In this document: positions 1 through 64,000 of the stretch, piece by piece
How the letters are laid out: each line of letters begins with the position of its first letter
How positions within the stretch are numbered: the first letter of the stretch is position 1
Source: Escherichia coli
Lineage (GTDB): Bacteria; Pseudomonadota; Gammaproteobacteria; Enterobacterales; Enterobacteriaceae
Direction: 5' to 3' (one strand)
NCBI RefSeq assembly: GCF_011045215.1
Contig: NZ_CP049201.1
Length of the DNA stretch: 64,000 bases
Position numbers and translations under genes: made by a program
The notes under the pieces: model-generated
What the model was told of the DNA's origin: nothing
Seen by the model: the letters and a program-made list of their open reading frames with translations, nothing else
Databases searched by the model: none

Positions 1-28
1 CTTATCACACTGTTGAAGGTGAAACGTA

Positions 29-955
29 ATGATTGAATTTAGCCATGTCAGCAAACTGTTTGGCGCACAAAAAGCCGTTAACGATCTCAATCTCAATTTT
101 CAGGAAGGGAGTTTTTCGGTGCTGATTGGCACATCTGGCTCCGGCAAATCCACCACCCTGAAAATGATTAACCGCCTGGTGGAGCATGACAGCGGAGAGA
201 TCCGCTTTGCCGGAGAAGAAATTCGCTCGCTGCCAGTACTGGAGTTGCGCCGCCGTATGGGCTATGCCATTCAATCTATTGGCCTGTTTCCCCACTGGAG
301 CGTGGCACAAAACATTGCCACCGTGCCGCAATTACAAAAATGGTCGCGGGCGAGGATTGACGATCGTATCGACGAATTAATGGCGCTACTGGGGCTGGAG
401 TCAAATTTACGTGAGCGTTATCCACATCAGCTTTCCGGTGGTCAGCAGCAACGTGTGGGAGTGGCGCGTGCACTGGCTGCCGATCCGCAAGTCTTACTGA
501 TGGATGAACCTTTTGGCGCACTGGACCCGGTAACGCGCGGCGCGTTGCAACAAGAGATGACGCGCATTCACCGTTTGCTGGGGCGCACTATTGTGCTGGT
601 CACTCATGATATTGATGAGGCGCTACGGCTGGCAGAACATCTGGTATTGATGGATCACGGTGAAGTGGTGCAGCAGGGGAATCCGCTGACGATGCTGACT
701 CGTCCGGCGAATGATTTTGTCCGCCAGTTTTTTGGACGTAGTGAACTGGGTGTGCGCCTGCTTTCGTTACGTAGTGTGGCGGATTACGTGCGTCGCGAAG
801 AACAAGCAGAAGGTGAGGCACTGGCAGAAGAGATGACGCTACGCGATGCGCTCTCTCTGTTTGTCGCGCGGGGATGCGAGGTGCTGCCGGTGGTGAACAC
901 GCAGGGCCAGCCTTGCGGCACGCTGCATTTTCAGGATCTGCTGGTGGAGGCGTAA
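29..955 (+). CDS. yehX: ABC transporter ATP-binding subunit of the YehZYXW osmoprotectant (glycine betaine-type) uptake system
   Basis: 308 aa ORF; Walker [13 protein letters not shown] signature LSGGQQQRV, Walker B LLLMDEP; C-terminal CBS-like tail; followed 4 bp later by the permease gene. Confidence 0.9.
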
Positions 956-959
956 GCGT

Positions 960-1691
960 ATGAAGATGTTGCGCGATCCGCTGTTCTGGCTCATTGCTTT
1001 GTTTGTGGCACTGATTTTCTGGCTGCCTTACAGCCAGCCGCTGTTTGCTGCCTTGTTCCCACAACTGCCACGACCCGTTTATCAGCAAGAAAGTTTTGCA
1101 GCTCTGGCACTGGCTCATTTCTGGCTGGTGGGAATTTCGAGTTTGTTTGCGGTGATCATTGGTACTGGTGCCGGAATTGCTGTCACTCGCCCGTGGGGCG
1201 CGGAATTTCGCCCACTGGTGGAAACTATTGCCGCCGTTGGACAGACTTTTCCGCCCGTCGCGGTGCTGGCGATCGCCGTTCCGGTGATCGGGTTTGGTCT
1301 GCAACCAGCGATTATCGCCTTGATCCTTTACGGTGTGCTGCCCGTCCTGCAGGCGACACTTGCCGGGCTGGGAGCGATTGATGCCAGCGTGACAGAAGTT
1401 GCGAAAGGTATGGGAATGAGTCGTGGTCAGCGACTGCGTAAGGTCGAGCTACCGCTGGCGGCTCCGGTGATTCTGGCGGGCGTGCGAACTTCGGTGATTA
1501 TCAACATTGGTACGGCGACGATCGCCTCAACGGTAGGGGCCAGCACGCTGGGTACGCCCATCATCATCGGGCTTAGCGGATTTAATACCGCGTATGTGAT
1601 CCAGGGGGCGTTACTGGTGGCACTGGCGGCGATCATCGCAGACCGCCTGTTTGAAAGGCTGGTGCAGGCGCTTAGCCAGCACGCAAAATAA
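960..1691 (+). CDS. yehW: ABC transporter permease subunit of the YehZYXW system
   Basis: 243 aa hydrophobic multi-TM ORF immediately downstream of yehX; matches K-12 YehW length and context. Confidence 0.9.
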
Positions 1692-1779
1692 AGGTATAAC
1701 CTGCGAGCATGACGCCACCAATTCCGCCTAACGCCATAAACAGGAACAGGGCGATGACCCCAATTTTAGCTATGCGCAT
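1675..1779 (-). CDS. yohO: small (34 aa) hydrophobic membrane protein, convergent with and overlapping the yehW 3' end
   Basis: Hand-translated minus-strand [38 protein letters not shown], below the 60 aa cutoff of the ORF track; single predicted TM helix; position between mlrA and yehW matches the K-12 small protein YohO as I recall it. Confidence 0.6.
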
Positions 1780-1838
1780 AATGCACTCCTTATGTTAACG
1801 AAAGGATTGTACAGTAAAGCGCATTTGTTAACGAATCA

Positions 1839-2570
1839 TTAAATGCCGAGTGGGAAAATATCATAGCCTTGTTCTTGCCAACTGGTGAGTTGCTGTTGTT
1901 GGGCGGAGGTTCGATTTTCACCGCACCACACCAGCAATGTACGGCCTTCGAACAGTTCAGGGCGTAGTTGATTGAGCGAGTGGGCGAGGACATCAATGCG
2001 CCATCCTTGTTGACTGGCAATCCAGCCCTCCAGCCACAGACGGGTGGTATCGTGAATATTCCAGCCAACCACCAGCGCATCTTTACCCTGTTTTTTACGT
2101 GCCGAAGCCAGACAGATGGCGATGTAGTTGATCAGTACGCCGTCGAGGATCGCCAGCAGCGCCTGGAGAGTCGGTTGTTGGCACTGAAGCCGTCGGCGCA
2201 GAGGAATAAACAGATGCGTGGTGAGCGTCTGGGCGGGGTAATCCTGACCGCGCTCTTTGATCCACGTTCGCAGGCTATGCAGATTGCCGCTTTGCAAGTA
2301 AGTCAGTAATGTTTCTTGCTGATCGCGCCAGCCGTTCTGCACATCAACATTTTCATTACTGAGCAGCATTTTAACTTTGCTGACCTGCACGCCGTTGTCG
2401 ATCCAGCGTTTGATCTCGCGGATCCGGTCAATATCGGCATCGTTGAACAGCCGATGACCGCCGTCTGTCCGTTGCGGTTTCAGCAATCCGTAACGCCTCT
2501 GCCACGCGCGTAACGTGACAGGGTTAATATCACAAAGCAACGCCACTTCACCAATTGTGTAAAGCGCCAT
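1839..2570 (-). CDS. mlrA: MerR-family transcriptional regulator (activator of csgD/curli)
   Basis: 243 aa; N-terminal MerR HTH (YTIGEVALLCDINPVTLRAWQRRYGLLKPQRTDGGHRLF); K-12 context. Confidence 0.9.
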   Translation of the reverse strand: MALYTIGEVALLCDINPVTLRAWQRRYGLLKPQRTDGGHRLFNDADIDRIREIKRWIDNGVQVSKVKMLLSNENVDVQNGWRDQQETLLTYLQSGNLHSLRTWIKERGQDYPAQTLTTHLFIPLRRRLQCQQPTLQALLAILDGVLINYIAICLASARKKQGKDALVVGWNIHDTTRLWLEGWIASQQGWRIDVLAHSLNQLRPELFEGRTLLVWCGENRTSAQQQQLTSWQEQGYDIFPLGI

Positions 2571-2791
2571 CGTCTCACCCTTGCTCGCGAGGTCCCGGTT
2601 TAACTTTAGACGCAGTTTTGCGAACCAGGTAGTTTTACCCGTTTTTTGTGCATCTATAGGGTGATTTTATTTTTGCCAGGCGATTTTGAGTGATCGTACT
2701 CACGAATTCTCATTTTTCTGCAAGAGTTCAAAGAAAGTTAAACGCAGGCAATGTATGTTACGCGTTTTAAAGGGAAGTGTGGTTTGCGGGT

Positions 2792-4477
2792 ATGTACGAT
2801 TTTAATCTGGTGTTGCTGCTGCTTCAGCAGATGTGCGTTTTTTTAGTCATTGCATGGTTAATGAGTAAAACGCCATTATTCATACCGTTAATGCAGGTCA
2901 CGGTTCGTCTGCCGCATAAATTTCTCTGCTACATCGTCTTTTCCATCTTCTGCATCATGGGCACCTGGTTTGGGTTGCACATTGACGATTCTATTGCCAA
3001 TACCCGTGCGATAGGCGCGGTAATGGGCGGCTTACTCGGCGGTCCGGTCGTCGGTGGGCTGGTTGGCCTGACCGGCGGGTTACATCGATATTCGATGGGG
3101 GGCATGACCGCGCTAAGTTGCATGATCTCGACCATCGTTGAAGGATTGCTCGGCGGCCTGGTACACAGCATCCTGATCCGTCGCGGGCGCACTGATAAAG
3201 TCTTTAACCCCATTACCGCTGGTGCCGTCACGTTCGTCGCTGAAATGGTGCAAATGCTGATCATCCTGGCGATCGCCCGACCTTATGAAGATGCGGTGCG
3301 TCTGGTGAGTAATATTGCTGCGCCAATGATGGTCACCAATACCGTCGGCGCGGCGCTGTTTATGCGTATATTGCTCGATAAACGCGCGATGTTTGAAAAA
3401 TACACTTCGGCTTTTTCTGCCACTGCGCTGAAAGTGGCAGCCTCGACGGAAGGCATTTTGCGCCAGGGGTTTAACGAAGTGAACAGCATGAAAGTGGCAC
3501 AGGTGCTGTATCAGGAGCTGGATATTGGTGCAGTCGCGATTACCGATCGAGAGAAATTGCTGGCCTTTACCGGAATTGGTGACGATCACCATTTACCCGG
3601 CAAACCGATTTCTTCGACTTACACCTTAAAAGCGATTGAAACCGGTGAAGTGGTCTACGCTGATGGCAACGAAGTACCTTATCGTTGCTCTTTGCATCCG
3701 CAATGCAAACTGGGGTCGACGCTGGTAATTCCGTTGCGTGGTGAAAATCAGCGGGTGATGGGCACCATCAAATTGTATGAAGCCAAAAACCGTTTATTTA
3801 GTTCAATCAACCGCACGTTGGGTGAGGGGATTGCGCAATTGCTTTCGGCGCAGATCCTTGCCGGGCAATATGAGCGGCAAAAAGCGATGCTCACCCAGTC
3901 AGAGATCAAACTGCTTCACGCCCAGGTGAATCCCCATTTTTTGTTTAATGCGCTTAACACCATTAAAGCGGTGATCCGCCGCGACAGCGAACAGGCCAGC
4001 CAGCTGGTGCAGTATCTTTCCACTTTTTTCCGCAAAAACTTAAAGCGGCCTTCGGAGTTTGTTACTCTCGCCGACGAAATTGAACATGTGAACGCTTATC
4101 TGCAAATTGAAAAGGCGCGCTTCCAGTCGCGGTTGCAGGTCAACATTGCTATTCCGCAAGAATTATCCCAGCAGCAATTGCCCGCGTTTACCCTGCAACC
4201 GATAGTGGAAAACGCCATTAAACATGGGACATCACAACTGCTGGATACAGGGCGAGTGGCAATCAGCGCCCGACGTGAGGGGCAACATTTGATGCTGGAG
4301 ATCGAAGACAATGCCGGTTTGTATCAACCGGTAACCAATGCCAGTGGGCTGGGGATGAATCTGGTGGATAAGCGTTTACGTGAACGGTTTGGCGATGACT
4401 ATGGGATAAGCGTCGCCTGTGAGCCTGATAGTTACACCCGAATAACGTTACGACTACCATGGAGGGACGAGGCATGA
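2792..4477 (+). CDS. btsS: LytS-type sensor histidine kinase of the pyruvate-responsive BtsS/BtsR system
   Basis: 561 aa from ATG 2792 (ORF track begins 15 nt upstream at GTG); 5TM Lyt domain, GAF, His-kinase region; stop overlaps btsR start (ATGA). Confidence 0.9.
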
Positions 4478-5193
4478 TTAAAGTCTTAATTGTCGATGAT
4501 GAACCGTTAGCACGGGAGAACCTGCGCGTATTTTTGCAGGAGCAGAGCGATATTGAAATCGTTGGAGAGTGTTCAAACGCCGTGGAAGGGATCGGCGCGG
4601 TGCATAAACTGCGCCCGGATGTGCTGTTTCTCGATATCCAGATGCCGCGCATCAGTGGTCTGGAAATGGTGGGGATGCTTGACCCGGAACATCGTCCGTA
4701 TATCGTTTTTCTCACCGCGTTTGACGAATACGCTATTAAAGCCTTTGAAGAACATGCCTTTGATTATCTGCTGAAGCCAATTGATGAAGCGCGACTGGAG
4801 AAAACGCTGGCGCGATTGCGTCAGGAGCGCAGCAAGCAGGATGTTTCGTTGTTACCGGAAAATCAACAGGCGCTGAAATTTATCCCTTGTACGGGGCATA
4901 GTCGGATTTATTTGCTGCAAATGAAAGATGTGGCATTTGTCAGCAGTCGGATGAGCGGTGTCTACGTTACCAGCCACGAAGGGAAAGAGGGCTTTACCGA
5001 ATTGACATTACGTACCCTGGAAAGTCGTACACCACTACTGCGCTGCCATCGTCAGTATCTGGTTAACCTCGCGCATTTACAGGAGATTCGTCTGGAAGAT
5101 AACGGCCAGGCCGAGTTGATTTTGCGTAATGGCTTAACCGTGCCGGTCAGCCGCCGTTATCTGAAAAGCTTAAAAGAGGCGATTGGCCTGTAA
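4474..5193 (+). CDS. btsR: LytTR-family response regulator BtsR
   Basis: 239 aa from [16 protein letters not shown]; receiver domain plus LytTR DNA-binding domain; ATGA overlap with btsS. Confidence 0.9.
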
Positions 5194-5239
5194 AAGACTG
5201 CTAAAATGGCTTTTTGCCTCATCAACACCTGAAGGCCTC

Positions 5240-5710
5240 ATGCTAAGTAACGATATTCTGCGCAGCGTGCGCTACATTTTGAAAGCCAATAATAATGACC
5301 TGGTGCGTATTCTGGCGCTGGGTAATGTCGAAGCCACCGCGGAACAGATCGCCGTCTGGCTACGTAAAGAAGACGAAGAGGGTTTTCAGCGTTGTCCGGA
5401 CATTGTTTTGTCGTCATTCCTCAATGGCCTGATTTATGAAAAACGCGGCAAGGATGAGTCTGCTCCGGCACTGGAGCCGGAACGTCGCATTAATAACAAC
5501 ATCGTGCTGAAAAAATTACGCATCGCGTTTTCGCTGAAAACCGATGACATTCTGGCGATCCTCACCGAACAGCAGTTCCGCGTTTCGATGCCGGAAATTA
5601 CAGCGATGATGCGCGCACCGGATCATAAAAACTTCCGCGAATGCGGCGATCAATTTTTACGTTATTTTCTGCGTGGACTGGCAGCGCGCCAGCATGTGAA
5701 GAAAAGCTAA
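5240..5710 (+). CDS. yehS: DUF1456-family protein
   Basis: 156 aa from internal Met MLSNDILRSV of the 175 aa ORF; K-12 gene order. Confidence 0.8.
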   Translation: MLSNDILRSVRYILKANNNDLVRILALGNVEATAEQIAVWLRKEDEEGFQRCPDIVLSSFLNGLIYEKRGKDESAPALEPERRINNNIVLKKLRIAFSLKTDDILAILTEQQFRVSMPEITAMMRAPDHKNFRECGDQFLRYFLRGLAARQHVKKS

Positions 5711-5719
5711 GACGGGTAT

Positions 5720-5744
5720 GGCGGCCATGCGAAACATGGCCGCC
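5720..5744. terminator. 10-bp-stem hairpin between convergent yehS and yehR (ggcggccatg cgaaa catggccgcc)
   Basis: Perfect inverted repeat seen in sequence; no strong T-tract on either strand, so termination is inferred only. Confidence 0.35.
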
Positions 5745-5750
5745 GACAGA

Positions 5751-6212
5751 TTATTTCACTTCTTTAAAACCAGCGGCTTTCATCACCTGTTCCATTTGCG
5801 CCATAGTGATACCTTTTTTGGCATCTTCAGCAGAAACGTTGATTCCTGAAATACCCTGCAGGGCTTTAAAATCCACTTTTTCCATATCGATAGTCACGTT
5901 TTCCTGCGCGTAGGTATCGGTATAGGTTAATTTTTCTTCAACACCCGCGATGTTTTTGTATTTGGCGCTTAACGGCTCAAGTGTCTTGGCAGCATCTTCT
6001 TTGGTGGTAGCACCAATGGAGGCAAATTGAATTTTGGTTTCAGAAGATTGCTTAAGCACCTTGTCACCTTTGTAGACATAGGTAATGGCAATTTCAGTGC
6101 CGTTCAGATTGGCGCTGAATTTCTTCGATTCTTCTTTGTCACCGCAGCCAGCAAGAGAGAAAACCAGAACAGATGCAACAACAAGGGAAAACAGCTTATT
6201 GAAAGCCTTCAT
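5751..6212 (-). CDS. yehR: DUF1307 lipoprotein
   Basis: 153 aa from MKAFNKLFSLVVASVLVFSLAGCG (signal peptide plus lipobox LAGC). Confidence 0.85.
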   Translation of the reverse strand: MKAFNKLFSLVVASVLVFSLAGCGDKEESKKFSANLNGTEIAITYVYKGDKVLKQSSETKIQFASIGATTKEDAAKTLEPLSAKYKNIAGVEEKLTYTDTYAQENVTIDMEKVDFKALQGISGINVSAEDAKKGITMAQMEQVMKAAGFKEVK

Positions 6213-6336
6213 GTAAAACTCCATTTTATTTAATCAAGGAACTGGTGACTCTCACCAGGGGCTATATAGGATATGCCTAATACCGTGGCGTGAGCAGTCC
6301 GGAACTGGAGTAGAACTCTTAGTAAAAAGCACTATT

Positions 6337-8340
6337 TCATCCTTGTTGCTGAAGCATGGGGAATAATTGTTCGCACAGCAAAACACCGTTATTCATTGCT
6401 TCTACCCGTGCCTCGCTTTCTGTATTACGAAATTGTCCCAACACATGTGCCAGCCGATAAAAACCCACCGCGGTGAGGTCATTCGCCAGCAACTCTGCCT
6501 GACCAATAGCACTCTGTTCCTGATAGCGCCAGCCGTTATGGAGCAGTTGAATAAGTAATGCCTGGCAGCGCATCAGCAACTGATGAGCAGTAGACGGCAC
6601 AGGCAGAACGCTGGCAGAAGGTAGTGATGCCACCACAGGCGCAGTTTCTGCGTCCAGCGCCCAGGCACGAGTCTTTGTCATCATTACCTGTGGTTCCAGT
6701 GTCAATTGCCCATCAACAAAACTGACAAAGCCAGAAACCAGACACACGGGGTCGTCTGTTTGTTGCAAAAGCGCCGCCATGCGTTCAACGGCATAAGGCG
6801 CGCTGGCTGAGGCTGGCAGTGATAACGTCAGCAGATTATCTTCACCTTCGCCGCTGATTACCTGCGCATCCAGCGTTTGGCGGCTGCTATCCCAACCGAG
6901 TGAAATACACTCAGCGACCGGCAGAATAAATAAGTTATCGACCTGATTAAGAGGCCGTATGCAGGCGGGGGGACGCTGGCGTAAATATTCCCGCAAAGCC
7001 ACAATGCCCGGCTGGCGCAACGGCGCGCTCAACATTTGCCAGGCATCTGGCGACAGTGGAACAACACTACTCAAGCGGTTACGGGTCGCGAACAGCAGTT
7101 CGCCTTCGGCACTGCGACGCGCTGCTTGTGAAACAATTTGTCCACCTGCCAGTGCGCCAGCCTGAAAACTAAACAGCCGACGTTTTGCCGCGGGAGCGTT
7201 TTCTTGTTCGCTTCTCGGCCAACTACGCGAAAGATGCAAAATACTGCCGGTGTCGGGATCGGTAAACCAGATGCGTAAACCATAATGCTTAATATCCTGC
7301 CAGCAACGCATACCTAAAGACACCAGCCGCAGATGATCAAGCTTTGCTTCTCCGGCAATGCCAGAGCCAACGCCCGTGCGCCACGGCACAGGAGGAACTT
7401 CACCAACACTGTCGCGCCGGGCCATCTCTTGTGCGCAATTTAATCGACTGTTTAATGCCGCAAGCTGACGTAAGCATTCTCCGGCATGATAGTGGCTGGC
7501 GCGAGTGTGGAAGGCATCAACGCTTGCCCGTAGCTGTCGTAGTGATTCACTCACCCATCGCCAGTTGCAGCGTTCCGCCGCCTGCTGTGCGCGGCTGAAA
7601 GCGGCCTCGTAATGGATTGGCGGCTGGCTGATGCCGCCCAGCCATAATGCCTGACTTAATTGCTGAACATATTGACGACATGTTTTGCCTTCTTCGCTGG
7701 CAAACGGATCGTCAGATGATGTGACGTGTTCGCTGCGCATCTGCCAGATTAAATGAGTAAATTCCGCTTGCTGAGTTTTGGCCTCGACGAAGGCCTGCAC
7801 AGCCAGTACGACATGTTCGCAAAGTGTGCCTTCAATACAATCACAGCGGGCGAAGCGAATGCTGCTGCGGGAATAAAAACGCACATCACTCATCGGTAAG
7901 CGGGCTGAGGGAATTTTGCCAGGCGCACAGAACAACTCAATGGTGATGCCTTTAGCGACCAGCGCCTGTGCGCGTTTGCGGGTGGCATCGGGAAGGGTAG
8001 CCAGTTCTTCCAGCCAGATTGCCGGATCCCATTCCTCTTCTTTTCCCGTAGGCTGGGCGGTAGCACAAAGTCGTTGATAACTTAACACCAGCATCACGCG
8101 ATGACGGCACATGCCGCTGGCCCCGCAGCTGCACTGAGCCTCTTTCAGTGCCTGGCCGTTCGCCAGCTGGGTACGGACACCGTCACTGAAGGTGGCGATT
8201 AAAGCGCCGTTCTCATGGCTGATCTCCGGGACGTTGCCATTTTCCAGTTCCTTAAGACTGCGCTTAACAAAACCGGCATTGCTTAACGCTGTCAGGGCCT
8301 GCGGTGTCAGTTCTAATAATTCCGGACGTAGTGAATTCAT
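6337..8340 (-). CDS. yehQ: twin SWIM zinc-finger protein, last gene of the yehLMPQ cluster
   Basis: Two CxC...CxH SWIM-like motifs (CSCGASGMCRHRV and CDCIEGTLCEHVV); start placed at the ATG overlapping the yehP stop (ATGA at 8337-8340), giving 667 aa; ORF track extends to 8364. Confidence 0.75.
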   Translation of the reverse strand: MNSLRPELLELTPQALTALSNAGFVKRSLKELENGNVPEISHENGALIATFSDGVRTQLANGQALKEAQCSCGASGMCRHRVMLVLSYQRLCATAQPTGKEEEWDPAIWLEELATLPDATRKRAQALVAKGITIELFCAPGKIPSARLPMSDVRFYSRSSIRFARCDCIEGTLCEHVVLAVQAFVEAKTQQAEFTHLIWQMRSEHVTSSDDPFASEEGKTCRQYVQQLSQALWLGGISQPPIHYEAAFSRAQQAAERCNWRWVSESLRQLRASVDAFHTRASHYHAGECLRQLAALNSRLNCAQEMARRDSVGEVPPVPWRTGVGSGIAGEAKLDHLRLVSLGMRCWQDIKHYGLRIWFTDPDTGSILHLSRSWPRSEQENAPAAKRRLFSFQAGALAGGQIVSQAARRSAEGELLFATRNRLSSVVPLSPDAWQMLSAPLRQPGIVALREYLRQRPPACIRPLNQVDNLFILPVAECISLGWDSSRQTLDAQVISGEGEDNLLTLSLPASASAPYAVERMAALLQQTDDPVCLVSGFVSFVDGQLTLEPQVMMTKTRAWALDAETAPVVASLPSASVLPVPSTAHQLLMRCQALLIQLLHNGWRYQEQSAIGQAELLANDLTAVGFYRLAHVLGQFRNTESEARVEAMNNGVLLCEQLFPMLQQQG

Positions 8341-9473
8341 GACTGAAGATTCTCCGCAAGCCATGATGCCAGCTCGCCCGGTGTCATGGCGGCTATTTGT
8401 GCGCCGACATTTACCAGCGCCTGGGCCGTATCGTGGTCATAGCAAGGCGTTGCTGTGCTATCGAGCGCTGCCAGTCCCAGCACTTTGATGCCGCTCTGGA
8501 CACACTTTTTCACCTGATGCGTCAGTAATGATGATGAACCCCCTTCGTAAAAATCGCTCACGAGGATAATGACGCTTTTCGCTGGTTGTTCAATAAGTTG
8601 CCGACCATATTCCACGGCACTGGCGATATTGGTTCCGCCGCCTAATTGCACTTTCATTAATAACTCTACCGGATCGGCAACGTCTGCCGTGAGATCAACC
8701 ACGCTGGTGTCAAACGCCACCAGATGGGTACGAATGCCGGGTAACTGCCATAAACAGGCCGCCATCACCGCAGAGTGGATCACCGAATCGACCATCGAGC
8801 CGCTTTGATCAACCAGTAAGACCAGTTGCCATTGTTCGCTTTGGCGTTTAATGCGGCTGTTAAAGCGGGGGGATTCGATATACAACTTGCCGTGTTGCGG
8901 GTGCCAGTGTTGCAGGTTGGCGCGCAGAGTACTTTTGAAATCAAAGTTTCGCGCCAGTGGAATAAATGAGCGGCGACGGCGATCGCGGACACCAGAAAAA
9001 GCCTGACGAACTTCCTTTGCCAGTCGAGCCATAATTTCTTCAACAACCTGGCGCACTATCCGGCGGGCGGCAGCCAGTACTTCGGGATTCATCAGATGTT
9101 TGGTGTGCAAAACGGCGCGTAGCAGGCTTTCAGAAGGCTGCATACGTTCCAGCACGTCGAGATTCGTCACCACATCTTCAATGCCATAGCGCAGTACGGC
9201 ATCGCTTTCCAGCCGCTCAATCACCTGTTGCGGAAACAGCGTGTGAATACTGTTGATCCACTCAGGGGTGGTGAGATTTGAGCCACCTAATCCACCGGAG
9301 CGTTCACCACGCTGGAGCCGTTCAGGATCGCGCCCATACAGCCACTCCAGCGCGTGGTCTACCTGCCGGGCATTGTCATCCAGCCCACAAAGGGTCGTTT
9401 CTGCCGCTTCGCCAAGAATTAATCGCCAGCGTTGTAGCTCACGGGTAGTCAGAAGATCGTTCAGTTCAGACAT
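8337..9473 (-). CDS. yehP: von Willebrand factor A (VWA) domain protein
   Basis: 378 aa from MSELNDLLTTRELQ; MIDAS motif DQSGSM in LVLLVDQSGSMVDS; start overlaps the yehM 3' end by 8 nt. Confidence 0.85.
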   Translation of the reverse strand: MSELNDLLTTRELQRWRLILGEAAETTLCGLDDNARQVDHALEWLYGRDPERLQRGERSGGLGGSNLTTPEWINSIHTLFPQQVIERLESDAVLRYGIEDVVTNLDVLERMQPSESLLRAVLHTKHLMNPEVLAAARRIVRQVVEEIMARLAKEVRQAFSGVRDRRRRSFIPLARNFDFKSTLRANLQHWHPQHGKLYIESPRFNSRIKRQSEQWQLVLLVDQSGSMVDSVIHSAVMAACLWQLPGIRTHLVAFDTSVVDLTADVADPVELLMKVQLGGGTNIASAVEYGRQLIEQPAKSVIILVSDFYEGGSSSLLTHQVKKCVQSGIKVLGLAALDSTATPCYDHDTAQALVNVGAQIAAMTPGELASWLAENLQS

Positions 9474-11745
9474 GGAAAACTCCCCAGTGTTGCAGCGATG
9501 CCAGTGCCTGCTGTTCGAGTTGTTGATGATGTGCAATGGCTTGCGGAGGATAATGCAACGGCATTTGCAGCGCTGAAACAGGAAGCTGCGCAAGCTGGTA
9601 ATGCTCAAGCACCTGATGCGCCAGTGTCCCGCGTTCTCGTGGCGGTAGCCAGGCCATCGCCGCGCGCAAATCGGGCAAGGCGTTAATAAAATCGTCGTCA
9701 CTCAGTTGATTTAAATGACTACTGAAACCGGCGATAAATGCTGGTTGGCAGGCCAATTGATGACGGGCGAGCGCCAGCAAACCGTGCAGCGCCTCGCCGG
9801 ATTGTGCCGGGGATAACTGCGCCAGCATCGTCAGCGCCGCTTCGGCACTGGCGTTGGGATGTTCCAGACGCATCAGTGCGCCAAGAGCCGCGCCGCGATC
9901 CAGCGCCGGGACATGAATCGCCTGACTGCGGCGCTCCAGTAAGGCTACCGCCGCAGAAAGAAAAACGCCGGGTAAATTAACGCCGCTATGTAGATCGCGC
10001 AGGATATGGCAAAGCGCCTGCCAGCTATGCATGTGAGCGTGAAACTCCTTTTCATCTGGTCTGCCGTTAGATTCACACAGCCACAGCGTGCGATCGATAG
10101 CCGCGCATAACGTCGTTTGTAATATCTGCGCGCCTTGCATACCGCTAATTTCATCCAGCCGCCATAAGGCATATAGCACTTCCAGCGCCTGGCCCATTTC
10201 GGCAAATTGATTTTCCTGGGCGATTAATAATGTGAGTTGCTCCAGTAATTGCTCACTAAAGCTCGCCAGGCCCGCTAACGCCGCCTGGCTTAGACATGCG
10301 GTAATGCTGCCGATTCCACCCGCGTCCAGCATATCGGCTTCTAATTTATTGCGTGCGGCTTCCTGGAGCGTGGCACCAAAGCAGGCGGCCTCAATTAATG
10401 CCGCATGCTGGCTAAGCGGCTGGGTTAATTTCCACTGTTCTTCACCGTTACCCGCAAGCGTCAGTGTACTTCCGTGCTGGCGCACAATGCCGGGAATCTC
10501 CAGTATTGCCAGCCGATGTAACACCTGACTTTGCGCTAGTCCATTGGGGTTAAAGCGATTTAAGGTAAGCTCCACCGGAAGAGAGATTGCGGTACGTTCC
10601 AGTTCGCAGGTGACATCTTTTGGCAGAGGCGGTTGTGGCGTAGAAGGGGCAAGTTTACCGAATCCGTCACCCGCTAATGTGTCTATCAACGTTAGCAGAA
10701 TCGGATCGGTGTCGGGATGAATAACTCCGCGATAGCTCCACGGCAACGGCGCGTTCAGGGCTTCTTTAATCAGCGAGCCTGCTATGGCATCCAGCCAGTC
10801 AGTGCGTAACGGTAGTTTATGTCCGCGCAACTGTGCCAGCGCCATCGCATGCAGATGAGCGGCAGCCATATCCGCGGTCGAAGCAGGCAAGTGGTGTTGG
10901 CGCAAACGGGTAAGAACCGTTTTTAGCAGTTGTTCTCCCGCCTGCTGTAAGCCCCACTGCCAGCACCAGCTTTGCCAGACCGGGGCAGGCATTCCTGAAA
11001 GGTATCCTGCCAGCACATCAAGGCGCTTTTCACTGTAGGGTGTGAGATAACAACCTGTAACGGCATCTGCCAGCGAGGGCAATTCTGGCTTGTTAATGTC
11101 CTGCGGGCATTCGCGCCACATTTTTGCCAGTGCCGGAGCGTGCCAGCCACCGCAGACGACTAACACGTCGCCATTATTTTGCTGCACCGCCCATGCAATC
11201 CAGCGAGCCATAAAGGCTTCGCGCTGACGATTGAGTGCATCGCCGGGGAAATCGCCCCGCAGTTGGGCAAAATAGTGCGCCAGTGCAGAGGGTAATGCAG
11301 TTTGCTGGCTTTCATCTTCGAACAAGTGATCCCACAGGGTATCGCTGTTATCCATGCGGGAGGCACGCAGCAGCAAGGTCTGGCTTTCCTCTTGCGTTTC
11401 AGGCGAATCGTCCTCTTCTTCACTCTGTGCCCAGCAAGGCAAATCGATGAAGTAAGTTTGTGCCTGAATACGACGAGCGGCTTGTAGCGCCTGCCACTCC
11501 GGCGAAAATTCAGCAAATGGCGTCCAGGCACCACGCCCGGGGGCTGCACCGTCCTGATACTGGCAATAACTGTAAATAGCTACCGGAAGCTGGTGGGCTA
11601 AAAACAGTTCGTCTACCCGGTCATTAAAATCAGCCGGGCCTTCAATCAACACGTATCGTGGCCGCTGGCTTTCGATTAACGATTTCACCAGCCGGGCGCA
11701 GGCCGGACTATGATGCCGGATGCCGACAATTAACGGCTCGCTCAT
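9466..11745 (-). CDS. yehM: large uncharacterised protein of the yehLMPQ cluster
   Basis: 759 aa from MSEPLIVGIRHHSP; no domain recognised by eye; tightly packed between yehL and yehP. Confidence 0.8.
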   Translation of the reverse strand: MSEPLIVGIRHHSPACARLVKSLIESQRPRYVLIEGPADFNDRVDELFLAHQLPVAIYSYCQYQDGAAPGRGAWTPFAEFSPEWQALQAARRIQAQTYFIDLPCWAQSEEEDDSPETQEESQTLLLRASRMDNSDTLWDHLFEDESQQTALPSALAHYFAQLRGDFPGDALNRQREAFMARWIAWAVQQNNGDVLVVCGGWHAPALAKMWRECPQDINKPELPSLADAVTGCYLTPYSEKRLDVLAGYLSGMPAPVWQSWCWQWGLQQAGEQLLKTVLTRLRQHHLPASTADMAAAHLHAMALAQLRGHKLPLRTDWLDAIAGSLIKEALNAPLPWSYRGVIHPDTDPILLTLIDTLAGDGFGKLAPSTPQPPLPKDVTCELERTAISLPVELTLNRFNPNGLAQSQVLHRLAILEIPGIVRQHGSTLTLAGNGEEQWKLTQPLSQHAALIEAACFGATLQEAARNKLEADMLDAGGIGSITACLSQAALAGLASFSEQLLEQLTLLIAQENQFAEMGQALEVLYALWRLDEISGMQGAQILQTTLCAAIDRTLWLCESNGRPDEKEFHAHMHSWQALCHILRDLHSGVNLPGVFLSAAVALLERRSQAIHVPALDRGAALGALMRLEHPNASAEAALTMLAQLSPAQSGEALHGLLALARHQLACQPAFIAGFSSHLNQLSDDDFINALPDLRAAMAWLPPRERGTLAHQVLEHYQLAQLPVSALQMPLHYPPQAIAHHQQLEQQALASLQHWGVFHV

Positions 11746-11755
11746 GCATCTTTCC

Positions 11756-12844
11756 TCACGGCAGGCGGTGGCGGGCTTGATAATAAGCCTGCCAGTGAGC
11801 TTCTTTATGTGTGGCGACACGCTGTTCGAAGTAACGGCGCAGACGAGCGCGATCTTCTTCGTTATCTTTGACGATGGTTCCGGCAATACAGTCCACCAGG
11901 TCGGCAGGCTCCCCCGCGCGATTCGCTAAAAACCAGGCGCGGACGCCCACGGCGTGGGCCACGTTCACGGCTTCAGCGGTGGACATAATCGCTGTTAGTG
12001 TATCCATTGACGTTTTCTTTTCGCCGTTGGCACGCAGATCGCGGAAGGTGCGGACCAGTAACTCCAGTACCGCGTCAGGCACTTTATGCGGAATACCGCT
12101 ATGGGCCAGCAAACGCGCCGAAGCACTGGCGACAAGCTCCAGCTCTTGGGCGAAATCCATAATCGGAAAGACAGTTTCAAAATCGAAGCGACGCTTTAGC
12201 GCAGCACTCATTTCATTGACGCCGCGATCGCGGGTATTGGCAGTGGCAATAATATTAAAGCCTTCTCGCGCATAGAGCTGACTGGCTTCACCAGTGAGTT
12301 CCGGCACCGTCATCACCCTGTCAGAAAGCATACCTAACAGACAGTCTTGCACTTCCAGCGGTGTACGCGTTATCTCTTCAAAACGGACGATTTTGCCGTC
12401 GCGCATTCCCTGGTAAAGCGGGGCAGGGACCAGCGCTTCCGTTGATGGACCATGATTGATAAGCAGGGCGTAGTTCCAGCCGTACTTGATTTGATCTTCG
12501 GTAGTAGATGCGCCGCCCTGGATGGTTAACCCGGCATCGCCGCTAATAGAGGTTGCCAGTAATTCAGACAGGAGAGATTTTGCGGTGCCAGGTTCCCCCA
12601 CCAACATCAAACCGCGTCCGGTGGCAAGAGTGACTAACATACGTTCGACAGCGGAGGGACTAATCACCACTTTACGGCTAATATTTTGCGCGCTATCGCC
12701 AAGGATAAAAGCACGGGCCGCAGGCAAACTTAACTGCCAACCGGGCGGGCAAGGTGCGTTATCATTTTGTTTTAATTTTGCCAGTTCATCGGCGTATAAC
12801 ACAGCAGCAGGCGGACGCTGCAGATGATTATTCTGCGGTGACAT
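11756..12844 (-). CDS. yehL: MoxR-like AAA+ ATPase
   Basis: 362 aa from MSPQNNHLQRPP; Walker A GEPGTAKS, compact AAA+ core typical of MoxR/RavA-like ATPases. Confidence 0.85.
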   Translation of the reverse strand: MSPQNNHLQRPPAAVLYADELAKLKQNDNAPCPPGWQLSLPAARAFILGDSAQNISRKVVISPSAVERMLVTLATGRGLMLVGEPGTAKSLLSELLATSISGDAGLTIQGGASTTEDQIKYGWNYALLINHGPSTEALVPAPLYQGMRDGKIVRFEEITRTPLEVQDCLLGMLSDRVMTVPELTGEASQLYAREGFNIIATANTRDRGVNEMSAALKRRFDFETVFPIMDFAQELELVASASARLLAHSGIPHKVPDAVLELLVRTFRDLRANGEKKTSMDTLTAIMSTAEAVNVAHAVGVRAWFLANRAGEPADLVDCIAGTIVKDNEEDRARLRRYFEQRVATHKEAHWQAYYQARHRLP

Positions 12845-12951
12845 ATATTCATCCCTGAAATGTATTAATGAAATAAACGATATTTTACGCGCAATAAATG
12901 TTTGGCGCATTAGTTGTTTGAGCGAAAAATATCTGGAAAGCAGATTACAGT

Positions 12952-12990
12952 AAATAAAAAAACCTGCTGGTGAGGCAGGTTCTTTTATTT
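12952..12990. terminator. hairpin (aacctgc tggtgag gcaggtt) flanked by an A-tract and a T-tract; candidate bidirectional terminator upstream of yehL
   Basis: Seen in sequence: 7-bp stem, aaaaaaaa upstream and cttttattt downstream. Confidence 0.4.
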
Positions 12991-13276
12991 ACTATTTTCA
13001 GGCCTAACACCACAGCCTGTGCAACATCGTGTTCCAACGAACGAATTATAACCACGGCTGGACCCCGTTGCAATTAAGATAATGAGATTTATAATCCAGA
13101 CCGTTGGGACGTTGCGCCGGATCGAACCTATTTCAAGTCCTGGCTACCGGACGGGTGGTGCTGCAGGTGGTGCCCTGATCCGGAGTGCAACATCGTGGTC
13201 CAACATACGTAAACCAGTATCGACAGGCAGTGTAAGGGTAAGGTGCTGGTGTTGCGCTCCTTAATAAGGAGAGCGG

Positions 13277-13366
13277 ATGGACTCGCTGACACAAAAGTTA
13301 ACCGTGCTCATTGCTGTACTGGAGCTATTAGTAGCTCTGTTACGTTTGATTGATTTGTTGAAGTAA
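13277..13366 (+). CDS. candidate small hydrophobic protein (29 aa), unannotated as far as I can tell
   Basis: ATG preceded 6 nt upstream by AAGGAG; encodes MDSLTQKLTVLIAVLELLVALLRLIDLLK; followed by a GC hairpin; candidate promoter TTGCAA-N16-TATAAT at 13068-13095. Confidence 0.35.
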   Translation: MDSLTQKLTVLIAVLELLVALLRLIDLLK

Positions 13367-13389
13367 CGGGCAAATTGAAACGCATCTAA

Positions 13390-13415
13390 GGGGGAAAACC
13401 GCTTCCCCCTTTAAT
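13390..13415 (+). terminator. hairpin gggggaa-aaccgc-ttccccc followed by a short T-run, downstream of the small ORF
   Basis: Seen in sequence; T-tract is short (ttt) so strength is uncertain. Confidence 0.35.
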
Positions 13416-13475
13416 AAAGCTATACTCGTCATACTTCAAGTTGCATGTGCTGCGACTTGAATTATCTAGAGTATA

Positions 13476-13793
13476 TTATTCTATTTCTTGGTTGAATATA
13501 TTCTGTAGTTCACGATTAAAAATTGCTATTACAGTTTCAGGTGATTCACCTCGTAATTTCCGCTCATCAATACACTCATCTCTTATATAAATCAACGCAT
13601 CATTTATTAGCGGGTCAGCATCTTCTCGATCACGTTGATGAAATGTTGGATGTAGCCGGAATCGCTCCAGTCGATAGACGGAACCTGTAAATAATTCAGA
13701 GCATTTATGGATCTCAAGTCTGAAGGAAAACGGATCTTCAGGTACAGGGACCTCATAATCGTAAATAGCAACCAGCTCTTTTTGCACGATCAT
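13476..13793 (-). CDS. yehK: uncharacterised 105 aa protein
   Basis: 105 aa ORF (MIVQKELVAIYDYEVPVPEDPF...) in the K-12 yehK position immediately downstream of yehI. Confidence 0.75.
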   Translation of the reverse strand: MIVQKELVAIYDYEVPVPEDPFSFRLEIHKCSELFTGSVYRLERFRLHPTFHQRDREDADPLINDALIYIRDECIDERKLRGESPETVIAIFNRELQNIFNQEIE

Positions 13794-13853
13794 CGCTTTC
13801 CCCGCTGGTAAGTCGTGTTGATAACGGGCAGTTGCATCACTGCCCGCTGTGTT

Positions 13854-16800
13854 TTAATGGAAAATGACGTCAGCTGCGCTTAACGCCTCACTCAAATCAA
13901 ACACATCGAGTTCGGCAAAAGTGACGGATTTATTGTTACGGTAAACCCGAAGAGAATGGAAGCTCATCAGCGCTTTGCTATCAGCACTGTAGTGGTTAAA
14001 ACCGGGTGAAAACTTAAGGACCAGCCGGTACTCACCCAGGTCATAGACAAATGCGTCCTCATAGCCTGACTCCCAGCCTTTGTATCGCATTCCCATAAGT
14101 TGCCCAACGGTAGCGGATTTACCTTCCCAGCGAGTCAGGCTGTTACTGGTTGACTCGTCAGGTGTGAGCAGCACCGTGCGGCGCGACAACTGGCGAAAAG
14201 GCGGCATAATTTCGTAATCGGCAAAAAGCTGTGCAAATTCACTGCGCATTTCTACTGTCATTTCTAACGGGTGGGCAATGCCAATCAGAGCGTCCGCAGG
14301 CAGGTCAATTGGCTCATCTTGCGCATTGCAGAACTCCCCCTCTGCGGCCACACGAAAGGCGTTGAGTAAACAACGCGGTTCATTTGCCGGATAAACCCCC
14401 CATATTAATCGCTGGGTAACCAGACGGGTAAAGGGATGATTAACAAACAGAGAATGAAAATCTGCCAGCGACCAGCGTCGGGTGGTACGTAGGGCCGTTT
14501 CAAGACGCGGGAGCAGGTTTTTGCTCACCTGAGTGGCATCTTTTTTTAGCCCTTTTAGTTGGGCCAGTGCCTCGGGCGCTTTCAGTTGATCGTCATCGGC
14601 GCGCAACCGGGGAACGCTTTTCTGGCGAACGTTTTGCTGATCAAAGATAATCGGGTTGAGGTTTTCATCGAAGCGAACGGTAAACTGCCGGGGACCAAAA
14701 TCAAAAATCAACGCCTGCGGATCATCAAGGCCAAGGGTTGGGACTAATCTGTCCGCTAGCTCTTCCTGGCTTAGCCCGCGATTTTCTGCGACCACCTGAA
14801 GAAATTCCGCCGCGTTATCACGTAAGGGGCGGGATTTAGCCCGTTGCGATATATGATGCAGCTGTATCAGCGCCATATCATTATTCATCAGGGTAAGGAT
14901 GTTCAGGCCGCTGACAGCACGGGCAGATTTGCCTTCTTGTGGCCAGGCGAGGATCTGTGTCGTCAGATCCCGTGCCGTGCTTTCGTCACCAAAGAGACTT
15001 AACGCCAGAAATGCCCAGTTGTCTTTTGCGGGGGCACCAGCTTGTTGCCACGCAGTGAAGAGATCCCAGGCAAAAGCTGCCAGCGTTTGTGGCTGGCAGA
15101 ACGTTTTCAGTTGTTCCAGCCCGCTATAAAAACGTCCCCCCTGGGTAAAGCGCAGCATTTCGCCGAAAATTTCCAGAGCGTCATCGGTAACAGTTTGATT
15201 ATTAGTGATAAGGCGCGGCCTGGACCACATTTGCGGATGCCAGAAATCAGGGGCTTTTGGAATGCGTGCCGGGTAAATCTCTATTGGACTCTGTTTAAGT
15301 AATTGTTCCAGGGCAGGCCATAGATCTGTACGCTGCCAACGATTGGCTAAAGTTTGTAGCAATTCGCCATGCCCATGTTCGTAAAGTAAACGCAGGGCAA
15401 GTAATGCAGCTTCGCTTTTATCGCTGGATTTGGTGAAGACAAGAGGGATAAGTGCAGTAGCCGTATGTTCCGGCCAATGTAAAATCCACTGGCGAGCCAG
15501 ATTACGCTGGCCCGCAAAACGGTGCCAGACGCGGGCAATGGGCAGGGCCAGTTCTGTTGCGCCGAAATTTAAAATTAACGGAAATGTTTCTTTTGGACGA
15601 TGTGAAAAAGCCAACAGCAGACCTGGTAGCGCATCCAATCCGAGGATACTGAGAAAATAGTCCTCACCCGCGAACAGATGCTTTTTCTCATTGATACGCA
15701 GCCAGAAGGTCAAAGCTATCTCACGCGGCAACTGTGCCAATAAATACAGGTTCCAGACACTCTTTTCCGGACGATAACGTGAGTAGTTGTCATTTTCCCA
15801 TATGTTAATTAACGCTTCTACGTGACCACTGCGAAGCGCCTGTTCTGCTAATGGTGCTTCCGGGGAGTTCCAGCCATTCAGGATCTCTTCAACCCGCCCC
15901 TGGTAGTAATGCCACTCAACAATGAGTGAATTGCGTGCAGCATCCAGTTTTCCGGGGAGTATATAATTCAAAAACAGCCATACATCATCCCCAAAACCCA
16001 GTTCCTGTAATACAACTCGCCCACTTTTTTGTTCCATGCGTTCCGCAAGAGATTCCGTGCTGAAATAACGGGCAGGCTCAGTGGCGGCAAGCCTCTCTCG
16101 TTCGCCTGGTTGCCAGTAAACTTGCGGAGTTAATTCGAGCCGTGCCAAATCAAGACGTGGAGCTGTCATTTTTTTCTTACTACGCCACGGTGGTGAAACG
16201 AGGATTTCAGGCAGATTGCTGTTATCGGTGCCATCAATAACCGGTTTTGGCAGTGCCGATAAATAACTCTTCAGCACTGCCCTGGCTTGAGTACTTAACC
16301 ACGGCATCACTTCTGCTGCCAGTTGTGGCTGCGATGCCATCAGCGTTTGTAACAGCGTACGCCAGTATTCATCGCGTGCTTTTTGCTGTGCAGGCAGCTT
16401 TTTGTCTTCGATGATTGGATAACCAGGGCGGGCTGGTGGTTCTGTTAACGCCAGCAGTTCTGCCAGTGCGGCGAGCGTCGCATGGGGGAAGTTTTTATGG
16501 TATTTAGCTACACGTTGCAGGCTGGGTTTGTTTTTATCAGCCACCAGTAGCAAGGTGCGGATGACTTGCGGATGGTTAATTTGTACCAGCAGACTGCCGC
16601 AATCTTCTTTATAGGCATACATCGCGAGGCGCGGAATGGCTGCCAGTCCTTGTTCGCGCAAAAGGGCGGCGCAGGCCGCGTAGCCGAAGTGGTTTTCATG
16701 CGACATGTAGCTGGCTTCTCGATCGCTAAATATATCCTGGCTCCAGTAGTGTTCGAGTTTTCTCACCGCTGTGGGGTCATTAGCTACAACTTTTAACCAC

Positions 16801-17486
16801 TCCTTAGAATGAAAATGAGTTCGCGGGCATTCAAGGCCTACCAACTCATTGGCTATTTCTGGTTTTTCCGGGAGGATCAGCGCAATAAAAGGGCGGCGAA
16901 CTTTGGTTATTCCTGGTAGTGCGGCAATGAGTTTGTCGGCGCAACGCTGCCAGCAGCTTTCCTCTGCCAGAGAGAGGTGTTTACGCAGTCGGAGATCGAA
17001 TTCGTTATAGGTTTCTGAGCGATAACCATAGCCATAGTCCTCGTTCTGATACTGCAATGTGACTACCAGAGGATCACTCTCATAACACCGTGCAATAAAC
17101 TGGCGTGCAATCACCACCTCAGTCGCATATTCCAGCCCCTCTTGTTGGACGATTTCGTCGAGCAACTGTTGGCTGTCATTTTGCGCGATACAGGCTAGCG
17201 CCGCCATTGTCCGGGCCGGGATTGAGGGTTTGTGTTCGCCGATCAAGTTGATGGCCTGCGTGATGGCGGACTGCCACTCCAGTGAAAAATTTTCATAACG
17301 CCAGACAATGTTTTTTTTCTTCTCAGCTTTTTGTAGCAATTCATCACCCAGTGTCTGAATGATGCTTTCAGTGATAACAGGCACTGGTTCGCCCGGCCAA
17401 TTGCGATGGCTGAGTGGTGTTTTACCCTTTTTATATTTCAGTTCCAGTTGGGCGTTATCAGCCAGCCACGGTAATTCCTTGTCCAT
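13854..17486 (-). CDS. yehI: giant DUF4132-type protein, paralog of the two upstream genes but lacking the N-terminal WGR-like domain
   Basis: 1210 aa; begins at the PWLAD motif that follows the WGR domain in the paralogs; C-terminal region aligns with both upstream paralogs. Confidence 0.85.
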   Translation of the reverse strand: MDKELPWLADNAQLELKYKKGKTPLSHRNWPGEPVPVITESIIQTLGDELLQKAEKKKNIVWRYENFSLEWQSAITQAINLIGEHKPSIPARTMAALACIAQNDSQQLLDEIVQQEGLEYATEVVIARQFIARCYESDPLVVTLQYQNEDYGYGYRSETYNEFDLRLRKHLSLAEESCWQRCADKLIAALPGITKVRRPFIALILPEKPEIANELVGLECPRTHFHSKEWLKVVANDPTAVRKLEHYWSQDIFSDREASYMSHENHFGYAACAALLREQGLAAIPRLAMYAYKEDCGSLLVQINHPQVIRTLLLVADKNKPSLQRVAKYHKNFPHATLAALAELLALTEPPARPGYPIIEDKKLPAQQKARDEYWRTLLQTLMASQPQLAAEVMPWLSTQARAVLKSYLSALPKPVIDGTDNSNLPEILVSPPWRSKKKMTAPRLDLARLELTPQVYWQPGERERLAATEPARYFSTESLAERMEQKSGRVVLQELGFGDDVWLFLNYILPGKLDAARNSLIVEWHYYQGRVEEILNGWNSPEAPLAEQALRSGHVEALINIWENDNYSRYRPEKSVWNLYLLAQLPREIALTFWLRINEKKHLFAGEDYFLSILGLDALPGLLLAFSHRPKETFPLILNFGATELALPIARVWHRFAGQRNLARQWILHWPEHTATALIPLVFTKSSDKSEAALLALRLLYEHGHGELLQTLANRWQRTDLWPALEQLLKQSPIEIYPARIPKAPDFWHPQMWSRPRLITNNQTVTDDALEIFGEMLRFTQGGRFYSGLEQLKTFCQPQTLAAFAWDLFTAWQQAGAPAKDNWAFLALSLFGDESTARDLTTQILAWPQEGKSARAVSGLNILTLMNNDMALIQLHHISQRAKSRPLRDNAAEFLQVVAENRGLSQEELADRLVPTLGLDDPQALIFDFGPRQFTVRFDENLNPIIFDQQNVRQKSVPRLRADDDQLKAPEALAQLKGLKKDATQVSKNLLPRLETALRTTRRWSLADFHSLFVNHPFTRLVTQRLIWGVYPANEPRCLLNAFRVAAEGEFCNAQDEPIDLPADALIGIAHPLEMTVEMRSEFAQLFADYEIMPPFRQLSRRTVLLTPDESTSNSLTRWEGKSATVGQLMGMRYKGWESGYEDAFVYDLGEYRLVLKFSPGFNHYSADSKALMSFHSLRVYRNNKSVTFAELDVFDLSEALSAADVIFH

Positions 17487-17495
17487 GCTCTTTCC

Positions 17496-20400
17496 TTATT
17501 CAAACAGGGCTTCAATATCGTTAATTAGCTCGCTGGCGGTGATGGCATCGAGTACGGAGAACAGCGCTTCCTGTGTTGAATTACTCCCCCAGCCATAGCT
17601 TTCCGCTTTGCCTTCCCATAGCCACAGCTTGCTTAAGAGCTGCTCAGCGCTAAGTTCGGCTGGTGACATACCCACTGCAAAGCCTTCATCGATTTCCATG
17701 ATTAACGACCAGCGGCCCAGAGGTTTGATCATCCAGCCGATCCAGCCTCCATCCTGTGGTTCGCCCTTTATCCAGCCTTTATTCGCCAGCCCCATTACCC
17801 GACCGCTCGGGCATTTTCTGCCTGCCCAGCGGGTCAGTTCGCTGGCGTTGCGCTCGGCTTCTGTCAGGGCGTAACTGTTACGGTCAAGCTGGCGGAACGG
17901 TGGTAACAGTTCGTAGTCGGCAAAAAGCTGACCAAAGGCGGCAGCATCCGTCGGTGATATTTCCAGAACGTGAGGAATACCAATAGAGATATCGCCTTCC
18001 GGCAGGGTGAAAAGATCATCGTCAGCGGTGCTGTAGCTGTTATCTTCCGCTACGCGAAAGCAAGCCTGCAGCTGGTTTTCGGCGCTATAAACGCCCCAAA
18101 TCAGACGGCGGGTTAAGTGGCGAACCAGCGGATGCTCAACCAGGAAGAGCTGAAAGTTTTCCGGTGACCAGCGGCGACGCAGGCACATGGCGGATTCCAG
18201 CCTTGCTACCTGCTGGGCGGCGACGGTACGCGCATCTTTTTTCAGCAGTTTGTAGCGGTTAACAGCATCGTTCGCCTGTGATTCATCATCGCTTTTGTTT
18301 GGTTTGGGCAGGTCTTTCAGACGGCTGCCAGAAACATCACGCACAAACGGTTTTAAGGTTTCATCAAAGCTGACGGTGAACTGGCGTGAGCCGAAATCCA
18401 GCAGCAACGAACCGTTATCATCCAGACCGAGATCCGGTGCTAACCGATCTTCAAGCTCTGCCACCGTGAGTTCGCGGCTTTCGGCAATGTCGGCAATTTT
18501 TTCTTTTGCCCGCTCCTGTAATGCTTTGAATTTCAGTTTCTGGGCAATACCGTTAAGCTGCATCAGGGCGATATCACTACCGATAGCGGCGAGAATATCC
18601 AACCCAACGGTGGCGCGTTTATGCTGGGATTCACCAGGCCAGGCGCGTATTAATGGCGTCAGTTTGCGGGCGGTGTCATCGTTACCAAGAACGCCTAACG
18701 CAGTGAACGCCCAACTCTCTTTCGACGGTGCGCCCGCAGTCAGCCAGGCGGTAAACAGATCCCAGGCAAATTCAGCCAGTGAGTCGGCGGTACAGGCATC
18801 TTTCACCTGCAATAATCCCGGATACAGGGCCTCTTCCTGAGGGAAGCGGAGCATTTCACCGAGGTGCTGGAGTGCGCTATCTGGCAGTACCTTGCTGCTA
18901 TTTTTGAGTTTCGGGCGAGTCCATAATGGAGGTTGATAAAACAACGGTAAAGGGGGGATTTTCGCCGGGTATTTACCCACAGGACTGTTGTCGTTATTTT
19001 TATTTTGAGTTTCCCAGGGCGGCGAGACTAGTACCATTGGTAGAATTTCTGAGTTTGCAAAATCTTCATTGCGACTATTCAGCAATTGCTGACATTGTTG
19101 CAATAAATTTACCGCTTGCGACGATAATCCGATGACTAATTTTTCGACCAATAAAGGATTTGCATTAAGTAATGAAACCAGCAACGTATGTTTGCGTTTA
19201 TCATCTTTTTTTACCAATGCTTCGGCTAATGCCGCTATCGTGGCAGAAGGAAAATTTTCGGCACTTTTTATTAGTCGTTCATAACAGCGTTTATTAGTAT
19301 CGGCGGCTTCGATGAGTGCCGTAATGGCCAACGGATGATTAATACATTTCAGTACGTCACCGCAATTATCTTCTTCAGCATAGGGAGCCAGGCGAGCCAG
19401 TGCCGCTATACCTTGCTCCCGTAATACCGTAGCTGACCAACTGGCACCATAGGTGTTAAATACATCAATGTATTGATAGTTCTCCAGTATTTCGAGCGTG
19501 AATGGATCTGTCGCTACCAGTTTCAACATTTCAAGTTGTGGAACATCTGCGACCTGGTGTAAACGATGTACGATCTCATGGGCCACTTCGGGTATTTCTG
19601 GCATTAAAATGGCAATTAACGGTTGGCGATAGAGTGATATATCTGGTAACGCAACGAGTAATTTTGCAATGCAATTTTGCCATACTTCTTCTTCTGCTAG
19701 TGATAAATGTTTACGCAGACGTAAACTAAATTTGTCGTTATTCCTTCTATAACTGTCCTTGCTGCTATCTGCATAATTAATAAAGAAAGTCAAATGTTCA
19801 TCTTTATAGTCAAAATCGAAATCAATTTGCCACCAGAAGATGACAGTTTCAGTTGCGTATTCGATACCGAAGGTGCTTACAATTTCATCCAGCAACTCGG
19901 ATGAGGTTTCATCATTCCAGCCCTGACAAAAACATATTTCCAGAAAAGTAAGTACCGCCATAGTACGCGCGGGTATCTTAGTCTTTTGGGCCTTAATTAA
20001 GCTGATTGCCTGGCTAATCGCATCAGCCCATTCATCAGAGCATGAGCTGTAATCGAAAGTCAGATTTTTATAATAATGATAAGTACGATTTGCCAATCGG
20101 GAAATTAAATTTTGTTTCTCGGGTTTGGTTGGTTTTTTTACTGGCTCTCCCGGCCAAAGGCGGTGGCTGAGGGCATGGCGGGCAATATTCGGGGGAAGAA
20201 TAATGGGATCGTTGTCTGCCAGCCAGGGTAAACCATTAGTTGCTGCCTGGCGATTTATTGAGGCTTTTTCCTCTGTGACCAGGACTTTCTTTGCTGAGGC
20301 ATCATGTGAGTGAGCGTTAGCGTCTACTTGCTCCACATACCCCTTCTTCACCTTCTCCGCAATCAGCTTCAGTGCTGCTTTTTCCGCCGCCGCAGTATCT

Positions 20401-20528
20401 GCAAAGCTTTTTACCTGACTTTGCCCGTTGGTACCGACTTTACCCCAGTTAATATGCAGCTCGTTTCCCTGCTGCTCCACCGCCCAGAATTTATGTGATT
20501 TTTCGTCCTGATAAATATAGGTTTTCAT
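17496..20528 (-). CDS. giant WGR-domain/DUF4132-type protein, middle paralog of the tandem array
   Basis: 1010 aa; N-terminal about 65 aa near-identical to the 1269 aa paralog (MKTYIYQDEKSHKFWAVEQQGNELHINWGKVG...); conserved C-terminus ...ITASELINDIEALFE; 9 bp from the yehI start. Confidence 0.8.
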   Translation of the reverse strand: MKTYIYQDEKSHKFWAVEQQGNELHINWGKVGTNGQSQVKSFADTAAAEKAALKLIAEKVKKGYVEQVDANAHSHDASAKKVLVTEEKASINRQAATNGLPWLADNDPIILPPNIARHALSHRLWPGEPVKKPTKPEKQNLISRLANRTYHYYKNLTFDYSSCSDEWADAISQAISLIKAQKTKIPARTMAVLTFLEICFCQGWNDETSSELLDEIVSTFGIEYATETVIFWWQIDFDFDYKDEHLTFFINYADSSKDSYRRNNDKFSLRLRKHLSLAEEEVWQNCIAKLLVALPDISLYRQPLIAILMPEIPEVAHEIVHRLHQVADVPQLEMLKLVATDPFTLEILENYQYIDVFNTYGASWSATVLREQGIAALARLAPYAEEDNCGDVLKCINHPLAITALIEAADTNKRCYERLIKSAENFPSATIAALAEALVKKDDKRKHTLLVSLLNANPLLVEKLVIGLSSQAVNLLQQCQQLLNSRNEDFANSEILPMVLVSPPWETQNKNNDNSPVGKYPAKIPPLPLFYQPPLWTRPKLKNSSKVLPDSALQHLGEMLRFPQEEALYPGLLQVKDACTADSLAEFAWDLFTAWLTAGAPSKESWAFTALGVLGNDDTARKLTPLIRAWPGESQHKRATVGLDILAAIGSDIALMQLNGIAQKLKFKALQERAKEKIADIAESRELTVAELEDRLAPDLGLDDNGSLLLDFGSRQFTVSFDETLKPFVRDVSGSRLKDLPKPNKSDDESQANDAVNRYKLLKKDARTVAAQQVARLESAMCLRRRWSPENFQLFLVEHPLVRHLTRRLIWGVYSAENQLQACFRVAEDNSYSTADDDLFTLPEGDISIGIPHVLEISPTDAAAFGQLFADYELLPPFRQLDRNSYALTEAERNASELTRWAGRKCPSGRVMGLANKGWIKGEPQDGGWIGWMIKPLGRWSLIMEIDEGFAVGMSPAELSAEQLLSKLWLWEGKAESYGWGSNSTQEALFSVLDAITASELINDIEALFE

Positions 20529-20540
20529 TGTTAAATCCTT

Positions 20541-23500
20541 TTAATCAAACAGTGATTCAATGTCGTTAATCAGCTCGCTGGCGGTGATGTCGTCGAGCAT
20601 GGAGAAAGTGGGTGAGGATTGTTTACCATAGCGATCATAAGGGGCGGTGATTTTTACGCTTTCGACAGGCAGCAGGTCGCTATACCCCGTTTCGCCATAA
20701 ATTAATGAAAAAGGTTCCGTTTCAAGTTCGAGAGCACCATAAGGGGTAGATTTGCGCATCGCATAGACGCTGCCGCTTTCTTCCAGACGTTGCCAGCCTC
20801 GGCGTTCCAGCCCGACAATGCGTCCGGCCTGGCAGAGACGTCCGTTCCAGCGTGACAATTCATGGACATTACGTTCGTTATCAGCAAGGTGGTAACTACC
20901 ACGTTCGAACTGTTGGAAAGGGGGAAGCAGTTCGTAATCAACGTAAATTTGCCTGAATGCAGCGGCGGATTCAGGGGGGATTTCCAGCACATGCGGTATA
21001 CCGATGTTTCCTGCTGGCAGCGTGAATAACTCATCCTGCGCATCGCTGTAAGTGCTGTCTTCTGCCACGCGAAAACAGGTGATAAGAGCGTTTTCATCGT
21101 TATAACCCCCCCATAACAGCCGTCGGGTTAAGTGACGTACCAGCGGATGCTCCACCAGAAACAGGCGGAACTGCTCTGCCGTCCAGCGTCTGCGCTGGCA
21201 CATAGCCTGTTCCAGACGGGTAATTTGCTGGCTGGCGATAGCACGAACATCTTTTTTCAACTGTTTGAAGAGATTAACTGCGTCAGTTGCCAGTGTTTTA
21301 TCATCGCTCTGGTTTGGCTTAGGTAAATCTTTCAGGACTTTGCCGTTTGCATCGCACACTACAGGTTTTAAGGTTTCGTCAAAACCAACGGTGAATTTGC
21401 GGGGGCCGAAATCCAGTGTCAGCGAGCCACTGCTATCAAGCCCTAAATCTGGAGCCAGGCGGTCTTCCAGTTCAGCCATAGTCAGCCCACGGTTTTCAGC
21501 AACTATGTTGATTTTCTCGCGGGCATGTTCCTGTAATGCTTTGAATTTAATTTTTCGCGCGATGCCATTAAGCAGCATTAGCGCAACATCGCTGCCAATA
21601 TCAGCTAATACATCCAGCCCGGACACCGCCCGTTTATGCTGGGATTCCCCAGGCCAGGCGCGGATAAGCGGGGTTAATTTACGCGCGGTGTCGTCATTGC
21701 CTAAAATCCCAAGCGAAGTAAATGCCCAGTTTTCTTTTGCGGGTGCGCCAGCTTCTGTCCAGGCGGTATACAGATCCCAGCCAAATTCAGCCAGTGATTC
21801 GCGGGTGAAGATTTCTCTAATGATATCCAGCCCAGCGTAGGCGGTAATGTCGCGAGGAAAGCTCAGCATAGTGCCGAGGTGGCGCATAGCGTCATCTGAC
21901 AGAGGCAGGTTGTTACTTTTAAGCCGTGGTCTGCGCCACAAGGTGAACTGATAAAAGCCGGACAGTGGGGCGATTTTAGCGGGATATTCTTCCAGTGGGT
22001 CGCTATCGAACAATGTTGCCAGCGCAGCTAAAACATCAGGTTGGTTGTATCCCTGGGCGATTTCCTCAATCGTTTCTCGCTGGTTTAAATTCACCAGCAG
22101 ACGAAGCGCCTGGCGGGCACAATCACGATCTTTTCCCTGTTTGCCCAGGGCCACAGGAAGTAGCCCGGCGGCGGCATGGCGTGGGTAGTCAGTTAGCCAG
22201 TTTCGCGCATCTTCATAAGACATTTTTTTCTGTAGCTGTTGCGCCATCGGTAAGGCCAGTTCACTGACACCGAGGAAGAAGGTGAAGAAGCACAGGCGTC
22301 GTGGATTACGTTGCAGACAGGTCATAAATGCAGGTATGGCGGCGCTACCAAAAATTGCCAGAATATTTTCCTCACCAGAGTAGTTATCTTCTTTGACTAT
22401 CTGGTTAAGAAAAGAAATGGCCTGTTGACCAGGCAGGTAACAGAGGGCCATGAGATCCCAGCTTTTGTATGCATTGTTATGGTATTGCGCAAATTCAGCA
22501 TTGAGTGCTGGAAAATCGAAGCGTAGCAGGGCATCAACGGCGCTTTGTGGGGCCGGAATTTTTTCGTATATTTTCTCTCCGCTTTCCCGCCATTTTTCAA
22601 AACCAAGATGCCACAGTATTTGTTGCTCCGGTGTAAGCGGTATTAATTGTTTCTCCCAGCTTGCTTTTTTCATCGGCGGCAGGTCGGTAAACAATGTTTG
22701 TTTTGTCGCCTGCTGTTGGGCTATTTGCTGGAAGCGGGTGACAAGGTAAGTACGGGTTAGTCTTTTGGCAATCTCGGGAGTGACATCAGAAACAGAAGGA
22801 ACTGGAAGCACAGGAAGATCAAACACAGGCGTATTTTTCTTTTTCTCTTTGGTCATCCAGGGCGGCGAAACAAGCAGTTGTGGCAACATATCCGCAGTGG
22901 CGTATTCACACACTTCAGTCACAGGTTGCAGGCGACATTCAGATAAGATGCCAGCGGCTTTGGCATTCACCCAGGGAATGACGTCGCATACTAACTCTGG
23001 CGTGGCGGTAATCAGTTTGACAAGCGCTTTACGCCACTCTTTATCTTCATGTATTGCCAGCAAAGTAGCATAAGCCGCAATAGCCGCAGCGGGATGCTTT
23101 TGACTGGCCTTGCTTAAGTATTCCAGGTGCTTTTTCTTACCAATTACACCGAGGATCAGAATTTGAATCGCATCCGGGTGATTAGTTTTCCATAGCCATT
23201 TGACAAGATTTTCAGTCTCGCTGATGCGTTCGAAGAGATAAGTGGGATTGTCAGAATGGTCTTCCGTAAACTCAAGAAGTATCCGGCTTACACCGCGCAC
23301 CCCATTATTTGCCAACAACATTGCCAGATAAGCGCGAAAATTACGAAAATCACGATACAACGGTGGGAAGTCGTATTTTTCCACTGTACTCAGAGCAGTA
23401 TCATCGGTTATCACCAGTCTTAACCAGGCCATCGCCGGGACGTTTTGGTCTGCATAGCGTAGAGCTATAGCATGGGCGATATCCGGGCGTTCAGGGAGCA

Positions 23501-24350
23501 GTAACGCCGCAAAAGGTTGCCGTGCGGGGGATAGCGTCGGAATGGCGGTGAGTACTTTATCTACACAGCGTTGCCACTCATCTTCTGAAGCGAGTGAAAG
23601 ATGATGACATAGACGTTGATGCCAACTAGGTAGCGATTCTGCTTCGTGATTAGGTGGAATGATGGTGGTTACTGCGCCTTTTACTGGTTTATATTTGAGT
23701 TGAAGGGCAAAAAGGGCGATTTCAACGGCGCTTTCCAGACCACAGCGAATGACTAAGTCATCGACCAGTTCATCTGCAGAGTAAGAGTTCCAAAAACTCC
23801 AGAGCAATGCTGCATCAGATTGCGCACTCCCTGTCTGTTGATTATCCAGAATTCGCCTTTGTAACTCAGCAAAAGCCTGCTGCCAGTTTTCAGGATAAGA
23901 GCGGTAATTGTTGTCGGGATCATATGCCCTGGTGTTATCTGCAATACGCTTCCATATCTCACCGTCTTTGCGCAGATAATTGATCTCTCTGGGGCGAGAG
24001 CGATGAGGAAAAGCAAATCGGTTAATATCGTCAGTTACCGGAATAACTGCATCATCAGCCAGCCACGGGCGTTGGTTTTTACTCTCAGGGGAAGATTCAA
24101 CTTCAGGAGTGGCTTTGGTGATGGGGGAGATATGCACGTTTGCTGAAGCATTTTCCACATAGCCTTTTTTCGTTTTCTCTGCGATCAGCTTAAGCTCCGC
24201 TTTTGCCGCTGCCGCAGCATCTGCAAAACTTTTTATCTGGCTTTGCCCTTTGGTGCCAACTTTTCCCCAACTGATATGCAACTCGTTTCCCTGTTGCTCC
24301 ACCGCCCAGAATTTATGTGATTTTTCGTCCTGATAGATAAAGTGTCTCAT
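20541..24350 (-). CDS. molR: giant WGR-domain/DUF4132-type protein, intact here; K-12 counterpart is the molR pseudogene
   Basis: 1269 aa uninterrupted ORF adjacent to metG; N-terminal WGR-like domain (MRHFIYQDEKSHKFWAVEQQGNELHISWGKVG...); symbol assigned from position next to metG as I recall the K-12 map. Confidence 0.7.
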   Translation of the reverse strand: MRHFIYQDEKSHKFWAVEQQGNELHISWGKVGTKGQSQIKSFADAAAAAKAELKLIAEKTKKGYVENASANVHISPITKATPEVESSPESKNQRPWLADDAVIPVTDDINRFAFPHRSRPREINYLRKDGEIWKRIADNTRAYDPDNNYRSYPENWQQAFAELQRRILDNQQTGSAQSDAALLWSFWNSYSADELVDDLVIRCGLESAVEIALFALQLKYKPVKGAVTTIIPPNHEAESLPSWHQRLCHHLSLASEDEWQRCVDKVLTAIPTLSPARQPFAALLLPERPDIAHAIALRYADQNVPAMAWLRLVITDDTALSTVEKYDFPPLYRDFRNFRAYLAMLLANNGVRGVSRILLEFTEDHSDNPTYLFERISETENLVKWLWKTNHPDAIQILILGVIGKKKHLEYLSKASQKHPAAAIAAYATLLAIHEDKEWRKALVKLITATPELVCDVIPWVNAKAAGILSECRLQPVTEVCEYATADMLPQLLVSPPWMTKEKKKNTPVFDLPVLPVPSVSDVTPEIAKRLTRTYLVTRFQQIAQQQATKQTLFTDLPPMKKASWEKQLIPLTPEQQILWHLGFEKWRESGEKIYEKIPAPQSAVDALLRFDFPALNAEFAQYHNNAYKSWDLMALCYLPGQQAISFLNQIVKEDNYSGEENILAIFGSAAIPAFMTCLQRNPRRLCFFTFFLGVSELALPMAQQLQKKMSYEDARNWLTDYPRHAAAGLLPVALGKQGKDRDCARQALRLLVNLNQRETIEEIAQGYNQPDVLAALATLFDSDPLEEYPAKIAPLSGFYQFTLWRRPRLKSNNLPLSDDAMRHLGTMLSFPRDITAYAGLDIIREIFTRESLAEFGWDLYTAWTEAGAPAKENWAFTSLGILGNDDTARKLTPLIRAWPGESQHKRAVSGLDVLADIGSDVALMLLNGIARKIKFKALQEHAREKINIVAENRGLTMAELEDRLAPDLGLDSSGSLTLDFGPRKFTVGFDETLKPVVCDANGKVLKDLPKPNQSDDKTLATDAVNLFKQLKKDVRAIASQQITRLEQAMCQRRRWTAEQFRLFLVEHPLVRHLTRRLLWGGYNDENALITCFRVAEDSTYSDAQDELFTLPAGNIGIPHVLEIPPESAAAFRQIYVDYELLPPFQQFERGSYHLADNERNVHELSRWNGRLCQAGRIVGLERRGWQRLEESGSVYAMRKSTPYGALELETEPFSLIYGETGYSDLLPVESVKITAPYDRYGKQSSPTFSMLDDITASELINDIESLFD

Positions 24351-24449
24351 TCTGCATCCCTGTAATTTTATCCAGTTAAATGCAGATGCTACCAGTATTT
24401 ATGCGGGTTAGAGAGAGACAAAATCGCAAGAAAACAACTTTAGGAATTT

Positions 24450-24479
24450 ATAAAGAAAAGGCGCTGTCGATGCAGCGCC
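24450..24479 (-). terminator. rho-independent terminator of metG
   Basis: Minus-strand hairpin ggcgctg/cagcgcc followed by a U-rich run (plus-strand aaagaaaa), 12 nt past the metG stop. Confidence 0.5.
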
Positions 24480-24490
24480 TTGAAGGGGGA

Positions 24491-26524
24491 TTATTTCACC
24501 TGATGACCCGGTTTAGCACCAGCATCCGGGCTTAGCAGGAAAATATCTTTCCCGCCAGGACCGGCAGCCATCACCATGCCTTCAGAGATACCGAAGCGCA
24601 TTTTACGTGGTGCCAGGTTAGCCACCATAATGGTGTGACGACCAATCAGTGCCTGCGGATCCGGGTAAGCAGAACGAATGCCGGAGAAGACATTACGCTT
24701 TTCGCCGCCGAGATCCAGCGTCAGGCGTAGCAGTTTGTCAGAACCTTCAACAAACTCTGCGTTTTCAATCAGCGCCACGCGCAGGTCAACTTTGGCGAAG
24801 TCGTCAAAGGTGATGGTTTCCTGAATCGGATCATCTGCCAGTGGGCCAGTAACTGGCGCGGCAGCTGCTTTCACTTCTTCTTTAGACGCTTCCACCAGTG
24901 CTTCAACCTGCTTCATATCGATGCGGTTATATAGCGCCTTGAACGGATTCACTTTGTGGCCCAGCAGCGGTTGCTGGATACCATCCCAGGTCAGTTCCGT
25001 ATTGAGGAATGCTTCTGCACGCTCGGTCAGTTTCGGCAGTACCGGCTTCAGGTAAGTCATCAGCACGCGGAACAGGTTTATGCCCATCGAGCAAATTGCC
25101 TGCAGGTCAGCATCGCGGCCTTCCTGTTTCGCTACCACCCACGGAGCCTGTTCATCGACATAGCGGTTAGCCAGATCAGCCAGCGCCATAATTTCGCGCA
25201 CTGCTTTACCAAATTCGCGGCTTTCCCACGCTTCACCAATCACTTCAGCGGCATCAGTGAAGGTTTTGTACAACTGCGGGTCAGCCAGTTCGCTTGCCAG
25301 CACACCGTCAAAACGCTTGTTGATAAAGCCCGCATTACGAGAGGCCAGGTTAACCACTTTATTAACGATATCGGCATTCACGCGCTGAACGAAATCTTCC
25401 AGGTTGAGATCGATATCATCAATGCGCGAAGAGAGTTTCGCAGTGTAGTAGTAACGCAGGCTGTCGGCGTCAAAATGATTCAGCCAGGTGCTGGCTTTAA
25501 TAAAGGTACCGCGAGACTTGGACATTTTCGCGCCGTTCACCGTCACATAGCCGTGAACAAACAGGTTGGTCGGCTTGCGGAAGTTGCTACCTTCCAGCAT
25601 TGCTGGCCAGAACAGGCTGTGGAAGTAAACGATATCTTTACCGATGAAGTGGTACAGCTCGGCGGTGGAGTCTTTCTTCCAGTATTCATCGAAGCTTACG
25701 CTATCGCCGCGCTTGTCGCACAGATTCTTGAAAGAACCCATATAGCCAATCGGTGCGTCCAACCAGACGTAGAAATATTTGCCCGGCGCGTTCGGAATTT
25801 CAAAACCGAAATAAGGGGCATCGCGGGAGATATCCCACTGTTGCAGGCCAGATTCAAACCACTCCTGCATTTTATTTGCCACCTGCTCCTGCAACGCACC
25901 GCTGCGGGTCCATGCCTGCAGCATTTCGCTGAAAGAGGGCAGATCAAAGAAGAAGTGTTCAGAATCACGCATTACCGGGGTGGCGCCAGAAACCACCGAT
26001 TTCGGCTCGATCAGTTCAGTCGGGCTGTAGGTCGCACCGCAGACTTCGCAGTTATCGCCGTATTGATCCGGGGATTTACATTTCGGGCAGGTGCCTTTCA
26101 CAAAACGGTCCGGCAGGAACATGCCTTTTTCCGGATCGTACAGCTGAGAGATGGTGCGGTTTTTAATAAAACCGTTTTCTTTCAGGCGAGAGTAGATAAG
26201 TTCTGACAACTGGCGGTTCTCTTCGCTGTGCGTCGAGTGATAGTTGTCATAGCTGATGTTAAAGCCTGCGAAATCAGTCTGATGCTCCTGACTCATTTCG
26301 CCAATCATCTGCTCCGGGGTGATACCAAGCTGCTGAGCTTTCAGCATGATCGGTGTACCGTGGGCATCGTCGGCGCAGATGAAGTTGACCTCGTGGCCGC
26401 GCATTCGCTGGTAACGGACCCAGACATCAGCCTGGATGTGCTCCAGCATATGGCCGAGGTGGATTGAGCCGTTAGCGTACGGCAGTGCGCACGTCACCAG
26501 AATTTTCTTCGCGACTTGAGTCAT
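24491..26524 (-). CDS. metG: methionyl-tRNA synthetase
   Basis: 677 aa from [29 protein letters not shown] (HIGH motif), KMSKS present; ORF track starts 3 codons upstream. Confidence 0.95.
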
Positions 26525-26655
26525 AGTAGGCATTACTTCTTAATAGTGAAAAGGGGTTAGATAGTACCAAATGGGAAAATGTTAAGTAAGTACTTCTCTA
26601 TATTCTTCAGGTAAACTATCAGCTGATGGTTTATCTATACAAAAAAGGAGTCGGG

Positions 26656-27765
26656 ATGAACGAACAATCCCAGGCCAAATCACCAGAAGCCTTGCGCGCA
26701 ATGGTCGCCGGGACACTGGCCAATTTTCAGCACCCAACCCTGAAGCATAACCTCACCACGCTGAAAGCGTTGCACCATGTCGCCTGGATGGACGACACGT
26801 TGCATGTGGAACTGGTTATGCCATTCGTCTGGCATAGCGCGTTTGAAGAGTTAAAAGAGCAATGTAGCGCCGAACTGCTGCGTATCACCGGGGCGAAAGC
26901 TATCGACTGGAAACTGTCGCACAATATCGCCACCTTAAAACGCGTGAAGAATCAGCCGGGTATTAATGGCGTGAAGAACATCATTGCGGTCAGTTCCGGT
27001 AAAGGCGGCGTGGGTAAATCCTCCACGGCGGTAAACCTGGCGTTGGCACTGGCGGCGGAAGGGGCGAAAGTCGGCATTCTGGACGCCGATATCTACGGTC
27101 CATCAATTCCCACCATGCTGGGCGCAGAAAATCAGCGTCCAACTTCGCCGGACGGTACCCATATGGCACCGATTATGTCTCATGGCCTGGCAACCAATTC
27201 AATTGGTTATCTGGTCACTGACGACAATGCGATGGTGTGGCGTGGACCGATGGCGAGCAAGGCGTTAATGCAGATGTTGCAGGAAACCTTGTGGCCGGAT
27301 CTCGACTATCTGGTGCTTGATATGCCGCCAGGCACCGGTGACATTCAATTGACGCTGGCGCAAAACATTCCAGTAACTGGTGCAGTCGTGGTCACCACCC
27401 CGCAGGACATCGCGTTGATCGATGCGAAAAAAGGCATTGTGATGTTCGAGAAAGTCGAGGTTCCGGTGCTCGGTATTGTCGAGAACATGAGTGTGCATAT
27501 TTGCAGTAACTGTGGTCACCATGAACCGATTTTCGGTACCGGTGGTGCAGAGAAACTGGCTGAAAAATACCATACACAGCTGCTGGGGCAGATGCCGTTA
27601 CACATCTCCTTACGTGAGGATCTCGATAAAGGCACGCCAACGGTTATCAGCCGTCCGGAGAGCGAATTTACCGCTATCTACCGCCAGCTGGCTGACCGCG
27701 TTGCAGCTCAGCTCTACTGGCAGGGTGAAGTCATTCCAGGCGAGATTTCCTTCCGCGCGGTCTAA
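26656..27765 (+). CDS. apbC: Mrp/ApbC-family P-loop iron-sulfur cluster carrier ATPase
   Basis: 369 aa from MNEQSQAKSPE; deviant Walker A SGKGGVGKSS; CxxC motif (CSNCGHHE); divergent from metG. Confidence 0.9.
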   Translation: MNEQSQAKSPEALRAMVAGTLANFQHPTLKHNLTTLKALHHVAWMDDTLHVELVMPFVWHSAFEELKEQCSAELLRITGAKAIDWKLSHNIATLKRVKNQPGINGVKNIIAVSSGKGGVGKSSTAVNLALALAAEGAKVGILDADIYGPSIPTMLGAENQRPTSPDGTHMAPIMSHGLATNSIGYLVTDDNAMVWRGPMASKALMQMLQETLWPDLDYLVLDMPPGTGDIQLTLAQNIPVTGAVVVTTPQDIALIDAKKGIVMFEKVEVPVLGIVENMSVHICSNCGHHEPIFGTGGAEKLAEKYHTQLLGQMPLHISLREDLDKGTPTVISRPESEFTAIYRQLADRVAAQLYWQGEVIPGEISFRAV

Positions 27766-27793
27766 CGCCTATTAACCATTCTGGTTATTCTTC

Positions 27794-27836
27794 ATACACC
27801 GCAGAGATGTTATATTGATGCGGTGTATTTGTTTTT
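27794..27836 (+). terminator. rho-independent terminator of apbC
   Basis: Stem atacaccgca / tgcggtgtat followed by ttgttttt. Confidence 0.55.
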
Positions 27837-28026
27837 GCCGCATTAATGAACACTTATTTAATACTGCGAATATTCAGTGGATCTTAGTCCGAAACTGTAC
27901 AAAGTCGATTGATCGTACAGGCAATGCTTCATTATCATCCTTCGTGCTGTGTAGTGGATGTACAGCTATAGTTTGTTATGCACTCATTCTATCCAGGCAT
28001 AACCTTTACTACAGGGATAACGTTCA

Positions 28027-28308
28027 ATGAATAAGTATTGGCTGTCAGGAATTATTTTTCTTGCCTATGGATTGGCTTCTCCCGCGTTCTCTTCAGAGAC
28101 TGCAACATTAACGATTAATGGCAGGATCAGTCCCCCAACATGCAGTATGGCTATGGTTAATAGTCAACCTCAACAGCATTGTGGTCAGTTAACGTATAAT
28201 GTCGATACCCGTCATCAGGTTTCTTCGCCCGTCAAAGGTGTAACGACAGAAGTGGTTGTTGCAGGTAGTGATAGCAAACGTCGAATCGTGTTAAATCGCT
28301 ACGATTAA
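28027..28308 (+). CDS. yehE: small secreted protein preceding the yeh fimbrial operon
   Basis: 93 aa with N-terminal signal peptide (MNKYWLSGIIFLAYGLASPAFS). Confidence 0.8.
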   Translation: MNKYWLSGIIFLAYGLASPAFSSETATLTINGRISPPTCSMAMVNSQPQQHCGQLTYNVDTRHQVSSPVKGVTTEVVVAGSDSKRRIVLNRYD

Positions 28309-28337
28309 TTTGGCAACCTGATTTTAATTGCATTTAG

Positions 28338-28378
28338 AAAGCCGAAATCATTTATATAAATGATTTCGGCTTTTTTTA
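28338..28378 (+). terminator. strong rho-independent terminator after yehE
   Basis: 13-bp perfect stem gccgaaatcattt / aaatgatttcggc followed by ttttttt. Confidence 0.6.
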
Positions 28379-28601
28379 TTGATATCAACAATACCATTTA
28401 CATAAATCTACATTAATTAATAGATGCGATAAATATTTAATACTCTTAAGTATTTGTTGTATTTATATTGCAATGGTTAATTTGTTTTAAATCAATAAAA
28501 CAATATGTTTACATTGCGGCAACTTTTTTGATGTGAGAAATTTGTTTCCAAGAGATACAGACTCTTAACAACCAAAAATAAATTTTATTAAGGAACATAT
28601 T

Positions 28602-29144
28602 ATGAAACGTTCAATTATTGCTGTCGCTGTCTTTTCTTCTTTTTTTATGAGCGCTGGAGTATTTGCTGCAGACGTTGATACCGGAACATTAACTATTAAA
28701 GGGAATATTGCAGAATCTCCGTGTAAATTCGAAGCGGGTGGTGATTCAGTAAGTATTAATATGCCGACTGTACCAACCACTGTCTTTGAAGGTAAAGCTA
28801 AATATTCTACCTATGATGATGCAGTCGGTGTAACCAGCAGCATGTTAAAAATTAGCTGCCCGAAAGAAGTTGCTGGTGTAAAACTCTCGTTGATTACCAA
28901 CGATAAAATAACTGGTAACGATAAGGCGATAGCCAGTAGCAACGATACTGTGGGTTACTATCTCTATTTAGGTGATAACAGCGATGTCCTGGATGTTTCT
29001 GCACCTTTTAATATTGAGAGTTATAAAACAGCGGAAGGTCAATATGCTATTCCGTTTAAAGCAAAATACCTGAAACTGACAGATAACTCAGTGCAATCAG
29101 GTGATGTATTATCTTCTCTGGTTATGCGTGTGGCGCAGGATTAA
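28602..29144 (+). CDS. yehD: fimbrial major subunit (type 1/P-like pilin)
   Basis: 180 aa; signal peptide; pilin-like Cys pair; first gene of the chaperone-usher set. Confidence 0.85.
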   Translation: MKRSIIAVAVFSSFFMSAGVFAADVDTGTLTIKGNIAESPCKFEAGGDSVSINMPTVPTTVFEGKAKYSTYDDAVGVTSSMLKISCPKEVAGVKLSLITNDKITGNDKAIASSNDTVGYYLYLGDNSDVLDVSAPFNIESYKTAEGQYAIPFKAKYLKLTDNSVQSGDVLSSLVMRVAQD

Positions 29145-29177
29145 TAAATAAAATTGCAAGTTTCTCCAGGTAATAAA

Positions 29178-29207
29178 CATGGCCGCTATCCCCATGGCGG
29201 CTTTTTA
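29178..29207 (+). terminator. hairpin plus T-run between the pilin and chaperone genes (candidate intra-operon attenuator)
   Basis: ggccgc ... gcggc stem followed by ttttt; common position for partial terminators in chaperone-usher operons. Confidence 0.35.
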
Positions 29208-29224
29208 ATTTAAGAGGCATTAAG

Positions 29225-29899
29225 ATGAAAGGATTATTATCTTTACTCATTTTTTCTATGGTCCTTCCTGCACATGCCGGAATTGTTATCTACGGGACGC
29301 GCATTATTTACCCGGCAGAAAATAAAGAAGTTATGGTGCAGTTGATGAACCAGGGAAACCGTTCTTCGCTGCTGCAGGCGTGGATTGATGATGGCGATAC
29401 GTCGTTACCACCAGAAAAAATTCAGGTTCCTTTCATGTTAACGCCACCAGTGGCAAAAATAGGGGCAAATTCCGGCCAGCAAGTAAAAATCAAAATTATG
29501 CCGAATAAACTGCCCACTAATAAAGAAAGCATTTTTTATCTGAATGTTCTGGATATTCCACCAAATAGTCCAGAACAAGAAGGTAAGAATGCACTGAAGT
29601 TTGCGATGCAAAACAGAATCAAATTGTTTTACCGGCCGGCGGGTATTGCTCCGGTAAATAAAGCGACCTTTAAAAAGTTACTGGTAAATCGCAGTGGCAA
29701 TGGATTGGTGATAAAAAATGACTCAGCTAATTGGGTGACGATTTCGGATGTCAAAGCTAATAATGTTAAAGTCAATTATGAAACTATTATGATTGCCCCC
29801 TTAGAAAGTCAGAGTGTTAATGTCAAAAGTAATAATGCAAATAACTGGTATCTGACCATTATCGATGACCACGGCAACTATATTAGTGACAAAATTTAA
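29225..29899 (+). CDS. yehC: periplasmic PapD-like fimbrial chaperone
   Basis: 224 aa; signal peptide; conserved chaperone core (GTRIIYPAENKEVMVQLMNQGN). Confidence 0.85.
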   Translation: MKGLLSLLIFSMVLPAHAGIVIYGTRIIYPAENKEVMVQLMNQGNRSSLLQAWIDDGDTSLPPEKIQVPFMLTPPVAKIGANSGQQVKIKIMPNKLPTNKESIFYLNVLDIPPNSPEQEGKNALKFAMQNRIKLFYRPAGIAPVNKATFKKLLVNRSGNGLVIKNDSANWVTISDVKANNVKVNYETIMIAPLESQSVNVKSNNANNWYLTIIDDHGNYISDKI

Positions 29900-29914
29900 T
29901 TGCAGGAGCTGCCT

Positions 29915-32395
29915 ATGTTGAGAATGACCCCACTTGCATCAGCAATCGTAGCGTTATTGCTCGGCATTGAAGCTTATGCAGCTGAAGAAACCTTTGATAC
30001 CCATTTTATGATAGGTGGAATGAAAGACCAGCAGGTTGCAAATATTCGTCTTGATGATAATCAACCCTTACCGGGGCAGTATGACATCGATATTTATGTC
30101 AATAAGCAATGGCGCGGGAAATATGAGATTATTGTTAAAGACAACCCGCAAGAAACATGTTTATCAAGAGAAGTTATCAAGCGGTTAGGCATTAATAGCG
30201 ATAACTTCGCCAGCGGTAAGCAATGTTTAACATTTGAGCAACTTGTTCAGGGTGGGAGCTATACCTGGGATATCGGGGTTTTTCGTCTCGATTTCAGTGT
30301 CCCGCAGGCCTGGGTGGAAGAACTGGAAAGTGGCTATGTTCCACCGGAAAACTGGGAGCGGGGTATTAATGCGTTTTATACCTCTTATTATGTGAGTCAG
30401 TATTACAGTGACTATAAAGCGTCGGGTAATAGTAAGAGTACATATGTACGTTTTAACAGCGGGTTAAATTTACTGGGGTGGCAACTGCATTCTGATGCCA
30501 GTTTCAGTAAAACAAATAACAATCCAGGGGTGTGGAAAAGCAATACCCTGTATCTGGAACGTGGATTTGCCCAACTTCTCGGCACGCTTCGCGTGGGTGA
30601 TATGTACACATCAAGCGATATTTTTGATTCTGTTCGCTTCAGAGGTGTGCGGTTGTTTCGTGATATGCAGATGTTGCCTAACTCGAAACAAAATTTTACG
30701 CCACGGGTGCAGGGGATTGCTCAGAGTAACGCGCTGGTAACTATTGAACAGAATGGTTTTGTGGTTTATCAGAAAGAGGTTCCTCCTGGCCCGTTTGCAA
30801 TTACAGATTTGCAGTTGGCCGGTGGTGGAGCAGATCTTGATGTCAGCGTGAAAGAGGCGGACGGTTCGGTAACCACCTATCTGGTGCCTTATGCAGCCGT
30901 GCCAAATATGCTGCAACCCGGCGTGTCGAAATATGATTTTGCGGCGGGTCGTAGCCATATTGAAGGGGCGAGCAAACAAAGTGATTTTGTCCAGGCGGGT
31001 TATCAGTATGGTTTTAATAACTTATTGACGCTGTATGGTGGCTCGATGGTCGCGAATAATTATTACGCGTTCACTTTGGGGACTGGCTGGAATACACGCA
31101 TTGGTGCCATTTCCGTCGATGCCACGAAGTCGCATAGTAAACAAGACAACGGCGATGTGTTTGACGGGCAAAGTTATCAAATTGCCTACAACAAATTTGT
31201 GAGCCAAACGTCGACGCGTTTTGGTCTGGCGGCCTGGCGTTATTCGTCGCGTGACTACCGGACATTTAACGATCACGTTTGGGCAAACAATAAAGATAAT
31301 TATCGCCGTGATGAAAACGATGTCTATGACATTGCCGATTATTACCAGAATGATTTTGGTCGCAAAAATAGCTTTTCCGCCAATATGAGCCAGTCATTGC
31401 CAGAAGGTTGGGGTTCTGTGTCATTAAGTACGTTATGGCGAGATTACTGGGGGCGTAGCGGCAGTAGTAAGGATTATCAGTTGAGTTATTCCAACAACCT
31501 GCGACGGATAAGCTATACCCTCGCGGCAAGCCAGGCTTATGACGAGAATCATCATGAAGAGAAACGTTTTAATATTTTTATATCGATTCCCTTTGATTGG
31601 GGTGATGACGTTTCGACGCCTCGTCGGCAAATATATATGTCTAACTCAACGACGTTTGATGATCAGGGGTTTGCCTCAAATAATACGGGATTATCAGGAA
31701 CAGTAGGGAGTCGGGATCAGTTCAATTATGGTGTCAACCTGAGTCATCAACATCAGGGAAATGAAACGACAGCTGGAGCGAATTTAAACTGGAACGCGCC
31801 GGTGGCAACAGTGAATGGCAGTTATAGTCAGTCGAGTACTTATCGACAGGCTGGAGCCAGTGTTTCAGGGGGCATTGTCGCCTGGTCGGGTGGCGTTAAT
31901 CTGGCGAACCGTCTTTCCGAAACGTTTGCTGTGATGAATGCGCCAGGAATTAAAGATGCTTATGTCAATGGGCAAAAATATCGCACAACAAACCGTAATG
32001 GAGTGGTGGTATACGACGGAATGACACCTTATCGGGAAAATCACCTGATGCTGGATGTGTCGCAAAGCGATAGCGAAGCAGAATTGCGCGGTAACCGGAA
32101 AATTGCCTCACCTTATCGCGGCGCGGTTGTACTGGTTAATTTTGATACCGATCAGCGCAAGCCCTGGTTTATAAAAGCGTTAAGAGCGGATGGGCAACCA
32201 TTAACGTTTGGTTATGAAGTCAATGATATCCACGGTCATAATATTGGCGTTGTCGGCCAGGGAAGTCAGTTATTTATTCGCACCAATGAAGTACCGCCAT
32301 CGGTTAATGTGGCAATTAATAAGCAACAAGGACTTTCATGCACAATCACCTTCGGTAAAGAGATTGATGAAAGTAGGAATTATATTTGCCAGTAA
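29915..32395 (+). CDS. yehB: outer-membrane fimbrial usher
   Basis: 826 aa from MLRMTPLASAIVALLLG; usher-sized beta-barrel protein between the chaperone and adhesin genes. Confidence 0.85.
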   Translation: MLRMTPLASAIVALLLGIEAYAAEETFDTHFMIGGMKDQQVANIRLDDNQPLPGQYDIDIYVNKQWRGKYEIIVKDNPQETCLSREVIKRLGINSDNFASGKQCLTFEQLVQGGSYTWDIGVFRLDFSVPQAWVEELESGYVPPENWERGINAFYTSYYVSQYYSDYKASGNSKSTYVRFNSGLNLLGWQLHSDASFSKTNNNPGVWKSNTLYLERGFAQLLGTLRVGDMYTSSDIFDSVRFRGVRLFRDMQMLPNSKQNFTPRVQGIAQSNALVTIEQNGFVVYQKEVPPGPFAITDLQLAGGGADLDVSVKEADGSVTTYLVPYAAVPNMLQPGVSKYDFAAGRSHIEGASKQSDFVQAGYQYGFNNLLTLYGGSMVANNYYAFTLGTGWNTRIGAISVDATKSHSKQDNGDVFDGQSYQIAYNKFVSQTSTRFGLAAWRYSSRDYRTFNDHVWANNKDNYRRDENDVYDIADYYQNDFGRKNSFSANMSQSLPEGWGSVSLSTLWRDYWGRSGSSKDYQLSYSNNLRRISYTLAASQAYDENHHEEKRFNIFISIPFDWGDDVSTPRRQIYMSNSTTFDDQGFASNNTGLSGTVGSRDQFNYGVNLSHQHQGNETTAGANLNWNAPVATVNGSYSQSSTYRQAGASVSGGIVAWSGGVNLANRLSETFAVMNAPGIKDAYVNGQKYRTTNRNGVVVYDGMTPYRENHLMLDVSQSDSEAELRGNRKIASPYRGAVVLVNFDTDQRKPWFIKALRADGQPLTFGYEVNDIHGHNIGVVGQGSQLFIRTNEVPPSVNVAINKQQGLSCTITFGKEIDESRNYICQ

Positions 32396-32410
32396 TAGTC
32401 AGGTGGTTCT

Positions 32411-33445
32411 ATGAAAATTCGCATAATGCTATTTATATTAATGATGATGGTTATGCCAGTGAGCTATGCAGCATGTTATAGTGAGTTATCTGTTCAGCAC
32501 AATTTGGTTGTTCAGGGGGATTTTGCACTTACTCAAACACAAATGGCGACCTATGAGCATAATTTTAATGATTCGTCATGCGTGAGTACAAATACTATCA
32601 CCCCTATGAGCCCGTCGGATATTATTGTTGGACTTTATAACGATACTATTAAATTAAATTTACATTTTGAATGGACCAATAAAAGTAACATCACGTTGTC
32701 AAATAATCAGACCAGTTTCACCAGTGGTTATTCGGTAACGGTGACACCTGCGGCTAGTAATGCAAAAGTGAATGTTTCTGCGGGGGGCGGCGGTTCAGTG
32801 ATGATTAATGGTGTAGCGACATTATCCAGTGCTTCATCATCGACACGCGGGAGTGCCGCAGTACAATTTCTACTGTGTTTATTAGGTGGCAAGTCATGGG
32901 ATGCATGTGTAAATAGCTACAGAAATGCATTGGCACAAAATGCAGGTGTCTATTCCTTTAATCTGACATTGTCATACAACCCGATAACCACAACCTGCAA
33001 ACCGGACGATTTATTAATTACTTTAGAGAGTATTCCCGTTTCACAATTACCAGCCACAGGTAACAAAGCAACAGTAAATAGTAAAAAAGGGGATATTATT
33101 CTGCGTTGTAAAAATTTATTAGGTCAACAAAATCAAACATCACGGAAAATGCAGGTGTATTTATCAAGTTCTGACTTGTTAACCAACAGCAACACAATAC
33201 TGAAAGGTGCGGAAGATAATGGCGTAGGATTTATTCTTGAAAGTAATGGTTCGCCAGTCACACTTTTAAATATCACTAACAGCAGTAAAGGATACACAAA
33301 TTTAAAAGAAATTGCGGCAAAGTCAAAACTTACAGATACAACGGTTTCAATTCCGATAACAGCCAGTTACTACGTCTACGATACAAACAAAGTTAAATCT
33401 GGCGCACTGGAGGCAACCGCACTAATCAACGTGAAATACGACTAA
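32411..33445 (+). CDS. yehA: fimbrial tip adhesin-like subunit
   Basis: 344 aa; signal peptide; two-domain size typical of tip adhesins; last gene of the operon. Confidence 0.8.
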   Translation: MKIRIMLFILMMMVMPVSYAACYSELSVQHNLVVQGDFALTQTQMATYEHNFNDSSCVSTNTITPMSPSDIIVGLYNDTIKLNLHFEWTNKSNITLSNNQTSFTSGYSVTVTPAASNAKVNVSAGGGGSVMINGVATLSSASSSTRGSAAVQFLLCLLGGKSWDACVNSYRNALAQNAGVYSFNLTLSYNPITTTCKPDDLLITLESIPVSQLPATGNKATVNSKKGDIILRCKNLLGQQNQTSRKMQVYLSSSDLLTNSNTILKGAEDNGVGFILESNGSPVTLLNITNSSKGYTNLKEIAAKSKLTDTTVSIPITASYYVYDTNKVKSGALEATALINVKYD

Positions 33446-33501
33446 TAACAAGCAAGACGAGCAAGTGGCTAATAATAAAAAATAACAAGGTGTCTGCATT
33501 T

Positions 33502-33528
33502 CCCCCTCATGATGAGGGGGCTTTTTTT
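33502..33528 (+). terminator. rho-independent terminator after yehA, overlapping the rcnB 3' end
   Basis: Stem ccccctcatgatgaggggg followed by ctttttttag. Confidence 0.55.
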
Positions 33529-33865
33529 AGCGATGATAAAAAATCTCACCGTCGTAGGCTTTAATGATTTTACCGTCGGTGTCGCTGATCAACACGTACG
33601 CGCCACCCATATAGGTCCAGTGCGTCCCGGCATCCGGCGCGGGCAGGTTACGTAACTGCCACTGCTTAATGTTGTACTCATCGGTTCGGTACATCTCTGG
33701 GACGGTATCACCTGGTTTGAAATGCTTAAAGTCAGCAATGAAACTACTTAACTCATACTTAGAAATTCCCGAGGTATTGGTCGAACCCGCGGTGGCTGGT
33801 GCGGCCCAGGCGGCACTGGTAACCAGCAAAAGCACACCCAGCAACATCTTATTTTTAATGGTCAT
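33527..33865 (-). CDS. rcnB: periplasmic Ni/Co homeostasis protein
   Basis: 112 aa from MTIKNKMLLGVLLLVTSAAWA (signal peptide); the 172 aa ORF-track form is an upstream in-frame extension. Confidence 0.85.
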   Translation of the reverse strand: MTIKNKMLLGVLLLVTSAAWAAPATAGSTNTSGISKYELSSFIADFKHFKPGDTVPEMYRTDEYNIKQWQLRNLPAPDAGTHWTYMGGAYVLISDTDGKIIKAYDGEIFYHR

Positions 33866-34083
33866 AAACTCTCCACTTTGGGGATCTGTAATATCAGTCG
33901 CATATCTTTCCTGCCATACAATATAACTGACAAGCGATATTTTGTTAGTGATCCCATGATTTCGTAAAAAGTGTAAATGAAAGGATGCCCTAAAAGCATC
34001 CTTATCGAGCAGAGAGTCAGCGGAAATAGCTGATTTAAGAATCATCCTGGGCTGAAGATAACATGCAAGCCTAAAGGATTGAG

Positions 34084-34908
34084 TTATCGCATTATGCCCA
34101 TGAAGCCATGTACGCCCATATACACACCAACTAAGCCAATCAACAGACTGGAAAAATAGGGGGCGCGTTTAGCGAGAGTGTTAAATCCGCTCCAGCGTTT
34201 TGCGACCTGTTGAACGCTGATTGCTGCGCCAACGCCTACGGTGACAAGCGTTAACGCCAGGCCAATGCTGAAACTGACGACCAGTGTTGCGCCCAGTGTC
34301 AGGGCTTTCAACTGAATGCATATCAACAGCACGGTAATTGCTGCCGGGCAGGGGATAAGGCCACCGGTTAAGCCAAATAACAAAATTTGCCAGTTGGTGA
34401 CCTCTCTACCATCAAAGCGTCGTTTAATGTCATTGGCATGGGCTCGTGCATGGGCATCCTGATACTCGCCATGTTCGTGATGGTGATGATGTCCATGGTC
34501 GTGGTGATCTTCGTGATCGTGGTGATGATGTTCATGATCATGCTCGTGCATATTCTCCAGCCAGTTGCGTTCGCCGCGCCAGGTACGCCAGAACATCCAG
34601 AACGCGGTGCCAATAATGATCACTGCGGAAATCAGCTGGAGCCACGGTTCTGCTGATTGAGCAGTAAAGCGCTTGCTGATCACCATCCCGCCAAAGGCAA
34701 CCAACCAGACCACCGCGGTATGCGAAATGGTTGCTGCCAGTCCGAGCATCACCGCCTGTTTAATGGTGCCTTTGATGGCGATGATAAACGCCGCCATCAT
34801 CGTTTTTGAGTGCCCTGGTTCCAGGCCATGAAGCGCACCAAGTAAGATGGCGCTGGGGATGAAGAACCAGGCGTTTCCTTGCTGAAGAAGAGTTGTAAAT
34901 TCGGTCAT
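34084..34908 (-). CDS. rcnA: nickel/cobalt efflux permease with His-rich cytoplasmic loop
   Basis: 274 aa; HEHDHEHHHHDHEDHHDHGHHHHHEHG loop; NiCoT-like TM core. Confidence 0.9.
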   Translation of the reverse strand: MTEFTTLLQQGNAWFFIPSAILLGALHGLEPGHSKTMMAAFIIAIKGTIKQAVMLGLAATISHTAVVWLVAFGGMVISKRFTAQSAEPWLQLISAVIIIGTAFWMFWRTWRGERNWLENMHEHDHEHHHHDHEDHHDHGHHHHHEHGEYQDAHARAHANDIKRRFDGREVTNWQILLFGLTGGLIPCPAAITVLLICIQLKALTLGATLVVSFSIGLALTLVTVGVGAAISVQQVAKRWSGFNTLAKRAPYFSSLLIGLVGVYMGVHGFMGIMR

Positions 34909-34945
34909 GATAATAATTCTTAGTATTAATTCGGCAATCTGATTC

Positions 34946-34960
34946 TACTCCCCCCCAGTA
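34946..34960. promoter_or_regulatory. RcnR operator site 1 (TACT-G6-N-AGTA type, read as TACTCCCCCCCAGTA on the plus strand)
   Basis: Matches the published RcnR recognition motif; located in the rcnA-rcnR divergent intergenic region. Confidence 0.75.
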
Positions 34961-34965
34961 CCTGA

Positions 34966-34980
34966 TACTACCCCCCAGTA
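34966..34980. promoter_or_regulatory. RcnR operator site 2 (TACTACCCCCCAGTA)
   Basis: Second copy of the TACT-G6-N-AGTA motif 20 bp from site 1. Confidence 0.75.
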
Positions 34981-35028
34981 GATTAATAGTGCTATGATTT
35001 TTCATATTCTTGTTAACCAGGTGTTGCC

Positions 35029-35301
35029 ATGTCTCATACAATCCGTGATAAACAGAAACTGAAAGCGCGTGCCAGTAAGATTCAGGGCCAGGTCGTGGCG
35101 CTCAAGAAAATGCTCGACGAGCCGCACGAATGCGCTGCAGTTTTACAACAGATTGCTGCTATCCGTGGCGCGGTAAACGGCCTGATGCGGGAAGTGATTA
35201 AAGGTCATCTGACAGAACACATTGTTCACCAGGGCGATGAACTAAAGCGTGAAGAAGATCTGGATGTCGTTCTGAAGGTGCTGGATTCTTATATCAAATA
35301 A
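35029..35301 (+). CDS. rcnR: Ni/Co-responsive transcriptional repressor (CsoR/RcnR family)
   Basis: 90 aa ([41 protein letters not shown]...); divergent from rcnA. Confidence 0.9.
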
Positions 35302-35389
35302 TTTATTAACGCGATTGTAAAACTGCGGTTTTTCCTCGTTTACAACGCGTGCGCTGGACATTACCATCTTCCTCTGCGATTTATCATCG

Positions 35390-35523
35390 CAACCAAACGA
35401 CTCGGGGTGCCCTTCTGCGTGAAGGCTGAGAAATACCCGTATCACCTGATCTGGATAATGCCAGCGTAGGGAAGTCACGGACCACCAGGTCATTGCTTCT
35501 TCACGTTATGGCAGGAGCAAACT
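35390..35523 (+). promoter_or_regulatory. TPP (THI-box) riboswitch in the thiM leader
   Basis: Leader contains ctcggggtgcccttctgcgtgaaggctgagaaatacccgtatcacctgatctggataatgccagcgtagggaa, the characterised E. coli thiM aptamer, followed by the SD-sequestering expression platform. Confidence 0.85.
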
Positions 35524-36312
35524 ATGCAAGTCGACCTGCTGAGTTCCGCGCAATCTGCGCACACGTTACACCTTTTTCACCAACATTCCCCTCTTGTGCA
35601 TTGCATGACCAACGATGTGGTGCAAACCTTTACTGCCAATACCTTGCTGGCGATCGGTGCATCGCCAGCGATGGTTATCGAAACCGAAGAGGCCAGTCAG
35701 TTTGCGGCTATCGCCAGTGCCTTGTTGATTAACGTTGGCACACTGACGCAGCCACGCGCACAGGCGATGCGTGCTGCCGTTGAGCAAGCAAAAAGCTCTC
35801 AAACACCCTGGACGCTTGATCCAGTAGCGATTGGTGCGCTCGATTATCGCCGCCATTTTTGTCATGAACTTTTATCTTTTAAACCGGCAGCGATACGTGG
35901 TAATGCTTCGGAAATCATGGCATTAGCTGGCGTTGCTAATGGTGGACGGGGAGTGGATACCACTGACGCCGCAGCTAACGCGATACCCGCTGCACAAACA
36001 CTGGCACGGGAAACTGGCGCAATCGTCGTGGTCACTGGCGAGATGGATTATGTTACCGATGGACATCGTATCATTGGTATTCACGGTGGCGATCCGTTAA
36101 TGACCAAAGTGGTAGGAACTGGCTGTGCATTATCGGCGGTTGTCGCTGCCTGCTGTGCGTTACCAGGCGATATGCTGGAAAATGTCGCATCTGCCTGTCA
36201 CTGGATGAAACAAGCCGGAGAACGCGCAGTCGCCAGAAGCGAGGGGCCAGGCAGTTTTGTTCCACATTTCCTTGATGCGCTCTGGCAATTGACGCAGGAG
36301 GTGCAGGCATGA
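35524..36312 (+). CDS. thiM: hydroxyethylthiazole kinase
   Basis: 262 aa ([34 protein letters not shown]...). Confidence 0.95.
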
Positions 36313-37109
36313 AACGAATTAACGCTCTGACGATTGCCGGTACTGATCCGAGTGGTGGTGCGGGGATTCAGGCCGATCTTAAAACCTTCTCGGCACTTGG
36401 CGCTTATGGTTGCTCAGTTATTACTGCACTGGTGGCGCAAAATACCCGTGGCGTACAGTCGGTGTATCGCATTGAGCCTGATTTTGTCGCCGCCCAGCTC
36501 GATTCGGTGTTCAGCGATGTGCGAATCGATACCACTAAAATCGGTATGTTGGCGGAAACCGATATTGTTGAAGCGGTGGCAGAACGGTTGCAACGTTATC
36601 AGATCCAAAACGTGGTACTCGACACCGTTATGCTGGCAAAAAGCGGCGACTCACTGCTTTCACCTTCGGCAGTTGCCACGCTACGCAGTCGATTATTGCC
36701 ACAGGTTTCATTAATAACGCCAAACTTGCCCGAAGCAGCCGCCTTGCTCGACGCGCCACACGCGCGCACCGAACAGGAAATGCTGGAACAAGGGCGATCG
36801 CTGTTGGCGATGGGCTGTGGCGCAGTGCTAATGAAAGGTGGTCATCTGGATGATGAGCAAAGCCCGGACTGGCTGTTTACCCGCGAGGGTGAACAACGGT
36901 TTACCGCACCGCGCATTATGACCAAAAACACCCACGGCACTGGTTGTACACTCTCTGCGGCGTTGGCTGCACTACGCCCGCGCCATACAAACTGGGCTGA
37001 CACCGTACAGGAGGCAAAAAGCTGGCTTTCATCGGCGTTAGCCCAGGCCGACACGCTGGAAGTTGGTCACGGTATTGGTCCGGTTCACCACTTCCACGCC
37101 TGGTGGTGA
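36309..37109 (+). CDS. thiD: hydroxymethylpyrimidine / phosphomethylpyrimidine kinase
   Basis: 266 aa ([27 protein letters not shown]...); 4-nt overlap with thiM. Confidence 0.95.
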
Positions 37110-37173
37110 GCACCGTACTATAGCTGCTTTGGTTATTGTCAGCCTTTGGCACTGACATTCAGGGATGAAACCA

Positions 37174-37992
37174 ATGCAGCTAAGAATTACCAGTCGAAAA
37201 AAACTCACCGCTCTATTATGCGCTCTTGGGCTAATTTCCATCGTTGCAATTTATCCGCGTCAGACGGTGAATTTTTTCTATTCGACAGCAGTTCAGATTA
37301 CAGACTACATCCACTTCTACGGTTATCGCCCGGTTAAATCTTTCGCTATTCGTATTCCTGCCAGTTACACCATTCACGGAATAGATGTTTCGCGCTGGCA
37401 GGAGCGGATCGACTGGCAGCGGGTGGCAAAAATGCGCGATAACGGTATCCGCTTACAATTTGCCTTTATCAAGGCGACGGAAGGCGAAAAGCTGGTGGAC
37501 CCCTATTTTTCGCGTAACTGGCAACTAAGCCGCGAAAATGGCCTGCTGCGCGGGGCGTATCATTATTTCTCCCCGTCGGTAGCAGCGCCTGTTCAGGCGC
37601 GATTATTTCTGCAAACGGTGGATTTCTCACAAGGCGATTTCCCTGCCGTGCTGGACGTAGAAGAACGGGGAAAATTATCGGCAAAAGAATTACGCAAGCG
37701 GGTAAGTCAGTGGCTAAAAATGGTCGAAAAAAGTACGGGGAAAAAGCCGATTATTTACTCAGGAGCCGTTTTTTATCACACCAATCTGGCGGGCTATTTC
37801 AATGAATATCCGTGGTGGGTGGCTCACTACTATCAACGTCGTCCGGACAATGACGGCATGGCCTGGCGCTTCTGGCAGCATTCCGACCGTGGACAGGTAG
37901 ATGGCATCAATGGTCCGGTGGATTTTAATGTATTTAATGGCACGGTGGAGGAGTTGCAGGCATTCGTTGATGGGATTAAAAAAACGCCTTAA
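37174..37992 (+). CDS. yegX: GH25-family lysozyme-like glycoside hydrolase (putative)
   Basis: 272 aa from MQLRIT (ORF track starts 3 codons earlier); N-terminal TM/signal; HGIDVSRWQERIDW motif typical of GH25 muramidases. Confidence 0.8.
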   Translation: MQLRITSRKKLTALLCALGLISIVAIYPRQTVNFFYSTAVQITDYIHFYGYRPVKSFAIRIPASYTIHGIDVSRWQERIDWQRVAKMRDNGIRLQFAFIKATEGEKLVDPYFSRNWQLSRENGLLRGAYHYFSPSVAAPVQARLFLQTVDFSQGDFPAVLDVEERGKLSAKELRKRVSQWLKMVEKSTGKKPIIYSGAVFYHTNLAGYFNEYPWWVAHYYQRRPDNDGMAWRFWQHSDRGQVDGINGPVDFNVFNGTVEELQAFVDGIKKTP

Positions 37993-38043
37993 ATAAGAAG
38001 CAGTGATATACTCCTACCAGACTCCCTGGCAGGAAAAAGACAA

Positions 38044-38790
38044 ATGGAACAAGCGCATACCCAGCTGATTGCCCAACTGAACGAGCGTATTTTAGCGGCG
38101 GATAACACGCCGCTTTATATTAAGTTTGCCGAAACGGTAAAAAATGCCGTGCGCAGCGGGGTGCTGGAGCATGGCAATATTTTGCCCGGTGAGCGTGATT
38201 TAAGTCAGTTAACCGGCGTTTCACGCATTACGGTGCGCAAGGCGATGCAGGCGCTGGAAGAAGAGGGGGTGGTGACGCGTTCGCGTGGTTACGGCACGCA
38301 GATCAACAACATCTTCGAATACTCGTTGAAAGAAGCGCGAGGTTTTTCTCAGCAGGTGGTATTGCGCGGGAAAAAGCCCGATACGCTATGGGTTAACAAG
38401 CGTGTCGTGAAATGTCCCGAAGAAGTCGCGCAGCAGCTGGCGGTCGAAGCGGGAAGTGATGTCTTTTTGCTTAAGCGTATTCGCTATGTCGATGAAGAAG
38501 CGGTATCGATTGAGGAATCGTGGGTTCCGGCGCATTTAATTCATGATGTTGATGCCATCGGAATTTCTCTTTATGACTATTTCCGCAGCCAGCACATTTA
38601 CCCACAACGTACACGTTCCCGCGTTAGCGCCCGGATGCCAGATGCCGAGTTTCAGTCACATATTCAGTTAGATAGCAAAATACCGGTGCTGGTGATCAAG
38701 CAAGTGGCGCTTGACCAACAGCAACGGCCTATTGAATACAGCATTAGCCACTGTCGCAGCGATCTATACGTTTTTGTGTGCGAGGAGTAG
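38044..38790 (+). CDS. yegW: GntR-family transcriptional regulator
   Basis: 248 aa; GntR HTH (LPGERDLSQLTGVSRITVRKAMQALEEEGVV) plus UTRA-like C-domain. Confidence 0.85.
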   Translation: MEQAHTQLIAQLNERILAADNTPLYIKFAETVKNAVRSGVLEHGNILPGERDLSQLTGVSRITVRKAMQALEEEGVVTRSRGYGTQINNIFEYSLKEARGFSQQVVLRGKKPDTLWVNKRVVKCPEEVAQQLAVEAGSDVFLLKRIRYVDEEAVSIEESWVPAHLIHDVDAIGISLYDYFRSQHIYPQRTRSRVSARMPDAEFQSHIQLDSKIPVLVIKQVALDQQQRPIEYSISHCRSDLYVFVCEE

Positions 38791-39729
38791 TTCCTCGCGC
38801 GTTGGCGCACAATCACCGCCCCGATGCCCGACAACCCACGACGCCACTGCATTGCCCAGTAATACGGCATCCGCCAGTGGCAGACCAGAGGCCAGCCCGG
38901 CAAGTACGCCACCGGCATGACTGTCGCCCGCCCCAATGGTGTCGACAACTTGCGTTGGAAATGCCGGAATGCAGGCAGAAGCGTCGTTGCTGAAATACCA
39001 TGCGCCTTCTTTATCGAGACGAACGATCAACGGCGCGGCAAATTTCTCCTGCCATTGTTTGCCAAGTGTTGTTATCTCTGCGGATAAAGCAAAACGTTCG
39101 GCGGCAATCTCAGCCTCTTGACGATTGAGCGACACTAAAGGGCGACAGGCCATGATCCGCGCCAGTAATGCGTCCGGGATATCGCCAATACGTGGGCCAA
39201 AATCGATAAACGGCGTCACGTCTTGCAGCTCTTCCAGCCATTCCACTAACAATTCGCCGCAGGGCGAGGCCAGTTGATAACCGGAAAAATAGAGCAGGCT
39301 GCCAGGCGCAACGGTTAATCGCGCCAGCCACTGGCGATTCCACTGATTTTCCACACCGCTGAATGACATAAAAGTGCGTTCGCCATCCGGCTCAACCAGC
39401 GCCAGGCACCAGCCGTTATCACCTTTGGCGTTATCGATCAGGCTGATTAACCCCTCTTTTGCCATCCGGTTGCGAATAATCTCCGCCCATACCCCCTGAC
39501 CGAGCGGCAAGGCATTACCCGCTTCGATGCCGAGGCGCTTTAACGCCACGGCAATATTCAGTGCGCAGCCGCCAACGTTAACGCTCTGCTGTTTCAGTTC
39601 GATATCGCACCCACGCCAGGGGAGGGCATAAGCGTCGGCGATCACGTCAATGACCGCCGCGCCGACGACCATCACCGGCTGACGCGTGGTTAATTCAGGC
39701 AGCAGCGTGTGTAATCGAGCGCCGCTCAT
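38764..39729 (-). CDS. yegV: PfkB-family sugar/nucleoside kinase
   Basis: 321 aa; ribokinase-like GG and DTIGAGD motifs; convergent with yegW, 3' ends overlapping 27 bp. Confidence 0.85.
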   Translation of the reverse strand: MSGARLHTLLPELTTRQPVMVVGAAVIDVIADAYALPWRGCDIELKQQSVNVGGCALNIAVALKRLGIEAGNALPLGQGVWAEIIRNRMAKEGLISLIDNAKGDNGWCLALVEPDGERTFMSFSGVENQWNRQWLARLTVAPGSLLYFSGYQLASPCGELLVEWLEELQDVTPFIDFGPRIGDIPDALLARIMACRPLVSLNRQEAEIAAERFALSAEITTLGKQWQEKFAAPLIVRLDKEGAWYFSNDASACIPAFPTQVVDTIGAGDSHAGGVLAGLASGLPLADAVLLGNAVASWVVGHRGGDCAPTREELLLAHKNV

Positions 39730-40730
39730 ACCGCCTCCCGTTGTTGACGATATTTCGCCAGCGCTGTGGCATAGCGGTTGAAATCAAGCTGATTTACCGC
39801 ATCCAGCTCCGCCTTTAACGCAGGATCGATAGCGTTAATGCCATGCAACGCGCCGCAGATTGCCGTCGCCATAGCACCGATGGTGTCTGTATCGCCGCCA
39901 AGGTTAGCGCACAGGACGGCGCAGCGATTCGGGTCGGTTTGTGCCAGTTCAACCAGCGCAATGGCGCACGGAACGGACTCAATAGTGCTGGTACCTGCGC
40001 CAACGACCTGGTAAAGCTGTTCGCTGGCGGATTCGGTGCCGTCGGCATTGCGCACAATTTTCAGCGCAATCTCCAGACGTGCTGCCAGTGAGGCGCTGAA
40101 GGTAGTGATGCGTTTTTGCTGTGCATGTCGCGCAATTGAAGGCAGTGAATCAACAATCGCTGACCAGCTTTCTCCGTCAATGGCACGGGAAATCGCCCAT
40201 GCGATGACTACCGCACCTGCAACCGCCAGATCGGATTTATGGGTCGGGCTGGACGCCAGCGCCACATCATCAATAAAGGAATCAACATCACGCGCCGGAA
40301 GCAAACAACCTAATGGCGAGACGCGCATCGCTGCGCCGTTGGTCACGCCGTTGTTTTCCAGTTCAGCAACGGGTTTACCGTCGCGAATGGCGTTGAGAGC
40401 AATCTTCGAGGTCGGACCTAGTACGTTTTTGTTAAAGGCGTCGAAACGCAGCGCCCAGTCGAGAATATTACGCCCAATCAGATCCGGATCGATCTTGCCT
40501 TCACGTTCCAGTAACGCATCCGCCAGACACAGCGCCATCGAGGTATCGTCGGTGAATTCGGCGCGGTTAAAATAACAGGCCGCGTTATTCTCCTTTGGTC
40601 CAGGCAGAAAACGGTCAATCCAGCCAAAGTGTGCTTTAACGCGGCTGCGTGGCCAAAGCTCGGAGGGCATCCCCATCGCATCCCCTAACGCCTGCCCATA
40701 AAGAGCACCGAGAATACGTTCTGTTTTCAT
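39726..40730 (-). CDS. yegU: ADP-ribosylglycohydrolase-family protein
   Basis: 334 aa; family fold recognised; 4-nt overlap with yegV. Confidence 0.85.
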   Translation of the reverse strand: MKTERILGALYGQALGDAMGMPSELWPRSRVKAHFGWIDRFLPGPKENNAACYFNRAEFTDDTSMALCLADALLEREGKIDPDLIGRNILDWALRFDAFNKNVLGPTSKIALNAIRDGKPVAELENNGVTNGAAMRVSPLGCLLPARDVDSFIDDVALASSPTHKSDLAVAGAVVIAWAISRAIDGESWSAIVDSLPSIARHAQQKRITTFSASLAARLEIALKIVRNADGTESASEQLYQVVGAGTSTIESVPCAIALVELAQTDPNRCAVLCANLGGDTDTIGAMATAICGALHGINAIDPALKAELDAVNQLDFNRYATALAKYRQQREAV

Positions 40731-42004
40731 TTAACTTCCCCTTGTGTCAACGCAATATCGCGATCATCGACCTTGATAGCCGTAATTTCGTTGTCGGATT
40801 CGCGGAAAAAAATCATGAACAGCACGGCGATAATGGCAATCATCACCGCGCCAAAAGTCCACATCCCGGACCAGTTGAAAGTCAGTCCGTTTACCGGTTC
40901 CTGATAAGCGAACATCTTTTCCATCATCACACCGCCAAGACGATAGCCGAGCAAACTGCCGAAGCCCTGGCAGCAGAGCGTGATCAGCCCCTGCGCGGCG
41001 GTACGCATATGCACGGGGGCTTTTTTATCGACATAGATGTAAGCGGTAACGTAGTAAAAATCGTAACTTACGCCGTGAAGCAAAATACCGAGGAACAGTA
41101 ACGCGTAGGTGAAATATTCATCCGCACTACCGTAAATAAAGAAGCCATAGCGGATCGCAGCGGTGATCAGACCAAGCAATAATACCTTTTTGATACCAAA
41201 GCGTTTAGTGAAAAACGGCAATGCCAGCATAAAGAAGATTTCAGAGAACTGGCCGAGCGTCATCCAGCCGGTGGCGTTTTTCATGCCAACTTCGGTCAGA
41301 TAACCGTTGGCAAAGATGTAATAGAACGCCAGTGGCATCGCAAACAGGAATGAACAGAAGAAAAAGACGAGGAAGTTTTTATCGCGCAGCAGGATCAGCG
41401 CATCCAGGCCGAGCATGACTTTAATGTCCATTTTGCCGGTGCTTTTTGGTGGCGTGTCGGGCAGGAAAAACGCAAACACACCGAGCAGAGCAGAACTTCC
41501 GGCGGTAATCAGCAGCGGGATGTTAGTCGGTGAGATATCGGCATACCCCAGCATTTGCGGCAAGAAACCACATGCCAGACCGGAGGCAATCCAGCCGATA
41601 GTGCCCATCACACGAATGCGCGGGAAATCACGCTCAACATCCGGCACGTTGGCAAAAGCGATGCTGTTAGTCAGCGCAATGGTCGGCATATAGGTTAGCG
41701 AGTAGGCCAGCAGTAACGGGAAGAACCCGGCAAAAGTGGTCTGTTGCGCAGCGAAATACATCAGCGCCGCACCAGTGAACATCAATACCGCCAGCACTTT
41801 CTGCGCCGAGAAAAAGCGGTCAGTGATGGAGCCAACCAGAATTGGCGACAGGATCGCCGCAATGGCTGTGCAGGCATACGACCAGCCAATTTCTCCGGCA
41901 CTAAAACCGCTTTTACTTAACCACAACCACAATGGCACAAACCACGCGCCCCAGATAAACCATTCAACAAACATCATGAACGACAGCTTTGCTGTTGTTT
42001 TCAT
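40727..42004 (-). CDS. yegT: MFS nucleoside transporter (NupG/XapB-like)
   Basis: 425 aa 12-TM protein; heads the yegTUV operon. Confidence 0.85.
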   Translation of the reverse strand: MKTTAKLSFMMFVEWFIWGAWFVPLWLWLSKSGFSAGEIGWSYACTAIAAILSPILVGSITDRFFSAQKVLAVLMFTGAALMYFAAQQTTFAGFFPLLLAYSLTYMPTIALTNSIAFANVPDVERDFPRIRVMGTIGWIASGLACGFLPQMLGYADISPTNIPLLITAGSSALLGVFAFFLPDTPPKSTGKMDIKVMLGLDALILLRDKNFLVFFFCSFLFAMPLAFYYIFANGYLTEVGMKNATGWMTLGQFSEIFFMLALPFFTKRFGIKKVLLLGLITAAIRYGFFIYGSADEYFTYALLFLGILLHGVSYDFYYVTAYIYVDKKAPVHMRTAAQGLITLCCQGFGSLLGYRLGGVMMEKMFAYQEPVNGLTFNWSGMWTFGAVMIAIIAVLFMIFFRESDNEITAIKVDDRDIALTQGEVK

Positions 42005-42260
42005 CTTTTAATTCCTTCATGACAGGTAATGTAAGGTACGCGATGACAATACCACTTAATAATACCTTTTAAATACCTTTGCGGTGAAAACTTGACCGCG
42101 CTAACATTTTTTCTGATGAATCGAGCCAACAGAAAACGCTGAAAAAACATCCAAAAGATGGAAAAACTCGCCCGTAACGACCAGGATTATGATTGCCCGC
42201 AAAAGGCGGGCCAGGACAATCCATAGCCGATATCCAATCGGAATTTACGGGAGCATAGTA

Positions 42261-43313
42261 ATGACAGATATTGCGCAGTTGCTTGGCAAAGACGCCGACA
42301 ACCTTTTACAGCACCGTTGTATGACTATTCCTTCTGACCAGCTTTATCTTCCCGGACATGACTACGTAGACCGCGTGATGATTGACAATAATCGCCCGCC
42401 AGCGGTGTTACGTAATATGCAGACGTTGTACAACACCGGGCGTCTGGCTGGCACAGGATATCTTTCTATTCTGCCCGTTGACCAGGGCGTTGAGCACTCT
42501 GCCGGAGCTTCATTTGCTGCTAACCCGCTCTACTTTGACCCGAAAAACATTGTTGAACTGGCGATCGAAGCGGGCTGTAACTGTGTGGCATCAACTTACG
42601 GCGTGCTGGCGTCGGTATCGCGGCGTTATGCGCATCGCATTCCATTCCTCGTCAAACTTAATCACAACGAGACGCTAAGTTACCCGAACACCTACGATCA
42701 AACGCTGTATGCCAGCGTGGAGCAGGCGTTCAACATGGGTGCGGTGGCGGTTGGTGCGACTATCTATTTTGGCTCGGAAGAGTCACGTCGCCAGATTGAA
42801 GAAATTTCTGCGGCTTTTGAACGTGCGCACAAGCTGGGCATGGTGACAGTGCTGTGGGCCTATTTGCGTAACTCCGCCTTTAAGAAAGATGGCGTTGATT
42901 ACCATGTCTCCGCCGACCTGACTGGTCAGGCGAACCATCTGGCGGCAACCATAGGTGCAGATATCGTCAAACAAAAAATGGCGGAAAATAACGGCGGCTA
43001 TAAAGCAATTAATTACGGTTATACCGACGATCGCGTGTACAGCAAGTTAACCAGCGAAAACCCGATTGATCTGGTGCGTTATCAGTTAGCTAACTGCTAT
43101 ATGGGCCGGGCCGGGTTGATAAACTCCGGTGGTGCTGCAGGCGGTGAAACTGACCTCAGTGATGCAGTGCGTACTGCGGTTATCAACAAACGCGCTGGCG
43201 GAATGGGGCTGATTCTTGGACGTAAGGCGTTCAAGAAATCGATGGCTGACGGCGTGAAACTGATTAACGCCGTGCAGGACGTTTATCTCGATAGCAAAAT
43301 TACTATCGCCTGA
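42261..43313 (+). CDS. fbaB: class I fructose-bisphosphate aldolase
   Basis: 350 aa from [27 protein letters not shown]; ORF track starts 24 codons upstream. Confidence 0.9.
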
Positions 43314-43337
43314 TACGCCTCATACTAACAGCACTAC

Positions 43338-43460
43338 CCCGTAGGACGGATAAGCCGTTTACGTCGCATCCGGCAACCTATGCCTGATGCGACGCTGACG
43401 CGTCTTATCATGCCTACACAGCGCTGCCACGTATGTTTACGCCGCATCCTGCATAAAACC
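43338..43460. repeat. BIME: cluster of REP palindromic units between fbaB and gatY
   Basis: Recognisable REP units gtaggacggataagccgtttacgtcgcatccggcaa and gcctgatgcgacgctgacgcgtcttatcatgcctaca plus a partial third. Confidence 0.7.
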
Positions 43461-43475
43461 ACGCGCACTTTGTTG

Positions 43476-43504
43476 CGGCTTCCCTCCGGGAGGCCGTTTT
43501 TTTT
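43476..43504 (+). terminator. rho-independent terminator of fbaB
   Basis: Stem cggcttccc / gggaggccg followed by tttttttt. Confidence 0.6.
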
Positions 43505-43566
43505 GCCTTTCACTCCTCGAACAATTTTCACATTGTCGTTTTTGTGATCGTTATCTCGACATTTAA

Positions 43567-44502
<936 letters not shown>

Positions 44503-44503
44503 T

Positions 44504-45766
<1,263 letters not shown>

Positions 45767-45775
45767 GGACGGTAT

Positions 45776-46228
45776 ATGACTAACCTGTTTGTTCGTAGCG
45801 GAATTTCTTTTGTCGATCGTAGCGAAGTTTTAACCCATATCGGTAATGAGATGCTCGCGAAAGGTGTGGTTCATGATACCTGGCCACAGGCATTAATTGC
45901 CAGAGAAGCAGAATTCCCTACCGGGATAATGCTTGAGCAGCACGCCATTGCAATACCGCATTGTGAGGCGATTCATGCTAAGTCGTCAGCCATTTATCTG
46001 TTAAGGCCAACAAATAAAGTTCATTTTCAGCAAGCGGATGATGATAACGACGTGGCGGTATCGTTGGTTATTGCGTTGATTGTGGAAAATCCGCAGCAGC
46101 AATTGAAACTTTTACGCTGTTTATTTGGCAAGTTACAACAGCCCGATATCGTTGAGACACTAATCACTCTTCCTGAAACTCAGTTAAAGGAATACTTCAC
46201 AAAGTATGTTTTAGATTCAGACGAATAA
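45776..46228 (+). CDS. gatA: galactitol PTS enzyme IIA
   Basis: 150 aa. Confidence 0.9.
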   Translation: MTNLFVRSGISFVDRSEVLTHIGNEMLAKGVVHDTWPQALIAREAEFPTGIMLEQHAIAIPHCEAIHAKSSAIYLLRPTNKVHFQQADDDNDVAVSLVIALIVENPQQQLKLLRCLFGKLQQPDIVETLITLPETQLKEYFTKYVLDSDE

Positions 46229-46258
46229 ATCCCTCTGTAACAATAAAAAGGACTATTT

Positions 46259-46543
46259 ATGAAACGCAAGATTATTGTCGCTTGCGGAGGCGCGGTTGCG
46301 ACCTCTACGATGGCGGCGGAAGAAATTAAAGAGTTGTGTCAGAGTCATAATATTCCTGTTGAATTAATCCAGTGTCGGGTTAATGAAATAGAAACCTATA
46401 TGGATGGCGTGCATTTGATATGCACCACTGCCAAAGTGGATCGTAGTTTTGGCGATATTCCATTAGTTCACGGCATGCCTTTTGTTTCTGGTGTCGGTAT
46501 CGAAGCATTACAAAATAAAATTCTGACTATCTTACAGGGGTGA
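46259..46543 (+). CDS. gatB: galactitol PTS enzyme IIB
   Basis: 94 aa; active-site Cys in [11 protein letters not shown]. Confidence 0.9.
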
Positions 46544-46546
46544 CCT

Positions 46547-47902
46547 ATGTTTTCAGAAGTCATGCGTTATATTCTCGATCTCGGCCCTACGGTGATGTTG
46601 CCGATTGTCATCATTATTTTTTCTAAAATATTAGGCATGAAGGCAGGCGATTGCTTTAAAGCGGGTCTGCATATCGGGATTGGCTTTGTTGGCATTGGCC
46701 TTGTGATTGGCTTAATGCTGGATTCCATTGGCCCGGCGGCGAAAGCGATGGCGGAAAATTTCGACCTGAATCTGCATGTGGTCGATGTCGGCTGGCCGGG
46801 CTCTTCACCAATGACCTGGGCGTCGCAAATTGCGCTGGTGGCGATTCCGATTGCGATTCTGGTTAACGTGGCGATGTTACTGACCCGTATGACGCGGGTG
46901 GTAAATGTTGATATCTGGAATATCTGGCATATGACCTTCACCGGCGCGTTGCTGCATCTGGCAACCGGTTCATGGATGATAGGGATGGCGGGTGTGGTAA
47001 TTCACGCGGCGTTTGTTTATAAGCTCGGCGACTGGTTTGCCCGCGATACCCGAAATTTCTTTGAGCTGGAAGGCATGGCAATCCCGCACGGTACGTCGGC
47101 GTATATGGGGCCAATTGCGGTGCTGGTCGATGCTATCATCGAGAAAATCCCAGGCGTTAACCGAATTAAATTTAGCGCCGACGATATTCAGCGCAAATTT
47201 GGTCCGTTTGGCGAGCCTGTCACCGTGGGTTTTGTGATGGGGCTGATTATCGGCATCCTCGCGGGTTACGATGTCAAAGGTGTATTGCAGCTGGCGGTAA
47301 AAACAGCGGCGGTGATGCTGCTGATGCCACGGGTGATTAAACCCATCATGGATGGTTTAACGCCCATCGCTAAGCAGGCCCGTAGTCGTTTACAGGCGAA
47401 GTTCGGCGGTCAGGAGTTCCTGATTGGCCTGGATCCCGCATTACTGCTGGGGCATACGGCGGTGGTATCGGCAAGCCTGATTTTTATTCCACTCACCATT
47501 TTAATTGCTGTTTGTGTGCCGGGTAATCAGGTGCTGCCGTTTGGCGATCTTGCCACTATCGGCTTCTTTGTGGCGATGGCGGTCGCGGTGCATCGTGGAA
47601 ATCTGTTCCGCACCTTAATCTCGGGTGTCATCATTATGAGCATCACCCTGTGGATCGCGACGCAAACTATTGGTTTGCACACCCAACTGGCGGCTAATGC
47701 TGGGGCGTTAAAAGCCGGAGGTATGGTGGCTTCAATGGATCAGGGCGGTTCTCCCATTACCTGGTTACTGATTCAGGTTTTCTCCCCGCAAAATATTCCC
47801 GGTTTCATTATTATCGGCGCAATTTATCTTACCGGTATTTTCATGACTTGGCGTAGAGCGCGTGGTTTTATTAAACAAGAGAAAGCCGTTCTCGCAGAAT
47901 AA
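46547..47902 (+). CDS. gatC: galactitol PTS enzyme IIC permease
   Basis: 451 aa polytopic membrane protein. Confidence 0.9.
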   Translation: MFSEVMRYILDLGPTVMLPIVIIIFSKILGMKAGDCFKAGLHIGIGFVGIGLVIGLMLDSIGPAAKAMAENFDLNLHVVDVGWPGSSPMTWASQIALVAIPIAILVNVAMLLTRMTRVVNVDIWNIWHMTFTGALLHLATGSWMIGMAGVVIHAAFVYKLGDWFARDTRNFFELEGMAIPHGTSAYMGPIAVLVDAIIEKIPGVNRIKFSADDIQRKFGPFGEPVTVGFVMGLIIGILAGYDVKGVLQLAVKTAAVMLLMPRVIKPIMDGLTPIAKQARSRLQAKFGGQEFLIGLDPALLLGHTAVVSASLIFIPLTILIAVCVPGNQVLPFGDLATIGFFVAMAVAVHRGNLFRTLISGVIIMSITLWIATQTIGLHTQLAANAGALKAGGMVASMDQGGSPITWLLIQVFSPQNIPGFIIIGAIYLTGIFMTWRRARGFIKQEKAVLAE

Positions 47903-47949
47903 TTTTTACCTGAGGGGGAGGTTATCCCCCTTAACAATCAGGAGTTTTT

Positions 47950-48990
47950 ATGAAATCAGTGGTGAATGATACTGATGGTATCGTGCGCGTTGCAGAAAGC
48001 GTCATTCCTGAAATTAAACATCAGGATGAGGTGCGGGTAAAAATTGCCAGCTCGGGCTTATGTGGTTCCGATTTACCCAGGATATTTAAAAATGGTGCAC
48101 ATTATTATCCAATAACGTTAGGCCATGAATTTAGCGGCTATATTGATGCGGTAGGATCCGGTGTTGATGATTTACACCCTGGCGATGCGGTTGCCTGTGT
48201 GCCGTTATTACCCTGTTTTACTTGTCCAGAGTGTCTGAAAGGGTTTTATTCCCAGTGCGCAAAATATGATTTTATTGGCTCACGGCGTGATGGTGGATTT
48301 GCCGAATATATTGTCGTTAAGCGGAAAAATGTCTTTGCTCTACCCACGGATATGCCTATTGAGGATGGGGCTTTTATTGAACCGATTACCGTTGGCCTGC
48401 ATGCTTTTCATTTAGCGCAAGGTTGTGAGAATAAAAACGTTATTATTATTGGTGCCGGAACCATTGGCCTGCTGGCTATTCAGTGCGCTGTCGCGCTGGG
48501 AGCAAAGAGTGTGACGGCGATCGACATTAGCTCAGAAAAACTGGCACTGGCAAAATCTTTCGGTGCGATGCAAACATTTAACAGTAGCGAAATGAGCGCG
48601 CCGCAAATGCAGAGCGTTTTACGCGAACTGCGCTTTAATCAGCTTATCCTCGAGACGGCTGGCGTACCGCAAACTGTCGAACTGGCGGTAGAGATTGCCG
48701 GTCCTCATGCCCAACTGGCGCTGGTGGGGACGTTGCATCAGGATCTGCATTTAACATCGGCAACGTTTGGCAAAATATTGCGTAAAGAGCTGACGGTTAT
48801 CGGCAGTTGGATGAACTACTCCAGCCCTTGGCCGGGGCAGGAGTGGGAAACGGCGAGCCGGTTGCTGACAGAACGTAAGTTAAGCCTGGAGCCATTAATC
48901 GCTCACCGTGGAAGCTTTGAATGCTTCGCCCAGGCGGTGCGTGACATCGCTCGTAATGCTATGCCGGGCAAAGTGTTGCTCATTCCCTGA
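47950..48990 (+). CDS. gatD: galactitol-1-phosphate 5-dehydrogenase (Zn-dependent MDR family)
   Basis: 346 aa; catalytic Zn ligands and structural Cys cluster (CFTCPECLKGFYSQC); Rossmann GAGTIG. Confidence 0.9.
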   Translation: MKSVVNDTDGIVRVAESVIPEIKHQDEVRVKIASSGLCGSDLPRIFKNGAHYYPITLGHEFSGYIDAVGSGVDDLHPGDAVACVPLLPCFTCPECLKGFYSQCAKYDFIGSRRDGGFAEYIVVKRKNVFALPTDMPIEDGAFIEPITVGLHAFHLAQGCENKNVIIIGAGTIGLLAIQCAVALGAKSVTAIDISSEKLALAKSFGAMQTFNSSEMSAPQMQSVLRELRFNQLILETAGVPQTVELAVEIAGPHAQLALVGTLHQDLHLTSATFGKILRKELTVIGSWMNYSSPWPGQEWETASRLLTERKLSLEPLIAHRGSFECFAQAVRDIARNAMPGKVLLIP

Positions 48991-48995
48991 AACCG

Positions 48996-49018
48996 CGGGC
49001 CAGCGTGATGCTGGCCCG
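48996..49018 (+). terminator. hairpin after gatD (cgggccagc gtgat gctggcccg); weak T-tract
   Basis: 9-bp perfect stem seen in sequence; no strong U-run. Confidence 0.3.
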
Positions 49019-49095
49019 GTATTGTGCAAAACAGATCATTCACCAATGGTCCCCCTTCGTTTACACTAGCCACAATTGAATATGGGTAAATGACG

Positions 49096-49869
49096 ATGAA
49101 TTCATTCGAGCGAAGGAATAAGATCATCCAATTAGTGAATGAACAGGGAACCGTGCTTGTTCAGGATCTGGCGGGAGTATTTGCTGCCTCGGAAGCGACA
49201 ATCCGTGCCGATTTGCGCTTTCTCGAACAAAAAGGCGTGGTTACGCGCTTTCATGGCGGTGCGGCGAAAATAATGTCCGGTAATAGTGAAACCGAGACCC
49301 AGGAAGTCGGGTTTAAAGAGCGATTTCAGCTCGCCAGCGCGCCAAAAAACAGAATAGCGCAGGCGGCAGTCAAAATGATCCACGAAGGGATGACCGTTAT
49401 TCTCGACAGCGGAAGTACGACAATGCTTATCGCCGAAGGATTAATGACCGCCAAAAATATCACGGTGATTACCAACAGTCTCCCGGCAGCGTTTGCCCTT
49501 TCCGAAAATAAAGACATTACTCTGGTCGTCTGCGGTGGCACGGTCCGCCATAAAACGCGCTCGATGCATGGTTCCATTGCCGAGCGTTCATTGCAGGATA
49601 TTAATGCCGATTTAATGTTTGTCGGTGCTGATGGTATTGATGCGGTTAATGGTATTACGACCTTTAATGAAGGTTATTCGATTAGCGGGGCGATGGTCAC
49701 CGCCGCAAATAAAGTGATTGCCGTTCTCGATTCATCGAAATTTAATCGTCGCGGTTTTAATCAGGTACTGCCAATCGAAAAAATTGACATTATTATTACC
49801 GATGATGCTGTGTCAGAGGTGGATAAACTGGCATTGCAGAAGACACGGGTAAAATTAATTACGGTGTAG
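49096..49869 (+). CDS. gatR: DeoR-family repressor of the gat operon, intact
   Basis: 257 aa from MNSFERRNKIIQLVNEQGTVLV (DeoR HTH) with sugar-binding C-domain; uninterrupted reading frame. Confidence 0.85.
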   Translation: MNSFERRNKIIQLVNEQGTVLVQDLAGVFAASEATIRADLRFLEQKGVVTRFHGGAAKIMSGNSETETQEVGFKERFQLASAPKNRIAQAAVKMIHEGMTVILDSGSTTMLIAEGLMTAKNITVITNSLPAAFALSENKDITLVVCGGTVRHKTRSMHGSIAERSLQDINADLMFVGADGIDAVNGITTFNEGYSISGAMVTAANKVIAVLDSSKFNRRGFNQVLPIEKIDIIITDDAVSEVDKLALQKTRVKLITV

Positions 49870-49880
49870 TATTGTTCTGT

Positions 49881-49914
49881 ATGCCGGATAAGGTGTTTAC
49901 ACCGCATCCGGCAT
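49881..49914. repeat. REP palindromic unit between gatR and yegS
   Basis: atgccggataaggtgtttacaccgcatccggcat. Confidence 0.6.
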
Positions 49915-49950
49915 TACGGATTCTCTCTGGTTCAAGAGAGAATAGTTTGA

Positions 49951-50850
49951 TTAACGCAATAATGGGCAATCTGGTGGTAATCGACAACGCAACGCCGCCG
50001 GAAGTATTTCAATATGAAAGTTTTGCCCACTCAACGGTTCGCCATCAAGATTAAAAGTGATTTCGTGTGGGGCTTGTATATCAAACCACGACGAAGCGCC
50101 TTCGATAATATTCGGGTTATCTTCGTCAGATTTTAAGGTTGATACGAGAGCTGGAAGAATTTCATCGCCGGTAAAAATGCGCAGTTGCAGCAAGCCATCG
50201 TTAATTAACGCGTTCGGACACAATTGCTGACCGCCACCGGCCTGACGCCCGTTACCAATACCAATGACCAGGGCGTCACCTTGCCAGTGAAAGTTTTCAC
50301 CGCGGATTTCACAACGGTCCGGTTGCAGAGTATCCATGCGCATTAAGCCATGAATGATGTAAGAGACGCCACCCAGCGCGGCTTTTAATTTTTCCGGCGT
50401 TTCTGTGGTAATACGCGTCCCAAACCCGCCTGTCGCCATATTAATAAAACAGGTTTGTTTGTTGACCTGCGCCATATCTATCGCAATGGCGTTACCGGCA
50501 ATTGCCAGTTTCAGCGCCTTATCCAGTGCCTCAGGAATCCCTACACTGGTGGCAAAATCATTGGCGGTTCCTAATGGCAAAATTCCCAGCGCGGGTATGT
50601 TATCCCCCTCACACTGAATCAACGCCGTAGAAACTTCATTAATGGTGCCATCGCCACCACCGGCAATCACCGTTGCGACGCCCAACTTCCGAGCCTCCTC
50701 TACATATCGTGCGGCATCGCCTTTCTCCCAGGTGACCCGCACATGGATCGTCATTCCTTCCTCACGCAACAGCATAATTGCTTCGCGCAATGGTAAATTG
50801 TCAGTACTTTTGCCATTAAGAATCAGTAAGCTGGCGGGAAATTCTGCCAT
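49951..50850 (-). CDS. yegS: DAG-kinase-like lipid kinase
   Basis: 299 aa ([18 protein letters not shown]...GGGDGT). Confidence 0.9.
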
Positions 50851-51254
50851 GATCGTATGTGCCTTTATGATTGGTCTGTAGATAGTGTAGAGCAGAAAAG
50901 AAAAGGTGGAGTCAGAACAGGATGAAAGTCGGAGGATAAAAAGTCAGTTCAAGTATGGAGGATTCAGTGGTTACCACCAGGAGCTTGCAATTGGGACAGC
51001 GAATACTAACGGCAGCCACCGATAAATGTTAAAAAAGAGCATATACCTAATATTCAACTAAACAGTGGCATCTTCAATATAATATATTAAAGCCCCCATG
51101 GAGTTACCCGGAAGGGCCTCCATGTCCGTAATTCCTACTTATGTAGGAAATGTTGTACAGAACATTTATTATAATCCTATTCAATTATAATAATCAGCCA
51201 TTATTATATTTAAACACTAGAGAGTGTCGTTGGTATTTAATGGGGAAAGGTGAG

Positions 51255-51572
51255 ATGAAAAAGATAGCTGCTATATCATTAATTAGTATTTTTATTATGT
51301 CTGGTTGTGCTGTGCATAATGATGAGACAAGTATCGGTAAATTTGGTCTTGCATATAAAAGTAATATTCAGCGTAAACTCGATAACCAATACTACACCGA
51401 AGCCGAAGCTTCTTTAGCCAGGGGCAGAATATCTGGTGCAGAAAATATAGTAAAAAATGATGCAGCCCATTTCTGTGTTACTCAGGGCAAAAAAATGCAG
51501 ATAGTTGACCTGAAGACAGAAGGTGCAGGATTACATGGCGTCGCTCGTCTGACATTCAAATGTGGAGAGTGA
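51255..51572 (+). CDS. yegR: small lipoprotein of unknown function
   Basis: 105 aa from MKKIAAISLISIFIMSGC (lipobox); ORF track starts 35 codons upstream. Confidence 0.8.
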   Translation: MKKIAAISLISIFIMSGCAVHNDETSIGKFGLAYKSNIQRKLDNQYYTEAEASLARGRISGAENIVKNDAAHFCVTQGKKMQIVDLKTEGAGLHGVARLTFKCGE

Positions 51573-51730
51573 GAATATTTTTTGGTAAGCGTCAAACATG
51601 CGCGTTCTGGCTGTGCGTAGCCGGAACCTGTGGGAGCACGATGCCGATAAGTGTAAGGCATCGTGCTATGAAGGGAGATTCTATCGATGTGGTCAATGGA
51701 AGACGGTGACCAGGGATAGGGCTTATGCAT

Positions 51731-51817
51731 AAAAAATAAGCCCGTGTAAGGGAGATTACACAGGCTAAGGAGGTGGTTCCTGGTACAGCTAGCATTTTAT
51801 GGGTTATGTTTTTCAGC
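51731..51817 (-). ncRNA. cyaR: Hfq-dependent sRNA CyaR (RyeE)
   Basis: Minus-strand sequence gctgaaaaacataacccataaaatgctagctgtaccaggaaccacctccttagcctgtgtaatctcccttacacgggcttatttttt matches CyaR as I recall it, including the intrinsic terminator. Confidence 0.85.
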
Positions 51818-51851
51818 GAAACGGATGATAACCTTAATAAATGCAGCTGTA

Positions 51852-51867
51852 TGTGATCGGTTTCTAA
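51852..51867. promoter_or_regulatory. candidate CRP site (TGTGA-N6-TCTAA) about 41 bp upstream of the cyaR 5' end
   Basis: One perfect half-site and one degenerate half-site; position fits the class II CRP activation known for cyaR. Confidence 0.4.
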
Positions 51868-51901
51868 GAATTTTCCATCCGGGAAAAATAATCGAAATTA
51901 A

Positions 51902-53263
51902 TCACTTACCGTGTGGGTTACGCGTGGTTTCCCCGGAGAAATTACGCATCAGCAGCGCGTAATTTAGCTCAAGATCCTGCGGCACCGGGAGCCACACAGT
52001 ATAACCATCGCCTGGTGCTACCGGCATAGCTTCGCCTTTGGCGTTTTCCATCTGCTCAAGGGTAAAGTTAATGTTGCCTTGCGGCGTCATCAGCTCAAGG
52101 CTGTCGCCAACGGAGAATTTATTTTTCACCGCTACCGCCGCGAGGTCCCCCTTGCGCTCACCGGTAAACTCACCAACAAACTGCTGGCGGTCAGAAACCG
52201 AATAACCGTATTCGTAGTTCTGATAATCGTCGTGAGTATGACGACGCAGGAAACCTTCGGTATAGCCACGATGCGCCAGACCTTCCAGAGTTTCCAGCAG
52301 GCTGGTATCGAACGGTTTGCCCGCAGCGGCGTCATCAATAGCTTTGCGGTAAACCTGTGCGGTGCGTGCGCAATAGTAGAAAGATTTGGTACGGCCTTCG
52401 ATTTTCAGCGAATGCACGCCCATTTTGGTCAGGCGTTCAACATGGGCGATGGCGCGCAGATCTTTCGAGTTCATGATGTAAGTGCCGTGCTCATCTTCAA
52501 ACGCGGTCATATACTCGCCCGGACGCTGGGCTTCTTCGATCATAAACACTTTGTCGGTTGGCGCGCCGATACCCAGCGTCGGCTCAACATTTTGCACCGG
52601 AATCGGCTCGTACTTGTGTACGATGTTGCCAACTTCATCTTCTTTCCCTTCCTGGACGTTGTACTCCCAGCGGCAGGCGTTGGTGCAGGTACCCTGGTTC
52701 GGGTCGCGCTTGTTGATATAGCCAGAGAGCAGGCAGCGACCGGAGTAGGCCATGCACAGTGCGCCGTGAACGAAGATCTCGATCTCCATATCCGGCACCT
52801 GATTACGGATCTCTTCAATCTCTTCCAGCGACAGCTCGCGAGAGAGGATCACGCGGGTCAGGCCCATTTGCTGCCAGAATTTCACCGTCGCCCAGTTTAC
52901 GGCGTTAGCCTGCACCGAGAGGTGGATCGGCATTTCAGGGAAGTGCTCACGCACCAGCATAATCAGCCCTGGATCGGACATAATCAGCGCATCCGGCCCC
53001 ATTTCCACCACCGGTTTCAGGTCACGGATAAAGGTTTTCAGCTTGGCGTTGTGCGGTGCAATGTTGACCACGACATAAAACTTTTTCCCCAGCGCGTGGG
53101 CTTCATTGATGCCGAGCTGAAGATTTTCGTGGTTGAATTCGTTGTTGCGCACACGCAGGGAGTAACGCGGCTGGCCCGCATAAACAGCATCTGCGCCATA
53201 AGCGAAAGCGTAACGCATATTTTTCAGCGTTCCCGCCGGGGAAAGGAGTTCCGGTTTAAACAT
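51902..53263 (-). CDS. trhP: peptidase U32-family protein required for tRNA ho5U34 hydroxylation
   Basis: 453 aa (MFKPELLSPAGTLKNMRYAFAYGADAVYAGQPRYSLR...); K-12 yegQ. Confidence 0.9.
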   Translation of the reverse strand: MFKPELLSPAGTLKNMRYAFAYGADAVYAGQPRYSLRVRNNEFNHENLQLGINEAHALGKKFYVVVNIAPHNAKLKTFIRDLKPVVEMGPDALIMSDPGLIMLVREHFPEMPIHLSVQANAVNWATVKFWQQMGLTRVILSRELSLEEIEEIRNQVPDMEIEIFVHGALCMAYSGRCLLSGYINKRDPNQGTCTNACRWEYNVQEGKEDEVGNIVHKYEPIPVQNVEPTLGIGAPTDKVFMIEEAQRPGEYMTAFEDEHGTYIMNSKDLRAIAHVERLTKMGVHSLKIEGRTKSFYYCARTAQVYRKAIDDAAAGKPFDTSLLETLEGLAHRGYTEGFLRRHTHDDYQNYEYGYSVSDRQQFVGEFTGERKGDLAAVAVKNKFSVGDSLELMTPQGNINFTLEQMENAKGEAMPVAPGDGYTVWLPVPQDLELNYALLMRNFSGETTRNPHGK

Positions 53264-53365
53264 AATTCTCTCGTTCTGATGACAGGTCAGATCCGCTTCA
53301 CCTGATGAAGCGGTTAGGGGAGTGCCCCCACTTTAAGGGCGGGCATTGTAGCGCAATCGGCGGGT

Positions 53366-53662
53366 TTAGCTCCAGTGTAAATGTCTGGTGGCGTCCTGGT
53401 TTTGGTTAAGGATACGAATGACGATAATTTCCCCTGGTGATTGCAGGAAATAAATTACGTGGCGTTCAAAAGGAAGAACAAAAATACCTTCGCCTAATTC
53501 AGGTCTGGGCGTACCTATATTATTGTTACTCAGAATCTGGAGAACGTCTGAAAGATGTTCCACATATCTGTCGGCTTGTGGTTCGCCGAAATGGTGATAA
53601 CTGTAATACCAGATGCCTTCTAAATCCTCATTGGCTTTTGGCATGAGTTTAATAATACGCAC
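53366..53662 (-). CDS. ParE/RelE-superfamily type II toxin
   Basis: 98 aa from GTG, or 92 aa from ATG at 53644; ParE-like pattern (EDLEGIWYYSYHHFGEPQADRYVEHL ... IYFLQSPGEIIVIRILNQNQD); starts 1 nt after the antitoxin stop. Confidence 0.7.
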   Translation of the reverse strand: MRIIKLMPKANEDLEGIWYYSYHHFGEPQADRYVEHLSDVLQILSNNNIGTPRPELGEGIFVLPFERHVIYFLQSPGEIIVIRILNQNQDATRHLHWS

Positions 53663-53663
53663 A

Positions 53664-53915
53664 TTATTTCCTTATCCCTGCTTTCACCTTCCGTAAAAAC
53701 GCGTCCTTTTCCCACGGCTGAGCTTCACCACTACTCAACCCTTCTGCAAGCATGTCACGTAACGCTTGCAGGCGAGACTCTGCTTGCTTTTCTCGAAGTA
53801 AGCGCAGTGACTCACGGATCACTTCGCTTTGGGTGCGATAGTCGCCGGATTCAATTAAGGACTCGATAAATTCACGCAACTCATCGCCGAGATCAACCGT
53901 CATCGTTCTGGCCAT
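53664..53915 (-). CDS. ParD-family (RHH/CopG-like) antitoxin
   Basis: 83 aa MARTMTVDLGDELREFIESLIESGDYRTQSEVIRESLRLLREKQ..., typical ParD (COG3609-like) N-terminus; immediately upstream of the toxin. Confidence 0.7.
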   Translation of the reverse strand: MARTMTVDLGDELREFIESLIESGDYRTQSEVIRESLRLLREKQAESRLQALRDMLAEGLSSGEAQPWEKDAFLRKVKAGIRK

Positions 53916-53928
53916 GTTTATGCTCTCC

Positions 53929-53947
53929 TGTAAGTAAAAATCTTACA
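53929..53947. promoter_or_regulatory. palindrome TGTAAGt-N5-TCTTACA just upstream of the antitoxin start; candidate autoregulatory operator
   Basis: Inverted repeat seen in sequence next to the antitoxin ribosome-binding site; operator role inferred from type II TA paradigm. Confidence 0.35.
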
Positions 53948-54112
53948 TCAGTGTATGTCATAAACCGGATAGCGTCACGAAAAGTATTAGAAGATATTTT
54001 GGCAGATGAACATGTTCAGGAGGATAAGCATGGAGATGTTAAACAAAGAAAGCACAATGAGTATTCATCAGTGTCCACTATTTTAATGGCGCAGGTAAAT
54101 AAATAAGCGTTA

Positions 54113-54150
54113 TTTGGAAATAAAGCCGGACGCCAACAACCCACGCCCGG
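54113..54150 (-). terminator. candidate terminator downstream of yegP
   Basis: Minus-strand stem gccgggcg/cgtccggc followed by a T-rich run. Confidence 0.4.
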
Positions 54151-54158
54151 CATCGTAA

Positions 54159-54491
54159 TTACGTATTGTCTTTCACCGTCTGGCTTGTGCCATTGGCTTT
54201 AACGGAGGCAATTCCGGTTTCACGAGATTGCGCGGTGGCGTACATCTGGCTGGAGCCGATAATTTGATGATTGGCGGCTTTCAGATTGAAATAGAATTTG
54301 CCGTTACTTGCCGTTTTTTTCTCATAGCGTTCTTCTTGCGGGCTGTTGCTACGCACCGACGCGATGCCCTTTTCCGCAGAGGCTTTTGAGGTATACAGCT
54401 CGCTGGTGAGGATAGTCTCACCATTGCCCGCTTTTAGCACAAACCGGAACTGATTATCACTGCTCTTACTGAGTTCAAACCAACCAGCCAT
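54159..54491 (-). CDS. yegP: DUF1508 (UPF0339) tandem-domain protein
   Basis: 110 aa from MAGWFELSKSSDNQFRFVLKAGNGE; two repeats of the same small domain. Confidence 0.85.
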   Translation of the reverse strand: MAGWFELSKSSDNQFRFVLKAGNGETILTSELYTSKASAEKGIASVRSNSPQEERYEKKTASNGKFYFNLKAANHQIIGSSQMYATAQSRETGIASVKANGTSQTVKDNT

Positions 54492-54681
54492 AATGACTCC
54501 TTGATTGAAATTGCTTATCGAAAACAGCATCTAAAGGTGCTGTTTACCGATTAAAGTATGAGCGATTTTCTGGTGCCTGCCAGGGCGGAGAGATAATGTC
54601 AGTTTGCTGACCATGCGTGGGATAATGTTGCCGGATCTGGTCTGAATGCCATCTCCGGCTAACAAAGTCATGTCGCTAAAA

Positions 54682-55404
54682 CTAAACGATGCGACAGGCG
54701 TCGGCTTCCCAGCGGTAACCAACGCCGTAAACGGCGCGGATAAATGACTGTTCGGCGTCGAGAGATTCCAGCTTGCGGCGCAGGTTTTTAATGTGGCTGT
54801 CGATGGTGCGGTCGGTTACTACGCGGTAGTCGTCATAAAGATGATTGAGCAATTGCTCGCGGGAGAACACTTTTCCTGGTTCGTGAGAGAGCGTTTTCAG
54901 CAGACGAAATTCCGCAGGCGTCAGGTCAAGCATTTTACCGCGCCATGAAGCCTGAAAACGACCTTCGTCGATAATCAACGGGCTTTCAGCATCCTGTTGC
55001 TGCAACTCACGCTGCGGTTTGCAACGGCGCAAAATGGTTTTGACACGCGCTACCACTTCCCGTGGGCTGTACGGCTTGCAGATGTAGTCATCTGCGCCAA
55101 TCTCCAGCCCCAGCAGGCGGTCGATCTCTTCGATTTTTGCTGTCACCATCACGATAGGAATGTCAGAAAAACGACGAATTTCCCGGCACAGCGTCAAGCC
55201 ATCGGTGCCAGGGAGCATCAGATCCAACAGGATCAGATCCGGTGGTGTCTGGCGCACATACGGCAGTACCTGATCGCCGTGGCTGATAAGCGTCGGCGCA
55301 TAGCTCGCAGCACGCAGATAATCAATGAGCAACTGCCCCAGCTTCGGTTCATCTTCCACGATCAAAATACGCGGTGTGTTTTCGTCGATTGGTAACTCGG
55401 TCAT
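54682..55404 (-). CDS. baeR: OmpR-family response regulator of the Bae envelope-stress system
   Basis: 240 aa ([30 protein letters not shown]...). Confidence 0.9.
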
Positions 55405-56804
55405 ACTTCTCTCTGTAAATCCCGTTCCAGCGGTAACTCTACTGTAATGCTTACCCCGCCAAAAGGCGAATGGGCGGCAATAATGCGGCCATTATGTGCT
55501 TCAACAATGTTCAGGCAAATCGCCAGCCCCAGCCCGGAACCGCCGCTGGCACGGTTGCGGGAACCTTCGGTGCGATAAAAACGTTCAAACAATTTTTGTA
55601 GCTGATCGTCACTGACACCTGGCGCACTGTCGGCAAAGGTCAGGCGCACCGTTTTGTCGTGCTGCTCGGCAGAGATTTTCAGGCTGCCACCGCTATCAGT
55701 GTAGCGCAGGCTGTTTTCAAGTAAGTTATTGAATAACTGCATTAAACGGTCGCGATCGCCAAATACGGTAATACTGTCTGGCAGGGAAAATTGCAGTTTC
55801 AGGCCACGGCTGGCGAATCGTTCGCGAAATGCGCCGCCCGCCACTTCCAGCAGTGGGATCAAATCTACCGGTGCTTTTTGATAGGCGAGAGCGCCTTCAT
55901 CAGACATCGACAACTGATGAAGATCGTCAACCAGTTTGGTCAGTGTACCGACCTCCGCCTGTAAAGACGCCACCGTCTCCGGCGTGAATTTGCGCACGCC
56001 ATCCTGAATGGCTTCCAGTTCACCGCGCAGCACCGCTAATGGCGTACGCAGTTCGTGAGAAATATCGGCCATAAAATCGCGCCGCATTTGCTGGTTTTTC
56101 TCCAGCGTGCTGGCGAGCTGGTTGAAGTCTTGCGCCAGTTTGCCCAGTTCATCTTCACTGGTTGGCGTTACGCGGGTAGTGAAATCGCCCGCCGCCAGTT
56201 TGTGCGTGCCATCGACAAGTCGTTTTACCGGTGCCAGTAAACCACGCGCCAGCAGAAAAGTGGCGAGTGCCGCGAGTAACGTTGCCAGGGCGACAATCAG
56301 CCAGCTGGTTTGCCGTTGTTGTTTATCGAAATTGATATCAGTATTGCGGGTCAGCCGCTCAACGGGGGAGGCAATCACCGCGCCCACTTCCGCACCGTTG
56401 ACCAGAATGGGTCGCCGTGTACCGTCAGGTGGAATCGGCGCTCGCGGACCAACCAGCACTTTGTTGTTTTGATCAACCACCCAGAACTGAGTACGCCAGC
56501 CGTGTGGTGGCATACCCGGGCCGGGTTTATCTTCCGAATTATCGTGTTCAAATGAACGCAGGATCTGAAAGACAAAGCGATCATTGTTGCGCAGGAAGCG
56601 CCAGTTGCCATGCTGCGCATACTGCTCGCCAAGCGCATCACTTAACAGTTGTAATCGCTGTTCATTACCATGCTTGATGTAATCAATAAAGCCACGCTCA
56701 AAACTGATACGCACCGCCCAGTGCATACTGATCAGCAAGACAATGCAGGTGGCGAAAATCGCCAGAAACAGTTTGCCGGTAATACCAGGTCGCCAGAACT
56801 TCAT
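55401..56804 (-). CDS. baeS: sensor histidine kinase BaeS
   Basis: 467 aa; two TM segments, HAMP, H-box ([10 protein letters not shown]), ATPase domain; 4-nt overlaps with mdtD and baeR. Confidence 0.9.
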
Positions 56805-58216
56805 TGCGCGCTCCTTTTTCGCCGCGAAATAGCTACATTTTGATGCGTATCGTTCGGCACTCTGGCAAAGATGAACGCCGGAAGGGCGATGATAAACGCC
56901 ATGCTAAGCCAGGTGTACATAAAGACGGTTTGTGTGGTGCCACTGTCGACGCTGACATGCTGCGAGCCAAAAAGTCCCAGCAACAGCCCGGCGATGGTGA
57001 CGCCGATACTCATCGACAATTGCATAATCATTGACAGCAGGCTGTTGCCGCTGCTCGCCAGGTTGTCCGGGAGATCTTTCAGCGTCAGGGTGTTCATGGA
57101 GGAGAAACGTGTCGAGTTGACCATTCCTTGTAAAAACAGGACGAACGGCAAAACGTAGTACCAGCCCAGCAGAGCGGTAGTCATAAACAACAGGGTGACC
57201 AGCGACAGGCCCAGCGTGGTCGCTACCAGTACCCGACGATAACCAAAGCGATTCACCACCTGTACCACAATTCGCTTCATTCCCATGCTGCCAAGCACCA
57301 TCGGGATCATCATCAGTCCGGCATGAAACGGCGAGAAACCGAGGCCAATTTGCAGGAAAACCGGTGTCATAAAGGGCAACATGCCACTGCCAATACGTCC
57401 GGCAAAGCTCCCCGCCAGGCCCAGTGAAAAGGTACGAGTGCGGAACAGTTTCAGACTGAAAAGAGCACGGTTGTTATTTCTGGCGTGCAGCAGATAAAGC
57501 ACCAGTGCCACCACGCCAACTGCGACCAGGCCAGCAATCGCCAGCGGCGATAAACCTGTACCTTTACTGCCGTCCAGCGCCAGGGTTAATACCGCCATGC
57601 CAACCGCCAGCAATAAAAAGCCGGAAAGATCAAAGCGCCGCGTCTGCATAGTGTAGTTCGGCATTAACATCAATGTGGCGATCGCACCGATAATCCCCAC
57701 CGGAATGTTGATCAAAAAGATCCAGTGCCACGACGCGTACTCTACCAGCAGACCGCCGAGCGCCGGACCGAGCAGCGGACCGACCTGACCGGGTAACGTG
57801 ACAAAGGTCATCGCCGCCATATATTGCTCGCGCGGTACGATTTTCATCACCGTAAGCCTTCCGACCGGCACCATCATCGCACCGCCAACGCCCTGTAACG
57901 CGCGTGCCAGCAACAGTTCGTTCAGCGTGCCGGAAAGCGCGCAAAACAGTGAACCGAGAGTAAACAGCACGATAGCGGTAAAGAAAATATTGCGCACGCC
58001 GACTTTGTCCGCCAGCCAGCCGCTGGCGGGCAGCATCACCGCCACGGTCAGCACATAAGAGACAATGACCATGTGCATATGTAGCGGACTTTCCCCGAGG
58101 CTTTGCGCCATTGAGGGAAGGGCGGTGTTTACGATGGTGGTGTCCAGCGACTGCATAAAGAAGCCGAAAGCCACAATCCACAATTGCCAGCGGGTGCTGT
58201 CGGGAAGATCTGTCAT
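56801..58216 (-). CDS. mdtD: MFS-family efflux transporter
   Basis: 471 aa 14-TM MFS protein within the mdtABCD-baeSR operon. Confidence 0.9.
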
Positions 58217-61200
58217 TTACTCGGTTACCGTTTGTTTAGGTTTACGCGAAAAACGCAGCCGCAGACGGTCGAAAAAGAGATACACCACCGGCGTGGTATA
58301 CAGCGTCAGGAGCTGGCTCATTACCAGACCGCCGACAATGGTGATCCCCAGGGGTTGGCGCAACTCCGATCCGTCGCCGCCCGACAATACCAGCGGCAGC
58401 GCACCAAACAGCGCCGCCAGGGTAGTCATCATAATCGGGCGAAAACGCAGCAGACAGGCCTGGAAAATAGCTTCCTGCGGCGTCAGGTTACCGTGCCGTT
58501 GGGCTTCAAGCGCAAAATCGACCATCATAATGGCGTTTTTCTTCACGATGCCGATTAATAGCATGATCCCTATCAGGGCGATTAGGCTGAACGGGGCATT
58601 GAACAGCTCCAGCGCCAGCAGCGCTCCAACGCCCGCCGAGGGCAGGGTGGAGAGAATCGTCAGCGGATGTACGTAACTCTCGTAAAGGATACCCAGCACG
58701 ATATACACCGTGGCGATGGCGGCGATAATCAGGATCACCTGCGAGTTCATCGTCTCCTGGAACACCTGCGCCGTGCCGGCAAAACTACCGCGCACCGTCG
58801 AAGGCACACCAAGCTGGGTCATTGCGCGATCGATCGCCGCACTGGCGTCCGAGAGCGATTTCCCGGTCGGCAGGTTAAACGAAATGGTCGAGGCCGCCGA
58901 TAATCCCTGATGATTCACCGATAGTGGGGCATTCGCCGGTTGCCATTTAGCGAAATACGACAGCGGGATCGCTTTTCCTTCGTTATTGATAACGAACATT
59001 TTTTCCAGCGCGCTGATGTCCTGGGTATAGCGCGGATCCACTTCCATCACCACTTTGTACTGGTTCATCGGCTGGTAAATGGTCGAGATTTGCCGCTGAC
59101 CGAAGGCGTTATTTAACAGGCTGTTGGCGGCTTGTACGTCGATTCCCAGCCGTGCCATGGTGTCACGGTCGTAAACCAGATTCATCTCCGCGCCGTTATC
59201 CTGCTGATCGGAGTTCACGTCCGCCAGTTCCGGCAACGTCGCCAGTTTTTTGCGGATTTTCGGCTCCCATTCGCGCAGTGCCGCCAGGTCGTCGGATAAC
59301 AACGTGTACTGGTAGCTGGCGTTCGACTGACGCCCACCAACGCGAATATCCTGTACCGCCATCAGGAACAGATTCGCCCCCGGTTCTTTCGCCAGTTTTA
59401 CGCGCAGACGGTCGATAATTTGCTGCGCCGTTTCGCTGCGTTCGTCGCGTGGCTTGAGGGTGATAAACATCATCCCGCTGTTCACTCGCGAACCGCCTGT
59501 AAAGCCGGTGACATTATCCACTGCCGGATCGTCACGGATAATTTTCATGAAATCCTGCAACTTACCGCGCATCGCCTGAAACGAAATACTCTGATCCGCC
59601 TGAATCCCGCCCATCAACACGCCAGTGTCCTGCTCCGGGAAGAAGGTTTTCGGGATCGAGATATACAGCCAGATATTCAGCGCAATGGTGCCAAGCAGCA
59701 CCACGCCCACCAGACGGGTATGATTGAGCACCCATTTCAGTGACTTGCCGTAGCCTTGTTGCAGGGCTACCAACATGCGACCAAAACCACGTAGTCGCTT
59801 TTGCTCGCGCGGCTTGCTGGCTTTCAGCATCCAGCCACACATCATTGGCGTTAATGTCAGAGAAACCAGTAACGAAATACCAATGGCGACAGAAAGCGTC
59901 ACGGCAAACTCGCGTAACAGTCGGCCCGGCAATCCGCCCATCAACAGCAGCGGCAGGAACACCGCCACCAGTGACAGACTCATCGACAGCACCGTAAAGC
60001 CGACTTCGCGAGTACCTTGTAGCGCGGCCTGTAGTGGTTTCATCCCCGCTTCCAGATGACGGGCAATGTTTTCCAGCACCACAATGGCGTCATCCACCAC
60101 GAAACCAGTAGCGATGGTGAGCGCCATTAACGACAGGTTATTGAGACTGAATCCGCACAGGTACATCGCCGCAAACGTACCAATCAGCGAAACCGGCACC
60201 ACAACGGCGGGAATAATAGTGGCGCGACCCGAGCGCAGGAATAAAAACACCACCAGAATCACCAGCGCCACCGAGATAATCAGCGTTTGCTCGACTTCTT
60301 CCAGCGAGGCGCGAATGGTGGGGGAGCGATCCTGGGCAATTTGCAGATCAATCGCCGCCGGAATGGTCTCCTGCAACTCCGGTAATTTTGCCCGGATGCT
60401 GTCAACCGTCTGGATAATATTGGCTTCCGGCAGCTTGCGGATCATCAGCAAAATAGCTGGTTTGGCGTTGGTCATCCCGGCGTTGCGCACATCCTGCACC
60501 GAGTCAGTCACCGTCGCCACATCACCCAGACGAACCGCGCCGCCGTTGTTGTAATGAATAATCAACGGCTGATATTCAGCGGCGGTTTTTAGCTCATCAT
60601 TGGTCTGGATCTGCCAGCGGTGAGTGCCATCTTCCAGTGCCCCCTGTGGTTTACGCACGTTGGCATTGCTGATGGCGGTGCGTACGTCGTCCAGCGAGAC
60701 GCCCTGATTAAACAGCGCCTGCGGATTCAGCCCGACGCGTACGGCGGGCAGTGAGCTGCCGCCGACATCGACATCACCAACACCGTCGATTTGCGAAATC
60801 GTCGGAGCCAGCTGCGTCGAGGCGAAATCGTACAGTTCACCCTGAGAATAAGTATCGGATGTCAGCGTGAGGATCATAATTGGCGCATCCGACGGGTTCG
60901 CTTTGCGATAGGTCGGACGGCTGGGCATCCCACTGGGCAGCAAACTTTGTGCAGCGTTGATCGCCGCCTGCACATCACGCGCTGCGCCGTTGATATCCCG
61001 GTCAAAATCAAACTGCAAAATAATCCGCGTGCTGCCGAGCGAACTACTGGAGGTCATTTCACTAACCCCGGCAATGCGCCCAAGTGAGCGCTCCAGCGGC
61101 GTGGCAACGGAAGACGCCATTGTCTCCGGCGACGCACCGGGCAGCGAGGCGCTGACCATAATCACCGGAAAATCGACCTGCGGCAGCGGGGCGACCGGCA

Positions 61201-61294
61201 GCATACGGAAGCCCAGTATGCCGCAGAGGGTAATGGCGACCGACAGTAAAATCGTCGCCACCGGGCGGTAAATGAAGAGGGCAAAAAACTTCAC
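58217..61294 (-). CDS. mdtC: RND multidrug efflux pump subunit
   Basis: 1025 aa AcrB-like RND protein. Confidence 0.9.
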
Positions 61295-64000
61295 TTACGC
61301 CTCCTCTTCATGGCGAGCAAAGCGACTTTTGGTCCACAATGCCAGGCGGTCGAACAGCAGATAAATCACCGGCGTGGTGAACAGCGTCAGCACCTGGCTG
61401 ACAATCAGACCGCCGACCATGCCGATACCTAACGGACGACGCAGTTCCGCGCCGACCCCGGTACTCAACATCAGCGGCAGCGCGCCAAGCAGAGCCGCCA
61501 GGGTGGTCATCAGGATCGGACGAAAACGCAACAGACAAGCCTGGTAGATGGCATCGCGCGGCGACATGCCTTGCTCGCGCTCAGCAGCCAGCGCGAAGTC
61601 GATCATCATGATGGCGTTCTTCTTCACGATACCGATCAGCAAAATAATGCCGATAATCGCCATCACATCCAGCTCACTTCCGGCAATCATTAATGCCAGC
61701 AGTGCGCCGACCCCTGCGGTGGGTAGCGTCGAGAGAATGGTGATCGGGTGAATAAAGCTCTCGTACAGAATGCCGAGCACGATATACATCGCCACCACCG
61801 CCGCGACAATCAGCCAGACAGTGCTGCCCAGCGCCGACTGGAAGGCGAGGGTGCTGCCCTGGAATTGCGTGGTGATATCCACCGGCAGATTCAGCGTCTT
61901 CTCGGTGTCCATAATCGCCTGCACCGCATCACCCAGCGAATAGTTATCCGGCACGTTAAAGGAGATGGTCGTTACCGGGAACTGATCCAGATGGTTGATG
62001 GAGAGCGGCGCAAAACGCTGCTCAATTTTGGCAATTGAGCTTAGCGGCACCACGCCACCGTCGCTGCTGGTCAGGCGAATGGTATCCAGCGCCGCGAGGC
62101 CTGGGGTATTTTCGGTGTTGTGTTCCAGCACCACGCGATACTGGTTAGCCTGAGTATAAATAGTGGAAATCAGCCGCTGACCAAACGCGTTGTACAGGGC
62201 GTTATCGACATCCGCCATGCTGATCCCCAGACGGCTGGCGCTGTCGCGATCAACATTGACATACGCCACCAGCCCTTTGTCCTGCCAGTCGCTGGAGACA
62301 TCAGAAAGCTGTGGCAGTTGCTGGAGTTTTTCCATCAACTCTGGCACCCAGGTACTGAGCGCATCCAGTGAGGTGGCCTGCAAGGTAAACTGGTACTGGG
62401 TGCGGCTGACCTGAGTATCGATGGTCAGGTCCTGCGTTGGTTGCAGGAAGAGATCGACGCCCGGCACTTTATCCACCGCCGTTTGCAGACGGGCGATGAC
62501 TTTTTGCACCCGATCATCACGTTCATCCAGCGGTTTGAGGTTGATCTGCAAACGCGCACTGTTCAGCGACGGGTTAGTGCCATCAACGCCAACAAATGAG
62601 GTCAGACTTTGCACTGCCGGATCCTGCAAAATCACGTCCGCGACCTGGCGTTGCCGCTGGGCCATATTGGCAAAGGAGCTGGATTGCGGTGCCTGCAAAG
62701 TGCCCTGAATAATGCCGTTGTCCTGTACCGGGAAGAAACCTTTCGGAATGAACACCCACAGCAGCACGCTAAGCAGCAGCGTGCTGAGTGCCACGCTTAA
62801 GGTCAGCCACGGATGATTCAGCACTTTCGCCAGTCCACGACCATAGGCGGCGATTATCCTGTCGAACATTTTTTCCGAGGCACGGGAGAAGCGGTTCTGT
62901 TTACGCAACGACTCCTGGCTGAGCATCCGCGCGCACATCATCGGTGTCAGGGTCAGCGACACCACCGCTGAGATCAAAATCGCTACCGCCAGGGTAATAG
63001 CAAATTCGCGGAACAGTCGCCCGACGATATCGCCCATAAACAGCAGTGGGATCAACACCGCAATCAGCGAGAAGGTCAGCGAGATAATGGTAAAGCCGAT
63101 TTCACCTGCGCCCTTGAGCGCCGCCGCCAACGGTTTTTCGCCTTTTTCGATATAGCGGGAAATATTTTCGATCACCACGATGGCGTCATCGACCACGAAC
63201 CCGGTGGCGATAGTTAACGCCATCAGCGTCAGGTTATTGATTGAAAAATCGAGAAACACCATGACCGCGAAGGTGCCGATTAACGACAGCGGCACTGCGA
63301 AGCCGGGAATGATGGTCGCCGGAATATTGCGCAAAAACAGGTAGATAATCATGACTACCAGCGCGATAGCCATCATCAATTCAAACTGGGTATCGTTGAC
63401 CGATGCGCGGATATTGGTGGTGCGATCGGAAAGCACTGTTACCTTCACCGATTTCGGCAGACTCTCGGTGAGCTGTGGCAGCATCTGCCGAATGCTGTCG
63501 GCGGTGGAGATAATGTTAGCACCGGGCTGGCGCTGAACATTCATCACAATGGCCTGTTCTTTGTTCGCCCATGCGCCGAGCCAGCTGTTTTCTGCACCTT
63601 GCTCTACAGTTGCGACATCGCCCAGACGAATTGGCGCGCCGTTCTGGTAGGCGATGATTAGCTGGCGATACTCTTCGGCGGATTGCATCTGGTCGTTAGC
63701 GGAAAGCGTGACCGCACGGGAAGGACCGTCGAGGCTACCTTTTGCCGAGTTAACGTTAGCGCCGGTAATGGCGGTTCGCACGGTTTCGCTGGTCAGGCCG
63801 AGGGCGGCAATCGCCTGAGCGTTAAGTTTGACGCGAACAGCCGGACGCTGAGCGCCGGAAAGCGTCACCAGGCCGACGCCGGAAATCTGCGAGATTTTCT
63901 GCGCGACGCGGGTTTCCACCATATCTTCCACTTGCGTCATCGGCATGGCGGTTGAGGTGACGGCGAGCGTCATGATCGGCGGATCTGCCGGGTTCACTTT
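61295..64000 (-). CDS. mdtB: RND multidrug efflux pump subunit, N-terminus beyond the window edge
   Basis: C-terminal roughly 900 aa of an AcrB-like RND protein directly upstream of mdtC; the reading frame continues past position 64000. Confidence 0.85.

Follow-up and report, generated by a model that had tools for sequence, protein, structure and literature searches.

Overlapping coding ends of two convergent gene pairs, yehW/yohO and yegW/yegV, in Escherichia coli

Genes and features at the two junctions

The window, by which we mean the whole 64,000-nucleotide stretch of Escherichia coli DNA analysed here (contig NZ_CP049201.1 of assembly GCF_011045215.1), contained approximately seven convergent gene junctions. 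At yehW/yohO and yegW/yegV, the coding sequences of the convergent neighbours overlapped at their 3' ends (Table 1). The gene coordinates were taken from a mechanical listing of open reading frames (ORFs) and from the RefSeq annotation of a 99.9%-identical strain, and the two sources agreed.

Table 1. Positions of genes, overlaps and RNA features at the two junctions (window coordinates)
Feature	Position	Strand	Remarks
yehX	29-955	+	ORF listing and RefSeq annotation
yehW	960-1691	+	Stop codon TAA at 1689-1691; ORF listing and RefSeq annotation
yohO	1672-1779	-	Small membrane protein of 35 amino acids; coding sequence includes the stop codon at 1672-1674
yehW/yohO coding overlap	1672-1691	both	20 nt, counting both stop codons
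Hairpin across yohO stop codon	1662-1682	both	Imperfect; Escherichia-specific; no downstream U-tract on either strand
yohO 3' UTR	1613-1671	-	59 nt, all antisense to yehW codons; Term-seq end at 1613
p19-captured, RNase III-cut dsRNA region	1477-1768	both	Cluster 173, Huang 2020 Tables S1 and S3; coordinates mapped
Rho-dependent termination position	1431	-	Adams 2021; coordinate converted from exact match
yohO Shine-Dalgarno, AAGGAG	1786-1791	-	6 nt 5' of the ATG; ~90% column conservation, 80 sequences
Candidate yohO -10 hexamer, TACAAT	1806-1811	-	Sequence and good conservation
mlrA	1839-2570	-	Same-strand upstream neighbour of yohO
yegW (ggaR)	38044-38790	+	Stop codon TAG at 38788-38790; ORF listing and RefSeq annotation
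yegV	38764-39729	-	Stop codon at 38764-38766; PfkB-family sugar kinase, final gene of yegTUV
yegW/yegV coding overlap	38764-38790	both	27 nt, counting both stop codons
Hairpin with yegW stop codon in loop	38780-38798	both	7 bp, GCGAGGA/TCCTCGC; no downstream U-tract on either strand

The yehW gene is the final gene of the osmF-yehYXW ABC-transporter operon and encodes a permease with a BPD_transp_1 domain at residues 68-239 of 243. Its stop codon was located within the Phe-Ile codons of yohO. The first-pass annotation had described this overlap as 17 bp long; the overlap itself stands, but the interval 1675-1691 omits the yohO stop codon and the length had to be revised. Likewise, the 34 codons previously counted for yohO were found to be 35 sense codons plus a stop. 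The length of 27 nt given for the yegW/yegV overlap was exact.

The YegW protein contained an N-terminal GntR winged-helix domain (PF00392, residues 29-87) and a C-terminal UTRA effector domain (PF07702, residues 108-242), as is characteristic of GntR/HutC-type repressors. The suggestion made from the sequence, that this GntR regulator may control the neighbouring kinase operon, agrees with published work in which GgaR (YegW) was found to bind upstream of yegT and to repress yegTUV, which is transcribed as one RNA of ~3.3 kb (PMC10819704). ADP-glucose has been proposed as the effector of GgaR, which was found at ~20 molecules per cell and at a constant concentration (PMC10819704).

Both pairs are ordinary members of the bacterial class of tail-to-tail overlapping genes (PMC4161906, PMC2716372), which they resemble in having a short 3'-3' coding overlap made by stop-codon movement, and nothing material sets them apart from it. 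Of the 663 adjacent E. coli gene pairs counted as overlapping, 75 are convergent overlaps of coding sequences (PMC4161906). At this frequency of approximately one every 62 kb, the presence of two overlaps in 64 kb is within expectation and unremarkable. Among 5426 complete E. coli genomes, 5425 matched the segment at 1300-2700 with 95% to 99.9% identity, and since the overlaps are also kept across genera, the sequence comparisons indicate that neither of them is an accident of a single strain.

YohO and the conservation of the yehW/yohO overlap

A reading frame of 35 codons could arise by chance, and the ORF listing contained many comparable frames close by, which raises the question of whether the yohO overlap is an annotation artefact, caused by a chance antisense ORF or by a misassigned stop codon. 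This is extremely unlikely on several grounds. All of YohO (residues 1-35 of 35) was covered by a match to the NCBIfam equivalog NF010225, with a score of 80.1 bits against a cutoff of 57. Across 68 species, the entropy in the part of yohO outside the overlap was 0.43, 0.07 to 0.21, and 1.08 to 1.13 bits at codon positions 1, 2, and 3, respectively, a strong third-position periodicity of the kind left by purifying selection acting on a protein. The start codon was conserved in about 90% of the 80 sequences examined, to the same extent as the Shine-Dalgarno sequence. Top-down mass spectrometry has detected YohO (PMC12529367), and a preprint gave Ribo-seq coverage of yohO in the annotated frame and cited its membrane association to Hemm 2008. 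Taken together, the family match, the periodicity, the conserved Shine-Dalgarno sequence and start codon, the mass spectrometry, and the Ribo-seq coverage led us to reject yohO as a chance ORF. The first-pass annotation had singled out a lack of yohO translation as the result that would speak against it; both types of experiment gave positive evidence of translation.

The E. coli small membrane proteins reportedly found by Hemm et al. in 2008 include the YohO family. YohO resembles these proteins (NF010225) as a full-length member of 35 amino acids with one hydrophobic helix.

The hexamer TACAAT upstream of yohO is probably its -10 element, as judged from the sequence and a suitable spacing to the transcript end at ~1798. 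We also considered an anti-Shine-Dalgarno segment, UCCUU (~1801-1805), which could pair with AAGGA in read-through RNA from mlrA and thereby mask yohO; this candidate was dismissed, as the upstream arm was poorly conserved. A start near 1798 specific to yohO would leave out the UCCUU arm, and the pairing may mean nothing. On the opposite strand, a promoter-like site was noted inside the start of yohO at 1754-1790 (+), consisting of ATGACC, a 17-nt spacer and CATAAT, with the -10 element ending at 1782. An antisense transcription start published by Thomason, as quoted in the p19 table, mapped to ~1790 on the plus strand, and an RNA starting there would be antisense to the 3' end of mlrA.

To follow the overlap across species, we scanned one genome per species for YehW, which yielded 80 loci in the Enterobacterales. 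A yohO orthologue convergent to yehW and overlapping its coding end by 14 to 26 nt was identified at 79 of the 80 loci. The overlap was 20 nt long in Escherichia, Citrobacter, Salmonella, Cedecea, and Buttiauxella, and 26 nt long in Enterobacter, Klebsiella, Kosakonia, Leclercia and their relatives, while lengths of 17 nt and 14 nt were found in two Enterobacter strains and in a Pantoea, respectively. The 26-nt form contained a 6-nt insertion inside the overlap, which added two codons to both proteins. At the loci with the insertion (L012, L017, L018 and ~40 others, near positions 3213-3238, aligned to window positions 1672-1691), YohO ended in ...FIVRGGVG and YehW in ...RHRREQ. It was also noted that a contig labelled 'Chryseobacterium sp. 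18061' (locus L078) contained an Enterobacteriaceae-type yehW-yohO locus with a 26-nt overlap and 75% identity to E. coli YehW, and this is probably a contaminated or mislabelled assembly.

At the sole locus without yohO, the YehW protein was just two residues shorter. For this reason, the end of yehW looks ancestral, with the tail of yohO appearing to extend into it. Within the overlap, the variability at third positions of yohO codons, which lie opposite second positions of yehW codons, dropped from 1.08-1.13 to 0.67-0.83 bits, as predicted if the segment is under a dual coding constraint.

Transcript ends and the terminator question

The first-pass annotation had proposed that the convergent overlap forces the two genes to share 3' transcript regions, and that mapped transcript ends upstream of the overlap would contradict this. 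The published data for yehW/yohO support the sharing. A 3' end classified as "primary yohO / antisense yehW" was recovered by Term-seq under at least two of three growth conditions (Adams 2021, PMC7815308), and the 61-nt sequence given for it matched positions 1613-1673 of the minus strand exactly. The yohO transcript thus ends 59 nt inside yehW, with a 3' UTR that folds into a 7-bp hairpin at ~1628-1647. In the same study, a position farther downstream on the yohO strand, again antisense to yehW, was reported to show Rho-dependent (bicyclomycin-sensitive) termination (PMC7815308).

Capture of double-stranded RNA with p19 identified yehW and yohO as cluster 173, "yehW yohO", with overlap type Full and 194 sense versus 174 antisense RPM (Huang 2020, PMC7373196). 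The 21-nt duplexes from this study were mapped to 1616-1638, 1650-1672, and 1654-1676, each with the 2-nt 3' overhangs that RNase III characteristically leaves. The p19 table also quotes a yohO transcription unit of 254 nt from the RNA-seq data of Conway, along with an overlapping unit of 3884 nt that corresponds to the osmF-yehYXW operon (PMC7373196). According to these entries, the yohO unit runs from 1798 to 1544 on the minus strand and the end of the osmF-yehYXW unit coincides with 1798, which places the yohO unit wholly beneath the osmF-yehYXW transcript. The yehW transcript end at ~1798 is taken from RNA-seq coverage quoted second-hand in that table; the Term-seq data gave no 3' end for this transcript. 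The actual transcript overlap thus comprises the entire yohO mRNA, approximately 185 to 250 nt, and not 17 to 20 nt. No 3' end at yegW/yegV was found in the Term-seq data (Adams 2021), no yegW/yegV entry was present among the listed rows of the p19 data (Huang 2020), and the SMRT-Cappable-seq supplements contained no entry for yehW, yohO, yegW, or yegV.

One explanation for convergent transcripts of this kind is a bidirectional intrinsic terminator in or beside each overlap, in which case both RNAs would stop at one common hairpin, as happens at most convergent junctions. Each of the two E. coli junctions contained a hairpin spanning a stop codon, and the local fold at 38780-38798 had a z-score of -2.3 to -2.9. 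However, no U-tract followed either hairpin on either strand, consensus terminator scans of the two junctions did not exceed what shuffled sequence would give, and there was no spacer between the genes. The yohO/yehW region folded no better than shuffled sequence (z-score -0.7 to -1.3). Nor were the hairpins conserved outside close relatives: the one at 1662-1682 was not kept in other genera and the one at 38780-38798 was only partly retained in Salmonella and Klebsiella. Moreover, the yohO 3' end, 59 nt past the stop codon, lies beyond the first hairpin, and the Rho-dependent termination occurs farther on. A shared terminator hairpin is therefore very unlikely. A conserved RNA structure in the 3' region of yohO was likewise rejected, since RNAalifold gave -1.48 kcal/mol with essentially no covariation for 80 orthologous sequences. 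We conclude that canonical or conserved terminators are lacking at both E. coli junctions. Termination by Rho is documented for the yohO strand (Adams 2021), and as no conserved terminator structure was found at either junction, Rho and/or polymerase collision are probably responsible for the other ends.

The more usual arrangement is illustrated by the neighbouring convergent yehS/yehR junction in the same window, where a 41-nt spacer contained a perfect 10-bp GC-rich hairpin at 5720-5744. The yohO/yehW and yegW/yegV junctions of E. coli resemble the bidirectional terminators at yehS/yehR and in the yegW/yegV spacer of Providencia in that each site joins two convergent transcription units, but they differ in having neither a spacer nor a hairpin flanked by A- and U-tracts. 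The yehS/yehR stem consisted of GGCGGCCATG / CATGGCCGCC in the window and of GGCGGTCATG / CATGACCGCC for MG1655 in the Term-seq table, a compensatory double change.

The yegW/yegV overlap varied more between genera. An identical 27-nt overlap was found in Salmonella, Klebsiella, Cedecea, and Pectobacterium, and a 14-nt overlap in Pantoea, whereas the genes were separated by a spacer of 67 nt in Yersinia intermedia and of 32 nt in Providencia. Direct folding of the Yersinia and Providencia spacers revealed strong palindromic hairpins (z-score -3 to -3.8), which were not called by a terminator scan with strict criteria; the Providencia hairpin had A6 on one side and T6 on the other, as in a bidirectional terminator. 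YegW was 248 amino acids long in nearly all Enterobacterales homologues and its C-terminus was constant (DLYVFVCEE or DMYVFVSEE), whereas the tail of YegV differed between the genera with an overlap and those with a spacer. Because of the hairpin spacers in Yersinia and Providencia, the constant end of YegW and the differing tail of YegV, the comparison indicates that the overlap is derived, with the spacer lost and yegV extended into the antisense strand of yegW. The differing YegV tail also fits an origin in which a stop codon or the spacer was lost and the gene was then extended at its 3' end. Since the yegW-yegTUV module in Yersinia and Providencia lacks the coding overlap, the module does not require it.

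Read-through and possible regulation at the overlaps

Both sites are likely to be convergent junctions without terminators, at which read-through generates double-stranded RNA and at most a modest dampening, rather than dedicated switches. As no intrinsic terminator is present between the stop codons, each transcript would have to pass its own stop codon into the coding sequence of its partner. For yohO/yehW, published data show a short transcription unit of yohO itself, which starts at ~1798 and has 3' ends at 1613 and ~1544, with a Rho region at ~1431. The whole unit is complementary to the 3'-terminal part of the osmF-yehYXW mRNA, and this mRNA appears to continue to ~1798. The yohO and yehW RNAs pair in vivo and the duplex is cut by RNase III, as the p19-captured products show.

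We infer the same geometry for yegV/yegW, with pairing and trimming by RNase III. The yegTUV mRNA, repressed by GgaR at the distant yegT promoter, would end soon after the yegV stop codon and a short way into yegW, which fits its size of ~3.3 kb. With both partners transcribed, the net effect at either site would be at most a modest reciprocal dampening through polymerase collision and cleavage of double-stranded RNA. Any alteration of an overlap has to be compatible with both reading frames, which may be why the overlaps persist.

Alternatively, the overlaps could be selected regulatory devices, or true excludons. Transcription of osmF-yehYXW would then shut down yohO, or the reverse, and derepressed yegTUV transcription would read into ggaR and lower the level of the repressor, giving positive feedback on induction. 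Both pairs are indeed named in Table 1 of the paper in which ExcludonFinder was used to list 165 convergent excludons in MG1655 (NAR 2025, PMC12288877). They resemble the pairs on that list in being convergent adjacent genes with transcripts that overlap at their 3' ends, as established from published datasets, which for yegV/yegW means the PMC12288877 listing; at yohO/yehW, the expected double-stranded RNA, cleaved by RNase III, has also been captured. However, judging from the description of the method, such a listing appears to be close to automatic for expressed pairs with overlapping coding sequences. The excludons have an average intergenic distance of 95 nt (PMC12288877), whereas here the coding sequences themselves overlap. 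The outcome that defines an excludon is mutually exclusive expression, whereas the two pairs described here are known by their transcript overlap; mutual exclusion of these pairs was not found in published expression data, and our literature search revealed no report of either overlap altering the expression of the partner gene. The first-pass interpretation is thus supported in part, namely for the physical overlap of the transcripts.

The conservation of the overlaps can be read in two ways. The presence of the yohO/yehW overlap in 79 of 80 species, with an indel of 6 nt that keeps the frame, could reflect selection for the arrangement, and the length of 27 nt shared by Escherichia, Salmonella, Klebsiella, Cedecea, and Pectobacterium would fit with this. 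However, conservation is expected regardless, as changes are constrained by two frames. The confirmed relation between regulator and target (PMC10819704) favours feedback at yegW/yegV, but the same module has a spacer with a hairpin in Yersinia and Providencia, and GgaR is kept at a low and constant number of molecules per cell. On balance, we consider it unlikely that the overlaps are selected devices.

It is quite doubtful, more specifically, that the yohO/yehW conservation represents a selected coupling in which YohO and osmF-yehYXW are reciprocally tuned through double-stranded RNA, with a corresponding positive feedback from yegTUV to ggaR. If it did, YohO could even be a small protein that modulates the very transporter to which the overlapping permease gene belongs. 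Should the arrangement prove to be regulatory, it would provide one further worked example of an excludon and no new principle.

Read as convergent junctions without terminators, the two pairs have a significance that is small beyond bookkeeping. Both overlaps were already known, being part of the standard annotation, included in published lists of overlapping transcripts and members of a common class. The transcript overlap, the double-stranded RNA, the translation of YohO, and the link between GgaR and yegTUV have all been published. The additions made here are modest: the conservation of the yohO/yehW overlap at nearly all loci, the derivation of the yegW/yegV overlap by spacer loss, and the lack of a conserved terminator.

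Some further elements were noted in the window. A 3' end described in the Term-seq data as "internal to mlrA" mapped with one mismatch to position 2522 on the minus strand, 48 nt past the mlrA start codon, and a scan placed a terminator-like hairpin at 2566-2544, just before it; this 3' end may represent premature termination or attenuation of mlrA. In a genomic SELEX study of minor sigma factors, one of the RNA polymerase binding peaks lies within yehW, flanked by yohO and yehX, and is classed as type D (intragenic) (PMC5493296); it corresponds to window positions ~1300-1690. Finally, four Rfam matches reached the gathering threshold, namely CyaR sRNA, OrzO-P antitoxin RNA, a TPP riboswitch located upstream of thiM, and naRNA4, at 51734-51819 (-), 12956-13031 (-), 35393-35489 (+), and 43344-43414 (+).

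Follow-up and report, generated by a model that had tools for sequence, protein, structure and literature searches.

The MoxR, DUF5682, VWA and SWIM genes represented in Escherichia coli by yehL, yehM, yehP and yehQ formed, together with DUF4132 genes, a single row that was conserved across several phyla, with co-oriented and closely packed genes. In our best explanation of this row, E. coli has in yehLMPQ its version of a cytoplasmic machine with five components, the fifth being the DUF4132 family (MolR/YehH and YehI). The machine included probable DNA-binding parts and, judging by a predicted fold, a probable hydrolase, YehM. We tentatively favour a physiological stress role, in which an ATP-driven YehL-YehP remodeller and a YehM hydrolase scaffold would act on protein-nucleic-acid complexes.

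A gene row shared by several phyla

The window, i.e. the whole 64,000-nucleotide stretch of E. coli DNA that was analysed, contained four ORFs that matched the RefSeq annotation of yehL, yehM, yehP and yehQ (Table 1). As read directly from the sequence, yehP and yehQ overlapped by 4 nt (common ATGA), yehM and yehP overlapped by 8 nt (common ATGTCTGA), and yehL was separated from yehM by a 10-nt spacer with a Shine-Dalgarno-like GGAAAG. The tight coupling and the two stop/start overlaps described in a first-pass annotation of this DNA were therefore real. Its remark that the cluster had no assigned role also held, as our searches turned up neither a publication nor a PADLOC model or solved structure for the yehLMPQ system.

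Table 1. Positions in the window of the genes, motifs and RNA features discussed in the text
Feature	Position	Strand	Description
yehQ	6337-8340	minus	SWIM protein, 667 aa
SWIM 2, C166-D-C168-x5-C174-E-H176	7813-7845	minus	YehQ; in proteobacterial orthologues
SWIM 1, C70-S-C72-x5-C78-R-H80	8101-8133	minus	YehQ; invariant in 35/35 orthologues
yehP	8337-9473	minus	CoxE-type VWA protein, 378 aa, complete MIDAS
MIDAS DQSGS	8796-8810	minus	YehP residues 222-226
yehM	9466-11745	minus	DUF5682 protein, 759 aa
G199-G200-W-H202	11140-11151	minus	YehM; candidate second GxxH motif
G8-I-R10-H11-H12	11710-11724	minus	YehM; candidate first GxxH-type catalytic motif
yehL	11756-12844	minus	MoxR-type AAA+ ATPase, 362 aa, YehL subfamily
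Walker A GEPGTAKS	12575-12598	minus	YehL residues 83-90
Hairpin	12952-12990	minus	Terminator / 3' end of OrzO antitoxin RNA
OrzO-P antitoxin RNA	12956-13031	minus	Rfam, 99.9 bits
yehI	13854-17486	minus	DUF4132 protein, 1210 aa, paralogue 3; Pfam DUF4132 8.8e-47
molR-like	17496-20528	minus	WGR + DUF4132, 1010 aa, paralogue 2; Pfam WGR 1.4e-18, DUF4132 8.6e-52
molR/yehH-like	20541-24350	minus	WGR + DUF4132, 1269 aa, paralogue 1; RefSeq: DUF4132 domain-containing protein

Among 75 assessable loci from Gamma- and Betaproteobacteria, Xanthomonadales, Actinomycetota and Myxococcota, 72 had at least one DUF4132 gene in the same co-oriented row as the MoxR, DUF5682, VWA and SWIM genes. The usual order was DUF4132 (one to three or more copies, often with WGR)-MoxR-DUF5682-VWA-SWIM, and at least two tandem DUF4132 copies were present in 33 of the 72 loci. 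In most loci the DUF4132 gene was located directly upstream of the MoxR gene, with a median gap of 29 nt (at most 100 nt at 57 of the 73 measured junctions), and the median gap from MoxR to DUF5682 was -4 nt. The same five families occurred in shuffled order in Burkholderia, where DUF4132 came last, and on a Sinorhizobium plasmid, where it was placed between DUF5682 and VWA. A few loci (L005, L031, L040 and L052) had no detectable DUF4132 gene. No further conserved neighbour, including a client enzyme gene, was found beside the module in 86 loci. Sequence identity decreased from YehL (63-75%) through YehP (56-71%) and YehM (38-48%) to YehQ (26-36%), and was about 33-38% for DUF4132. The partnership with the WGR array, as originally proposed, would have fallen had the two gene sets never been linked outside Enterobacteriaceae. 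Since DUF4132 genes outside Escherichia were normally in the same row, in several phyla, this refutation failed, and the partnership had stronger support than the proposal claimed.

E. coli was an exception to the joined row because insertion of yehK and zorO-orzO had split it. The gap of about 1 kb between yehLMPQ and the DUF4132 array contained yehK and the zorO-orzO toxin-antitoxin locus, the latter sitting as an insertion between yehK and yehL. The hairpin from which an independent operon promoter had been deduced was indeed a terminator, but it belonged to the inserted OrzO antitoxin RNA. Therefore, the transcriptional split was a lineage-specific accident and no design feature of the row. 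A separate yehL promoter in E. coli was nevertheless plausible: H-NS binds the intergenic region and yehL/yehM levels rise in hns/stpA mutants. In this species, H-NS silences the region of the yehL promoter.

Components of the predicted machine

YehL matched Pfam AAA_5 (1.6e-33), and its name is that of one among seven MoxR subfamilies (PMC3893208). In 22 orthologues, the Walker A motif, the Walker B-like RFEE, the sensor-1/Arg-finger TANTRDR and KRRF were invariant. YehP matched Pfam VWA_CoxE (6.7e-72), and its MIDAS residues (D222-x-S224-x-S226, T281 and D307) were also invariant in orthologues, so both motifs reported in the first-pass annotation withstood alignment. In RavA-ViaA, the other MoxR AAA+/VWA pair of E. 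coli, a MoxR ATPase gene adjoins a VWA/MIDAS gene as in yehLP, and a hexameric motor with an adaptor complex is expected for both pairs. However, YehL belonged to another MoxR subfamily and matched no RavA model in NCBIfam, YehP was CoxE-type, and the two-gene RavA-ViaA operon has no counterparts of the three other, obligatory partners (DUF5682, SWIM and DUF4132/WGR). The top solved-structure sequence match for YehL was midasin (8.8e-15). In midasin (Rea1), AAA_5 modules and a helical linker are joined to a MIDAS domain, which removes factors from a nucleoprotein particle; unlike the Yeh parts, which are separate proteins, midasin is one very large eukaryotic polypeptide containing six AAA modules.

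YehM had been described as lacking a recognisable domain, which was wrong: it matched Pfam DUF5682 (6e-99), and its model had a recognisable fold. An N-terminal TraB/ChaN/EreA (erythromycin-esterase)-like alpha/beta domain (approximately residues 1-250) was followed by a HEAT-like helical C-terminal half, and the invariant residues (including His, Glu and Arg) were mostly within the N-terminal domain. Across 32 sequences, down to 28% identity, R10 and H11 of the first candidate motif were invariant and H12 was at least 90% conserved; G199 and H202 of the second were invariant. By inspection, the first motif resembled GSIH of YbaP, the E. coli TraB-family protein. In an hhalign comparison of YehM with YbaP the sole paired segment joined the second motif with VGALH, at a non-significant E-value of 0.24. 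The suggested kinship with TraB/TIKI enzymes was based on predicted fold and motif inspection. Compared with the TIKI/TraB/PrgY/GumN/ChaN/erythromycin-esterase/RRSP/HopBA1 superfamily, the domain in YehM, a predicted enzyme, was followed in the same protein by some 500 residues of HEAT-like repeats and was encoded within a MoxR-VWA operon.

The YehQ model consisted of two N-terminal SWIM motifs (Pfam E-values 1e-3 and 0.21), a helical bundle, a beta-rich middle (approximately residues 330-560) and, at the C-terminus, another helical bundle, with weak matches to tandem-OB-like (RPA-like) folds. The earlier description of a twin-SWIM protein was correct for the window, but across the 35 aligned orthologues only SWIM 1 was universally conserved, and the Cys and His residues of SWIM 2 were missing from the actinobacterial proteins. 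The three DUF4132 paralogues of the array included two with a detected WGR domain, which according to the literature is a DNA-binding domain of MolR-like proteins. The WGR region of paralogue 2 matched PDB 2ra8 (1.8e-19), and paralogue 1, which shared 31-60% identity with the other two, had a WGR-like match at its N-terminus.

Proposed mode of action

In our model, YehL would form a hexamer that, with YehP as its MIDAS adaptor, makes up an ATP-driven remodeller comparable to RavA-ViaA, CbbQ-CbbO, NorQ-NorD and midasin. YehM would serve as the docking site for YehP; in some genomes YehP was fused with DUF5682 as a single protein. YehM would also contribute a metal-dependent hydrolysis, most likely of a peptidase type. 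Jumbo phages are documented to encode a MoxR-vWA pair to which a peptidase is fused (PMC7824862). The WGR domains of the MolR paralogues and YehQ, with its SWIM and RPA-like OB folds, may direct the complex to protein-nucleic-acid assemblies, and specificity would be set by YehQ and the often duplicated DUF4132 proteins, both of which evolve fast. The machine could thereby clear or remodel proteins on DNA that is damaged or abnormal, a role that we prefer over dedicated phage defence. In eukaryotic DNA-protein crosslink proteolysis, SPRTN/Wss1 with p97/Cdc48 likewise brings together an AAA+ unfoldase, a protease activated by DNA and domains reading DNA structure; the analogy is functional only, no component being homologous.

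A physiological role was favoured by the prevalence of the locus in E. coli, its ordinary flanks, the lack of a significant PADLOC match and the membership of WGR and DUF4132 genes in the DdrO radiation regulon of Deinococcus. A 7.9 kb query covering window positions 6000-13900, with yehLMPQ, yehK and zorO-orzO, was at least 80% present in 5200 of 5426 (96%) complete E. coli genomes, mostly at 95-99% identity. Counting against the machine as the best explanation were the absence of a canonical LexA box (CTGT-N8-ACAG) anywhere in the window, the lack of a WGR domain detectable with Pfam in YehI and of a detected one in many actinobacterial DUF4132 genes, the YbaP E-value, the dispensability and decay of the locus in some lineages, and the fact that ChaN, among the top fold matches of YehM, binds haem and is not an enzyme.

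Alternative readings of the row

In an anti-phage or other conflict system, a serious though less likely alternative in our judgement, invading nucleic acid would be sensed by YehQ and the duplicated WGR/DUF4132 proteins, MoxR-VWA would act as an NTP-dependent switch, and YehM would cleave host or phage proteins as a hydrolase effector. The combination of an NTPase, a vWA protein, a peptidase-like domain and fast-evolving, tandemly duplicated sensor-like parts resembled the MoxR-vWA conflict systems known from comparative genomics, and the fold relatives of YehM included the toxin/effector domains HopBA1, RRSP and PMT. As in the ternary MoxR-vWA-beta-propeller systems (bpMoxR), the MoxR ATPase and its vWA partner were coupled to extra sensor/effector proteins, and YehL weakly matched Pfam bpMoxR over residues 51-102 (0.0021); however, the partner set differed, and no propeller was found among Pfam matches of the four Yeh proteins or in the YehM and YehQ models. 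The patchy distribution with some plasmid copies, the H-NS silencing and the loss from some lineages would suit such a system, as would the dispensability of the locus and its decay in K-12, ST131 L1a and Shigella sonnei. On the other hand, none of the seven proteins had a significant match in PADLOC-DB 2.0.0 (only a marginal one to its WGR_XIII model, E 0.0047), the flanks of six annotated loci contained ordinary genes and no defence genes, and the module was conserved in many actinomycete genera and was not found in phage genomes. Near-universality at one fixed chromosomal site, as seen in E. coli, is unusual for defence systems. The nucleic-acid-sensing or conflict role suggested by the first-pass annotation rested on domain analogy and weak fold matches, and no evidence located the system within defence islands.

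A classical MoxR-VWA maturation chaperone, for metal or cofactor insertion or for assembly of an enzyme complex encoded elsewhere, with MolR-type proteins as DNA-binding regulators of the pathway, was slightly less likely still but likewise a serious alternative. Characterised MoxR-VWA pairs are remodellers or maturases (PMC3893208), with MoxR, NorQ/D, CbbQ/O, CoxD/E and RavA/ViaA all regarded as maturation factors. CoxD-CoxE, NorQ-NorD, CbbQ-CbbO, GvpN and CobS-CobT/BchI-BchD likewise act on a large partner protein through an AAA_5/MoxR motor paired with a VWA-MIDAS adaptor; YehP fell into the CoxE family and weakly matched a cobaltochelatase subunit model (6e-4), and YehL weakly matched a GvpN model. 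The fold match to haem-binding ChaN and the legacy name of molR, 'molybdate metabolism regulator', pointed the same way. However, the neighbourhood had neither a client enzyme gene nor a CobN/BchH-like subunit, the large partners being, unlike those of chelatases, a TraB-like/HEAT protein and WGR/DUF4132 proteins, and three of the five components carried nucleic-acid-type rather than cofactor-handling modules. Moreover, molybdenum genes do not co-vary with WGR/DUF4132 genes in Deinococcus, and K-12, where molR is a pseudogene, is not known to have a molybdenum defect.

A silenced, decaying remnant without current function in Escherichia would agree with the H-NS silencing, the K-12 molR pseudogene and the deletions or disruptions in successful lineages, but it was improbable given the intact four yehLMPQ and three DUF4132 ORFs in the window, the retention of all catalytic motifs and the prevalence in complete genomes. 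Finally, an independent four-gene yehLMPQ that lies beside the WGR/DUF4132 array by coincidence of the Escherichia chromosome was extremely unlikely: the intervening yehK, toxin-antitoxin locus and terminator, the differing promoters (molR is activated by BglJ-RcsB) and the few loci without DUF4132 were outweighed by synteny across phyla, which already contradicted it, with an association that outlasted gene-order shuffling.

The yehLMPQ row and its linkage to DUF4132 genes

The window was Escherichia DNA (best identity to complete E. coli genomes 97.7%) in an orientation that was the reverse of K-12, and the yehL, yehM, yehP and yehQ ORFs were arranged head to tail on its minus strand. The first-pass annotation had described four tightly coupled genes with overlapping starts and stops, and direct reading of the junctions at the nucleotide level agreed with it. 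Namely, yehP and yehQ had an ATGA in common, yehM and yehP overlapped by 8 nt, and a 10-nt spacer with a Shine-Dalgarno-like GGAAAG separated yehL from yehM. At least 80% of a 7.9 kb query (window 6000-13900, comprising the four genes, yehK and the zorO-orzO locus) was found in 5200 of the 5426 complete E. coli genomes. Thus, the ORFs, junctions, Pfam domains and E. coli prevalence confirmed the original observation of yehLMPQ, with corrections to the family of YehM, the second SWIM finger of YehQ and a nearby hairpin. The accompanying interpretation was partly supported, and its coupling of these genes to the neighbouring WGR array was right.

Features of the yehLMPQ region in the window and a DUF5682-VWA_CoxE fusion found at a related genome locus (L005)
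Feature	Location	Strand	Description
yehQ	6337-8340	-	667 aa; Pfam SWIM, 1e-3 and 0.21
yehP	8337-9473	-	378 aa; Pfam VWA_CoxE, 6.7e-72
yehM	9466-11745	-	759 aa; Pfam DUF5682, 6e-99
yehL	11756-12844	-	362 aa; Pfam AAA_5, 1.6e-33
OrzO-P antitoxin RNA	12956-13031	-	Rfam, 99.9 bits
Promoter-like sites	13045-13095		back to back
zorO toxin ORF	13277-13366	+	29 aa; encodes MDSLTQKLTVLIAVLELLVALLRLIDLLK
Hairpin after zorO	~13380-13405		
yehK	13476-13793		105 aa; no family match
yehI	13854-17486		DUF4132 only, without WGR
molR-like paralogue	17496-20528		1010 aa; WGR 1.4e-18 and DUF4132 8.6e-52
molR-like paralogue	20541-24350		1269 aa; WGR-type N-terminus
DUF5682-VWA_CoxE fusion	L005, 10001-13540		also proteins P0258, P0165, P0173, P0222, P0225 and P0228

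YehM was chosen as the search probe because it was the most distinctive of the proteins. The DUF5682 family gave 1487 matches in a word-indexed search, 2295 clusters at 50% identity in an exhaustive search, and at least 576 matches that were confirmed in a set of genomes limited to one per species. In Luteimonas, Serratia fonticola and a metagenomic contig, gene calls with precomputed Pfam matches revealed a row consisting of a WGR+DUF4132 gene (~1290 aa) followed by AAA_5, DUF5682, VWA_CoxE and SWIM genes. We then considered the best 80 genome loci, which were annotated by single-sequence phmmer with the proteins of the window as seeds. At 72 of the 75 loci having enough upstream DNA, one or more DUF4132 genes were co-oriented in the row of the MoxR gene, and in 70 of these 72 they were located directly upstream. 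Inside the 10 kb flank there was one DUF4132 copy in 39 loci, two in 12, and three or more in 21. The median gap was 29 nt between the DUF4132 and MoxR genes and -4 nt between the MoxR and DUF5682 genes, and a VWA_CoxE gene was present at essentially every locus with enough sequence. The partnership with the WGR array was therefore borne out further than had been proposed. Moreover, the linkage extended outside Enterobacteriaceae: the module occurred in Enterobacterales, in other proteobacterial orders (Burkholderiales, Neisseriales and Xanthomonadales), in many actinomycete genera and in Myxococcota.

The association also outlasted rearrangement of the gene order. Two Burkholderia loci had the SWIM gene and then the DUF4132 gene, and the order on the conjugative plasmid pBSY16_2 of Sinorhizobium sp. 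RAC02 (L087, 7872-18360) was AAA, DUF5682, DUF4132, VWA, SWIM. Among the related loci, no extra flanking gene was conserved past genus-level synteny. Taken together, this linkage and the lack of any other conserved neighbour meant that the unit is five protein families. We rejected yehK, yehR and yehS as partners of the module since none of them had a homologue at any other of the 86 related loci.

Two loci from Myxococcota (L040 and L052) had the MoxR, DUF5682 and VWA genes and a truncated one (L031) had only MoxR and DUF5682; SWIM and DUF4132 genes were undetected with E. coli seeds at all three, where ORF calling in the high-GC contigs was ambiguous. These loci may represent a three-gene variant or contain very divergent partners. 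In Salinispora cortesiana (L073, 3145-5133), a second, more divergent VWA and MoxR pair was located directly upstream of the five-gene module.

The DUF4132 array and the elements inserted next to it

The three tandem DUF4132 paralogues of the window had a mosaic relationship. The 1269-aa and 1010-aa proteins were 60% identical over their C-terminal 500 residues and only 36% identical over their N-terminal halves. Massilia, Lentzea, Glycomyces and Actinomadura were among the other genera in which tandem DUF4132 arrays with two, three or more copies had arisen independently. The homologues in Luteimonas, Serratia fonticola and the metagenomic contig carried both WGR and DUF4132, and a crude WGR model did not detect this domain in the DUF4132 genes of several actinobacterial lineages. 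Therefore, we consider that DUF4132 is the feature that stays constant, to which WGR is frequently added. The WGR domain has been described as a DNA-binding domain of MolR-like proteins, and the one in the molR-like protein was related to the WGR domain of PARP.

It has been reported that molR belongs to the LexA regulon. Within the 64-kb window there was no canonical LexA box (CTGT-N8-ACAG), and the region upstream of the first molR-like gene (24350-24490) had, by eye, only a poor three-mismatch resemblance to it, TACTGGTAGCATCTGCAT. Accordingly, the remark about the LexA regulon was given no weight.

The E. coli row was atypical in that insertion of yehK and the zorO-orzO locus had separated the DUF4132 array from yehL. 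The latter was a type I toxin-antitoxin system (12956-13366) located between yehK and yehL, and zorO has also been listed next to yehL in a paper on a Shigella genome. The hairpin at 12952-12990, previously taken as a sign that yehLMPQ had its own promoter, was in fact the 3' end of the OrzO-P RNA. As for yehK, it seemed to be an orphan gene, specific to Escherichia, that had been inserted into the module.

A conserved motor and its variable partners

Every AAA+ catalytic element was retained in YehL, including Walker A, Walker B, sensor 1, the arginine finger and sensor 2. The GEPGTAKS, RFEE, TANTRDR and KRRF motifs were invariant in 22 orthologues from four phyla, which together with the AAA_5 match upheld the initial assignment of YehL as a MoxR AAA+ protein with a GEPGTAKS Walker A. 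Its nearest solved relative by sequence was midasin (8.8e-15). The identification of YehP, encoded two genes downstream of yehL, as a VWA protein with an intact MIDAS also held: D222, S224, S226, T281 and D307 were all present and invariant. Inside yehP, at 8600-8615 on the minus strand, one change (GAG to GAA) weakened a Shine-Dalgarno-like stimulator, and the shifted product would be without the final 75 residues of the VWA domain.

MoxR-VWA pairs are widespread, and the client is known for few of them. The yehLMPQ genes shared this familiar motor-adaptor pair and may work in a similar way to the MoxR-VWA remodellers, but they did not belong to the RavA-ViaA, CbbQO, NorQD or chelatase sets. 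In NCBIfam, YehL had no match to a RavA/ViaA equivalog and only weak ones to GvpN, MadB and McrB, and YehP had no match to ViaA. The genes were not members of the beta-propeller ternary system either, to which the bpMoxR match was only marginal.

The first-pass annotation had found no recognisable domain in YehM. However, the protein aligned to positions 1-695 of the 727 in the DUF5682 model, and its N-terminal domain had the alpha/beta fold common to the TIKI/TraB/EreA/ChaN superfamily. The invariant residues formed a polar cluster in this TraB-like fold and were mostly N-terminal (R10, H11, E35, H51, E83, D101, R175, E176, G199 and H202). Toxin-type fold relatives were also among the YehM matches. 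Paired GxxH motifs and a Glu typify the TIKI/TraB superfamily, and by eye the G8-x-R-H-H, IE35GP and G199-G-x-H202 segments of YehM corresponded to GSIH, VEAD and VGALH of the E. coli TraB-family protein YbaP. An hhalign comparison of the YehM profile with YbaP aligned only the second GxxH segment (E 0.24); since this was not significant, we do not claim sequence homology between them. Membership of YehM in the TIKI/TraB/EreA/ChaN fold was thus supported, and YehM might be catalytically equivalent to the TraB-type enzymes.

Some uncultured bacteria encoded DUF5682 and VWA_CoxE as a single fused protein of ~1120-1185 aa. By the Rosetta-stone argument, such fusions point to YehM and YehP acting in contact with each other. 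No DUF4132 gene adjoined the fusion at L005.

Both SWIM fingers that had been noticed in YehQ were present in the window, but only the first was kept across the family. Namely, C70-x-C72-x5-C78-R-H80 was invariant in 35 of 35 orthologues, whereas the Cys and His residues of the second (C166-H176) were gone in the actinobacterial ones. The middle region of YehQ gave tandem-OB-like matches and may resemble the ssDNA-binding OB folds of RPA70 DBD-A/B or HIN domains. Among solved structures, the YehM, YehQ and YehP profiles had no PDB match. Identity to distant phyla decreased from YehL (63-75%) to YehP (56-71%), YehM (38-48%) and YehQ (26-36%), and was ~33-38% for the DUF4132 proteins. Such a gradient is to be expected if a conserved engine works with parts that vary to set the specificity.

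Possible roles of the five-gene module

By analogy with other MoxR-VWA pairs (PMC3893208), YehL would be a hexameric motor and YehP its MIDAS adaptor. The latter would dock onto YehM, which could carry out hydrolysis, probably in the manner of a peptidase; jumbo phages are known to encode MoxR-vWA pairs fused to a peptidase (PMC7824862). The WGR domain together with YehQ may steer the complex to protein-nucleic-acid assemblies. One specific version of this scheme, which we regard as a long shot, was that the five proteins constitute a bacterial DNA-directed AAA+-driven protease clearing proteins that have become stuck to DNA, for example in DNA-protein crosslinks or as poisoned topoisomerases. 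In this case, WGR would read DNA ends or breaks, the putative OB folds of YehQ would read ssDNA, YehL and YehP would pull the adduct, and YehM would cut it. Functionally, such a system would parallel eukaryotic SPRTN/Wss1 with p97 without being homologous to it.

With respect to physiology, we lean towards a stress role rather than dedicated phage defence since the locus was near-universal in E. coli at a fixed site, had ordinary flanking genes in six annotated loci and had no significant PADLOC match for its seven proteins. In PADLOC-DB 2.0.0, YehL, YehM, YehP and YehQ had no match, and the DUF4132 paralogues had only a marginal one to WGR_XIII (E 0.0047). Additionally, WGR and DUF4132 genes are part of the Deinococcus DdrO radiation regulon, which also favoured a stress role. 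The reading of the module as an anti-phage or other conflict system was still alive despite the fixed site, the ordinary flanks and the PADLOC result, given that the DUF4132 gene was tandemly duplicated, the locus was silenced by H-NS and had been lost in K-12, ST131 L1a and Shigella sonnei, the module was found on some plasmids, and YehM had relatives with toxin-type folds. A classical maturase role, in which the module would serve as a chaperone for cofactor or enzyme assembly, was possible, but no conserved client gene was located near the module.

YehL has been mentioned only as the type member of one of seven MoxR subfamilies, and the name of this subfamily was already in use in the literature by 2014 (PMC3893208). 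Although it was present in E. coli, we found no paper studying it. In keeping with the initial statement that no role had been assigned to yehLMPQ, we found no functional study of these genes or of the five-gene module and none on DUF5682, and DUF4132 was mentioned only incidentally. RefSeq and Pfam already give the domain names. The set of partners is uncharacterised and comprises a TraB-like/HEAT protein, a SWIM/OB-like protein and the duplicated WGR/DUF4132 proteins. The present analysis added the five-component unit, its spread across several phyla, a probable hydrolase and two kinds of likely nucleic-acid readers, turning four "y-genes" into a concrete, testable and broadly conserved machine. 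If this machine acts on protein-DNA complexes or invading DNA, surveillance systems coupled to AAA+ ATPases would gain a new class, and a maturase role would imply a client that has so far escaped recognition.

Six PHROGs families (phrog_30700, 33984, 31592, 29006, 36602 and 20839) were near-identical to YehM, YehP, YehQ and the molR-like protein. A collection of phage genomes had no real match to the module genes, and we therefore rejected these families as phage genes. They were probably host DNA included in a mis-delimited prophage and constituted an annotation trap.

What the first reader, a model, noticed from the sequence alone, without database searches (positions are those of the whole stretch)
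13854..24350. Intact tandem array of three giant WGR/DUF4132-type paralogs (molR-like, an extra paralog, yehI)
Three co-directional ORFs of 1269, 1010 and 1210 aa are separated by only 12 and 9 bp. The first two share an almost identical N-terminal ~65 aa module resembling the WGR nucleic-acid-binding domain known from PARP enzymes, a conserved PWLAD segment and a conserved ~350 aa C-terminal block that ends ...ITASELINDIE(A/S)LF(E/D); yehI starts exactly at the PWLAD segment and lacks the WGR module. The central regions are much more divergent, a pattern expected of a diversifying family. In K-12 the gene next to metG (molR) is annotated as a multi-fragment pseudogene and the historical name 'molybdate metabolism regulator' is not supported by any defined mechanism; here every copy is a clean ORF. 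A WGR domain fused to a huge helical body is unusual in bacteria and the function is essentially unknown.
Basis: partly seen in the sequence, partly recalled or inferred. Interest (0 to 1): 0.75.

Follow-up and report, generated by a model that had tools for sequence, protein, structure and literature searches.

The report
SOS-controlled WGR/DUF4132 gene array in E. coli
Three intact giant paralogous genes next to metG are a known, strain-variable E. coli locus of unknown function that most likely supplies interchangeable nucleic-acid-binding adaptor subunits to the neighbouring YehLMPQ ATPase machine and is switched on by DNA damage.

Summary
Three co-directional minus-strand ORFs of 1269, 1010 and 1210 aa lie 12 and 9 bp apart. 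The first two carry WGR plus DUF4132; YehI carries DUF4132 only.

The locus is not new. The window is 99.9% identical to E. coli PapM-32-1, where all three genes are annotated. The gene K-12 lacks is the metG-proximal one (in 30% of 5,426 complete genomes), not the middle one. K-12 molR is the ortholog of the middle gene. Klebsiella oxytoca has the same three-gene array, so it is ancestral.

Alleles are mosaics of anciently diverged cassettes under purifying selection (dN/dS 0.12-0.29).

In 50 of 69 loci from Proteobacteria, Myxococcota, Desulfuromonadota and Actinobacteria, one to seven DUF4132 genes sit beside yehL (MoxR AAA+), yehM (DUF5682), yehP (VWA) and yehQ (SWIM). No sixth conserved gene was found.

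A strong LexA box lies 7 nt before the first gene, conserved in E. coli and Klebsiella. Published work puts Deinococcus DUF4132 and WGR proteins in its DNA-damage regulon.

Best reading, partly inferred: damage-induced WGR/alpha-solenoid adaptors for a MoxR-VWA remodelling machine. No enzyme fold and no known defence-system match were found.

The parts
24358..24377 (-). LexA (SOS) box AACTGGATAAAATTACAGGG, 7 nt upstream of the gene1 ATG
   Evidence: Scores 17.1 bits with a PSSM built from 15 E. coli LexA boxes. It is the best site in the 64 kb window; the next best scores 11.4. The box is identical in K-12, O157, AF34 and PKF4, and conserved in K. oxytoca at 17.8 bits. molR is listed with a known SOS box in PMC6590174.
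20541..24350 (-). gene1: WGR + alpha-solenoid + DUF4132 protein, 1269 aa, metG-proximal. K-12 lacks this paralog.
   Evidence: Ortholog of K. oxytoca gene1 (56% identity, end to end).
17496..20528 (-). gene2: short WGR + DUF4132 protein, 1010 aa. Its 3' half is of the K-12 molR type. Its 5' half is a low-GC replacement cassette, and the central ~260 aa are absent.
   Evidence: GC is 0.41-0.44 at 19000-20500. AF2 model has pLDDT 86.5. Natural short homologs exist: P0153 at 1018 aa and E. marmotae at 1010 aa.
13854..17486 (-). yehI: WGR-less DUF4132 paralog, 1210 aa. Core gene of E. coli.
   Evidence: Covers >=80% of the query in 5,222 of 5,426 genomes. Ortholog of K. oxytoca gene3 (60%).
13476..13793 (-). 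yehK: 105 aa ORF, 60 bp after yehI. Found only in Escherichia, no family match. Possibly the last gene of the array's transcript.
   Evidence: No tblastn match in any of the 69 loci from other taxa.
11756..12844 (-). yehL: MoxR-type AAA+ ATPase (AAA_5), name-giver of the YehL subfamily. Walker A is GEPGTAKS.
   Evidence: and PMC3893208. It is 56-91% identical in loci from six lineages, directly after the DUF4132 gene(s).
9466..11745 (-). yehM: DUF5682 protein, 759 aa
   Evidence: Pfam DUF5682, E 6e-99. Conserved in the operon.
8337..9473 (-). yehP: VWA protein with a MIDAS motif, DQSGS at residue 222
6337..8340 (-). yehQ: SWIM zinc-finger protein with two CxCxnCxH motifs, at residues 70 and 166
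24458..24481 (-). metG terminator hairpin. It marks the upstream boundary of the array's own promoter region.
   Evidence: with the sequence. The BglJ-RcsB-activated molR promoter and its TSS were mapped in this intergenic region (PMC3950696).

Best explanation
The three ORFs are functional paralogs that encode the multi-copy, variable subunit of a conserved five-component system. That system is DUF4132 protein(s) + YehL (MoxR AAA+ ATPase) + YehM (DUF5682) + YehP (VWA/MIDAS) + YehQ (SWIM zinc finger).

Each paralog has four parts: an optional N-terminal WGR nucleic-acid-binding domain, a disordered linker, a variable HEAT/ARM-like alpha-solenoid, and a constant ~500 aa C-terminal module that ends in a previously unsolved alpha/beta domain.

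Proposed mechanism:
1. DNA damage relieves LexA repression in E. coli and Klebsiella, and the array is expressed.
2. WGR binds DNA ends or nicks, as it does in PARPs, and the variable solenoid binds a paralog-specific partner.
3. The constant C-terminal module docks onto the shared YehP-MIDAS / YehL ring.
4. The ATPase then remodels or removes the bound nucleoprotein complex.

Shown here: the gene order and its conservation, the domains, the motifs, the LexA box, and the pattern of constant versus variable regions.

Inferred: every physical interaction, the DNA ligand, and the remodelling output.
For: Operon coupling:
- 50 of 69 loci from Gamma-, Beta- and Alphaproteobacteria, Myxococcota, Desulfuromonadota and Actinobacteria have yehL/M/P/Q homologs beside the DUF4132 gene(s). 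All are co-directional, 41 loci have all four genes, and the median gap to yehL is ~70 nt.
- In Alphaproteobacteria the DUF4132 gene lies inside the operon, as yehL-yehM-DUF4132-yehP-yehQ.
- No sixth conserved neighbour was found.

Constant and variable parts:
- The family-wide conserved stretch is gene2 residues 513-1008, with 29 invariant columns.
- E. coli alleles keep the 3' half at 92-96% nt, but the 5' halves fall into at least three cassettes that are <=71% identical.
- Purifying selection acts throughout, with dN/dS of 0.12-0.29.

Arrays are common. K. oxytoca has 3 genes, positionally orthologous to the window's, and Massilia has 5-7. The yehL-proximal copy often lacks WGR.

Motor motifs are intact: Walker A, MIDAS DxSxS and two SWIM motifs.

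Structure: WGR + solenoid + alpha/beta C-domain at pLDDT 86.5 and 93.4. WGR matches 2ra8 and, weakly (sequence E 0.66; Foldseek E 0.53), PARP chains. The family consensus keeps the WGR triad.

DNA-damage link:
- LexA box; molR is listed as a LexA-regulated gene with a known SOS box (PMC6590174).
- D. radiodurans DRA0166 (DUF4132) and DR2173 (WGR) are induced by mitomycin C in an IrrE/DdrO-dependent way (PMC8533742).

Sensor-like fusion: P0244 is HAMP/HisKA/HATPase_c + WGR + DUF4132, next to a response regulator and a MoxR gene.
Against: - No interaction, DNA binding or ATPase activity has been measured for any component.
- The LexA box is restricted to Escherichia and Klebsiella. No E. coli-type box was found upstream in Erwinia, Serratia or Betaproteobacteria. 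No class-specific LexA motifs were found in the Actinobacteria, Alphaproteobacteria, Xanthomonadales or Trichlorobacter loci (motifs recalled from memory).
- In E. coli the array is separated from yehLMPQ by yehK and a 631 bp spacer that carries zorO/orzO, so co-regulation of the two halves is unproven.
- YehI and many other family members lack WGR, so DNA-end binding cannot be obligatory.
- gene1 is absent from ~70% of E. coli genomes. K-12 and O157:H7 carry pseudogenes. The whole region is deleted in the viable strain DGF-298. The function is therefore dispensable in the laboratory.
Confidence: 0.45

Rival explanations
1. The same five-gene machine is an immune or conflict system against phages or other mobile DNA. 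The tandem, allelically diverse solenoid paralogs are a repertoire of sensors for invader proteins or DNA ends. The MoxR-VWA motor triggers or executes the response. SOS control would link it to prophage induction or to damage caused by infection.
For: - Paralog arrays of 2-7 genes, deep allelic cassettes with dS>1, presence/absence polymorphism of gene1 and recurrent pseudogenes.
- Repeat-scaffold sensors coupled to NTPases are typical of conflict systems (my own knowledge).
- A weak PADLOC WGR_XIII hit, E 0.005.
- A type I toxin-antitoxin module lies next door.
Against: - No PADLOC family matches any of the eight proteins at a meaningful score.
- yehI and yehLMPQ are core genes at a fixed site in ~96% of E. 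coli genomes, rather than patchy island cargo.
- YehL is 56-91% identical across phyla, which is unusually constrained for a defence gene.
- No copy occurs in 50,697 phage records, and only 32 of 72,556 plasmid records have one.
- No nuclease, protease or other effector fold was recognised.
- There is no sign of dN/dS>1.
Confidence: 0.2
2. A MoxR-VWA chaperone or metal-insertion system in the style of the chelatases (BchI/BchD/BchH, CobS/CobT/CobN) or of NorQ/NorD. The giant DUF4132 protein would be the large substrate-holding subunit or client. This could also explain the old 'molybdate utilisation' name.
For: - It has a three-part logic of AAA_5 ATPase + VWA + a 110-140 kDa third protein.
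- YehP gives a weak hit to the putative cobaltochelatase model TIGR02442, and YehL to GvpN/MadB-type ATPases.
- Known MoxR proteins mature dedicated protein complexes (PMC3893208).
Against: - The chelatase hit covers only the VWA domain and scores far below the cutoff (18 vs 779 bits).
- DUF4132 proteins show no similarity to CobN or BchH, or to any solved enzyme.
- WGR and SWIM domains, LexA control and multi-paralog arrays are not features of cofactor-insertion systems.
- No metalloenzyme gene is conserved next to the operon.
- In Deinococcus, molybdenum-cofactor genes did not respond together with DRA0166 (PMC8533742).
Confidence: 0.1
3. The proteins are what their legacy names say: MolR-family transcription factors that regulate molybdate metabolism, with WGR acting as the DNA-binding domain.
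For: - Legacy annotation as 'MolR family transcriptional regulator' or 'molybdate metabolism regulator'.
- WGR is described as a DNA-binding domain of MolR-like TFs in PMC7824862.
Against: - No HTH or other transcription-factor domain is present in proteins of 1,000-1,270 aa.
- YehI lacks WGR altogether.
- The K-12 gene is a pseudogene.
- The conserved partners are an ATPase, a VWA protein and a SWIM protein, not mod or moa genes.
- The original 1990 paper could not be read here.
Confidence: 0.03
4. The array is a decaying remnant with no present function. The window's strain simply has not yet accumulated disabling mutations.
For: - Pseudogenes in K-12 and O157:H7.
- gene1 is lost from ~70% of genomes.
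- The region is dispensable in DGF-298.
Against: - dN/dS is 0.12-0.29 across all three genes, between alleles with dS up to >1.
- The positionally orthologous three-gene array is retained in K. oxytoca with full-length ORFs.
- The LexA box and the tight SD-coupled junctions are conserved.
- Structure models are confident.
Confidence: 0.03

Closest known systems
MolR/YehI family (Pfam WGR PF05406 + DUF4132 PF13569), as annotated in E. coli, Shigella and Klebsiella
   Same: The domain content and genomic position between metG and yehK are the same. The window is 99.9% identical to strain PapM-32-1, where the three genes are already annotated.
   Different: Nothing essential differs. This strain combines an intact gene1 with the rarer short gene2 allele, whose 5' cassette occurs in 410 of 5,426 genomes and which is frameshifted in the O157:H7 genome examined, strain 7409.
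YehL subfamily of MoxR AAA+ ATPases with VWA partners (relatives: RavA-ViaA, CbbQ-CbbO, NorQ-NorD)
   Same: An AAA_5 ATPase gene is paired with a VWA/MIDAS gene in one operon. YehL is the founding member of the subfamily (PMC3893208).
   Different: This system also always carries DUF5682, a double-SWIM protein and one or more giant DUF4132 proteins. No client complex is known.
Class I chelatases (BchI/BchD/BchH, CobS/CobT/CobN)
   Same: The architecture of AAA+ motor, VWA adaptor and a very large third subunit is shared.
   Different: DUF4132 proteins have no detectable homology to CobN or BchH. WGR and SWIM domains and SOS control are foreign to chelatases.
WGR domain of PARP1-3 and the bacterial WGR-repeat protein Q64V53 (PDB 2ra8)
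   Same: The N-terminal ~70 aa match WGR. Pfam gives E ~1e-18, and 2ra8 gives sequence E 2e-19 and Foldseek E 6e-5. Much weaker, non-significant matches to PARP3 and PARP2 chains also appear.
   Different: There is no ADP-ribosyltransferase domain. The E. coli copies read WGK rather than WGR. DNA binding is untested.
Deinococcus radiodurans DRA0165-DRA0166 (DUF4132) and DR2173 (WGR), members of the DdrO/IrrE radiation-desiccation regulon
   Same: The domain families are the same. Induction by DNA damage parallels LexA control in E. coli (PMC8533742).
   Different: The regulator and motif are different. The paper reports WGR and DUF4132 on two different proteins, DR2173 and DRA0166. Their link to a MoxR/VWA operon was not examined here.

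Membership tests
WGR domain proteins (PF05406) | Significant match to the WGR profile at the N-terminus | tested here: met
   gene1 E 1.6e-18 and gene2 E 1.4e-18. YehI has no match, so two of the three genes qualify.
DUF4132 proteins (PF13569) | Full-length match to the DUF4132 profile near the C-terminus | tested here: met
   E 4e-49, 9e-52 and 9e-47, covering model positions 1-179, 1-179 and 3-179 of 179.
DUF4132 + YehL-YehM-YehP-YehQ five-gene system | DUF4132 gene(s) adjacent to and co-directional with MoxR AAA+, DUF5682, VWA and SWIM genes | tested here: met
   [quoted passage not shown] The same set occurs in 41-50 of 69 loci from other taxa.
DUF4132 + YehL-YehM-YehP-YehQ five-gene system | Motor and adaptor motifs intact (Walker A, MIDAS DxSxS, SWIM CxCxnCxH) | tested here: met
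   GEPGTAKS in YehL, DQSGS at residue 222 of YehP, and CSCGASGMCRH and CDCIEGTLCEH in YehQ. The Walker B reads FEE rather than DE.
DUF4132 + YehL-YehM-YehP-YehQ five-gene system | Physical complex between DUF4132 proteins and YehLMPQ | not testable with these tools
   No multimer prediction or experiment was available.
LexA (SOS) regulon | LexA box (CTG-N10-CAG type) in the promoter or leader | tested here: met
   17.1 bits, the top site in the 64 kb window. It is conserved in five E. coli variants and in K. oxytoca. molR is listed as having a known SOS box in PMC6590174.
LexA (SOS) regulon | LexA-dependent induction by DNA damage of this three-gene transcript | not testable with these tools
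   Only the literature on K-12 molR is available. No expression data exist for this strain.
Known anti-phage defence systems (PADLOC-DB v2) | Significant match of at least one component to a defence-system model | tested here: not met
   Seven of the eight proteins gave no match. Gene2 gave one marginal hit, WGR_XIII at E 0.005 and 13 bits.
PARP-like enzymes | ADP-ribosyltransferase catalytic domain next to WGR | tested here: not met
   Pfam finds only WGR and DUF4132. The fold searches show no ART domain.
MolR-type transcription regulators of molybdate metabolism (legacy name) | Recognisable transcription-factor DNA-binding domain and linkage to mod/moa genes | tested here: not met
   No HTH or other transcription-factor domain was found. 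The conserved neighbours are yehLMPQ only.
Tiki/TraB/GumN hydrolase superfamily (considered for YehM) | Profile similarity to a TraB/GumN protein | tested here: not met
   hhalign of the YehM N-terminal profile against E. coli YbaP gave probability 0.3%. A PDB profile search found nothing relevant. Only one template sequence was used, so the test is weak.

The most novel reading that the evidence does not exclude
WGR/DUF4132 proteins are a bacterial family of DNA-lesion or DNA-end sensors, using the same WGR module with which PARPs read strand breaks. They recruit a dedicated MoxR-VWA-SWIM remodelling machine, and the tandem, allelically diverse solenoid paralogs give different target specificities. 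This would be a previously unrecognised SOS-controlled repair or genome-surveillance pathway in the E. coli core genome. It could also act against invading DNA.
Probability: 0.25. Interest if true: 0.8.

Novelty: already known. Interest (0 to 1): 0.4.

Why it matters
The locus is already annotated, so the array itself is not a discovery. It does, however, sit on a long-standing gap. yehI and yehLMPQ are core E. coli genes with no known function, YehL is the only uncharacterised E. coli MoxR ATPase, and molR has been on SOS-regulon lists for 25 years under a name that explains nothing.

Three points together give a concrete, testable model and point to natural strains, such as this one, where all parts are intact, unlike K-12:
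- The giant WGR/DUF4132 paralogs are the variable first genes of a five-gene system conserved across several phyla.
- The three-gene array predates the Escherichia-Klebsiella split.
- DNA-damage control recurs in Deinococcus.

Tried and rejected
- **PADLOC and NCBIfam scans of all eight proteins.** No defence family and no informative curated family were found. The WGR region hits a Leptospira 'fibronectin-binding' model only through WGR.
- **PDB sequence searches.** Only the WGR match to 2ra8 appeared; YehI matched nothing.
- **Foldseek of the full gene2 model against PDB.** Only WGR was significant. The remaining hits were generic HEAT/ARM solenoids such as karyopherins.
- **AFDB50 search.** It returned only family members.
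- **Positive selection.** Sliding-window NG86 gave no window with dN/dS clearly above 1. YehI codons 401-500 come close to 1, but on few changes.
- **YehM as a Tiki/TraB-type hydrolase (motif recalled from memory).** This was not supported.
- **LexA control as a universal property of the system.** This was rejected. The box was found only in Escherichia and K. oxytoca.
- **A sixth conserved gene or effector near the operon.** None was found.
- **Phage or plasmid carriage.** None in phages, and rare on plasmids.
- **Literature searches.** DUF5682 returned nothing; the yehM/yehP/yehQ search returned only two papers, neither a functional study (a gene-deletion list in PMC10652928 and an unrelated hit). 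One broad search was uninformative. The 1990 molR paper is not held.

Full report
**1. The observation**

The region holds three minus-strand ORFs: 20541..24350 (1269 aa, here gene1), 17496..20528 (1010 aa, gene2) and 13854..17486 (1210 aa, yehI). They are separated by 12 and 9 bp, and each gap contains a Shine-Dalgarno-like sequence.

Pfam finds WGR plus DUF4132 in gene1 and gene2, and DUF4132 alone in YehI.

Pairwise BLASTP refines the picture:
- The conserved C-terminal block is about 500 aa. Gene1 vs gene2 is 60% identical, and gene2 vs YehI is 45%.
- The N-terminal halves are 36-40% identical.
- Gene2 is short because it lacks a ~260 aa central segment that the other two have.

**2. Where the window comes from and how common the array is**

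The 11.2 kb region is 99.9% identical to E. coli strain PapM-32-1, where the three genes are annotated as DUF4132 domain-containing proteins. They lie between metG and yehK-yehL-yehM-yehP-yehQ.

Counts among 5,426 complete E. coli genomes:

| Query | Genomes with >=80% coverage |
|---|---|
| Whole three-gene arrangement | 935 |
| gene1-type gene (87-99.9% identity) | 1,629 |
| gene2's own 5' cassette (all but 3 at >=99% identity) | 409 (410 with any match) |
| yehI | 5,222 |
| yehLMPQ | 5,202 |

Gene2's 5' cassette is low in GC, at 0.41-0.44. yehI and yehLMPQ are therefore core genes, while gene1 and the gene2 allele are variable.

State of the genes in other strains:
- K-12 has a two-gene form with a frameshifted, stop-containing molR.
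- In the O157:H7 genome examined (strain 7409), both gene1 and gene2 are pseudogenes.
- Strains such as AF34 and PKF4 have three full-length genes, of 1265 + 1264/1253 + 1210 aa.

The middle gene is therefore not an artefact.

**3. Which gene is 'extra'**

K-12 molR aligns over its whole length (92% nt) with the middle gene of AF34. It shares its 3' 1.48 kb with the window's gene2 at 94-96% identity. It matches gene1 only in the 197 nt WGR-coding start and at ~70% in part of the DUF4132 region.

Klebsiella oxytoca carries the same three-gene array with positional orthology:
- Its gene1 is 56% identical to the window's gene1.
- Its gene2 is 60-64% identical to E. coli gene2 alleles, and 78% to the window gene2's C-terminal half.
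- Its gene3 is 60% identical to YehI, and likewise starts at PPWLAD without WGR.

The three-gene array is therefore ancestral to Escherichia and Klebsiella. K-12 has lost gene1. The window's peculiarity is a shorter, replaced 5' half in gene2. Natural short forms exist elsewhere: a 1018 aa metagenomic homolog that aligns over residues 4-1008, and a 1010 aa E. marmotae protein.

**4. Kind of diversity**

Nei-Gojobori estimates between alleles give dN/dS of 0.12-0.29 for all three genes. The divergent cassettes have saturated dS above 1, while the flanking parts have dS of 0.05-0.3.

This is a recombinational mosaic of old allelic lineages under purifying selection, not rapid point-mutational diversification. 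The 3' half, which is the constant module, is the part kept at 92-96% nt identity among gene2 alleles.

**5. The family and its conserved context**

A full HMMER scan finds 9,346 50%-identity clusters at E<=1e-3 and 2,621 at E<=1e-30. The common core is gene2 residues ~513-1008. In a 29-member alignment, 29 columns are invariant and 24 members carry WGR.

A scan of one genome per species returned 69 loci. tblastn with the window's proteins shows:
- 50 loci have at least one of yehL/M/P/Q, and 41 have all four. All are co-directional, and the median gap from the DUF4132 gene to yehL is ~70 nt.
- The taxa include Klebsiella, Erwinia, Serratia, Variovorax, Acidovorax, Massilia, Cupriavidus, Burkholderia, Stenotrophomonas, Trichlorobacter, myxobacteria, Neorhizobium, Aureimonas, Mycolicibacterium and a Propionibacteriaceae MAG.
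- In the alphaproteobacterial loci the DUF4132 gene lies between yehM and yehP.
- Arrays of paralogs are frequent: 3 in K. oxytoca, 2-3 in Rhodoferax and Duganella, and 5-7 in Massilia. The yehL-proximal copy often lacks WGR.
- The 19 loci without LMPQ are mostly extra Massilia copies, short contigs or myxobacterial orphans.

Clustering all other flanking ORFs found no further widely conserved neighbour.

The partner proteins:
- YehL is the name-giving member of one of the seven MoxR AAA+ subfamilies and is uncharacterised (PMC3893208).
- Its Walker A motif, the YehP MIDAS motif and two YehQ SWIM motifs are intact.
- YehM is DUF5682.

**6. Structure**

An AlphaFold2 model of gene2 (pLDDT 86.5) shows four regions:
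- a WGR domain (residues 1-69);
- a disordered linker (70-98);
- a long alpha-solenoid (about 100-700);
- an alpha/beta C-terminal domain (about 700-1010).

Foldseek against the PDB gives only the WGR match (2ra8) as significant. Everything else is generic HEAT/ARM-like repeats.

**7. Regulation and the DNA-damage link**

Seven nucleotides upstream of the gene1 ATG lies AACTGGATAAAATTACAGGG. A PSSM built from 15 E. coli LexA boxes (recalled from memory) scores it at 17.1 bits. That falls inside the range of the training sites (13.3-26.5) and is by far the best score in the 64 kb window.

The box is identical in K-12, O157, AF34 and PKF4. It is conserved at the same position in K. oxytoca, at 17.8 bits, the best site in that locus.

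Published findings:
- An SOS review lists molR among genes with a known SOS box (PMC6590174).
- The same intergenic region holds a mapped BglJ-RcsB-activated promoter (PMC3950696).
- In Deinococcus radiodurans, DRA0166 (DUF4132) and DR2173 (WGR) carry DdrO motifs, and mitomycin C induces them in an IrrE-dependent manner (PMC8533742).

The link is not universal. No LexA-type motif was found upstream of the operon in Erwinia, Serratia, Betaproteobacteria, Xanthomonadales, Alphaproteobacteria, Actinobacteria or Trichlorobacter.

**8. Interpretation**

The gene-order evidence strongly supports one claim: DUF4132 proteins are subunits, clients or adaptors of the YehLMPQ machine. The constant C-terminal module is the obvious candidate for the part that contacts the shared partners. 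The variable solenoid and the optional WGR domain are candidates for specificity.

By analogy with characterised MoxR-VWA pairs, which remodel dedicated complexes through a MIDAS contact, and with the PARP WGR domain, which reads DNA breaks, the most likely mechanism is this: damage-induced adaptors bring the ATPase to DNA-associated targets. A histidine-kinase fusion of the whole WGR-DUF4132 protein, found next to a response regulator and a MoxR gene, fits a sensor role.

An immune role for the same machine remains possible, because of the arrays, the allelic cassettes and the pseudogenes. Several observations count against it:
- the core-genome status of yehI and yehLMPQ;
- the very high conservation of YehL;
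- the absence of any PADLOC match;
- the absence from phages and rarity on plasmids.

A chelatase-like cofactor role and the legacy 'molybdate regulator' role have little support. The region is dispensable in the laboratory (PMC10652928).

**9. Verdict**

The finding is real and correctly located, but it describes a locus that is already annotated in public genomes. Its domains define the Pfam families concerned, and its first gene has long been listed in the SOS regulon. What remains unknown is the function. The analysis here narrows that to a testable five-component model.

Noticed in passing
window 12845-13475 (zorO ORF 13277-13366 +; OrzO-P RNA 12956-13031 -): The yehK-yehL spacer is 631 bp, against ~0.3 kb in K-12. 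It carries one copy of the zorO/orzO type I toxin-antitoxin module. The 29-aa ORF is MDSLTQKLTVLIAVLELLVALLRLIDLLK, and Rfam OrzO-P matches at 99.9 bits. Fozo et al. 2010 described this family between yehI and yehL in O157:H7.
   Followed up: yes
window 18975-20325 (5' half of gene2): This segment has low GC (0.41-0.44, against ~0.50 in the flanks). It is present in only 410 of 5,426 E. coli genomes, and in all but 3 of them at >=99% identity. That looks like a recently spread replacement cassette. Its donor lineage was not traced.
   Followed up: partly
yehI codons ~401-500 (window about 15990-16290): This is the only 100-codon window where dN approaches dS between alleles (0.06/0.09 to 0.07/0.06). 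The counts are small and no formal test was run.
   Followed up: no
L028, L033, L011, L031, L066 (Massilia spp.): Tandem arrays of five to seven WGR/DUF4132 paralogs lie upstream of a single yehL. The same genomes also carry several orphan copies elsewhere. This is an extreme expansion of the family.
   Followed up: partly
L007 6883-12213 (protein P0244, 1776 aa, metagenome): A WGR + DUF4132 protein is fused to HAMP/HisKA/HATPase_c histidine-kinase domains. A response-regulator gene precedes it, and a MoxR (AAA_5) gene follows.
   Followed up: partly
window 13476-13793 (yehK): yehK (105 aa) matches no family and has no homolog in any of the 69 loci from other taxa. It appears to be an Escherichia-specific addition between the array and yehL.
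   Followed up: partly
window 51734-51819 (-), 35393-35489 (+), 43344-43414 (+): Rfam gathering-level matches to CyaR/RyeE sRNA, a TPP riboswitch upstream of thiM, and naRNA4. These are ordinary E. coli features.
   Followed up: no
window 9466-10300 (YehM N-terminus): Invariant motifs GxRHHSP...VLIEGP...RExxM...VVCGGxH recall the Tiki/TraB/GumN hydrolase pattern. Neither a PDB profile search nor hhalign against E. coli YbaP supported the link. Structure prediction of YehM would settle it.
   Followed up: partly

Follow-up and report, generated by a model that had tools for sequence, protein, structure and literature searches.

YehI of Escherichia coli is an intact and selectively maintained DUF4132 family protein that lacks the N-terminal WGR module of its tandem paralogs

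In the 64-kb Escherichia coli window, that is, the whole stretch of DNA analysed here, yehI occupies the yehL-proximal position in a tandem WGR–solenoid–DUF4132 array, is full-length, and is selectively maintained. Its product is an intact, conserved member of the family minus only a small N-terminal module, which comprises a WGR domain of ~70 aa and a linker of ~25–30 aa, and the PW(L)AD motif begins five codons after the yehI start.

Results

Organization of the yehI locus

The minus-strand gene order in the window is metG, two genes encoding WGR + DUF4132 proteins (1269 and 1010 aa, here the first and the middle paralog), yehI, yehK, and yehLMPQ, and the same-strand neighbours of yehI include genes assigned by Pfam to AAA_5 (MoxR), DUF5682, VWA_CoxE, and SWIM. 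The features are listed below by their positions in the window.

24360..24375, minus strand: SOS-box-like sequence CTGGATAAAATTACAG, 9 nt upstream of the first paralog ATG
20541..24350, minus strand: first paralog (molR-type), 1269 aa, WGR + DUF4132
24144..24335, minus strand: WGR domain of the first paralog, residues 6–69 (Pfam, local WGR HMM)
24054..24068, minus strand: PWLAD of the first paralog, residues 95–99 (alignment)
17496..20528, minus strand: middle paralog, 1010 aa, WGR + DUF4132; its TAA stop (17496–17498) is in frame with yehI
20322..20510, minus strand: WGR domain of the middle paralog, residues 7–69 (Pfam, local WGR HMM)
20214..20228, minus strand: PWLAD of the middle paralog, residues 101–105, preceded by WGR and a ~30-residue linker
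17487..17495, minus strand: 9-nt spacer GGAAAGAGC from the upstream paralog stop to the yehI ATG, forming an AGGA ribosome-binding site with the stop codon
13854..17486, minus strand: yehI CDS, 1210 aa, DUF4132 (PF13569) at residues 954–1138, without WGR
17457..17471, minus strand: PWLAD of YehI, codons 6–10, the opening conserved motif of the family body, at which homology with the paralogs begins
13476..13793, minus strand: yehK, 105 aa, no family match
11756..12844, minus strand: yehL, MoxR-type AAA+ ATPase (AAA_5), YehL subfamily
9466..11745, minus strand: yehM, DUF5682
8337..9473, minus strand: yehP, VWA (CoxE-like)
6337..8364, minus strand: yehQ, SWIM zinc-finger protein; the coordinates are ORF limits and the true start is uncertain

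The small gene yehK, located between yehI and yehL, is confined to Escherichia. The middle paralog is devoid of a ~245–290-aa middle segment that YehI and the first paralog possess, and which is also present in a 1253-aa allele of the middle paralog in strain CMZE027. Across the family, arrays range from one to at least eight copies, fragments counted, and show mosaic alleles, cassette-type variable regions, and frequent recombination and pseudogenisation.

YehI starts at the domain boundary that follows WGR in its paralogs

Pfam assigned YehI to DUF4132 alone (E = 3.5e-47, 161 bits vs. a gathering cut-off of 27), and WGR (PF05406) was not found in it at E ≤ 0.01; the 1010-aa and 1269-aa proteins matched both DUF4132 and WGR, the latter at E = 6e-19 and 6.5e-19, respectively. 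Further, a local WGR HMM seeded on Pfam-confirmed WGR domains was run on the six-frame ORFs of the window, and produced matches in the two upstream ORFs only, with neither the ORF of yehI nor its extension upstream giving one; hence yehI has no cryptic or frameshifted WGR nearby. Pairwise alignments of YehI with the two paralogs spanned the full length at 43% and 33% identity, indicating homology rather than a chance match. In the MAFFT alignment, the YehI N-terminus M-DKE-L-PWLAD was placed against ...NGL-PWLAD (residue 101) and ...QR-PWLAD (residue 95) of the paralogs, PWLAD being invariant across the three proteins. Pfam, the local HMM, and the full-length alignments thus agree with the original prediction that YehI belongs to the paralog family but is without WGR, and the MAFFT alignment places its beginning at the PWLAD boundary after the paralogs' WGR, as had been proposed.

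The start of yehI was also predicted to lie 9 bp past the preceding stop, and indeed the upstream 1010-aa ORF terminates with TAA at 17498–17496 and the yehI ATG is at 17486, stop and start sharing the frame. The AGGA Shine-Dalgarno sequence straddles this stop and the spacer, and the junction is kept in 5321 of 5426 complete E. coli genomes. Such a tight junction is compatible with co-expression of the middle paralog and yehI.

YehI models as a HEAT-like solenoid

The AF2 model of YehI (pLDDT 89.8, pTM 0.78) displayed a HEAT-like alpha-solenoid to about residue 915, followed by an alpha/beta C-terminal region, and residues 1–45 were non-regular yet confidently placed. Foldseek searches of the full model against the PDB retrieved weak, generic solenoid matches only (E ≥ 2.4e-3, TM ≤ 0.17), and YehI structure and profile searches together returned generic HEAT/ARM matches and no enzyme fold; the model is that of a non-enzymatic HEAT-like solenoid. 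By sequence, no relative of the family body with a solved structure was found in the PDB, where the body matched an artificial HEAT-like alphaRep protein only, and the middle paralog WGR was weakly matched to the PARP3 WGR and strongly to the Bacteroides WGR protein 2ra8.

Against PADLOC-DB 2.0, seven of the eight cluster proteins, YehI included, gave no match, and the middle paralog gave a single sub-threshold one (WGR_XIII, E = 0.0047, 13 bits), none being significant. In NCBIfam, a Leptospira "fibronectin-binding" model matched the WGR region, and apart from weak AAA/VWA matches nothing else was obtained. RefSeq already distinguishes a "DUF4132 domain-containing protein YehI" from a "WGR and DUF4132 domain-containing protein", and a functional study was not found in the literature on yehI, DUF4132, DUF5682, and YehL.

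yehI is conserved and under purifying selection

Orthologous yehI genes were inspected for an N-terminal WGR module, and it was absent throughout Escherichia, the Klebsiella oxytoca group, and Serratia fonticola: the WGR-less orthologs of E. coli, E. marmotae, E. fergusonii, E. albertii, K. oxytoca, K. grimontii, K. huaxiensis, and S. fonticola are 1194–1216 aa in length, carry PF13569 alone, and have the N-terminus M-x(3–7)-PWLAD. The dN/dS values of yehI were 0.29 vs. K-12, 0.19 vs. E. albertii, and 0.10 vs. K. oxytoca, so the gene is under purifying selection (dN/dS 0.1–0.3).

These data bear on whether annotation or assembly errors account for the short N-terminus, or yehI is a pseudogene remnant in decay. 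Beyond the unusual absence of WGR nothing speaks for this, while the in-frame TAA 9 nt upstream of the ATG, the lack of a WGR-like ORF in any frame near yehI, the identical start in thousands of genomes and several genera, the purifying selection, and the confident AF2 model, residues 1–45 included, all speak against it. A pseudogene or a misannotated start was accordingly rejected and is effectively refuted.

Nine columns are invariant in the 122-sequence family alignment (W434, W813, W848, L864, P916, G931, R933, R1003, and R1102) and 20 in the 59-sequence alignment; YehI keeps all of them, as it must, since it belongs to both alignments, and their retention argues against a degenerate decoy. 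One could still regard YehI as a decoy or negative regulator, which would compete for YehLMPQ or for the ligand of the paralogs without nucleic-acid sensing and so damp the system. In keeping with this, YehI is without WGR but retains the conserved C-terminal module and all family-invariant residues, yehI sits beside yehL, and the C-terminal module of YehI is more diverged from those of the WGR paralogs (40–47% identity) than these are from each other (63–80%). However, a pure damper should decay once the WGR genes break, and yehI remains intact with a dN/dS of 0.29 vs. K-12, where the WGR paralog is reduced to a yehF fragment and a yehH pseudogene; yehI is likewise intact in E. albertii, whose WGR paralog is broken into split ORFs. 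As WGR-less copies are also found alone (see below), we regard a decoy role as improbable.

YehI probably arose by a single loss of WGR, and similar losses recur in the family

The Intestinirhabdus alba locus has the order metG-[WGR + YehI-like, 1279 aa]-yehLMPQ, with this gene as the only family member between metG and yehL. Its product (P0114) is 54% identical to YehI over the full length and carries WGR and linker directly before TPPWLADDAQ. In the neighbour-joining (NJ) tree, the WGR-less YehI genes formed a monophyletic clade with the Intestinirhabdus gene as its sister, and WGR was reconstructed at the root. Because the sister gene retains WGR, YehI arose through loss of the module, and the domain loss put forward in the original prediction is upheld by this WGR-bearing sister and root state. 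The tree places one loss in the ancestor of the Escherichia/Klebsiella oxytoca-group/S. fonticola YehI clade, after its split from the WGR-bearing Intestinirhabdus lineage.

An upstream extension of yehI encoding WGR in related genomes would have spoken against this loss. The WGR-bearing cases found were the Intestinirhabdus ortholog and, in E. coli, the rare chimeras P0020, P0050, and P0118, recombinants in which a WGR-paralog N-terminus is joined to a YehI C-terminus, and they support the loss: such WGR-bearing YehI-like genes show the ancestral state and ongoing recombination, not an extension missed in the window.

Among the 115 full-length family representatives at 50% identity, the local WGR HMM found WGR absent in 41. 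Fitch parsimony on the approximate tree gave at least nine (about nine) WGR gains or losses; since this is a distance-based NJ tree of mosaic, recombining genes, the number of independent losses is approximate. Independent WGR-less copies in Duganella, Massilia, and Mycolicibacterium start 5–45 residues before the PW motif, and the WGR-less representative P0141 begins with MPPWLADGD. Further, L070_11875 holds an MRRFEL remnant of an internally deleted WGR, and WGR remnants likewise occur in representatives P0140, whose N-terminal sequence is that of L070_11875, and P0166. The WGR loss in YehI is therefore correct but fairly ordinary, equivalent losses having been repeated across the family.

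Gene order links the family to yehLMPQ

A full-length family gene directly flanks the cluster in 43 of the 49 loci with yehL and yehM, which were found in Enterobacterales, Burkholderiales, Xanthomonadales, Mycolicibacterium, Trichlorobacter, and Holophagales, and in 32 of the 49 one WGR-bearing gene adjoins yehLMPQ. All five mixed arrays with linkage to yehLM have the WGR-less copy placed between the WGR copy and yehL. The order [WGR][WGR-less]-yehL is seen in independent mixed arrays from Duganella (L016) and a MAG (L067). Massilia arrays, in which WGR-less copies are distal to yehL, show that this position is not a rule. In Mycolicibacterium (L045) a WGR-less gene stands alone beside yehLMPQ, with no WGR within 10 kb upstream, and orphan WGR-less relatives occur at L005, L010, L038, and L069. 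An S. fonticola yehI is an orphan, flanked by an Rpn-type transposase gene and lacking yehLMPQ within 10 kb. Since yehLMPQ is missing from the 10 kb around some WGR-less relatives, the family may also function apart from that machine.

Could YehI then be independent of both the WGR paralogs and YehLMPQ, its adjacency being a by-product of tandem duplication? The S. fonticola orphan and the solitary L010, L038, and L069 relatives point in this direction, but the flanking of the cluster in 43 of the 49 loci and the conserved position of yehI beside yehL or yehK across Escherichia and Klebsiella make it very improbable.

Alternatively, YehI may form obligate heteromers with the upstream WGR paralogs and depend on their WGR in trans. 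In Escherichia and the K. oxytoca group, yehI is always beside at least one WGR paralog or its remains, with a 9–14-nt spacing that suggests coupled synthesis, and L016 and L067 repeat the same order. However, yehI is intact in K-12 and E. albertii without an intact WGR paralog, L045 has only the WGR-less gene beside yehLMPQ, orphan WGR-less copies occur, and a YehI-type body with its own WGR is the sole copy in Intestinirhabdus. Strict dependence of YehI on the WGR paralogs is weakened by the K-12, E. albertii, orphan, and L045 cases, and we consider an obligate partnership unlikely, if less so than a decoy. It is by gene order only that YehI is, putatively, connected to YehLMPQ and to the WGR paralogs.

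Phage-encoded head-less decoys were also considered and dropped, as tblastn with the C-terminal 480 aa of YehI gave no match among 50,697 phage records. Plasmid matches were few; the E. coli ones include chromosome-sized records, and some others are on very large replicons.

A candidate SOS box precedes the array

The SOS-box-like sequence ahead of the first paralog has seven of the eight specified bases of CTGT-N8-ACAG (one mismatch) and is the sole candidate regulatory site ahead of the array; within the array, the minus strand showed neither a promoter-like nor a strong terminator-like site. The exact LexA consensus CTGT-N8-ACAG gave no match, and one-mismatch sites number 25 in the window vs. 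18 expected, the motif match alone being not significant. molR is among the genes listed with a known SOS box in the LexA regulon (PMC6590174).

Discussion

The explanation that we favour combines an architecture, an evolutionary course, and a functional mechanism, and as a whole we hold it to be somewhat more probable than its rivals taken together. Its architectural and evolutionary part is highly probable, and its mechanism is tentative. In this mechanism, the family proteins would be non-enzymatic HEAT-like scaffolds that serve as adaptors or clients of a YehL (MoxR AAA+)-YehP (VWA)-YehM-YehQ machine, and WGR would be their nucleic-acid or DNA-end sensing head, by analogy with the PARP WGR. 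YehI would be a head-less isoform, translated by coupling from the SOS-regulated transcript that also encodes the WGR-bearing copies; as a sub-functionalised variant equipped with a variable cassette of its own, it would act beside these copies, being neither a dead decoy nor an obligate appendage. More speculatively, and with little confidence on our part, the yeh array and yehLMPQ might form a DNA-damage-inducible sensing or conflict system, in which diversifying HEAT-solenoid proteins would be interchangeable sensor/adaptor subunits of a MoxR-VWA-SWIM machine and head-less copies would reflect a recurrent, selected uncoupling of target recognition from WGR sensing, e.g., in mixed assemblies.

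A WGR-less YehI in itself matters little, as yehI already bears a name in E. coli and roughly one in three close family members is without WGR. What is added here is the polarity, i.e., loss from a WGR-bearing single-copy ancestor; the recognition of PW(L)AD as a family-wide domain boundary where WGR is repeatedly removed; and a widespread five-gene module that centres on a MoxR-VWA pair, has hypervariable paralog arrays, and may be under SOS control in E. coli. Should the system come to be characterised, naturally paired copies that have and lack WGR, together with the WGR-keeping Intestinirhabdus ortholog, would be ready tools for probing the role of the WGR head.

Compared with known proteins, YehI is closest to MolR/YehF-YehH, with which it has in common the array, the strand, DUF4132, and a homologous body from PWLAD to the C-terminus (33–43% identity), while it differs by the absence of the ~95-residue WGR + linker and by a more diverged C-terminal module. 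The historical label "molybdate metabolism regulator" for MolR found no support in this analysis. The HEAT/ARM scaffolds, such as karyopherins, condensin HEAT subunits, FANCI/FANCD2, CAND1, and PP2A-A, are of the type of YehI's best Foldseek matches, which are weak and generic and reflect a likeness in fold class only, not homology. PARP1/2/3 employ WGR in DNA-break sensing, and both upstream paralogs carry the Pfam WGR (PF05406, E~6e-19), so that nucleic-acid binding by this bacterial WGR may be proposed by analogy; in contrast to these PARPs, YehI has no WGR and a PARP catalytic domain is nowhere in the locus. Finally, yehL (AAA_5) and yehP (VWA_CoxE) downstream of yehI resemble the MoxR AAA+/VWA pairs RavA-ViaA, CbbQ-CbbO, and NorQ-NorD, YehL being the name of one of the seven MoxR subfamilies (PMC3893208), and the conserved gene order, as the sole ground, suggests that DUF4132 proteins may be clients or adaptors of YehL-YehP.

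The yehI start coincides with a family-wide module boundary

The window is E. coli DNA. Its 10.5-kb region is 99.9% identical to that of strain PapM-32-1, and was matched at least partly in 5421 of 5426 complete E. coli genomes. The minus-strand gene order is metG, a 1269-aa gene, a 1010-aa gene, yehI, yehK, yehL, yehM, yehP and yehQ.

20541-24350, minus strand: first paralog, 1269 aa, WGR and DUF4132 (Pfam)
17496-20528, minus strand: middle paralog, 1010 aa, WGR and DUF4132 (Pfam)
13854-17486, minus strand: yehI, 1210 aa, DUF4132 only (Pfam)
minus strand: yehL, AAA_5 MoxR ATPase
minus strand: yehM, DUF5682
minus strand: yehP, VWA_CoxE
minus strand: yehQ, SWIM

Pfam detected WGR (PF05406, E~6e-19) plus DUF4132 in both upstream paralogs, while YehI matched DUF4132 alone (E=3.5e-47), confirming the original prediction that it is a WGR-less member of the paralog family. 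In both paralogs the WGR domain (residues ~6-69) is followed by a ~25-30-residue linker and then by PWLAD, which starts at position 101 in the middle paralog (1010 aa) and at position 95 in the first (1269 aa). The YehI N-terminus reads MDKEL-PWLAD, and PWLAD is invariant in the three-way alignment, so that the proposed start at this segment is borne out. The 9-nt distance to the preceding gene was also found: the middle paralog ends with TAA (17498-17496), followed by the spacer GGAAAGAGC and the yehI ATG, which shares one frame with this stop, and an AGGA straddles stop and spacer. At the other end, 8 nt past the yehI stop, a GC-rich hairpin (CGGGCAGTTGCATCACTGCCCG, 13825-13846) lies between yehI and yehK; it scanned as terminator-like on the plus strand only, the yehI strand having no T-run.

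The family is very large, with 5674 representatives at the 50% identity level (E<=1e-3), and among the best 115 full-length ones an N-terminal WGR was present in 74 and absent in 41. Fitch parsimony on an NJ tree required at least nine WGR state changes. Independent WGR-less copies start 5-45 residues ahead of the same PW motif, and WGR remnants persist in some, such as the MRRFEL of an internally deleted WGR in L070_11875 (a Massilia array gene) and those in the representatives P0140, with the same N-terminal sequence, and P0166. These recurrent starts indicate that, throughout the family, PW(L)AD marks the edge of a detachable module made of WGR and linker, which explains why yehI begins precisely there.

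YehI derives from a WGR-bearing gene

Intestinirhabdus alba carries a single family gene between metG and yehL, encoding P0114 (1279 aa), which is 54% identical to YehI over the full length and has a WGR and a proline-rich linker immediately ahead of TPPWLADDAQ. Among the 106 full-length copies placed in the NJ tree, the WGR-less YehI genes form a monophyletic clade with the Intestinirhabdus gene as its sister, and WGR is the state at the root. The ancestor of YehI thus bore a WGR, and the N-terminal module was lost afterwards.

The claim that yehI has no WGR-encoding extension held for the window, in whose six-frame ORFs a WGR HMM, seeded with Pfam-confirmed domains, matched the two upstream ORFs and no others. 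Elsewhere, YehI-like proteins with a WGR are P0114, which shows the ancestral state, and three rare ones from E. coli (P0020, P0050 and P0118). In these three, recombination has joined the N-terminus of a WGR paralog to a YehI C-terminus; such chimeras are evidence of paralog recombination, not of a hidden yehI extension. We hold this reading of YehI architecture and evolution with high confidence.

YehI orthologs are conserved and lack WGR

YehI-like proteins of 1194-1216 aa were found in E. coli, E. marmotae, E. fergusonii and E. albertii, and outside Escherichia in Klebsiella oxytoca, K. grimontii, K. huaxiensis and Serratia fonticola. When checked for an N-terminal WGR, all these orthologs had PF13569 only, starting 3-8 residues ahead of PWLAD or a close variant. 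A 191-nt probe of the stop-spacer-start junction matched 5321 of 5426 E. coli genomes at 90-100% identity, and the 9-nt junction was identical with one or two WGR paralogs upstream.

The dN/dS (NG86) of yehI was 0.29 vs. K-12, 0.19 vs. E. albertii and 0.10 vs. K. oxytoca, so yehI is under purifying selection. All residues invariant across 59-122 family members are kept in YehI. This selection and complete retention argue against a degenerate decoy.

In the AlphaFold2 model of YehI 1-1200 (mean pLDDT 89.8, pTM 0.78), an alpha-solenoid extends to about residue 915 and gives way to an alpha/beta C-terminal region. The first 45 residues, with PWLAD and HRNWPGEP among them, lack regular secondary structure but have pLDDT 77-91 (10-residue block means), and in the model they resemble an ordered strap lying on the body more than a disordered tail. 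Foldseek returned only weak, generic HEAT/ARM matches, the family profile matched an artificial HEAT-like repeat protein in the PDB, and neither comparison found an enzymatic fold.

Arrangement of WGR and WGR-less copies at yehL loci

Loci were surveyed in one genome per species (73 loci, annotated by local HMMs), and 49 carried yehL and yehM. In 32 of these, one WGR-bearing gene flanks yehLMPQ (Erwinia, Serratia, Variovorax, Acidovorax, Burkholderia, Xanthomonadales, Trichlorobacter, Holophagales); four had at least two WGR copies, five were mixed arrays (Escherichia, two Klebsiella, Duganella and a MAG), one had a WGR-less gene only (L045, Mycolicibacterium), and seven had contig-truncated, fragmented or frameshifted copies. 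The WGR-less copy sits between the WGR copy and yehL in all five mixed arrays. Massilia arrays (L017, L027, L029, L042, L044, L060, L062, L070) hold up to eight family ORFs, fragments counted, in ~25 kb, with both types present and the WGR-less copies yehL-distal. Several solitary family copies also occur elsewhere in Massilia genomes.

Within the array, a consensus scan of the minus strand found no promoter-like sites and only weak terminator-like matches, which together with the 9-12-nt gaps suggests one transcript with translational coupling. A SOS-box-like sequence lies ahead of it.

24360-24375, minus strand: SOS-box-like CTGGATAAAATTACAG, one mismatch to the LexA consensus

It is 9 nt ahead of the first paralog's ATG, and the match is not significant by itself, but a review lists molR as a gene known to carry an SOS box (PMC6590174).

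Some functional coupling is favoured by the constant position of yehI, by its tight junction and by the independent recurrence of the [WGR][WGR-less]-yehL order. A strict dependence of YehI on WGR paralogs in trans would fit poorly with K-12, where yehI is intact downstream of a yehF fragment and the yehH pseudogene, with E. albertii, where it is intact beside a WGR gene in split ORFs, with L045, and with orphan WGR-less copies (L010, L038, L069 and S. fonticola L005, beside an Rpn-type transposase gene). The orphan yehI ortholog of L005 (8661-13594) encodes 1197 aa at 62% identity. It is directly downstream of the Rpn-family (Transposase_31) gene, and neither yehLMPQ nor a WGR paralog was found within 10 kb, suggesting that the WGR-less gene moved alone by horizontal transfer.

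On our best reading, YehI may be a sub-functionalised isoform without the WGR head that serves the YehLMPQ MoxR-VWA machine as adaptor or client and is expressed together with the WGR-bearing copies; we offer this mechanism tentatively, with low confidence.

The array is polymorphic within E. coli

At least 80% of the three-gene array (13854-24350) was covered in only 936 of 5426 complete genomes, and in most E. coli genomes yehI is accompanied by a single WGR paralog. In strain 405 a deletion runs from inside yehI into yehM, and the array region of ST131 sublineage L1a carries a blaCTX-M-15 transposon insertion (PMC9334617).

The middle paralog lacks a ~245-aa internal segment found in the CMZE027 allele (1253 aa; L009:5143-8904). 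Identity between the two alleles is 95% in the C-terminal 495 aa but only 49% in the N-terminal ~510 aa, a split indicating that middle-paralog alleles are mosaic and hypervariable within E. coli. YehI residues 441-560 (window ~15807-16166, minus strand) exist as two Escherichia cassette types that are 24-27% identical, with flanks mostly ~90% identical or more and residues 561-700 at ~60%. This cassette falls inside residues ~441-730, the region deleted in the 1010-aa paralog.

The yehK-yehL intergenic region holds a zor-orz type I toxin-antitoxin module, at the location published for EHEC z3289/z3290 (PMC2887945).

12956-13031, minus strand, and 13277-13366, plus strand: zor-orz module, with OrzO-P antitoxin sRNA (Rfam RF02083, 99.9 bits) and a 29-aa ZorO-like toxin ORF MDSLTQKLTVLIAVLELLVALLRLIDLLK

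Comparison with known systems

RefSeq names already separate YehI (DUF4132 only) from "WGR and DUF4132" proteins; the WGR absence is therefore correct, but visible in existing annotation and common in the family. A literature search on YehI, DUF4132 and DUF5682 found no described function, PADLOC gave no significant defence-system model match for eight cluster proteins, and tblastn of the YehI C-terminal 480 aa found no homolog in 50,697 phage records. YehL names one of seven MoxR subfamilies, and is uncharacterised (PMC3893208). The DNA-damage-induced radiation/desiccation regulon of Deinococcus includes WGR and DUF4132 genes (PMC8533742). Taken as a whole, the E. coli locus could represent a sensing or conflict system, so far undescribed, that responds to damage and has hypervariable mosaic paralogs.

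Follow-up and report, generated by a model that had tools for sequence, protein, structure and literature searches.

The AT-rich spacer upstream of the yehDCBA fimbrial operon of Escherichia coli holds a yehE terminator and a conserved, operon-proximal regulatory module

The 293-bp interval 28309–28601 of the stretch of E. coli chromosome analysed here (64 kb; hereafter the window) is the full intergenic region between yehE and the fimbrial operon yehDCBA. It holds an intrinsic terminator, AT-rich DNA and a conserved operon-proximal module, is most probably silenced by H-NS with further control by ArcA and CsrA, and is of ancient origin; we put the probability of this reading, taken as a whole, at about 0.88. 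Every element of the H-NS-silenced reading has already been published for K-12; given that the spacer is extremely AT-rich and that its silencing by H-NS is on record, the finding is right but unremarkable, except that some 150 bp beside the gene are unexpectedly well conserved. The spacer is more than an H-NS platform: the half next to yehD is conserved as a module and contains the sites published for ArcA and CsrA. Mildly new are the conservation of this module beside a subunit gene that is hypervariable, the shortage of −10-like hexamers and the existence of IS1-borne plasmid copies.

Results

Anatomy of the yeh locus

The RefSeq annotation transfers base for base up to about 34 kb of the window and identifies the stretch as E. 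coli chromosome carrying metG, apbC, yehE, yehDCBA and rcnB. The metG gene (− strand) forms the upstream flank together with apbC (+ strand), and rcnB (− strand) lies beyond yehA. The stop codon of yehE (28027–28308, + strand; 93 aa with a signal peptide; Pfam DUF2574, E = 4e-52, and RefSeq) ends at 28308 and the ATG of yehD is at 28602, such that the region under study is exactly the yehE–yehD spacer. The gene yehD itself (28602–29144, + strand; Pfam Fimbrial) encodes the major fimbrial subunit and is followed on the same strand by yehC (chaperone), yehB (usher) and yehA (adhesin-like subunit) at 29225–33445 (Pfam, RefSeq). By Pfam the chaperone-usher operon is complete, with the domains in the order Fimbrial, PapD_N/PapD_C, PapC_N/Usher/PapC_C and Fimbrial; Yeh/Stc-type chaperone-usher fimbriae belong to the γ4 group (PMC7098969). 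Between yehD and yehC there is a terminator-like hairpin (29181–29202, + strand; 9 pairs, 5 of them G-C, with a T-rich tail) which is a possible intra-operon attenuator.

A 5.9-kb query around the spacer finds matches in 5423 of 5426 complete E. coli genomes, the closest being strain PapM-32-1 at 99.8%. The K-12 spacer differs from that of the window by five substitutions and one indel in 293 bp; the data on H-NS, SlyA, ArcA, CsrA and temperature discussed below stem from K-12 or EHEC, which are other strains than that of the window. The possibility that YehE is a truncated fimbrial subunit was considered, but BLASTP of YehE against YehD is not significant (E = 2.3). The lone hint in its favour is that DUF2574 weakly matches residues 1–44 of YehD (E = 0.0015), which makes it no more than a lead.

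The spacer falls into three parts: the terminator (28336–28382), a distal AT-rich segment (28383–28450) and a proximal module (28451–28601).

The spacer is the most AT-rich DNA in the window

The preliminary description had called the spacer strongly AT-rich and the fimbrial genes GC-poorer than their flanks, and both statements hold. The spacer is 23.9% GC as against 50.4% for the window, which is far beyond chance. Scanning the 64 kb in 293-bp tiles places the window minimum (23.2% GC) at a tile that starts at 28315; tiles as GC-poor as the spacer make up 0.06% of the 64 kb and every one of them overlaps it, and the second most AT-rich spacer of at least 100 bp in the window has 34% GC. The AT content is far above average over hundreds of base pairs. 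The genes yehE, D, C, B and A have a GC content of 0.39–0.45 and a GC3 of 0.30–0.44, as compared with a GC3 of 0.57–0.62 in the flanking metG, apbC, rcnB and rcnA, and the yeh genes differ from the other 44 genes of the window at p ~0.001 (Mann-Whitney). The GC profile stays at 0.30–0.46 from the apbC stop to the yehA stop, and the low-GC block (27766–33445, + strand; GC profile and GC3) therefore takes in the apbC/yehE spacer and yehE as well as yehD, yehC, yehB and yehA. In Salmonella and Citrobacter the cluster is likewise about 10 GC points under apbC. The same check applied to codon usage had a mixed outcome: the yeh genes are below their neighbours in GC and GC3, whereas the rare-codon fraction and a codon-adaptation index (a cruder one, derived from the neighbours' usage) are not significantly different.

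−10-like hexamers are fewer than the composition predicts

The spacer had also been described as promoter-dense, with many TATA-like hexamers and A/T tracts. In raw numbers the first part stands, as eight hexamers match TATAAT at five or more of six positions, about three times the window tile mean of 2.45. Measured against its own composition it does not: dinucleotide shuffles of the spacer contain 16.5 ± 3.5 such hexamers and 99.6% of them have at least eight. Nor does the density (2.7 per 100 bp) set the spacer apart from ordinary spacers, being that of the apbC/yehE spacer and lower than that of rcnA/rcnR (4.2) or yegS/yegR (4.7). Homopolymeric A/T tracts number seven against 10.4 ± 2.0 in shuffles, a σ70 scan of the spacer found no + strand site, and the same scan of a 2-kb region returned four sites compared with 6.8 ± 2.5 in shuffles. 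By simple consensus counts, the promoter density is a by-product of composition.

The deficit is not a general feature of the window, where 18 intergenic regions have a mean z of −0.04 and the yehE–yehD spacer is the most negative at −2.56. All 24 distinct orthologous spacers also lie below the −10-hexamer expectation (mean z −1.5), although these are related by descent and so are not 24 independent tests. These counts bear directly on the proposal that the region is a true promoter island, in which dense and overlapping functional promoters trap RNA polymerase and yield mainly abortive or short RNAs, and in which the density itself is what selection acts upon. The spacer is indeed promoter island 2190229_357, yehD(−)/yehE(−), one of the 78 predicted by PlatProm and listed for K-12 (Panyukov & Ozoline 2013, PMC3661553); islands of this class bind both RNA polymerase and H-NS, and this one overlaps IslandViewer and GIST islands as well as the foreign-gene predictions of Nakamura and of Lawrence (PMC3661553). 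It maps to 28261–28617 of the window. The raw excess of hexamers over the window mean is what such an island would lead one to expect; the shortfall against composition in this spacer and in every orthologue, the outlying z, the ordinary density and the lack of a + strand σ70 site in the spacer scan all speak against it. The deficit fits the promoter-island idea awkwardly and agrees instead with selection against spurious promoters, and we consider a true promoter island rather unlikely. Both the AT-richness and the −10 deficit may be under selection.

A conserved intrinsic terminator follows yehE

That the AT-rich DNA comes directly after a strong terminator is borne out, folding and covariation being in agreement. 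The yehE terminator (28336–28382, + strand) consists of a perfect 36-nt palindrome at 28338–28373, which provides a perfect 18-bp stem with a 4-nt loop, and a T7 run that gives the transcript its U7 tail. Its predicted fold has an energy of −25.6 kcal/mol (z = −6.5 against shuffles). Among 20 distinct orthologues pairing is kept in 96% of the cells of the stem, and compensatory double changes across genera occur at 6 of 13 pairs, a level of covariation reached by none of 500 shuffles and not approached by slid registers either. A stable stem-loop, a U-run directly behind it and pairing maintained in evolution are thus all present, as expected for a Rho-independent terminator, and sequence and covariation show that the hairpin ends the yehE transcript. 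On the opposite strand the hairpin is followed only by UUUCU, and it therefore serves mainly yehE. We conclude that yehE is a separate transcription unit which ends at the terminator. All ten genome loci have yehE in front of yehD, as do all metagenome loci whose sequence extends far enough upstream.

Within the hairpin, covariation is seen at the base of the stem, and the apex (TCATT / ATGAATGAT) hardly varies. An apparent second site in each genome proved spurious, the 36-nt palindrome having been matched on both strands.

The yehD-proximal half of the spacer is conserved between genera

Eleven spacers from Escherichia, Salmonella and Citrobacter, ascertained through YehE, were aligned. In the proximal module, comprising promoter region, operator and 5′UTR (28451–28601, + strand; 151 bp), 57% of the columns are invariant and the identity between genera is 75–79%, rising to 83–88% at 28477–28536. 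For the distal AT-rich segment (28383–28450, no strand assigned) the corresponding figures are 17% and 45–50%; this segment is poorly conserved in sequence but keeps its AT-richness and length, and presumably forms part of the H-NS platform. For comparison, identities between the window and Salmonella or Citrobacter are 52–70% in the metG/apbC promoter spacer, 42–43% in the apbC/yehE spacer and 21–31% in the yehD/yehC spacer (37% with a shuffled partner). The third codon positions of metG and apbC are 55–68% identical, the yehD coding DNA about 50% and the YehD protein 33–37%; across the syntenic loci outside Escherichia, YehD ranges from 29 to 64% amino acid identity. At distant loci, BLAST similarity to the window has a sharp onset at 28451 and stops at 28672, and within yehD itself the first ~70 nt, which encode the signal peptide, are conserved and the remainder is hypervariable.

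Besides the ArcA box and the CsrA site described below, the conserved blocks are TATATTGCAAT at ~28464, TGTGAGAAATTT at ~28533 and CCAAGAG-N7-CTCTTAACAA at 28548–28571. A metagenome scan seeded on the 17-mer GTTTACATTGCRGYAAC returned 120 hits, most of them chance matches and about 50 of them real, and the real loci are syntenic wherever flanking DNA is present. Since the 17-mer is fixed by the search in the metagenome set, our statements on conservation rest on the YehE-ascertained set.

Conservation of this kind might mean that the proximal block is kept for a product of its own (a small RNA, a structured leader or a leader peptide) as opposed to being protein-binding DNA. It extends over the entire 5′UTR and the opening ~70 nt of yehD, the RNA is bound by CsrA, and there is a 5-bp AAGAG/CTCTT inverted repeat with a variable loop, all of which such a product would accommodate. 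However, two E. coli-type variants break this small hairpin without compensation, and the RNAalifold consensus of the 5′UTR amounts to −4.9 kcal/mol and contains no compensatory pair. The Rfam scan of 27500–29300 produced only chance matches of eukaryotic miRNA or snoRNA type to a hairpin, all far below gathering scores. The longest stop-free frames, by inspection, have 28–38 codons and lack a conserved start or Shine-Dalgarno sequence, and in no frame of the conserved block was a synonymous-site or coding-like substitution pattern detected. We judge an encoded product improbable, and read the block as a regulatory module.

An ArcA box overlies the best conserved promoter candidate

The most conserved stretch of the module coincides with a published operator. 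In K-12 the ArcA box at yehD was placed at 2190321–2190363 of U00096.2 (Park et al. 2013, PMC3798270); this 43-nt site matches 28483–28525 of the window (− strand, three direct repeats, as given in the supplements of that study) at 42 of 43 positions, and 30 of its 43 columns (70%) are invariant across genera. TGTTA-type direct repeats with 11-bp spacing lie at the published site, which by its sequence qualifies as a putative ArcA~P operator in the window strain also. ArcA was reported to be a direct repressor of yehDCBA, with 5.4-fold derepression and a weak ChIP peak seen in one of two replicates (PMC3798270), and genomic SELEX also detects ArcA at yehD.

The best conserved σ70-like candidate promoter (28486–28515, + strand) lies under this box. 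It has the −35 hexamer TTTAAA at 28486–28491, an 18-bp spacer and the −10 hexamer TACATT at 28510–28515, and is present in all 11 aligned sequences with a mean score of 7.6 in a scan with a home-made position weight matrix (PWM). Applied to the alignment, the scan gave three conserved weak σ70-like candidates in all and no strong σ70 consensus. We tentatively place the yehD promoter at 28486–28515. An alternative is a conserved −10-like hexamer, TATATT (5/6; 28464–28469, + strand), which has no conserved −35; an IS1-truncated plasmid copy of the region keeps the 28486–28515 candidate and loses TATATT. If the promoter is where we place it, then ArcA~P would add anaerobic repression by sitting over it, probably through occlusion.

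The 3′ end of the module carries the Shine-Dalgarno sequence AAGGAA (28590–28595, + strand) within the nearly invariant ATTAAGGAA. In EHEC, CsrA binds the yehD 5′UTR in gel-shift assays (EMSA) and promotes expression, and a GG-to-CC change abolishes binding (Gonyar et al., PMC11287998). As ATTAAGGAA holds the sole GG of the last 50 nt, AAGGAA at 28590–28595 is presumably the CsrA contact, through which CsrA would act positively on the yehD mRNA.

Published K-12 data mark the spacer as H-NS-bound

The spacer had been said to bear the signature of an H-NS-silenced, cryptic chaperone-usher operon, and the K-12 literature on the same spacer bears this out. Consultation of H-NS ChIP data, suggested at the outset as a check, gave a positive result: the spacer is H-NS-bound in both the Kahramanoglou and the Oshima data sets, which cover K-12 MG1655 and W3110 (PMC3661553). 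The operon yehDCBA has been placed in the H-NS regulon and is up 3.6-fold on SlyA overproduction (Curran et al. 2017, PMC5797941), and the same paper describes it as cryptic and H-NS-repressed, citing Korea et al. 2010. In K-12, the ChIP and regulon data show that H-NS covers the AT-rich spacer and the low-GC genes and silences the operon under laboratory conditions, as it most probably does in the window strain also. A scan for the H-NS motif (TCGATAAATT-like) gave best matches of 8/10 at 28426 (+) and 28424 (−); the count of nucleation motifs in the spacer is no higher than in shuffles and no high-affinity motif stands out there.

The genes yehEDCBA lie inside a static extended protein-occupancy domain, and loss of the domain alone does not induce yehDCBA (both bioRxiv 10.1101/2024.06.20.599902), such that H-NS is not the whole story. 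The rise with SlyA overproduction is proposed by its authors to reflect antagonism of H-NS. BolA overproduction raises yehD and yehC, and a yeh::lacZ fusion in O157 is more active at 28 °C (Low et al. 2006, as cited in PMC7098969).

We also considered whether the spacer could be a phase-variation switch, either invertible as in fimS or of the Dam/Lrp type as in pap, given that fimbrial operons often phase-vary and that an imperfect inverted repeat (28371–28388 and 28486–28503; 83%) brackets 97 bp of the spacer. Outside E. coli there is little conservation of the sequence that holds the distal arm of this repeat, no recombinase gene is annotated at the locus, and GATC is absent between 28129 and 30832. 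Neither an invertible segment with its recombinase nor paired GATC/Lrp sites are therefore found, and we give this proposal almost no credence.

The yeh cluster is old and its spacer is maintained

A scan with a YehE profile, using one genome per species, recovered ten loci in Escherichia spp., E. albertii, E. whittamii, Citrobacter spp. and S. enterica arizonae, and the order metG–apbC–yehE–yehD–yehC–yehB–(yehA)–rcnB is found in every one of them that reaches that far. This accords with Wurpel et al. 2013 (PMC3559732), who class Yeh as core-associated and as the orthologue of Salmonella Stc, already present in the ancestor of both genera. In 24 distinct orthologous versions the spacer is 260–298 bp long and has 22–30% GC.

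Horizontal acquisition had been proposed from the low GC of the fimbrial genes. The near-universal presence of the cluster in E. coli (the 5423 of 5426 genomes noted above) and its synteny in three genera show that it is ancient, not recent. No tRNA gene was found within 24000–36000 and the annotation of the yeh locus contains no integrase or IS element, so the cluster has neither the sporadic distribution nor the bordering tRNA gene or integrase of a recent island.

Operons of this type do move, as is evident from IS1-flanked copies on plasmids, and the cassette moves along with them. Searching plasmids, we recovered genuine ones on which IS1 stands immediately upstream of a four-gene operon of yehDCBA-like type. 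On a K. pneumoniae IncU KPC plasmid the yeh-like genes are closest to Citrobacter-type alleles (YehB 95%), and an E. coli IncFIB plasmid carries a more divergent yehDCBA-like type. Both copies keep the cassette from ~28478 on and are without yehE, the terminator and the distal AT-rich DNA.

With such mobility, and with the low GC3 and the island calls, one might regard the AT-richness as a neutral relic of recent transfer and the spacer as functionless beyond a weak promoter. Apart from the distribution of the cluster in E. coli, Salmonella and Citrobacter and the missing tRNA gene and integrase, this explanation has to contend with a spacer whose GC and length are held in all 24 orthologues and whose proximal 150 bp is better conserved between genera than the third codon positions of metG and apbC (75–79% versus 55–68%). 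We regard it as very improbable. A near-universal, syntenic cluster and a spacer that keeps its GC and length imply that any acquisition is old at best and that the AT-richness looks maintained. The locus is older than the split of Escherichia, Salmonella and Citrobacter, and its low GC is a long-standing feature that has been maintained, not a sign of recent transfer.

Discussion

The boundaries of the conserved region invite a further proposal: that 28451–28672 is a fixed expression cassette, in place before Escherichia, Salmonella and Citrobacter separated, retained by selection almost unchanged as the subunit diverged, moved by IS1 together with the operon, and with its AT-richness and −10 deficit selected. 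On this proposal our opinion is evenly balanced. Were it true, the AT-richness and the −10 deficit would amount to a silenceable region free of spurious firing, not to leftovers of transfer, and the blocks TATATTGCAAT, TGTGAGAAATTT and CCAAGAG-N7-CTCTTAACAA would bind further regulators. Independently of the cassette proposal, the locus illustrates that a foreign-like, silenced AT-rich region can include a non-coding segment that ranks among the best conserved nearby. With such a segment inside H-NS-bound, AT-rich DNA, being AT-rich or H-NS-bound need not mean fast-evolving or recently imported. The conserved module also offers a defined target for finding what switches Yeh fimbriae on.

The closest known system is the locus itself in K-12, where the yehD/yehE promoter island and the H-NS-repressed yehDCBA operon are the same as those described here; there is no difference of substance, although the window strain is not K-12. 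Among other fimbrial loci of K-12, the yadN, elfA/ycbQ, sfmA, ybgD and fimB/E/A regions resemble yeh in being listed as H-NS-bound promoter islands, and yad, elf and sfm share with yeh a rise on SlyA overproduction. The yad promoter is more than 100-fold up in Δhns CFT073, and yad responds to serum whereas yeh did not. Unlike these other cryptic fimbrial promoters, yeh has its own ArcA box and the upstream yehE terminator, and no sequence relationship to them was found.

With the ArcA~P-repressed promoters of Park et al. 2013, yehD shares its three direct repeats with 11-bp spacing (7.5, 6.1 and 3.7 bits), which would span −35 to +1 of the best candidate promoter. It differs from the other members of this class in belonging to a silent adhesin operon as opposed to a carbon-oxidation gene, and in having a weak ChIP peak from a single replicate.

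Finally, the Salmonella stcABCD operon and the Citrobacter yeh orthologues occupy the same place between apbC/yehE and rcnB and have an AT-rich spacer of 277–284 bp. The terminator architecture is mostly the same, Citrobacter sp. On2M being without the hairpin, and the proximal module is 75–79% identical to that of the window. The difference lies in the structural genes, where the major subunit is 33–37% identical and the adhesin is about 27% identical or undetectable, behind a regulatory module that the three genera have in common.

A variable major subunit behind a conserved 5′ end

We compared yehD (28602–29144) across a set of orthologous loci (L010–L014, L031, L053–L058, L100 and L119–L126). 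YehD, the major subunit, shows just 29–64% identity across loci with common flanks, and the ApbC proteins of loci that share these flanks and differ in YehD are 95–96% identical. The signal-peptide codons of yehD, together with the 150 nt upstream, keep ~80% identity across the same loci. On sequence comparison, this pattern resembles what diversifying selection, or the replacement of alleles, would produce downstream of a fixed 5′ end.

Related operons are also found on plasmids. A plasmid search returned 51 matching records, several of which are probably mislabelled chromosomes. Those from true plasmids with a four-gene yehDCBA-like fimbrial operon include the IncU plasmid p11420-KPC of K. 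pneumoniae (L135; 6240–11901) and the IncFIB plasmid pA320_p0 of E. coli (L136; 6195–12049). These two have IS1 immediately upstream of the operon, and pA320_p0 has an IS3-family transposase downstream of it as well. The conserved yehD-proximal cassette is retained in both, starting at the equivalent of ~28478 in the window. Neither plasmid has yehE, the yehE terminator or the AT-rich DNA of the distal spacer. The nearest alleles of the Klebsiella plasmid operon are chromosomal and of Citrobacter type (YehB 95%, YehC 97%).

The yehE gene and its terminator

The product of yehE (28027–28308) is a DUF2574 protein in which a signal peptide is followed by TATLTINGRI…C, a sequence similar to fimbrial-subunit N-termini. 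Residues 1–44 of YehD are weakly matched by the DUF2574 profile (E = 0.0015), and BLASTP between YehE and YehD found no significant match. The gene was cloned along with the yeh operon by EHEC workers.

The stem of the yehE terminator (28338–28373) covaries freely at its base, and its apex (TCATT … ATGAATGAT) is near-invariant across genera. Within this hairpin, on the minus strand, lies the top-scoring predicted σ70-like site of the entire yehE–yehD spacer (−35 TTGATA; −10 AATCAT at 28365–28360). The hairpin is deleted in a natural variant, the Escherichia-like metagenome locus L093. Tandem copies of TTTACGGTAA occur in the distal spacer, with three in L093, two in each of L008 and L051, and a single copy in L009.

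Promoter-like density and strain differences elsewhere in the window

By simple counts, promoter density is higher in the yegS/yegR spacer (50851–51254), upstream of the small gene yegR (GC3 0.283), than in the yehE–yehD spacer. Here −10-like hexamers (at least five of six matches to TATAAT) are at their densest in the window: the spacer holds 19, a density of 4.7 per 100 bp (z = +2.3 relative to dinucleotide shuffles), and exact TATAAT is present in several copies.

Because the DUF4132 gene is intact in the window (3810 bp, 20541–24350) where K-12 (NC_000913.3, 2196474–2200269) is annotated with yehF and a yehH pseudogene, the K-12 copy seems to be a disrupted form. The gene rcnA (34084–34908) shows a between-strain length polymorphism: it encodes 274 aa in the window, and its PapM-32-1 counterpart, which shares 94% DNA identity, encodes 285 aa.

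Dam sites and a second hairpin within the operon

GATC, the Dam site, has a window average of ~1 per 500 bp and is absent over 2.7 kb (28129–30832), a stretch which runs from the last part of yehE through the spacer, yehD and yehC into the beginning of yehB. Between yehD and yehC lies a second terminator-like hairpin (29181–29202) of nine pairs, five of them G-C, with a T-rich tail. By analogy with other fimbrial operons, this hairpin may act as an attenuator and so determine how much subunit is made relative to the assembly machinery.
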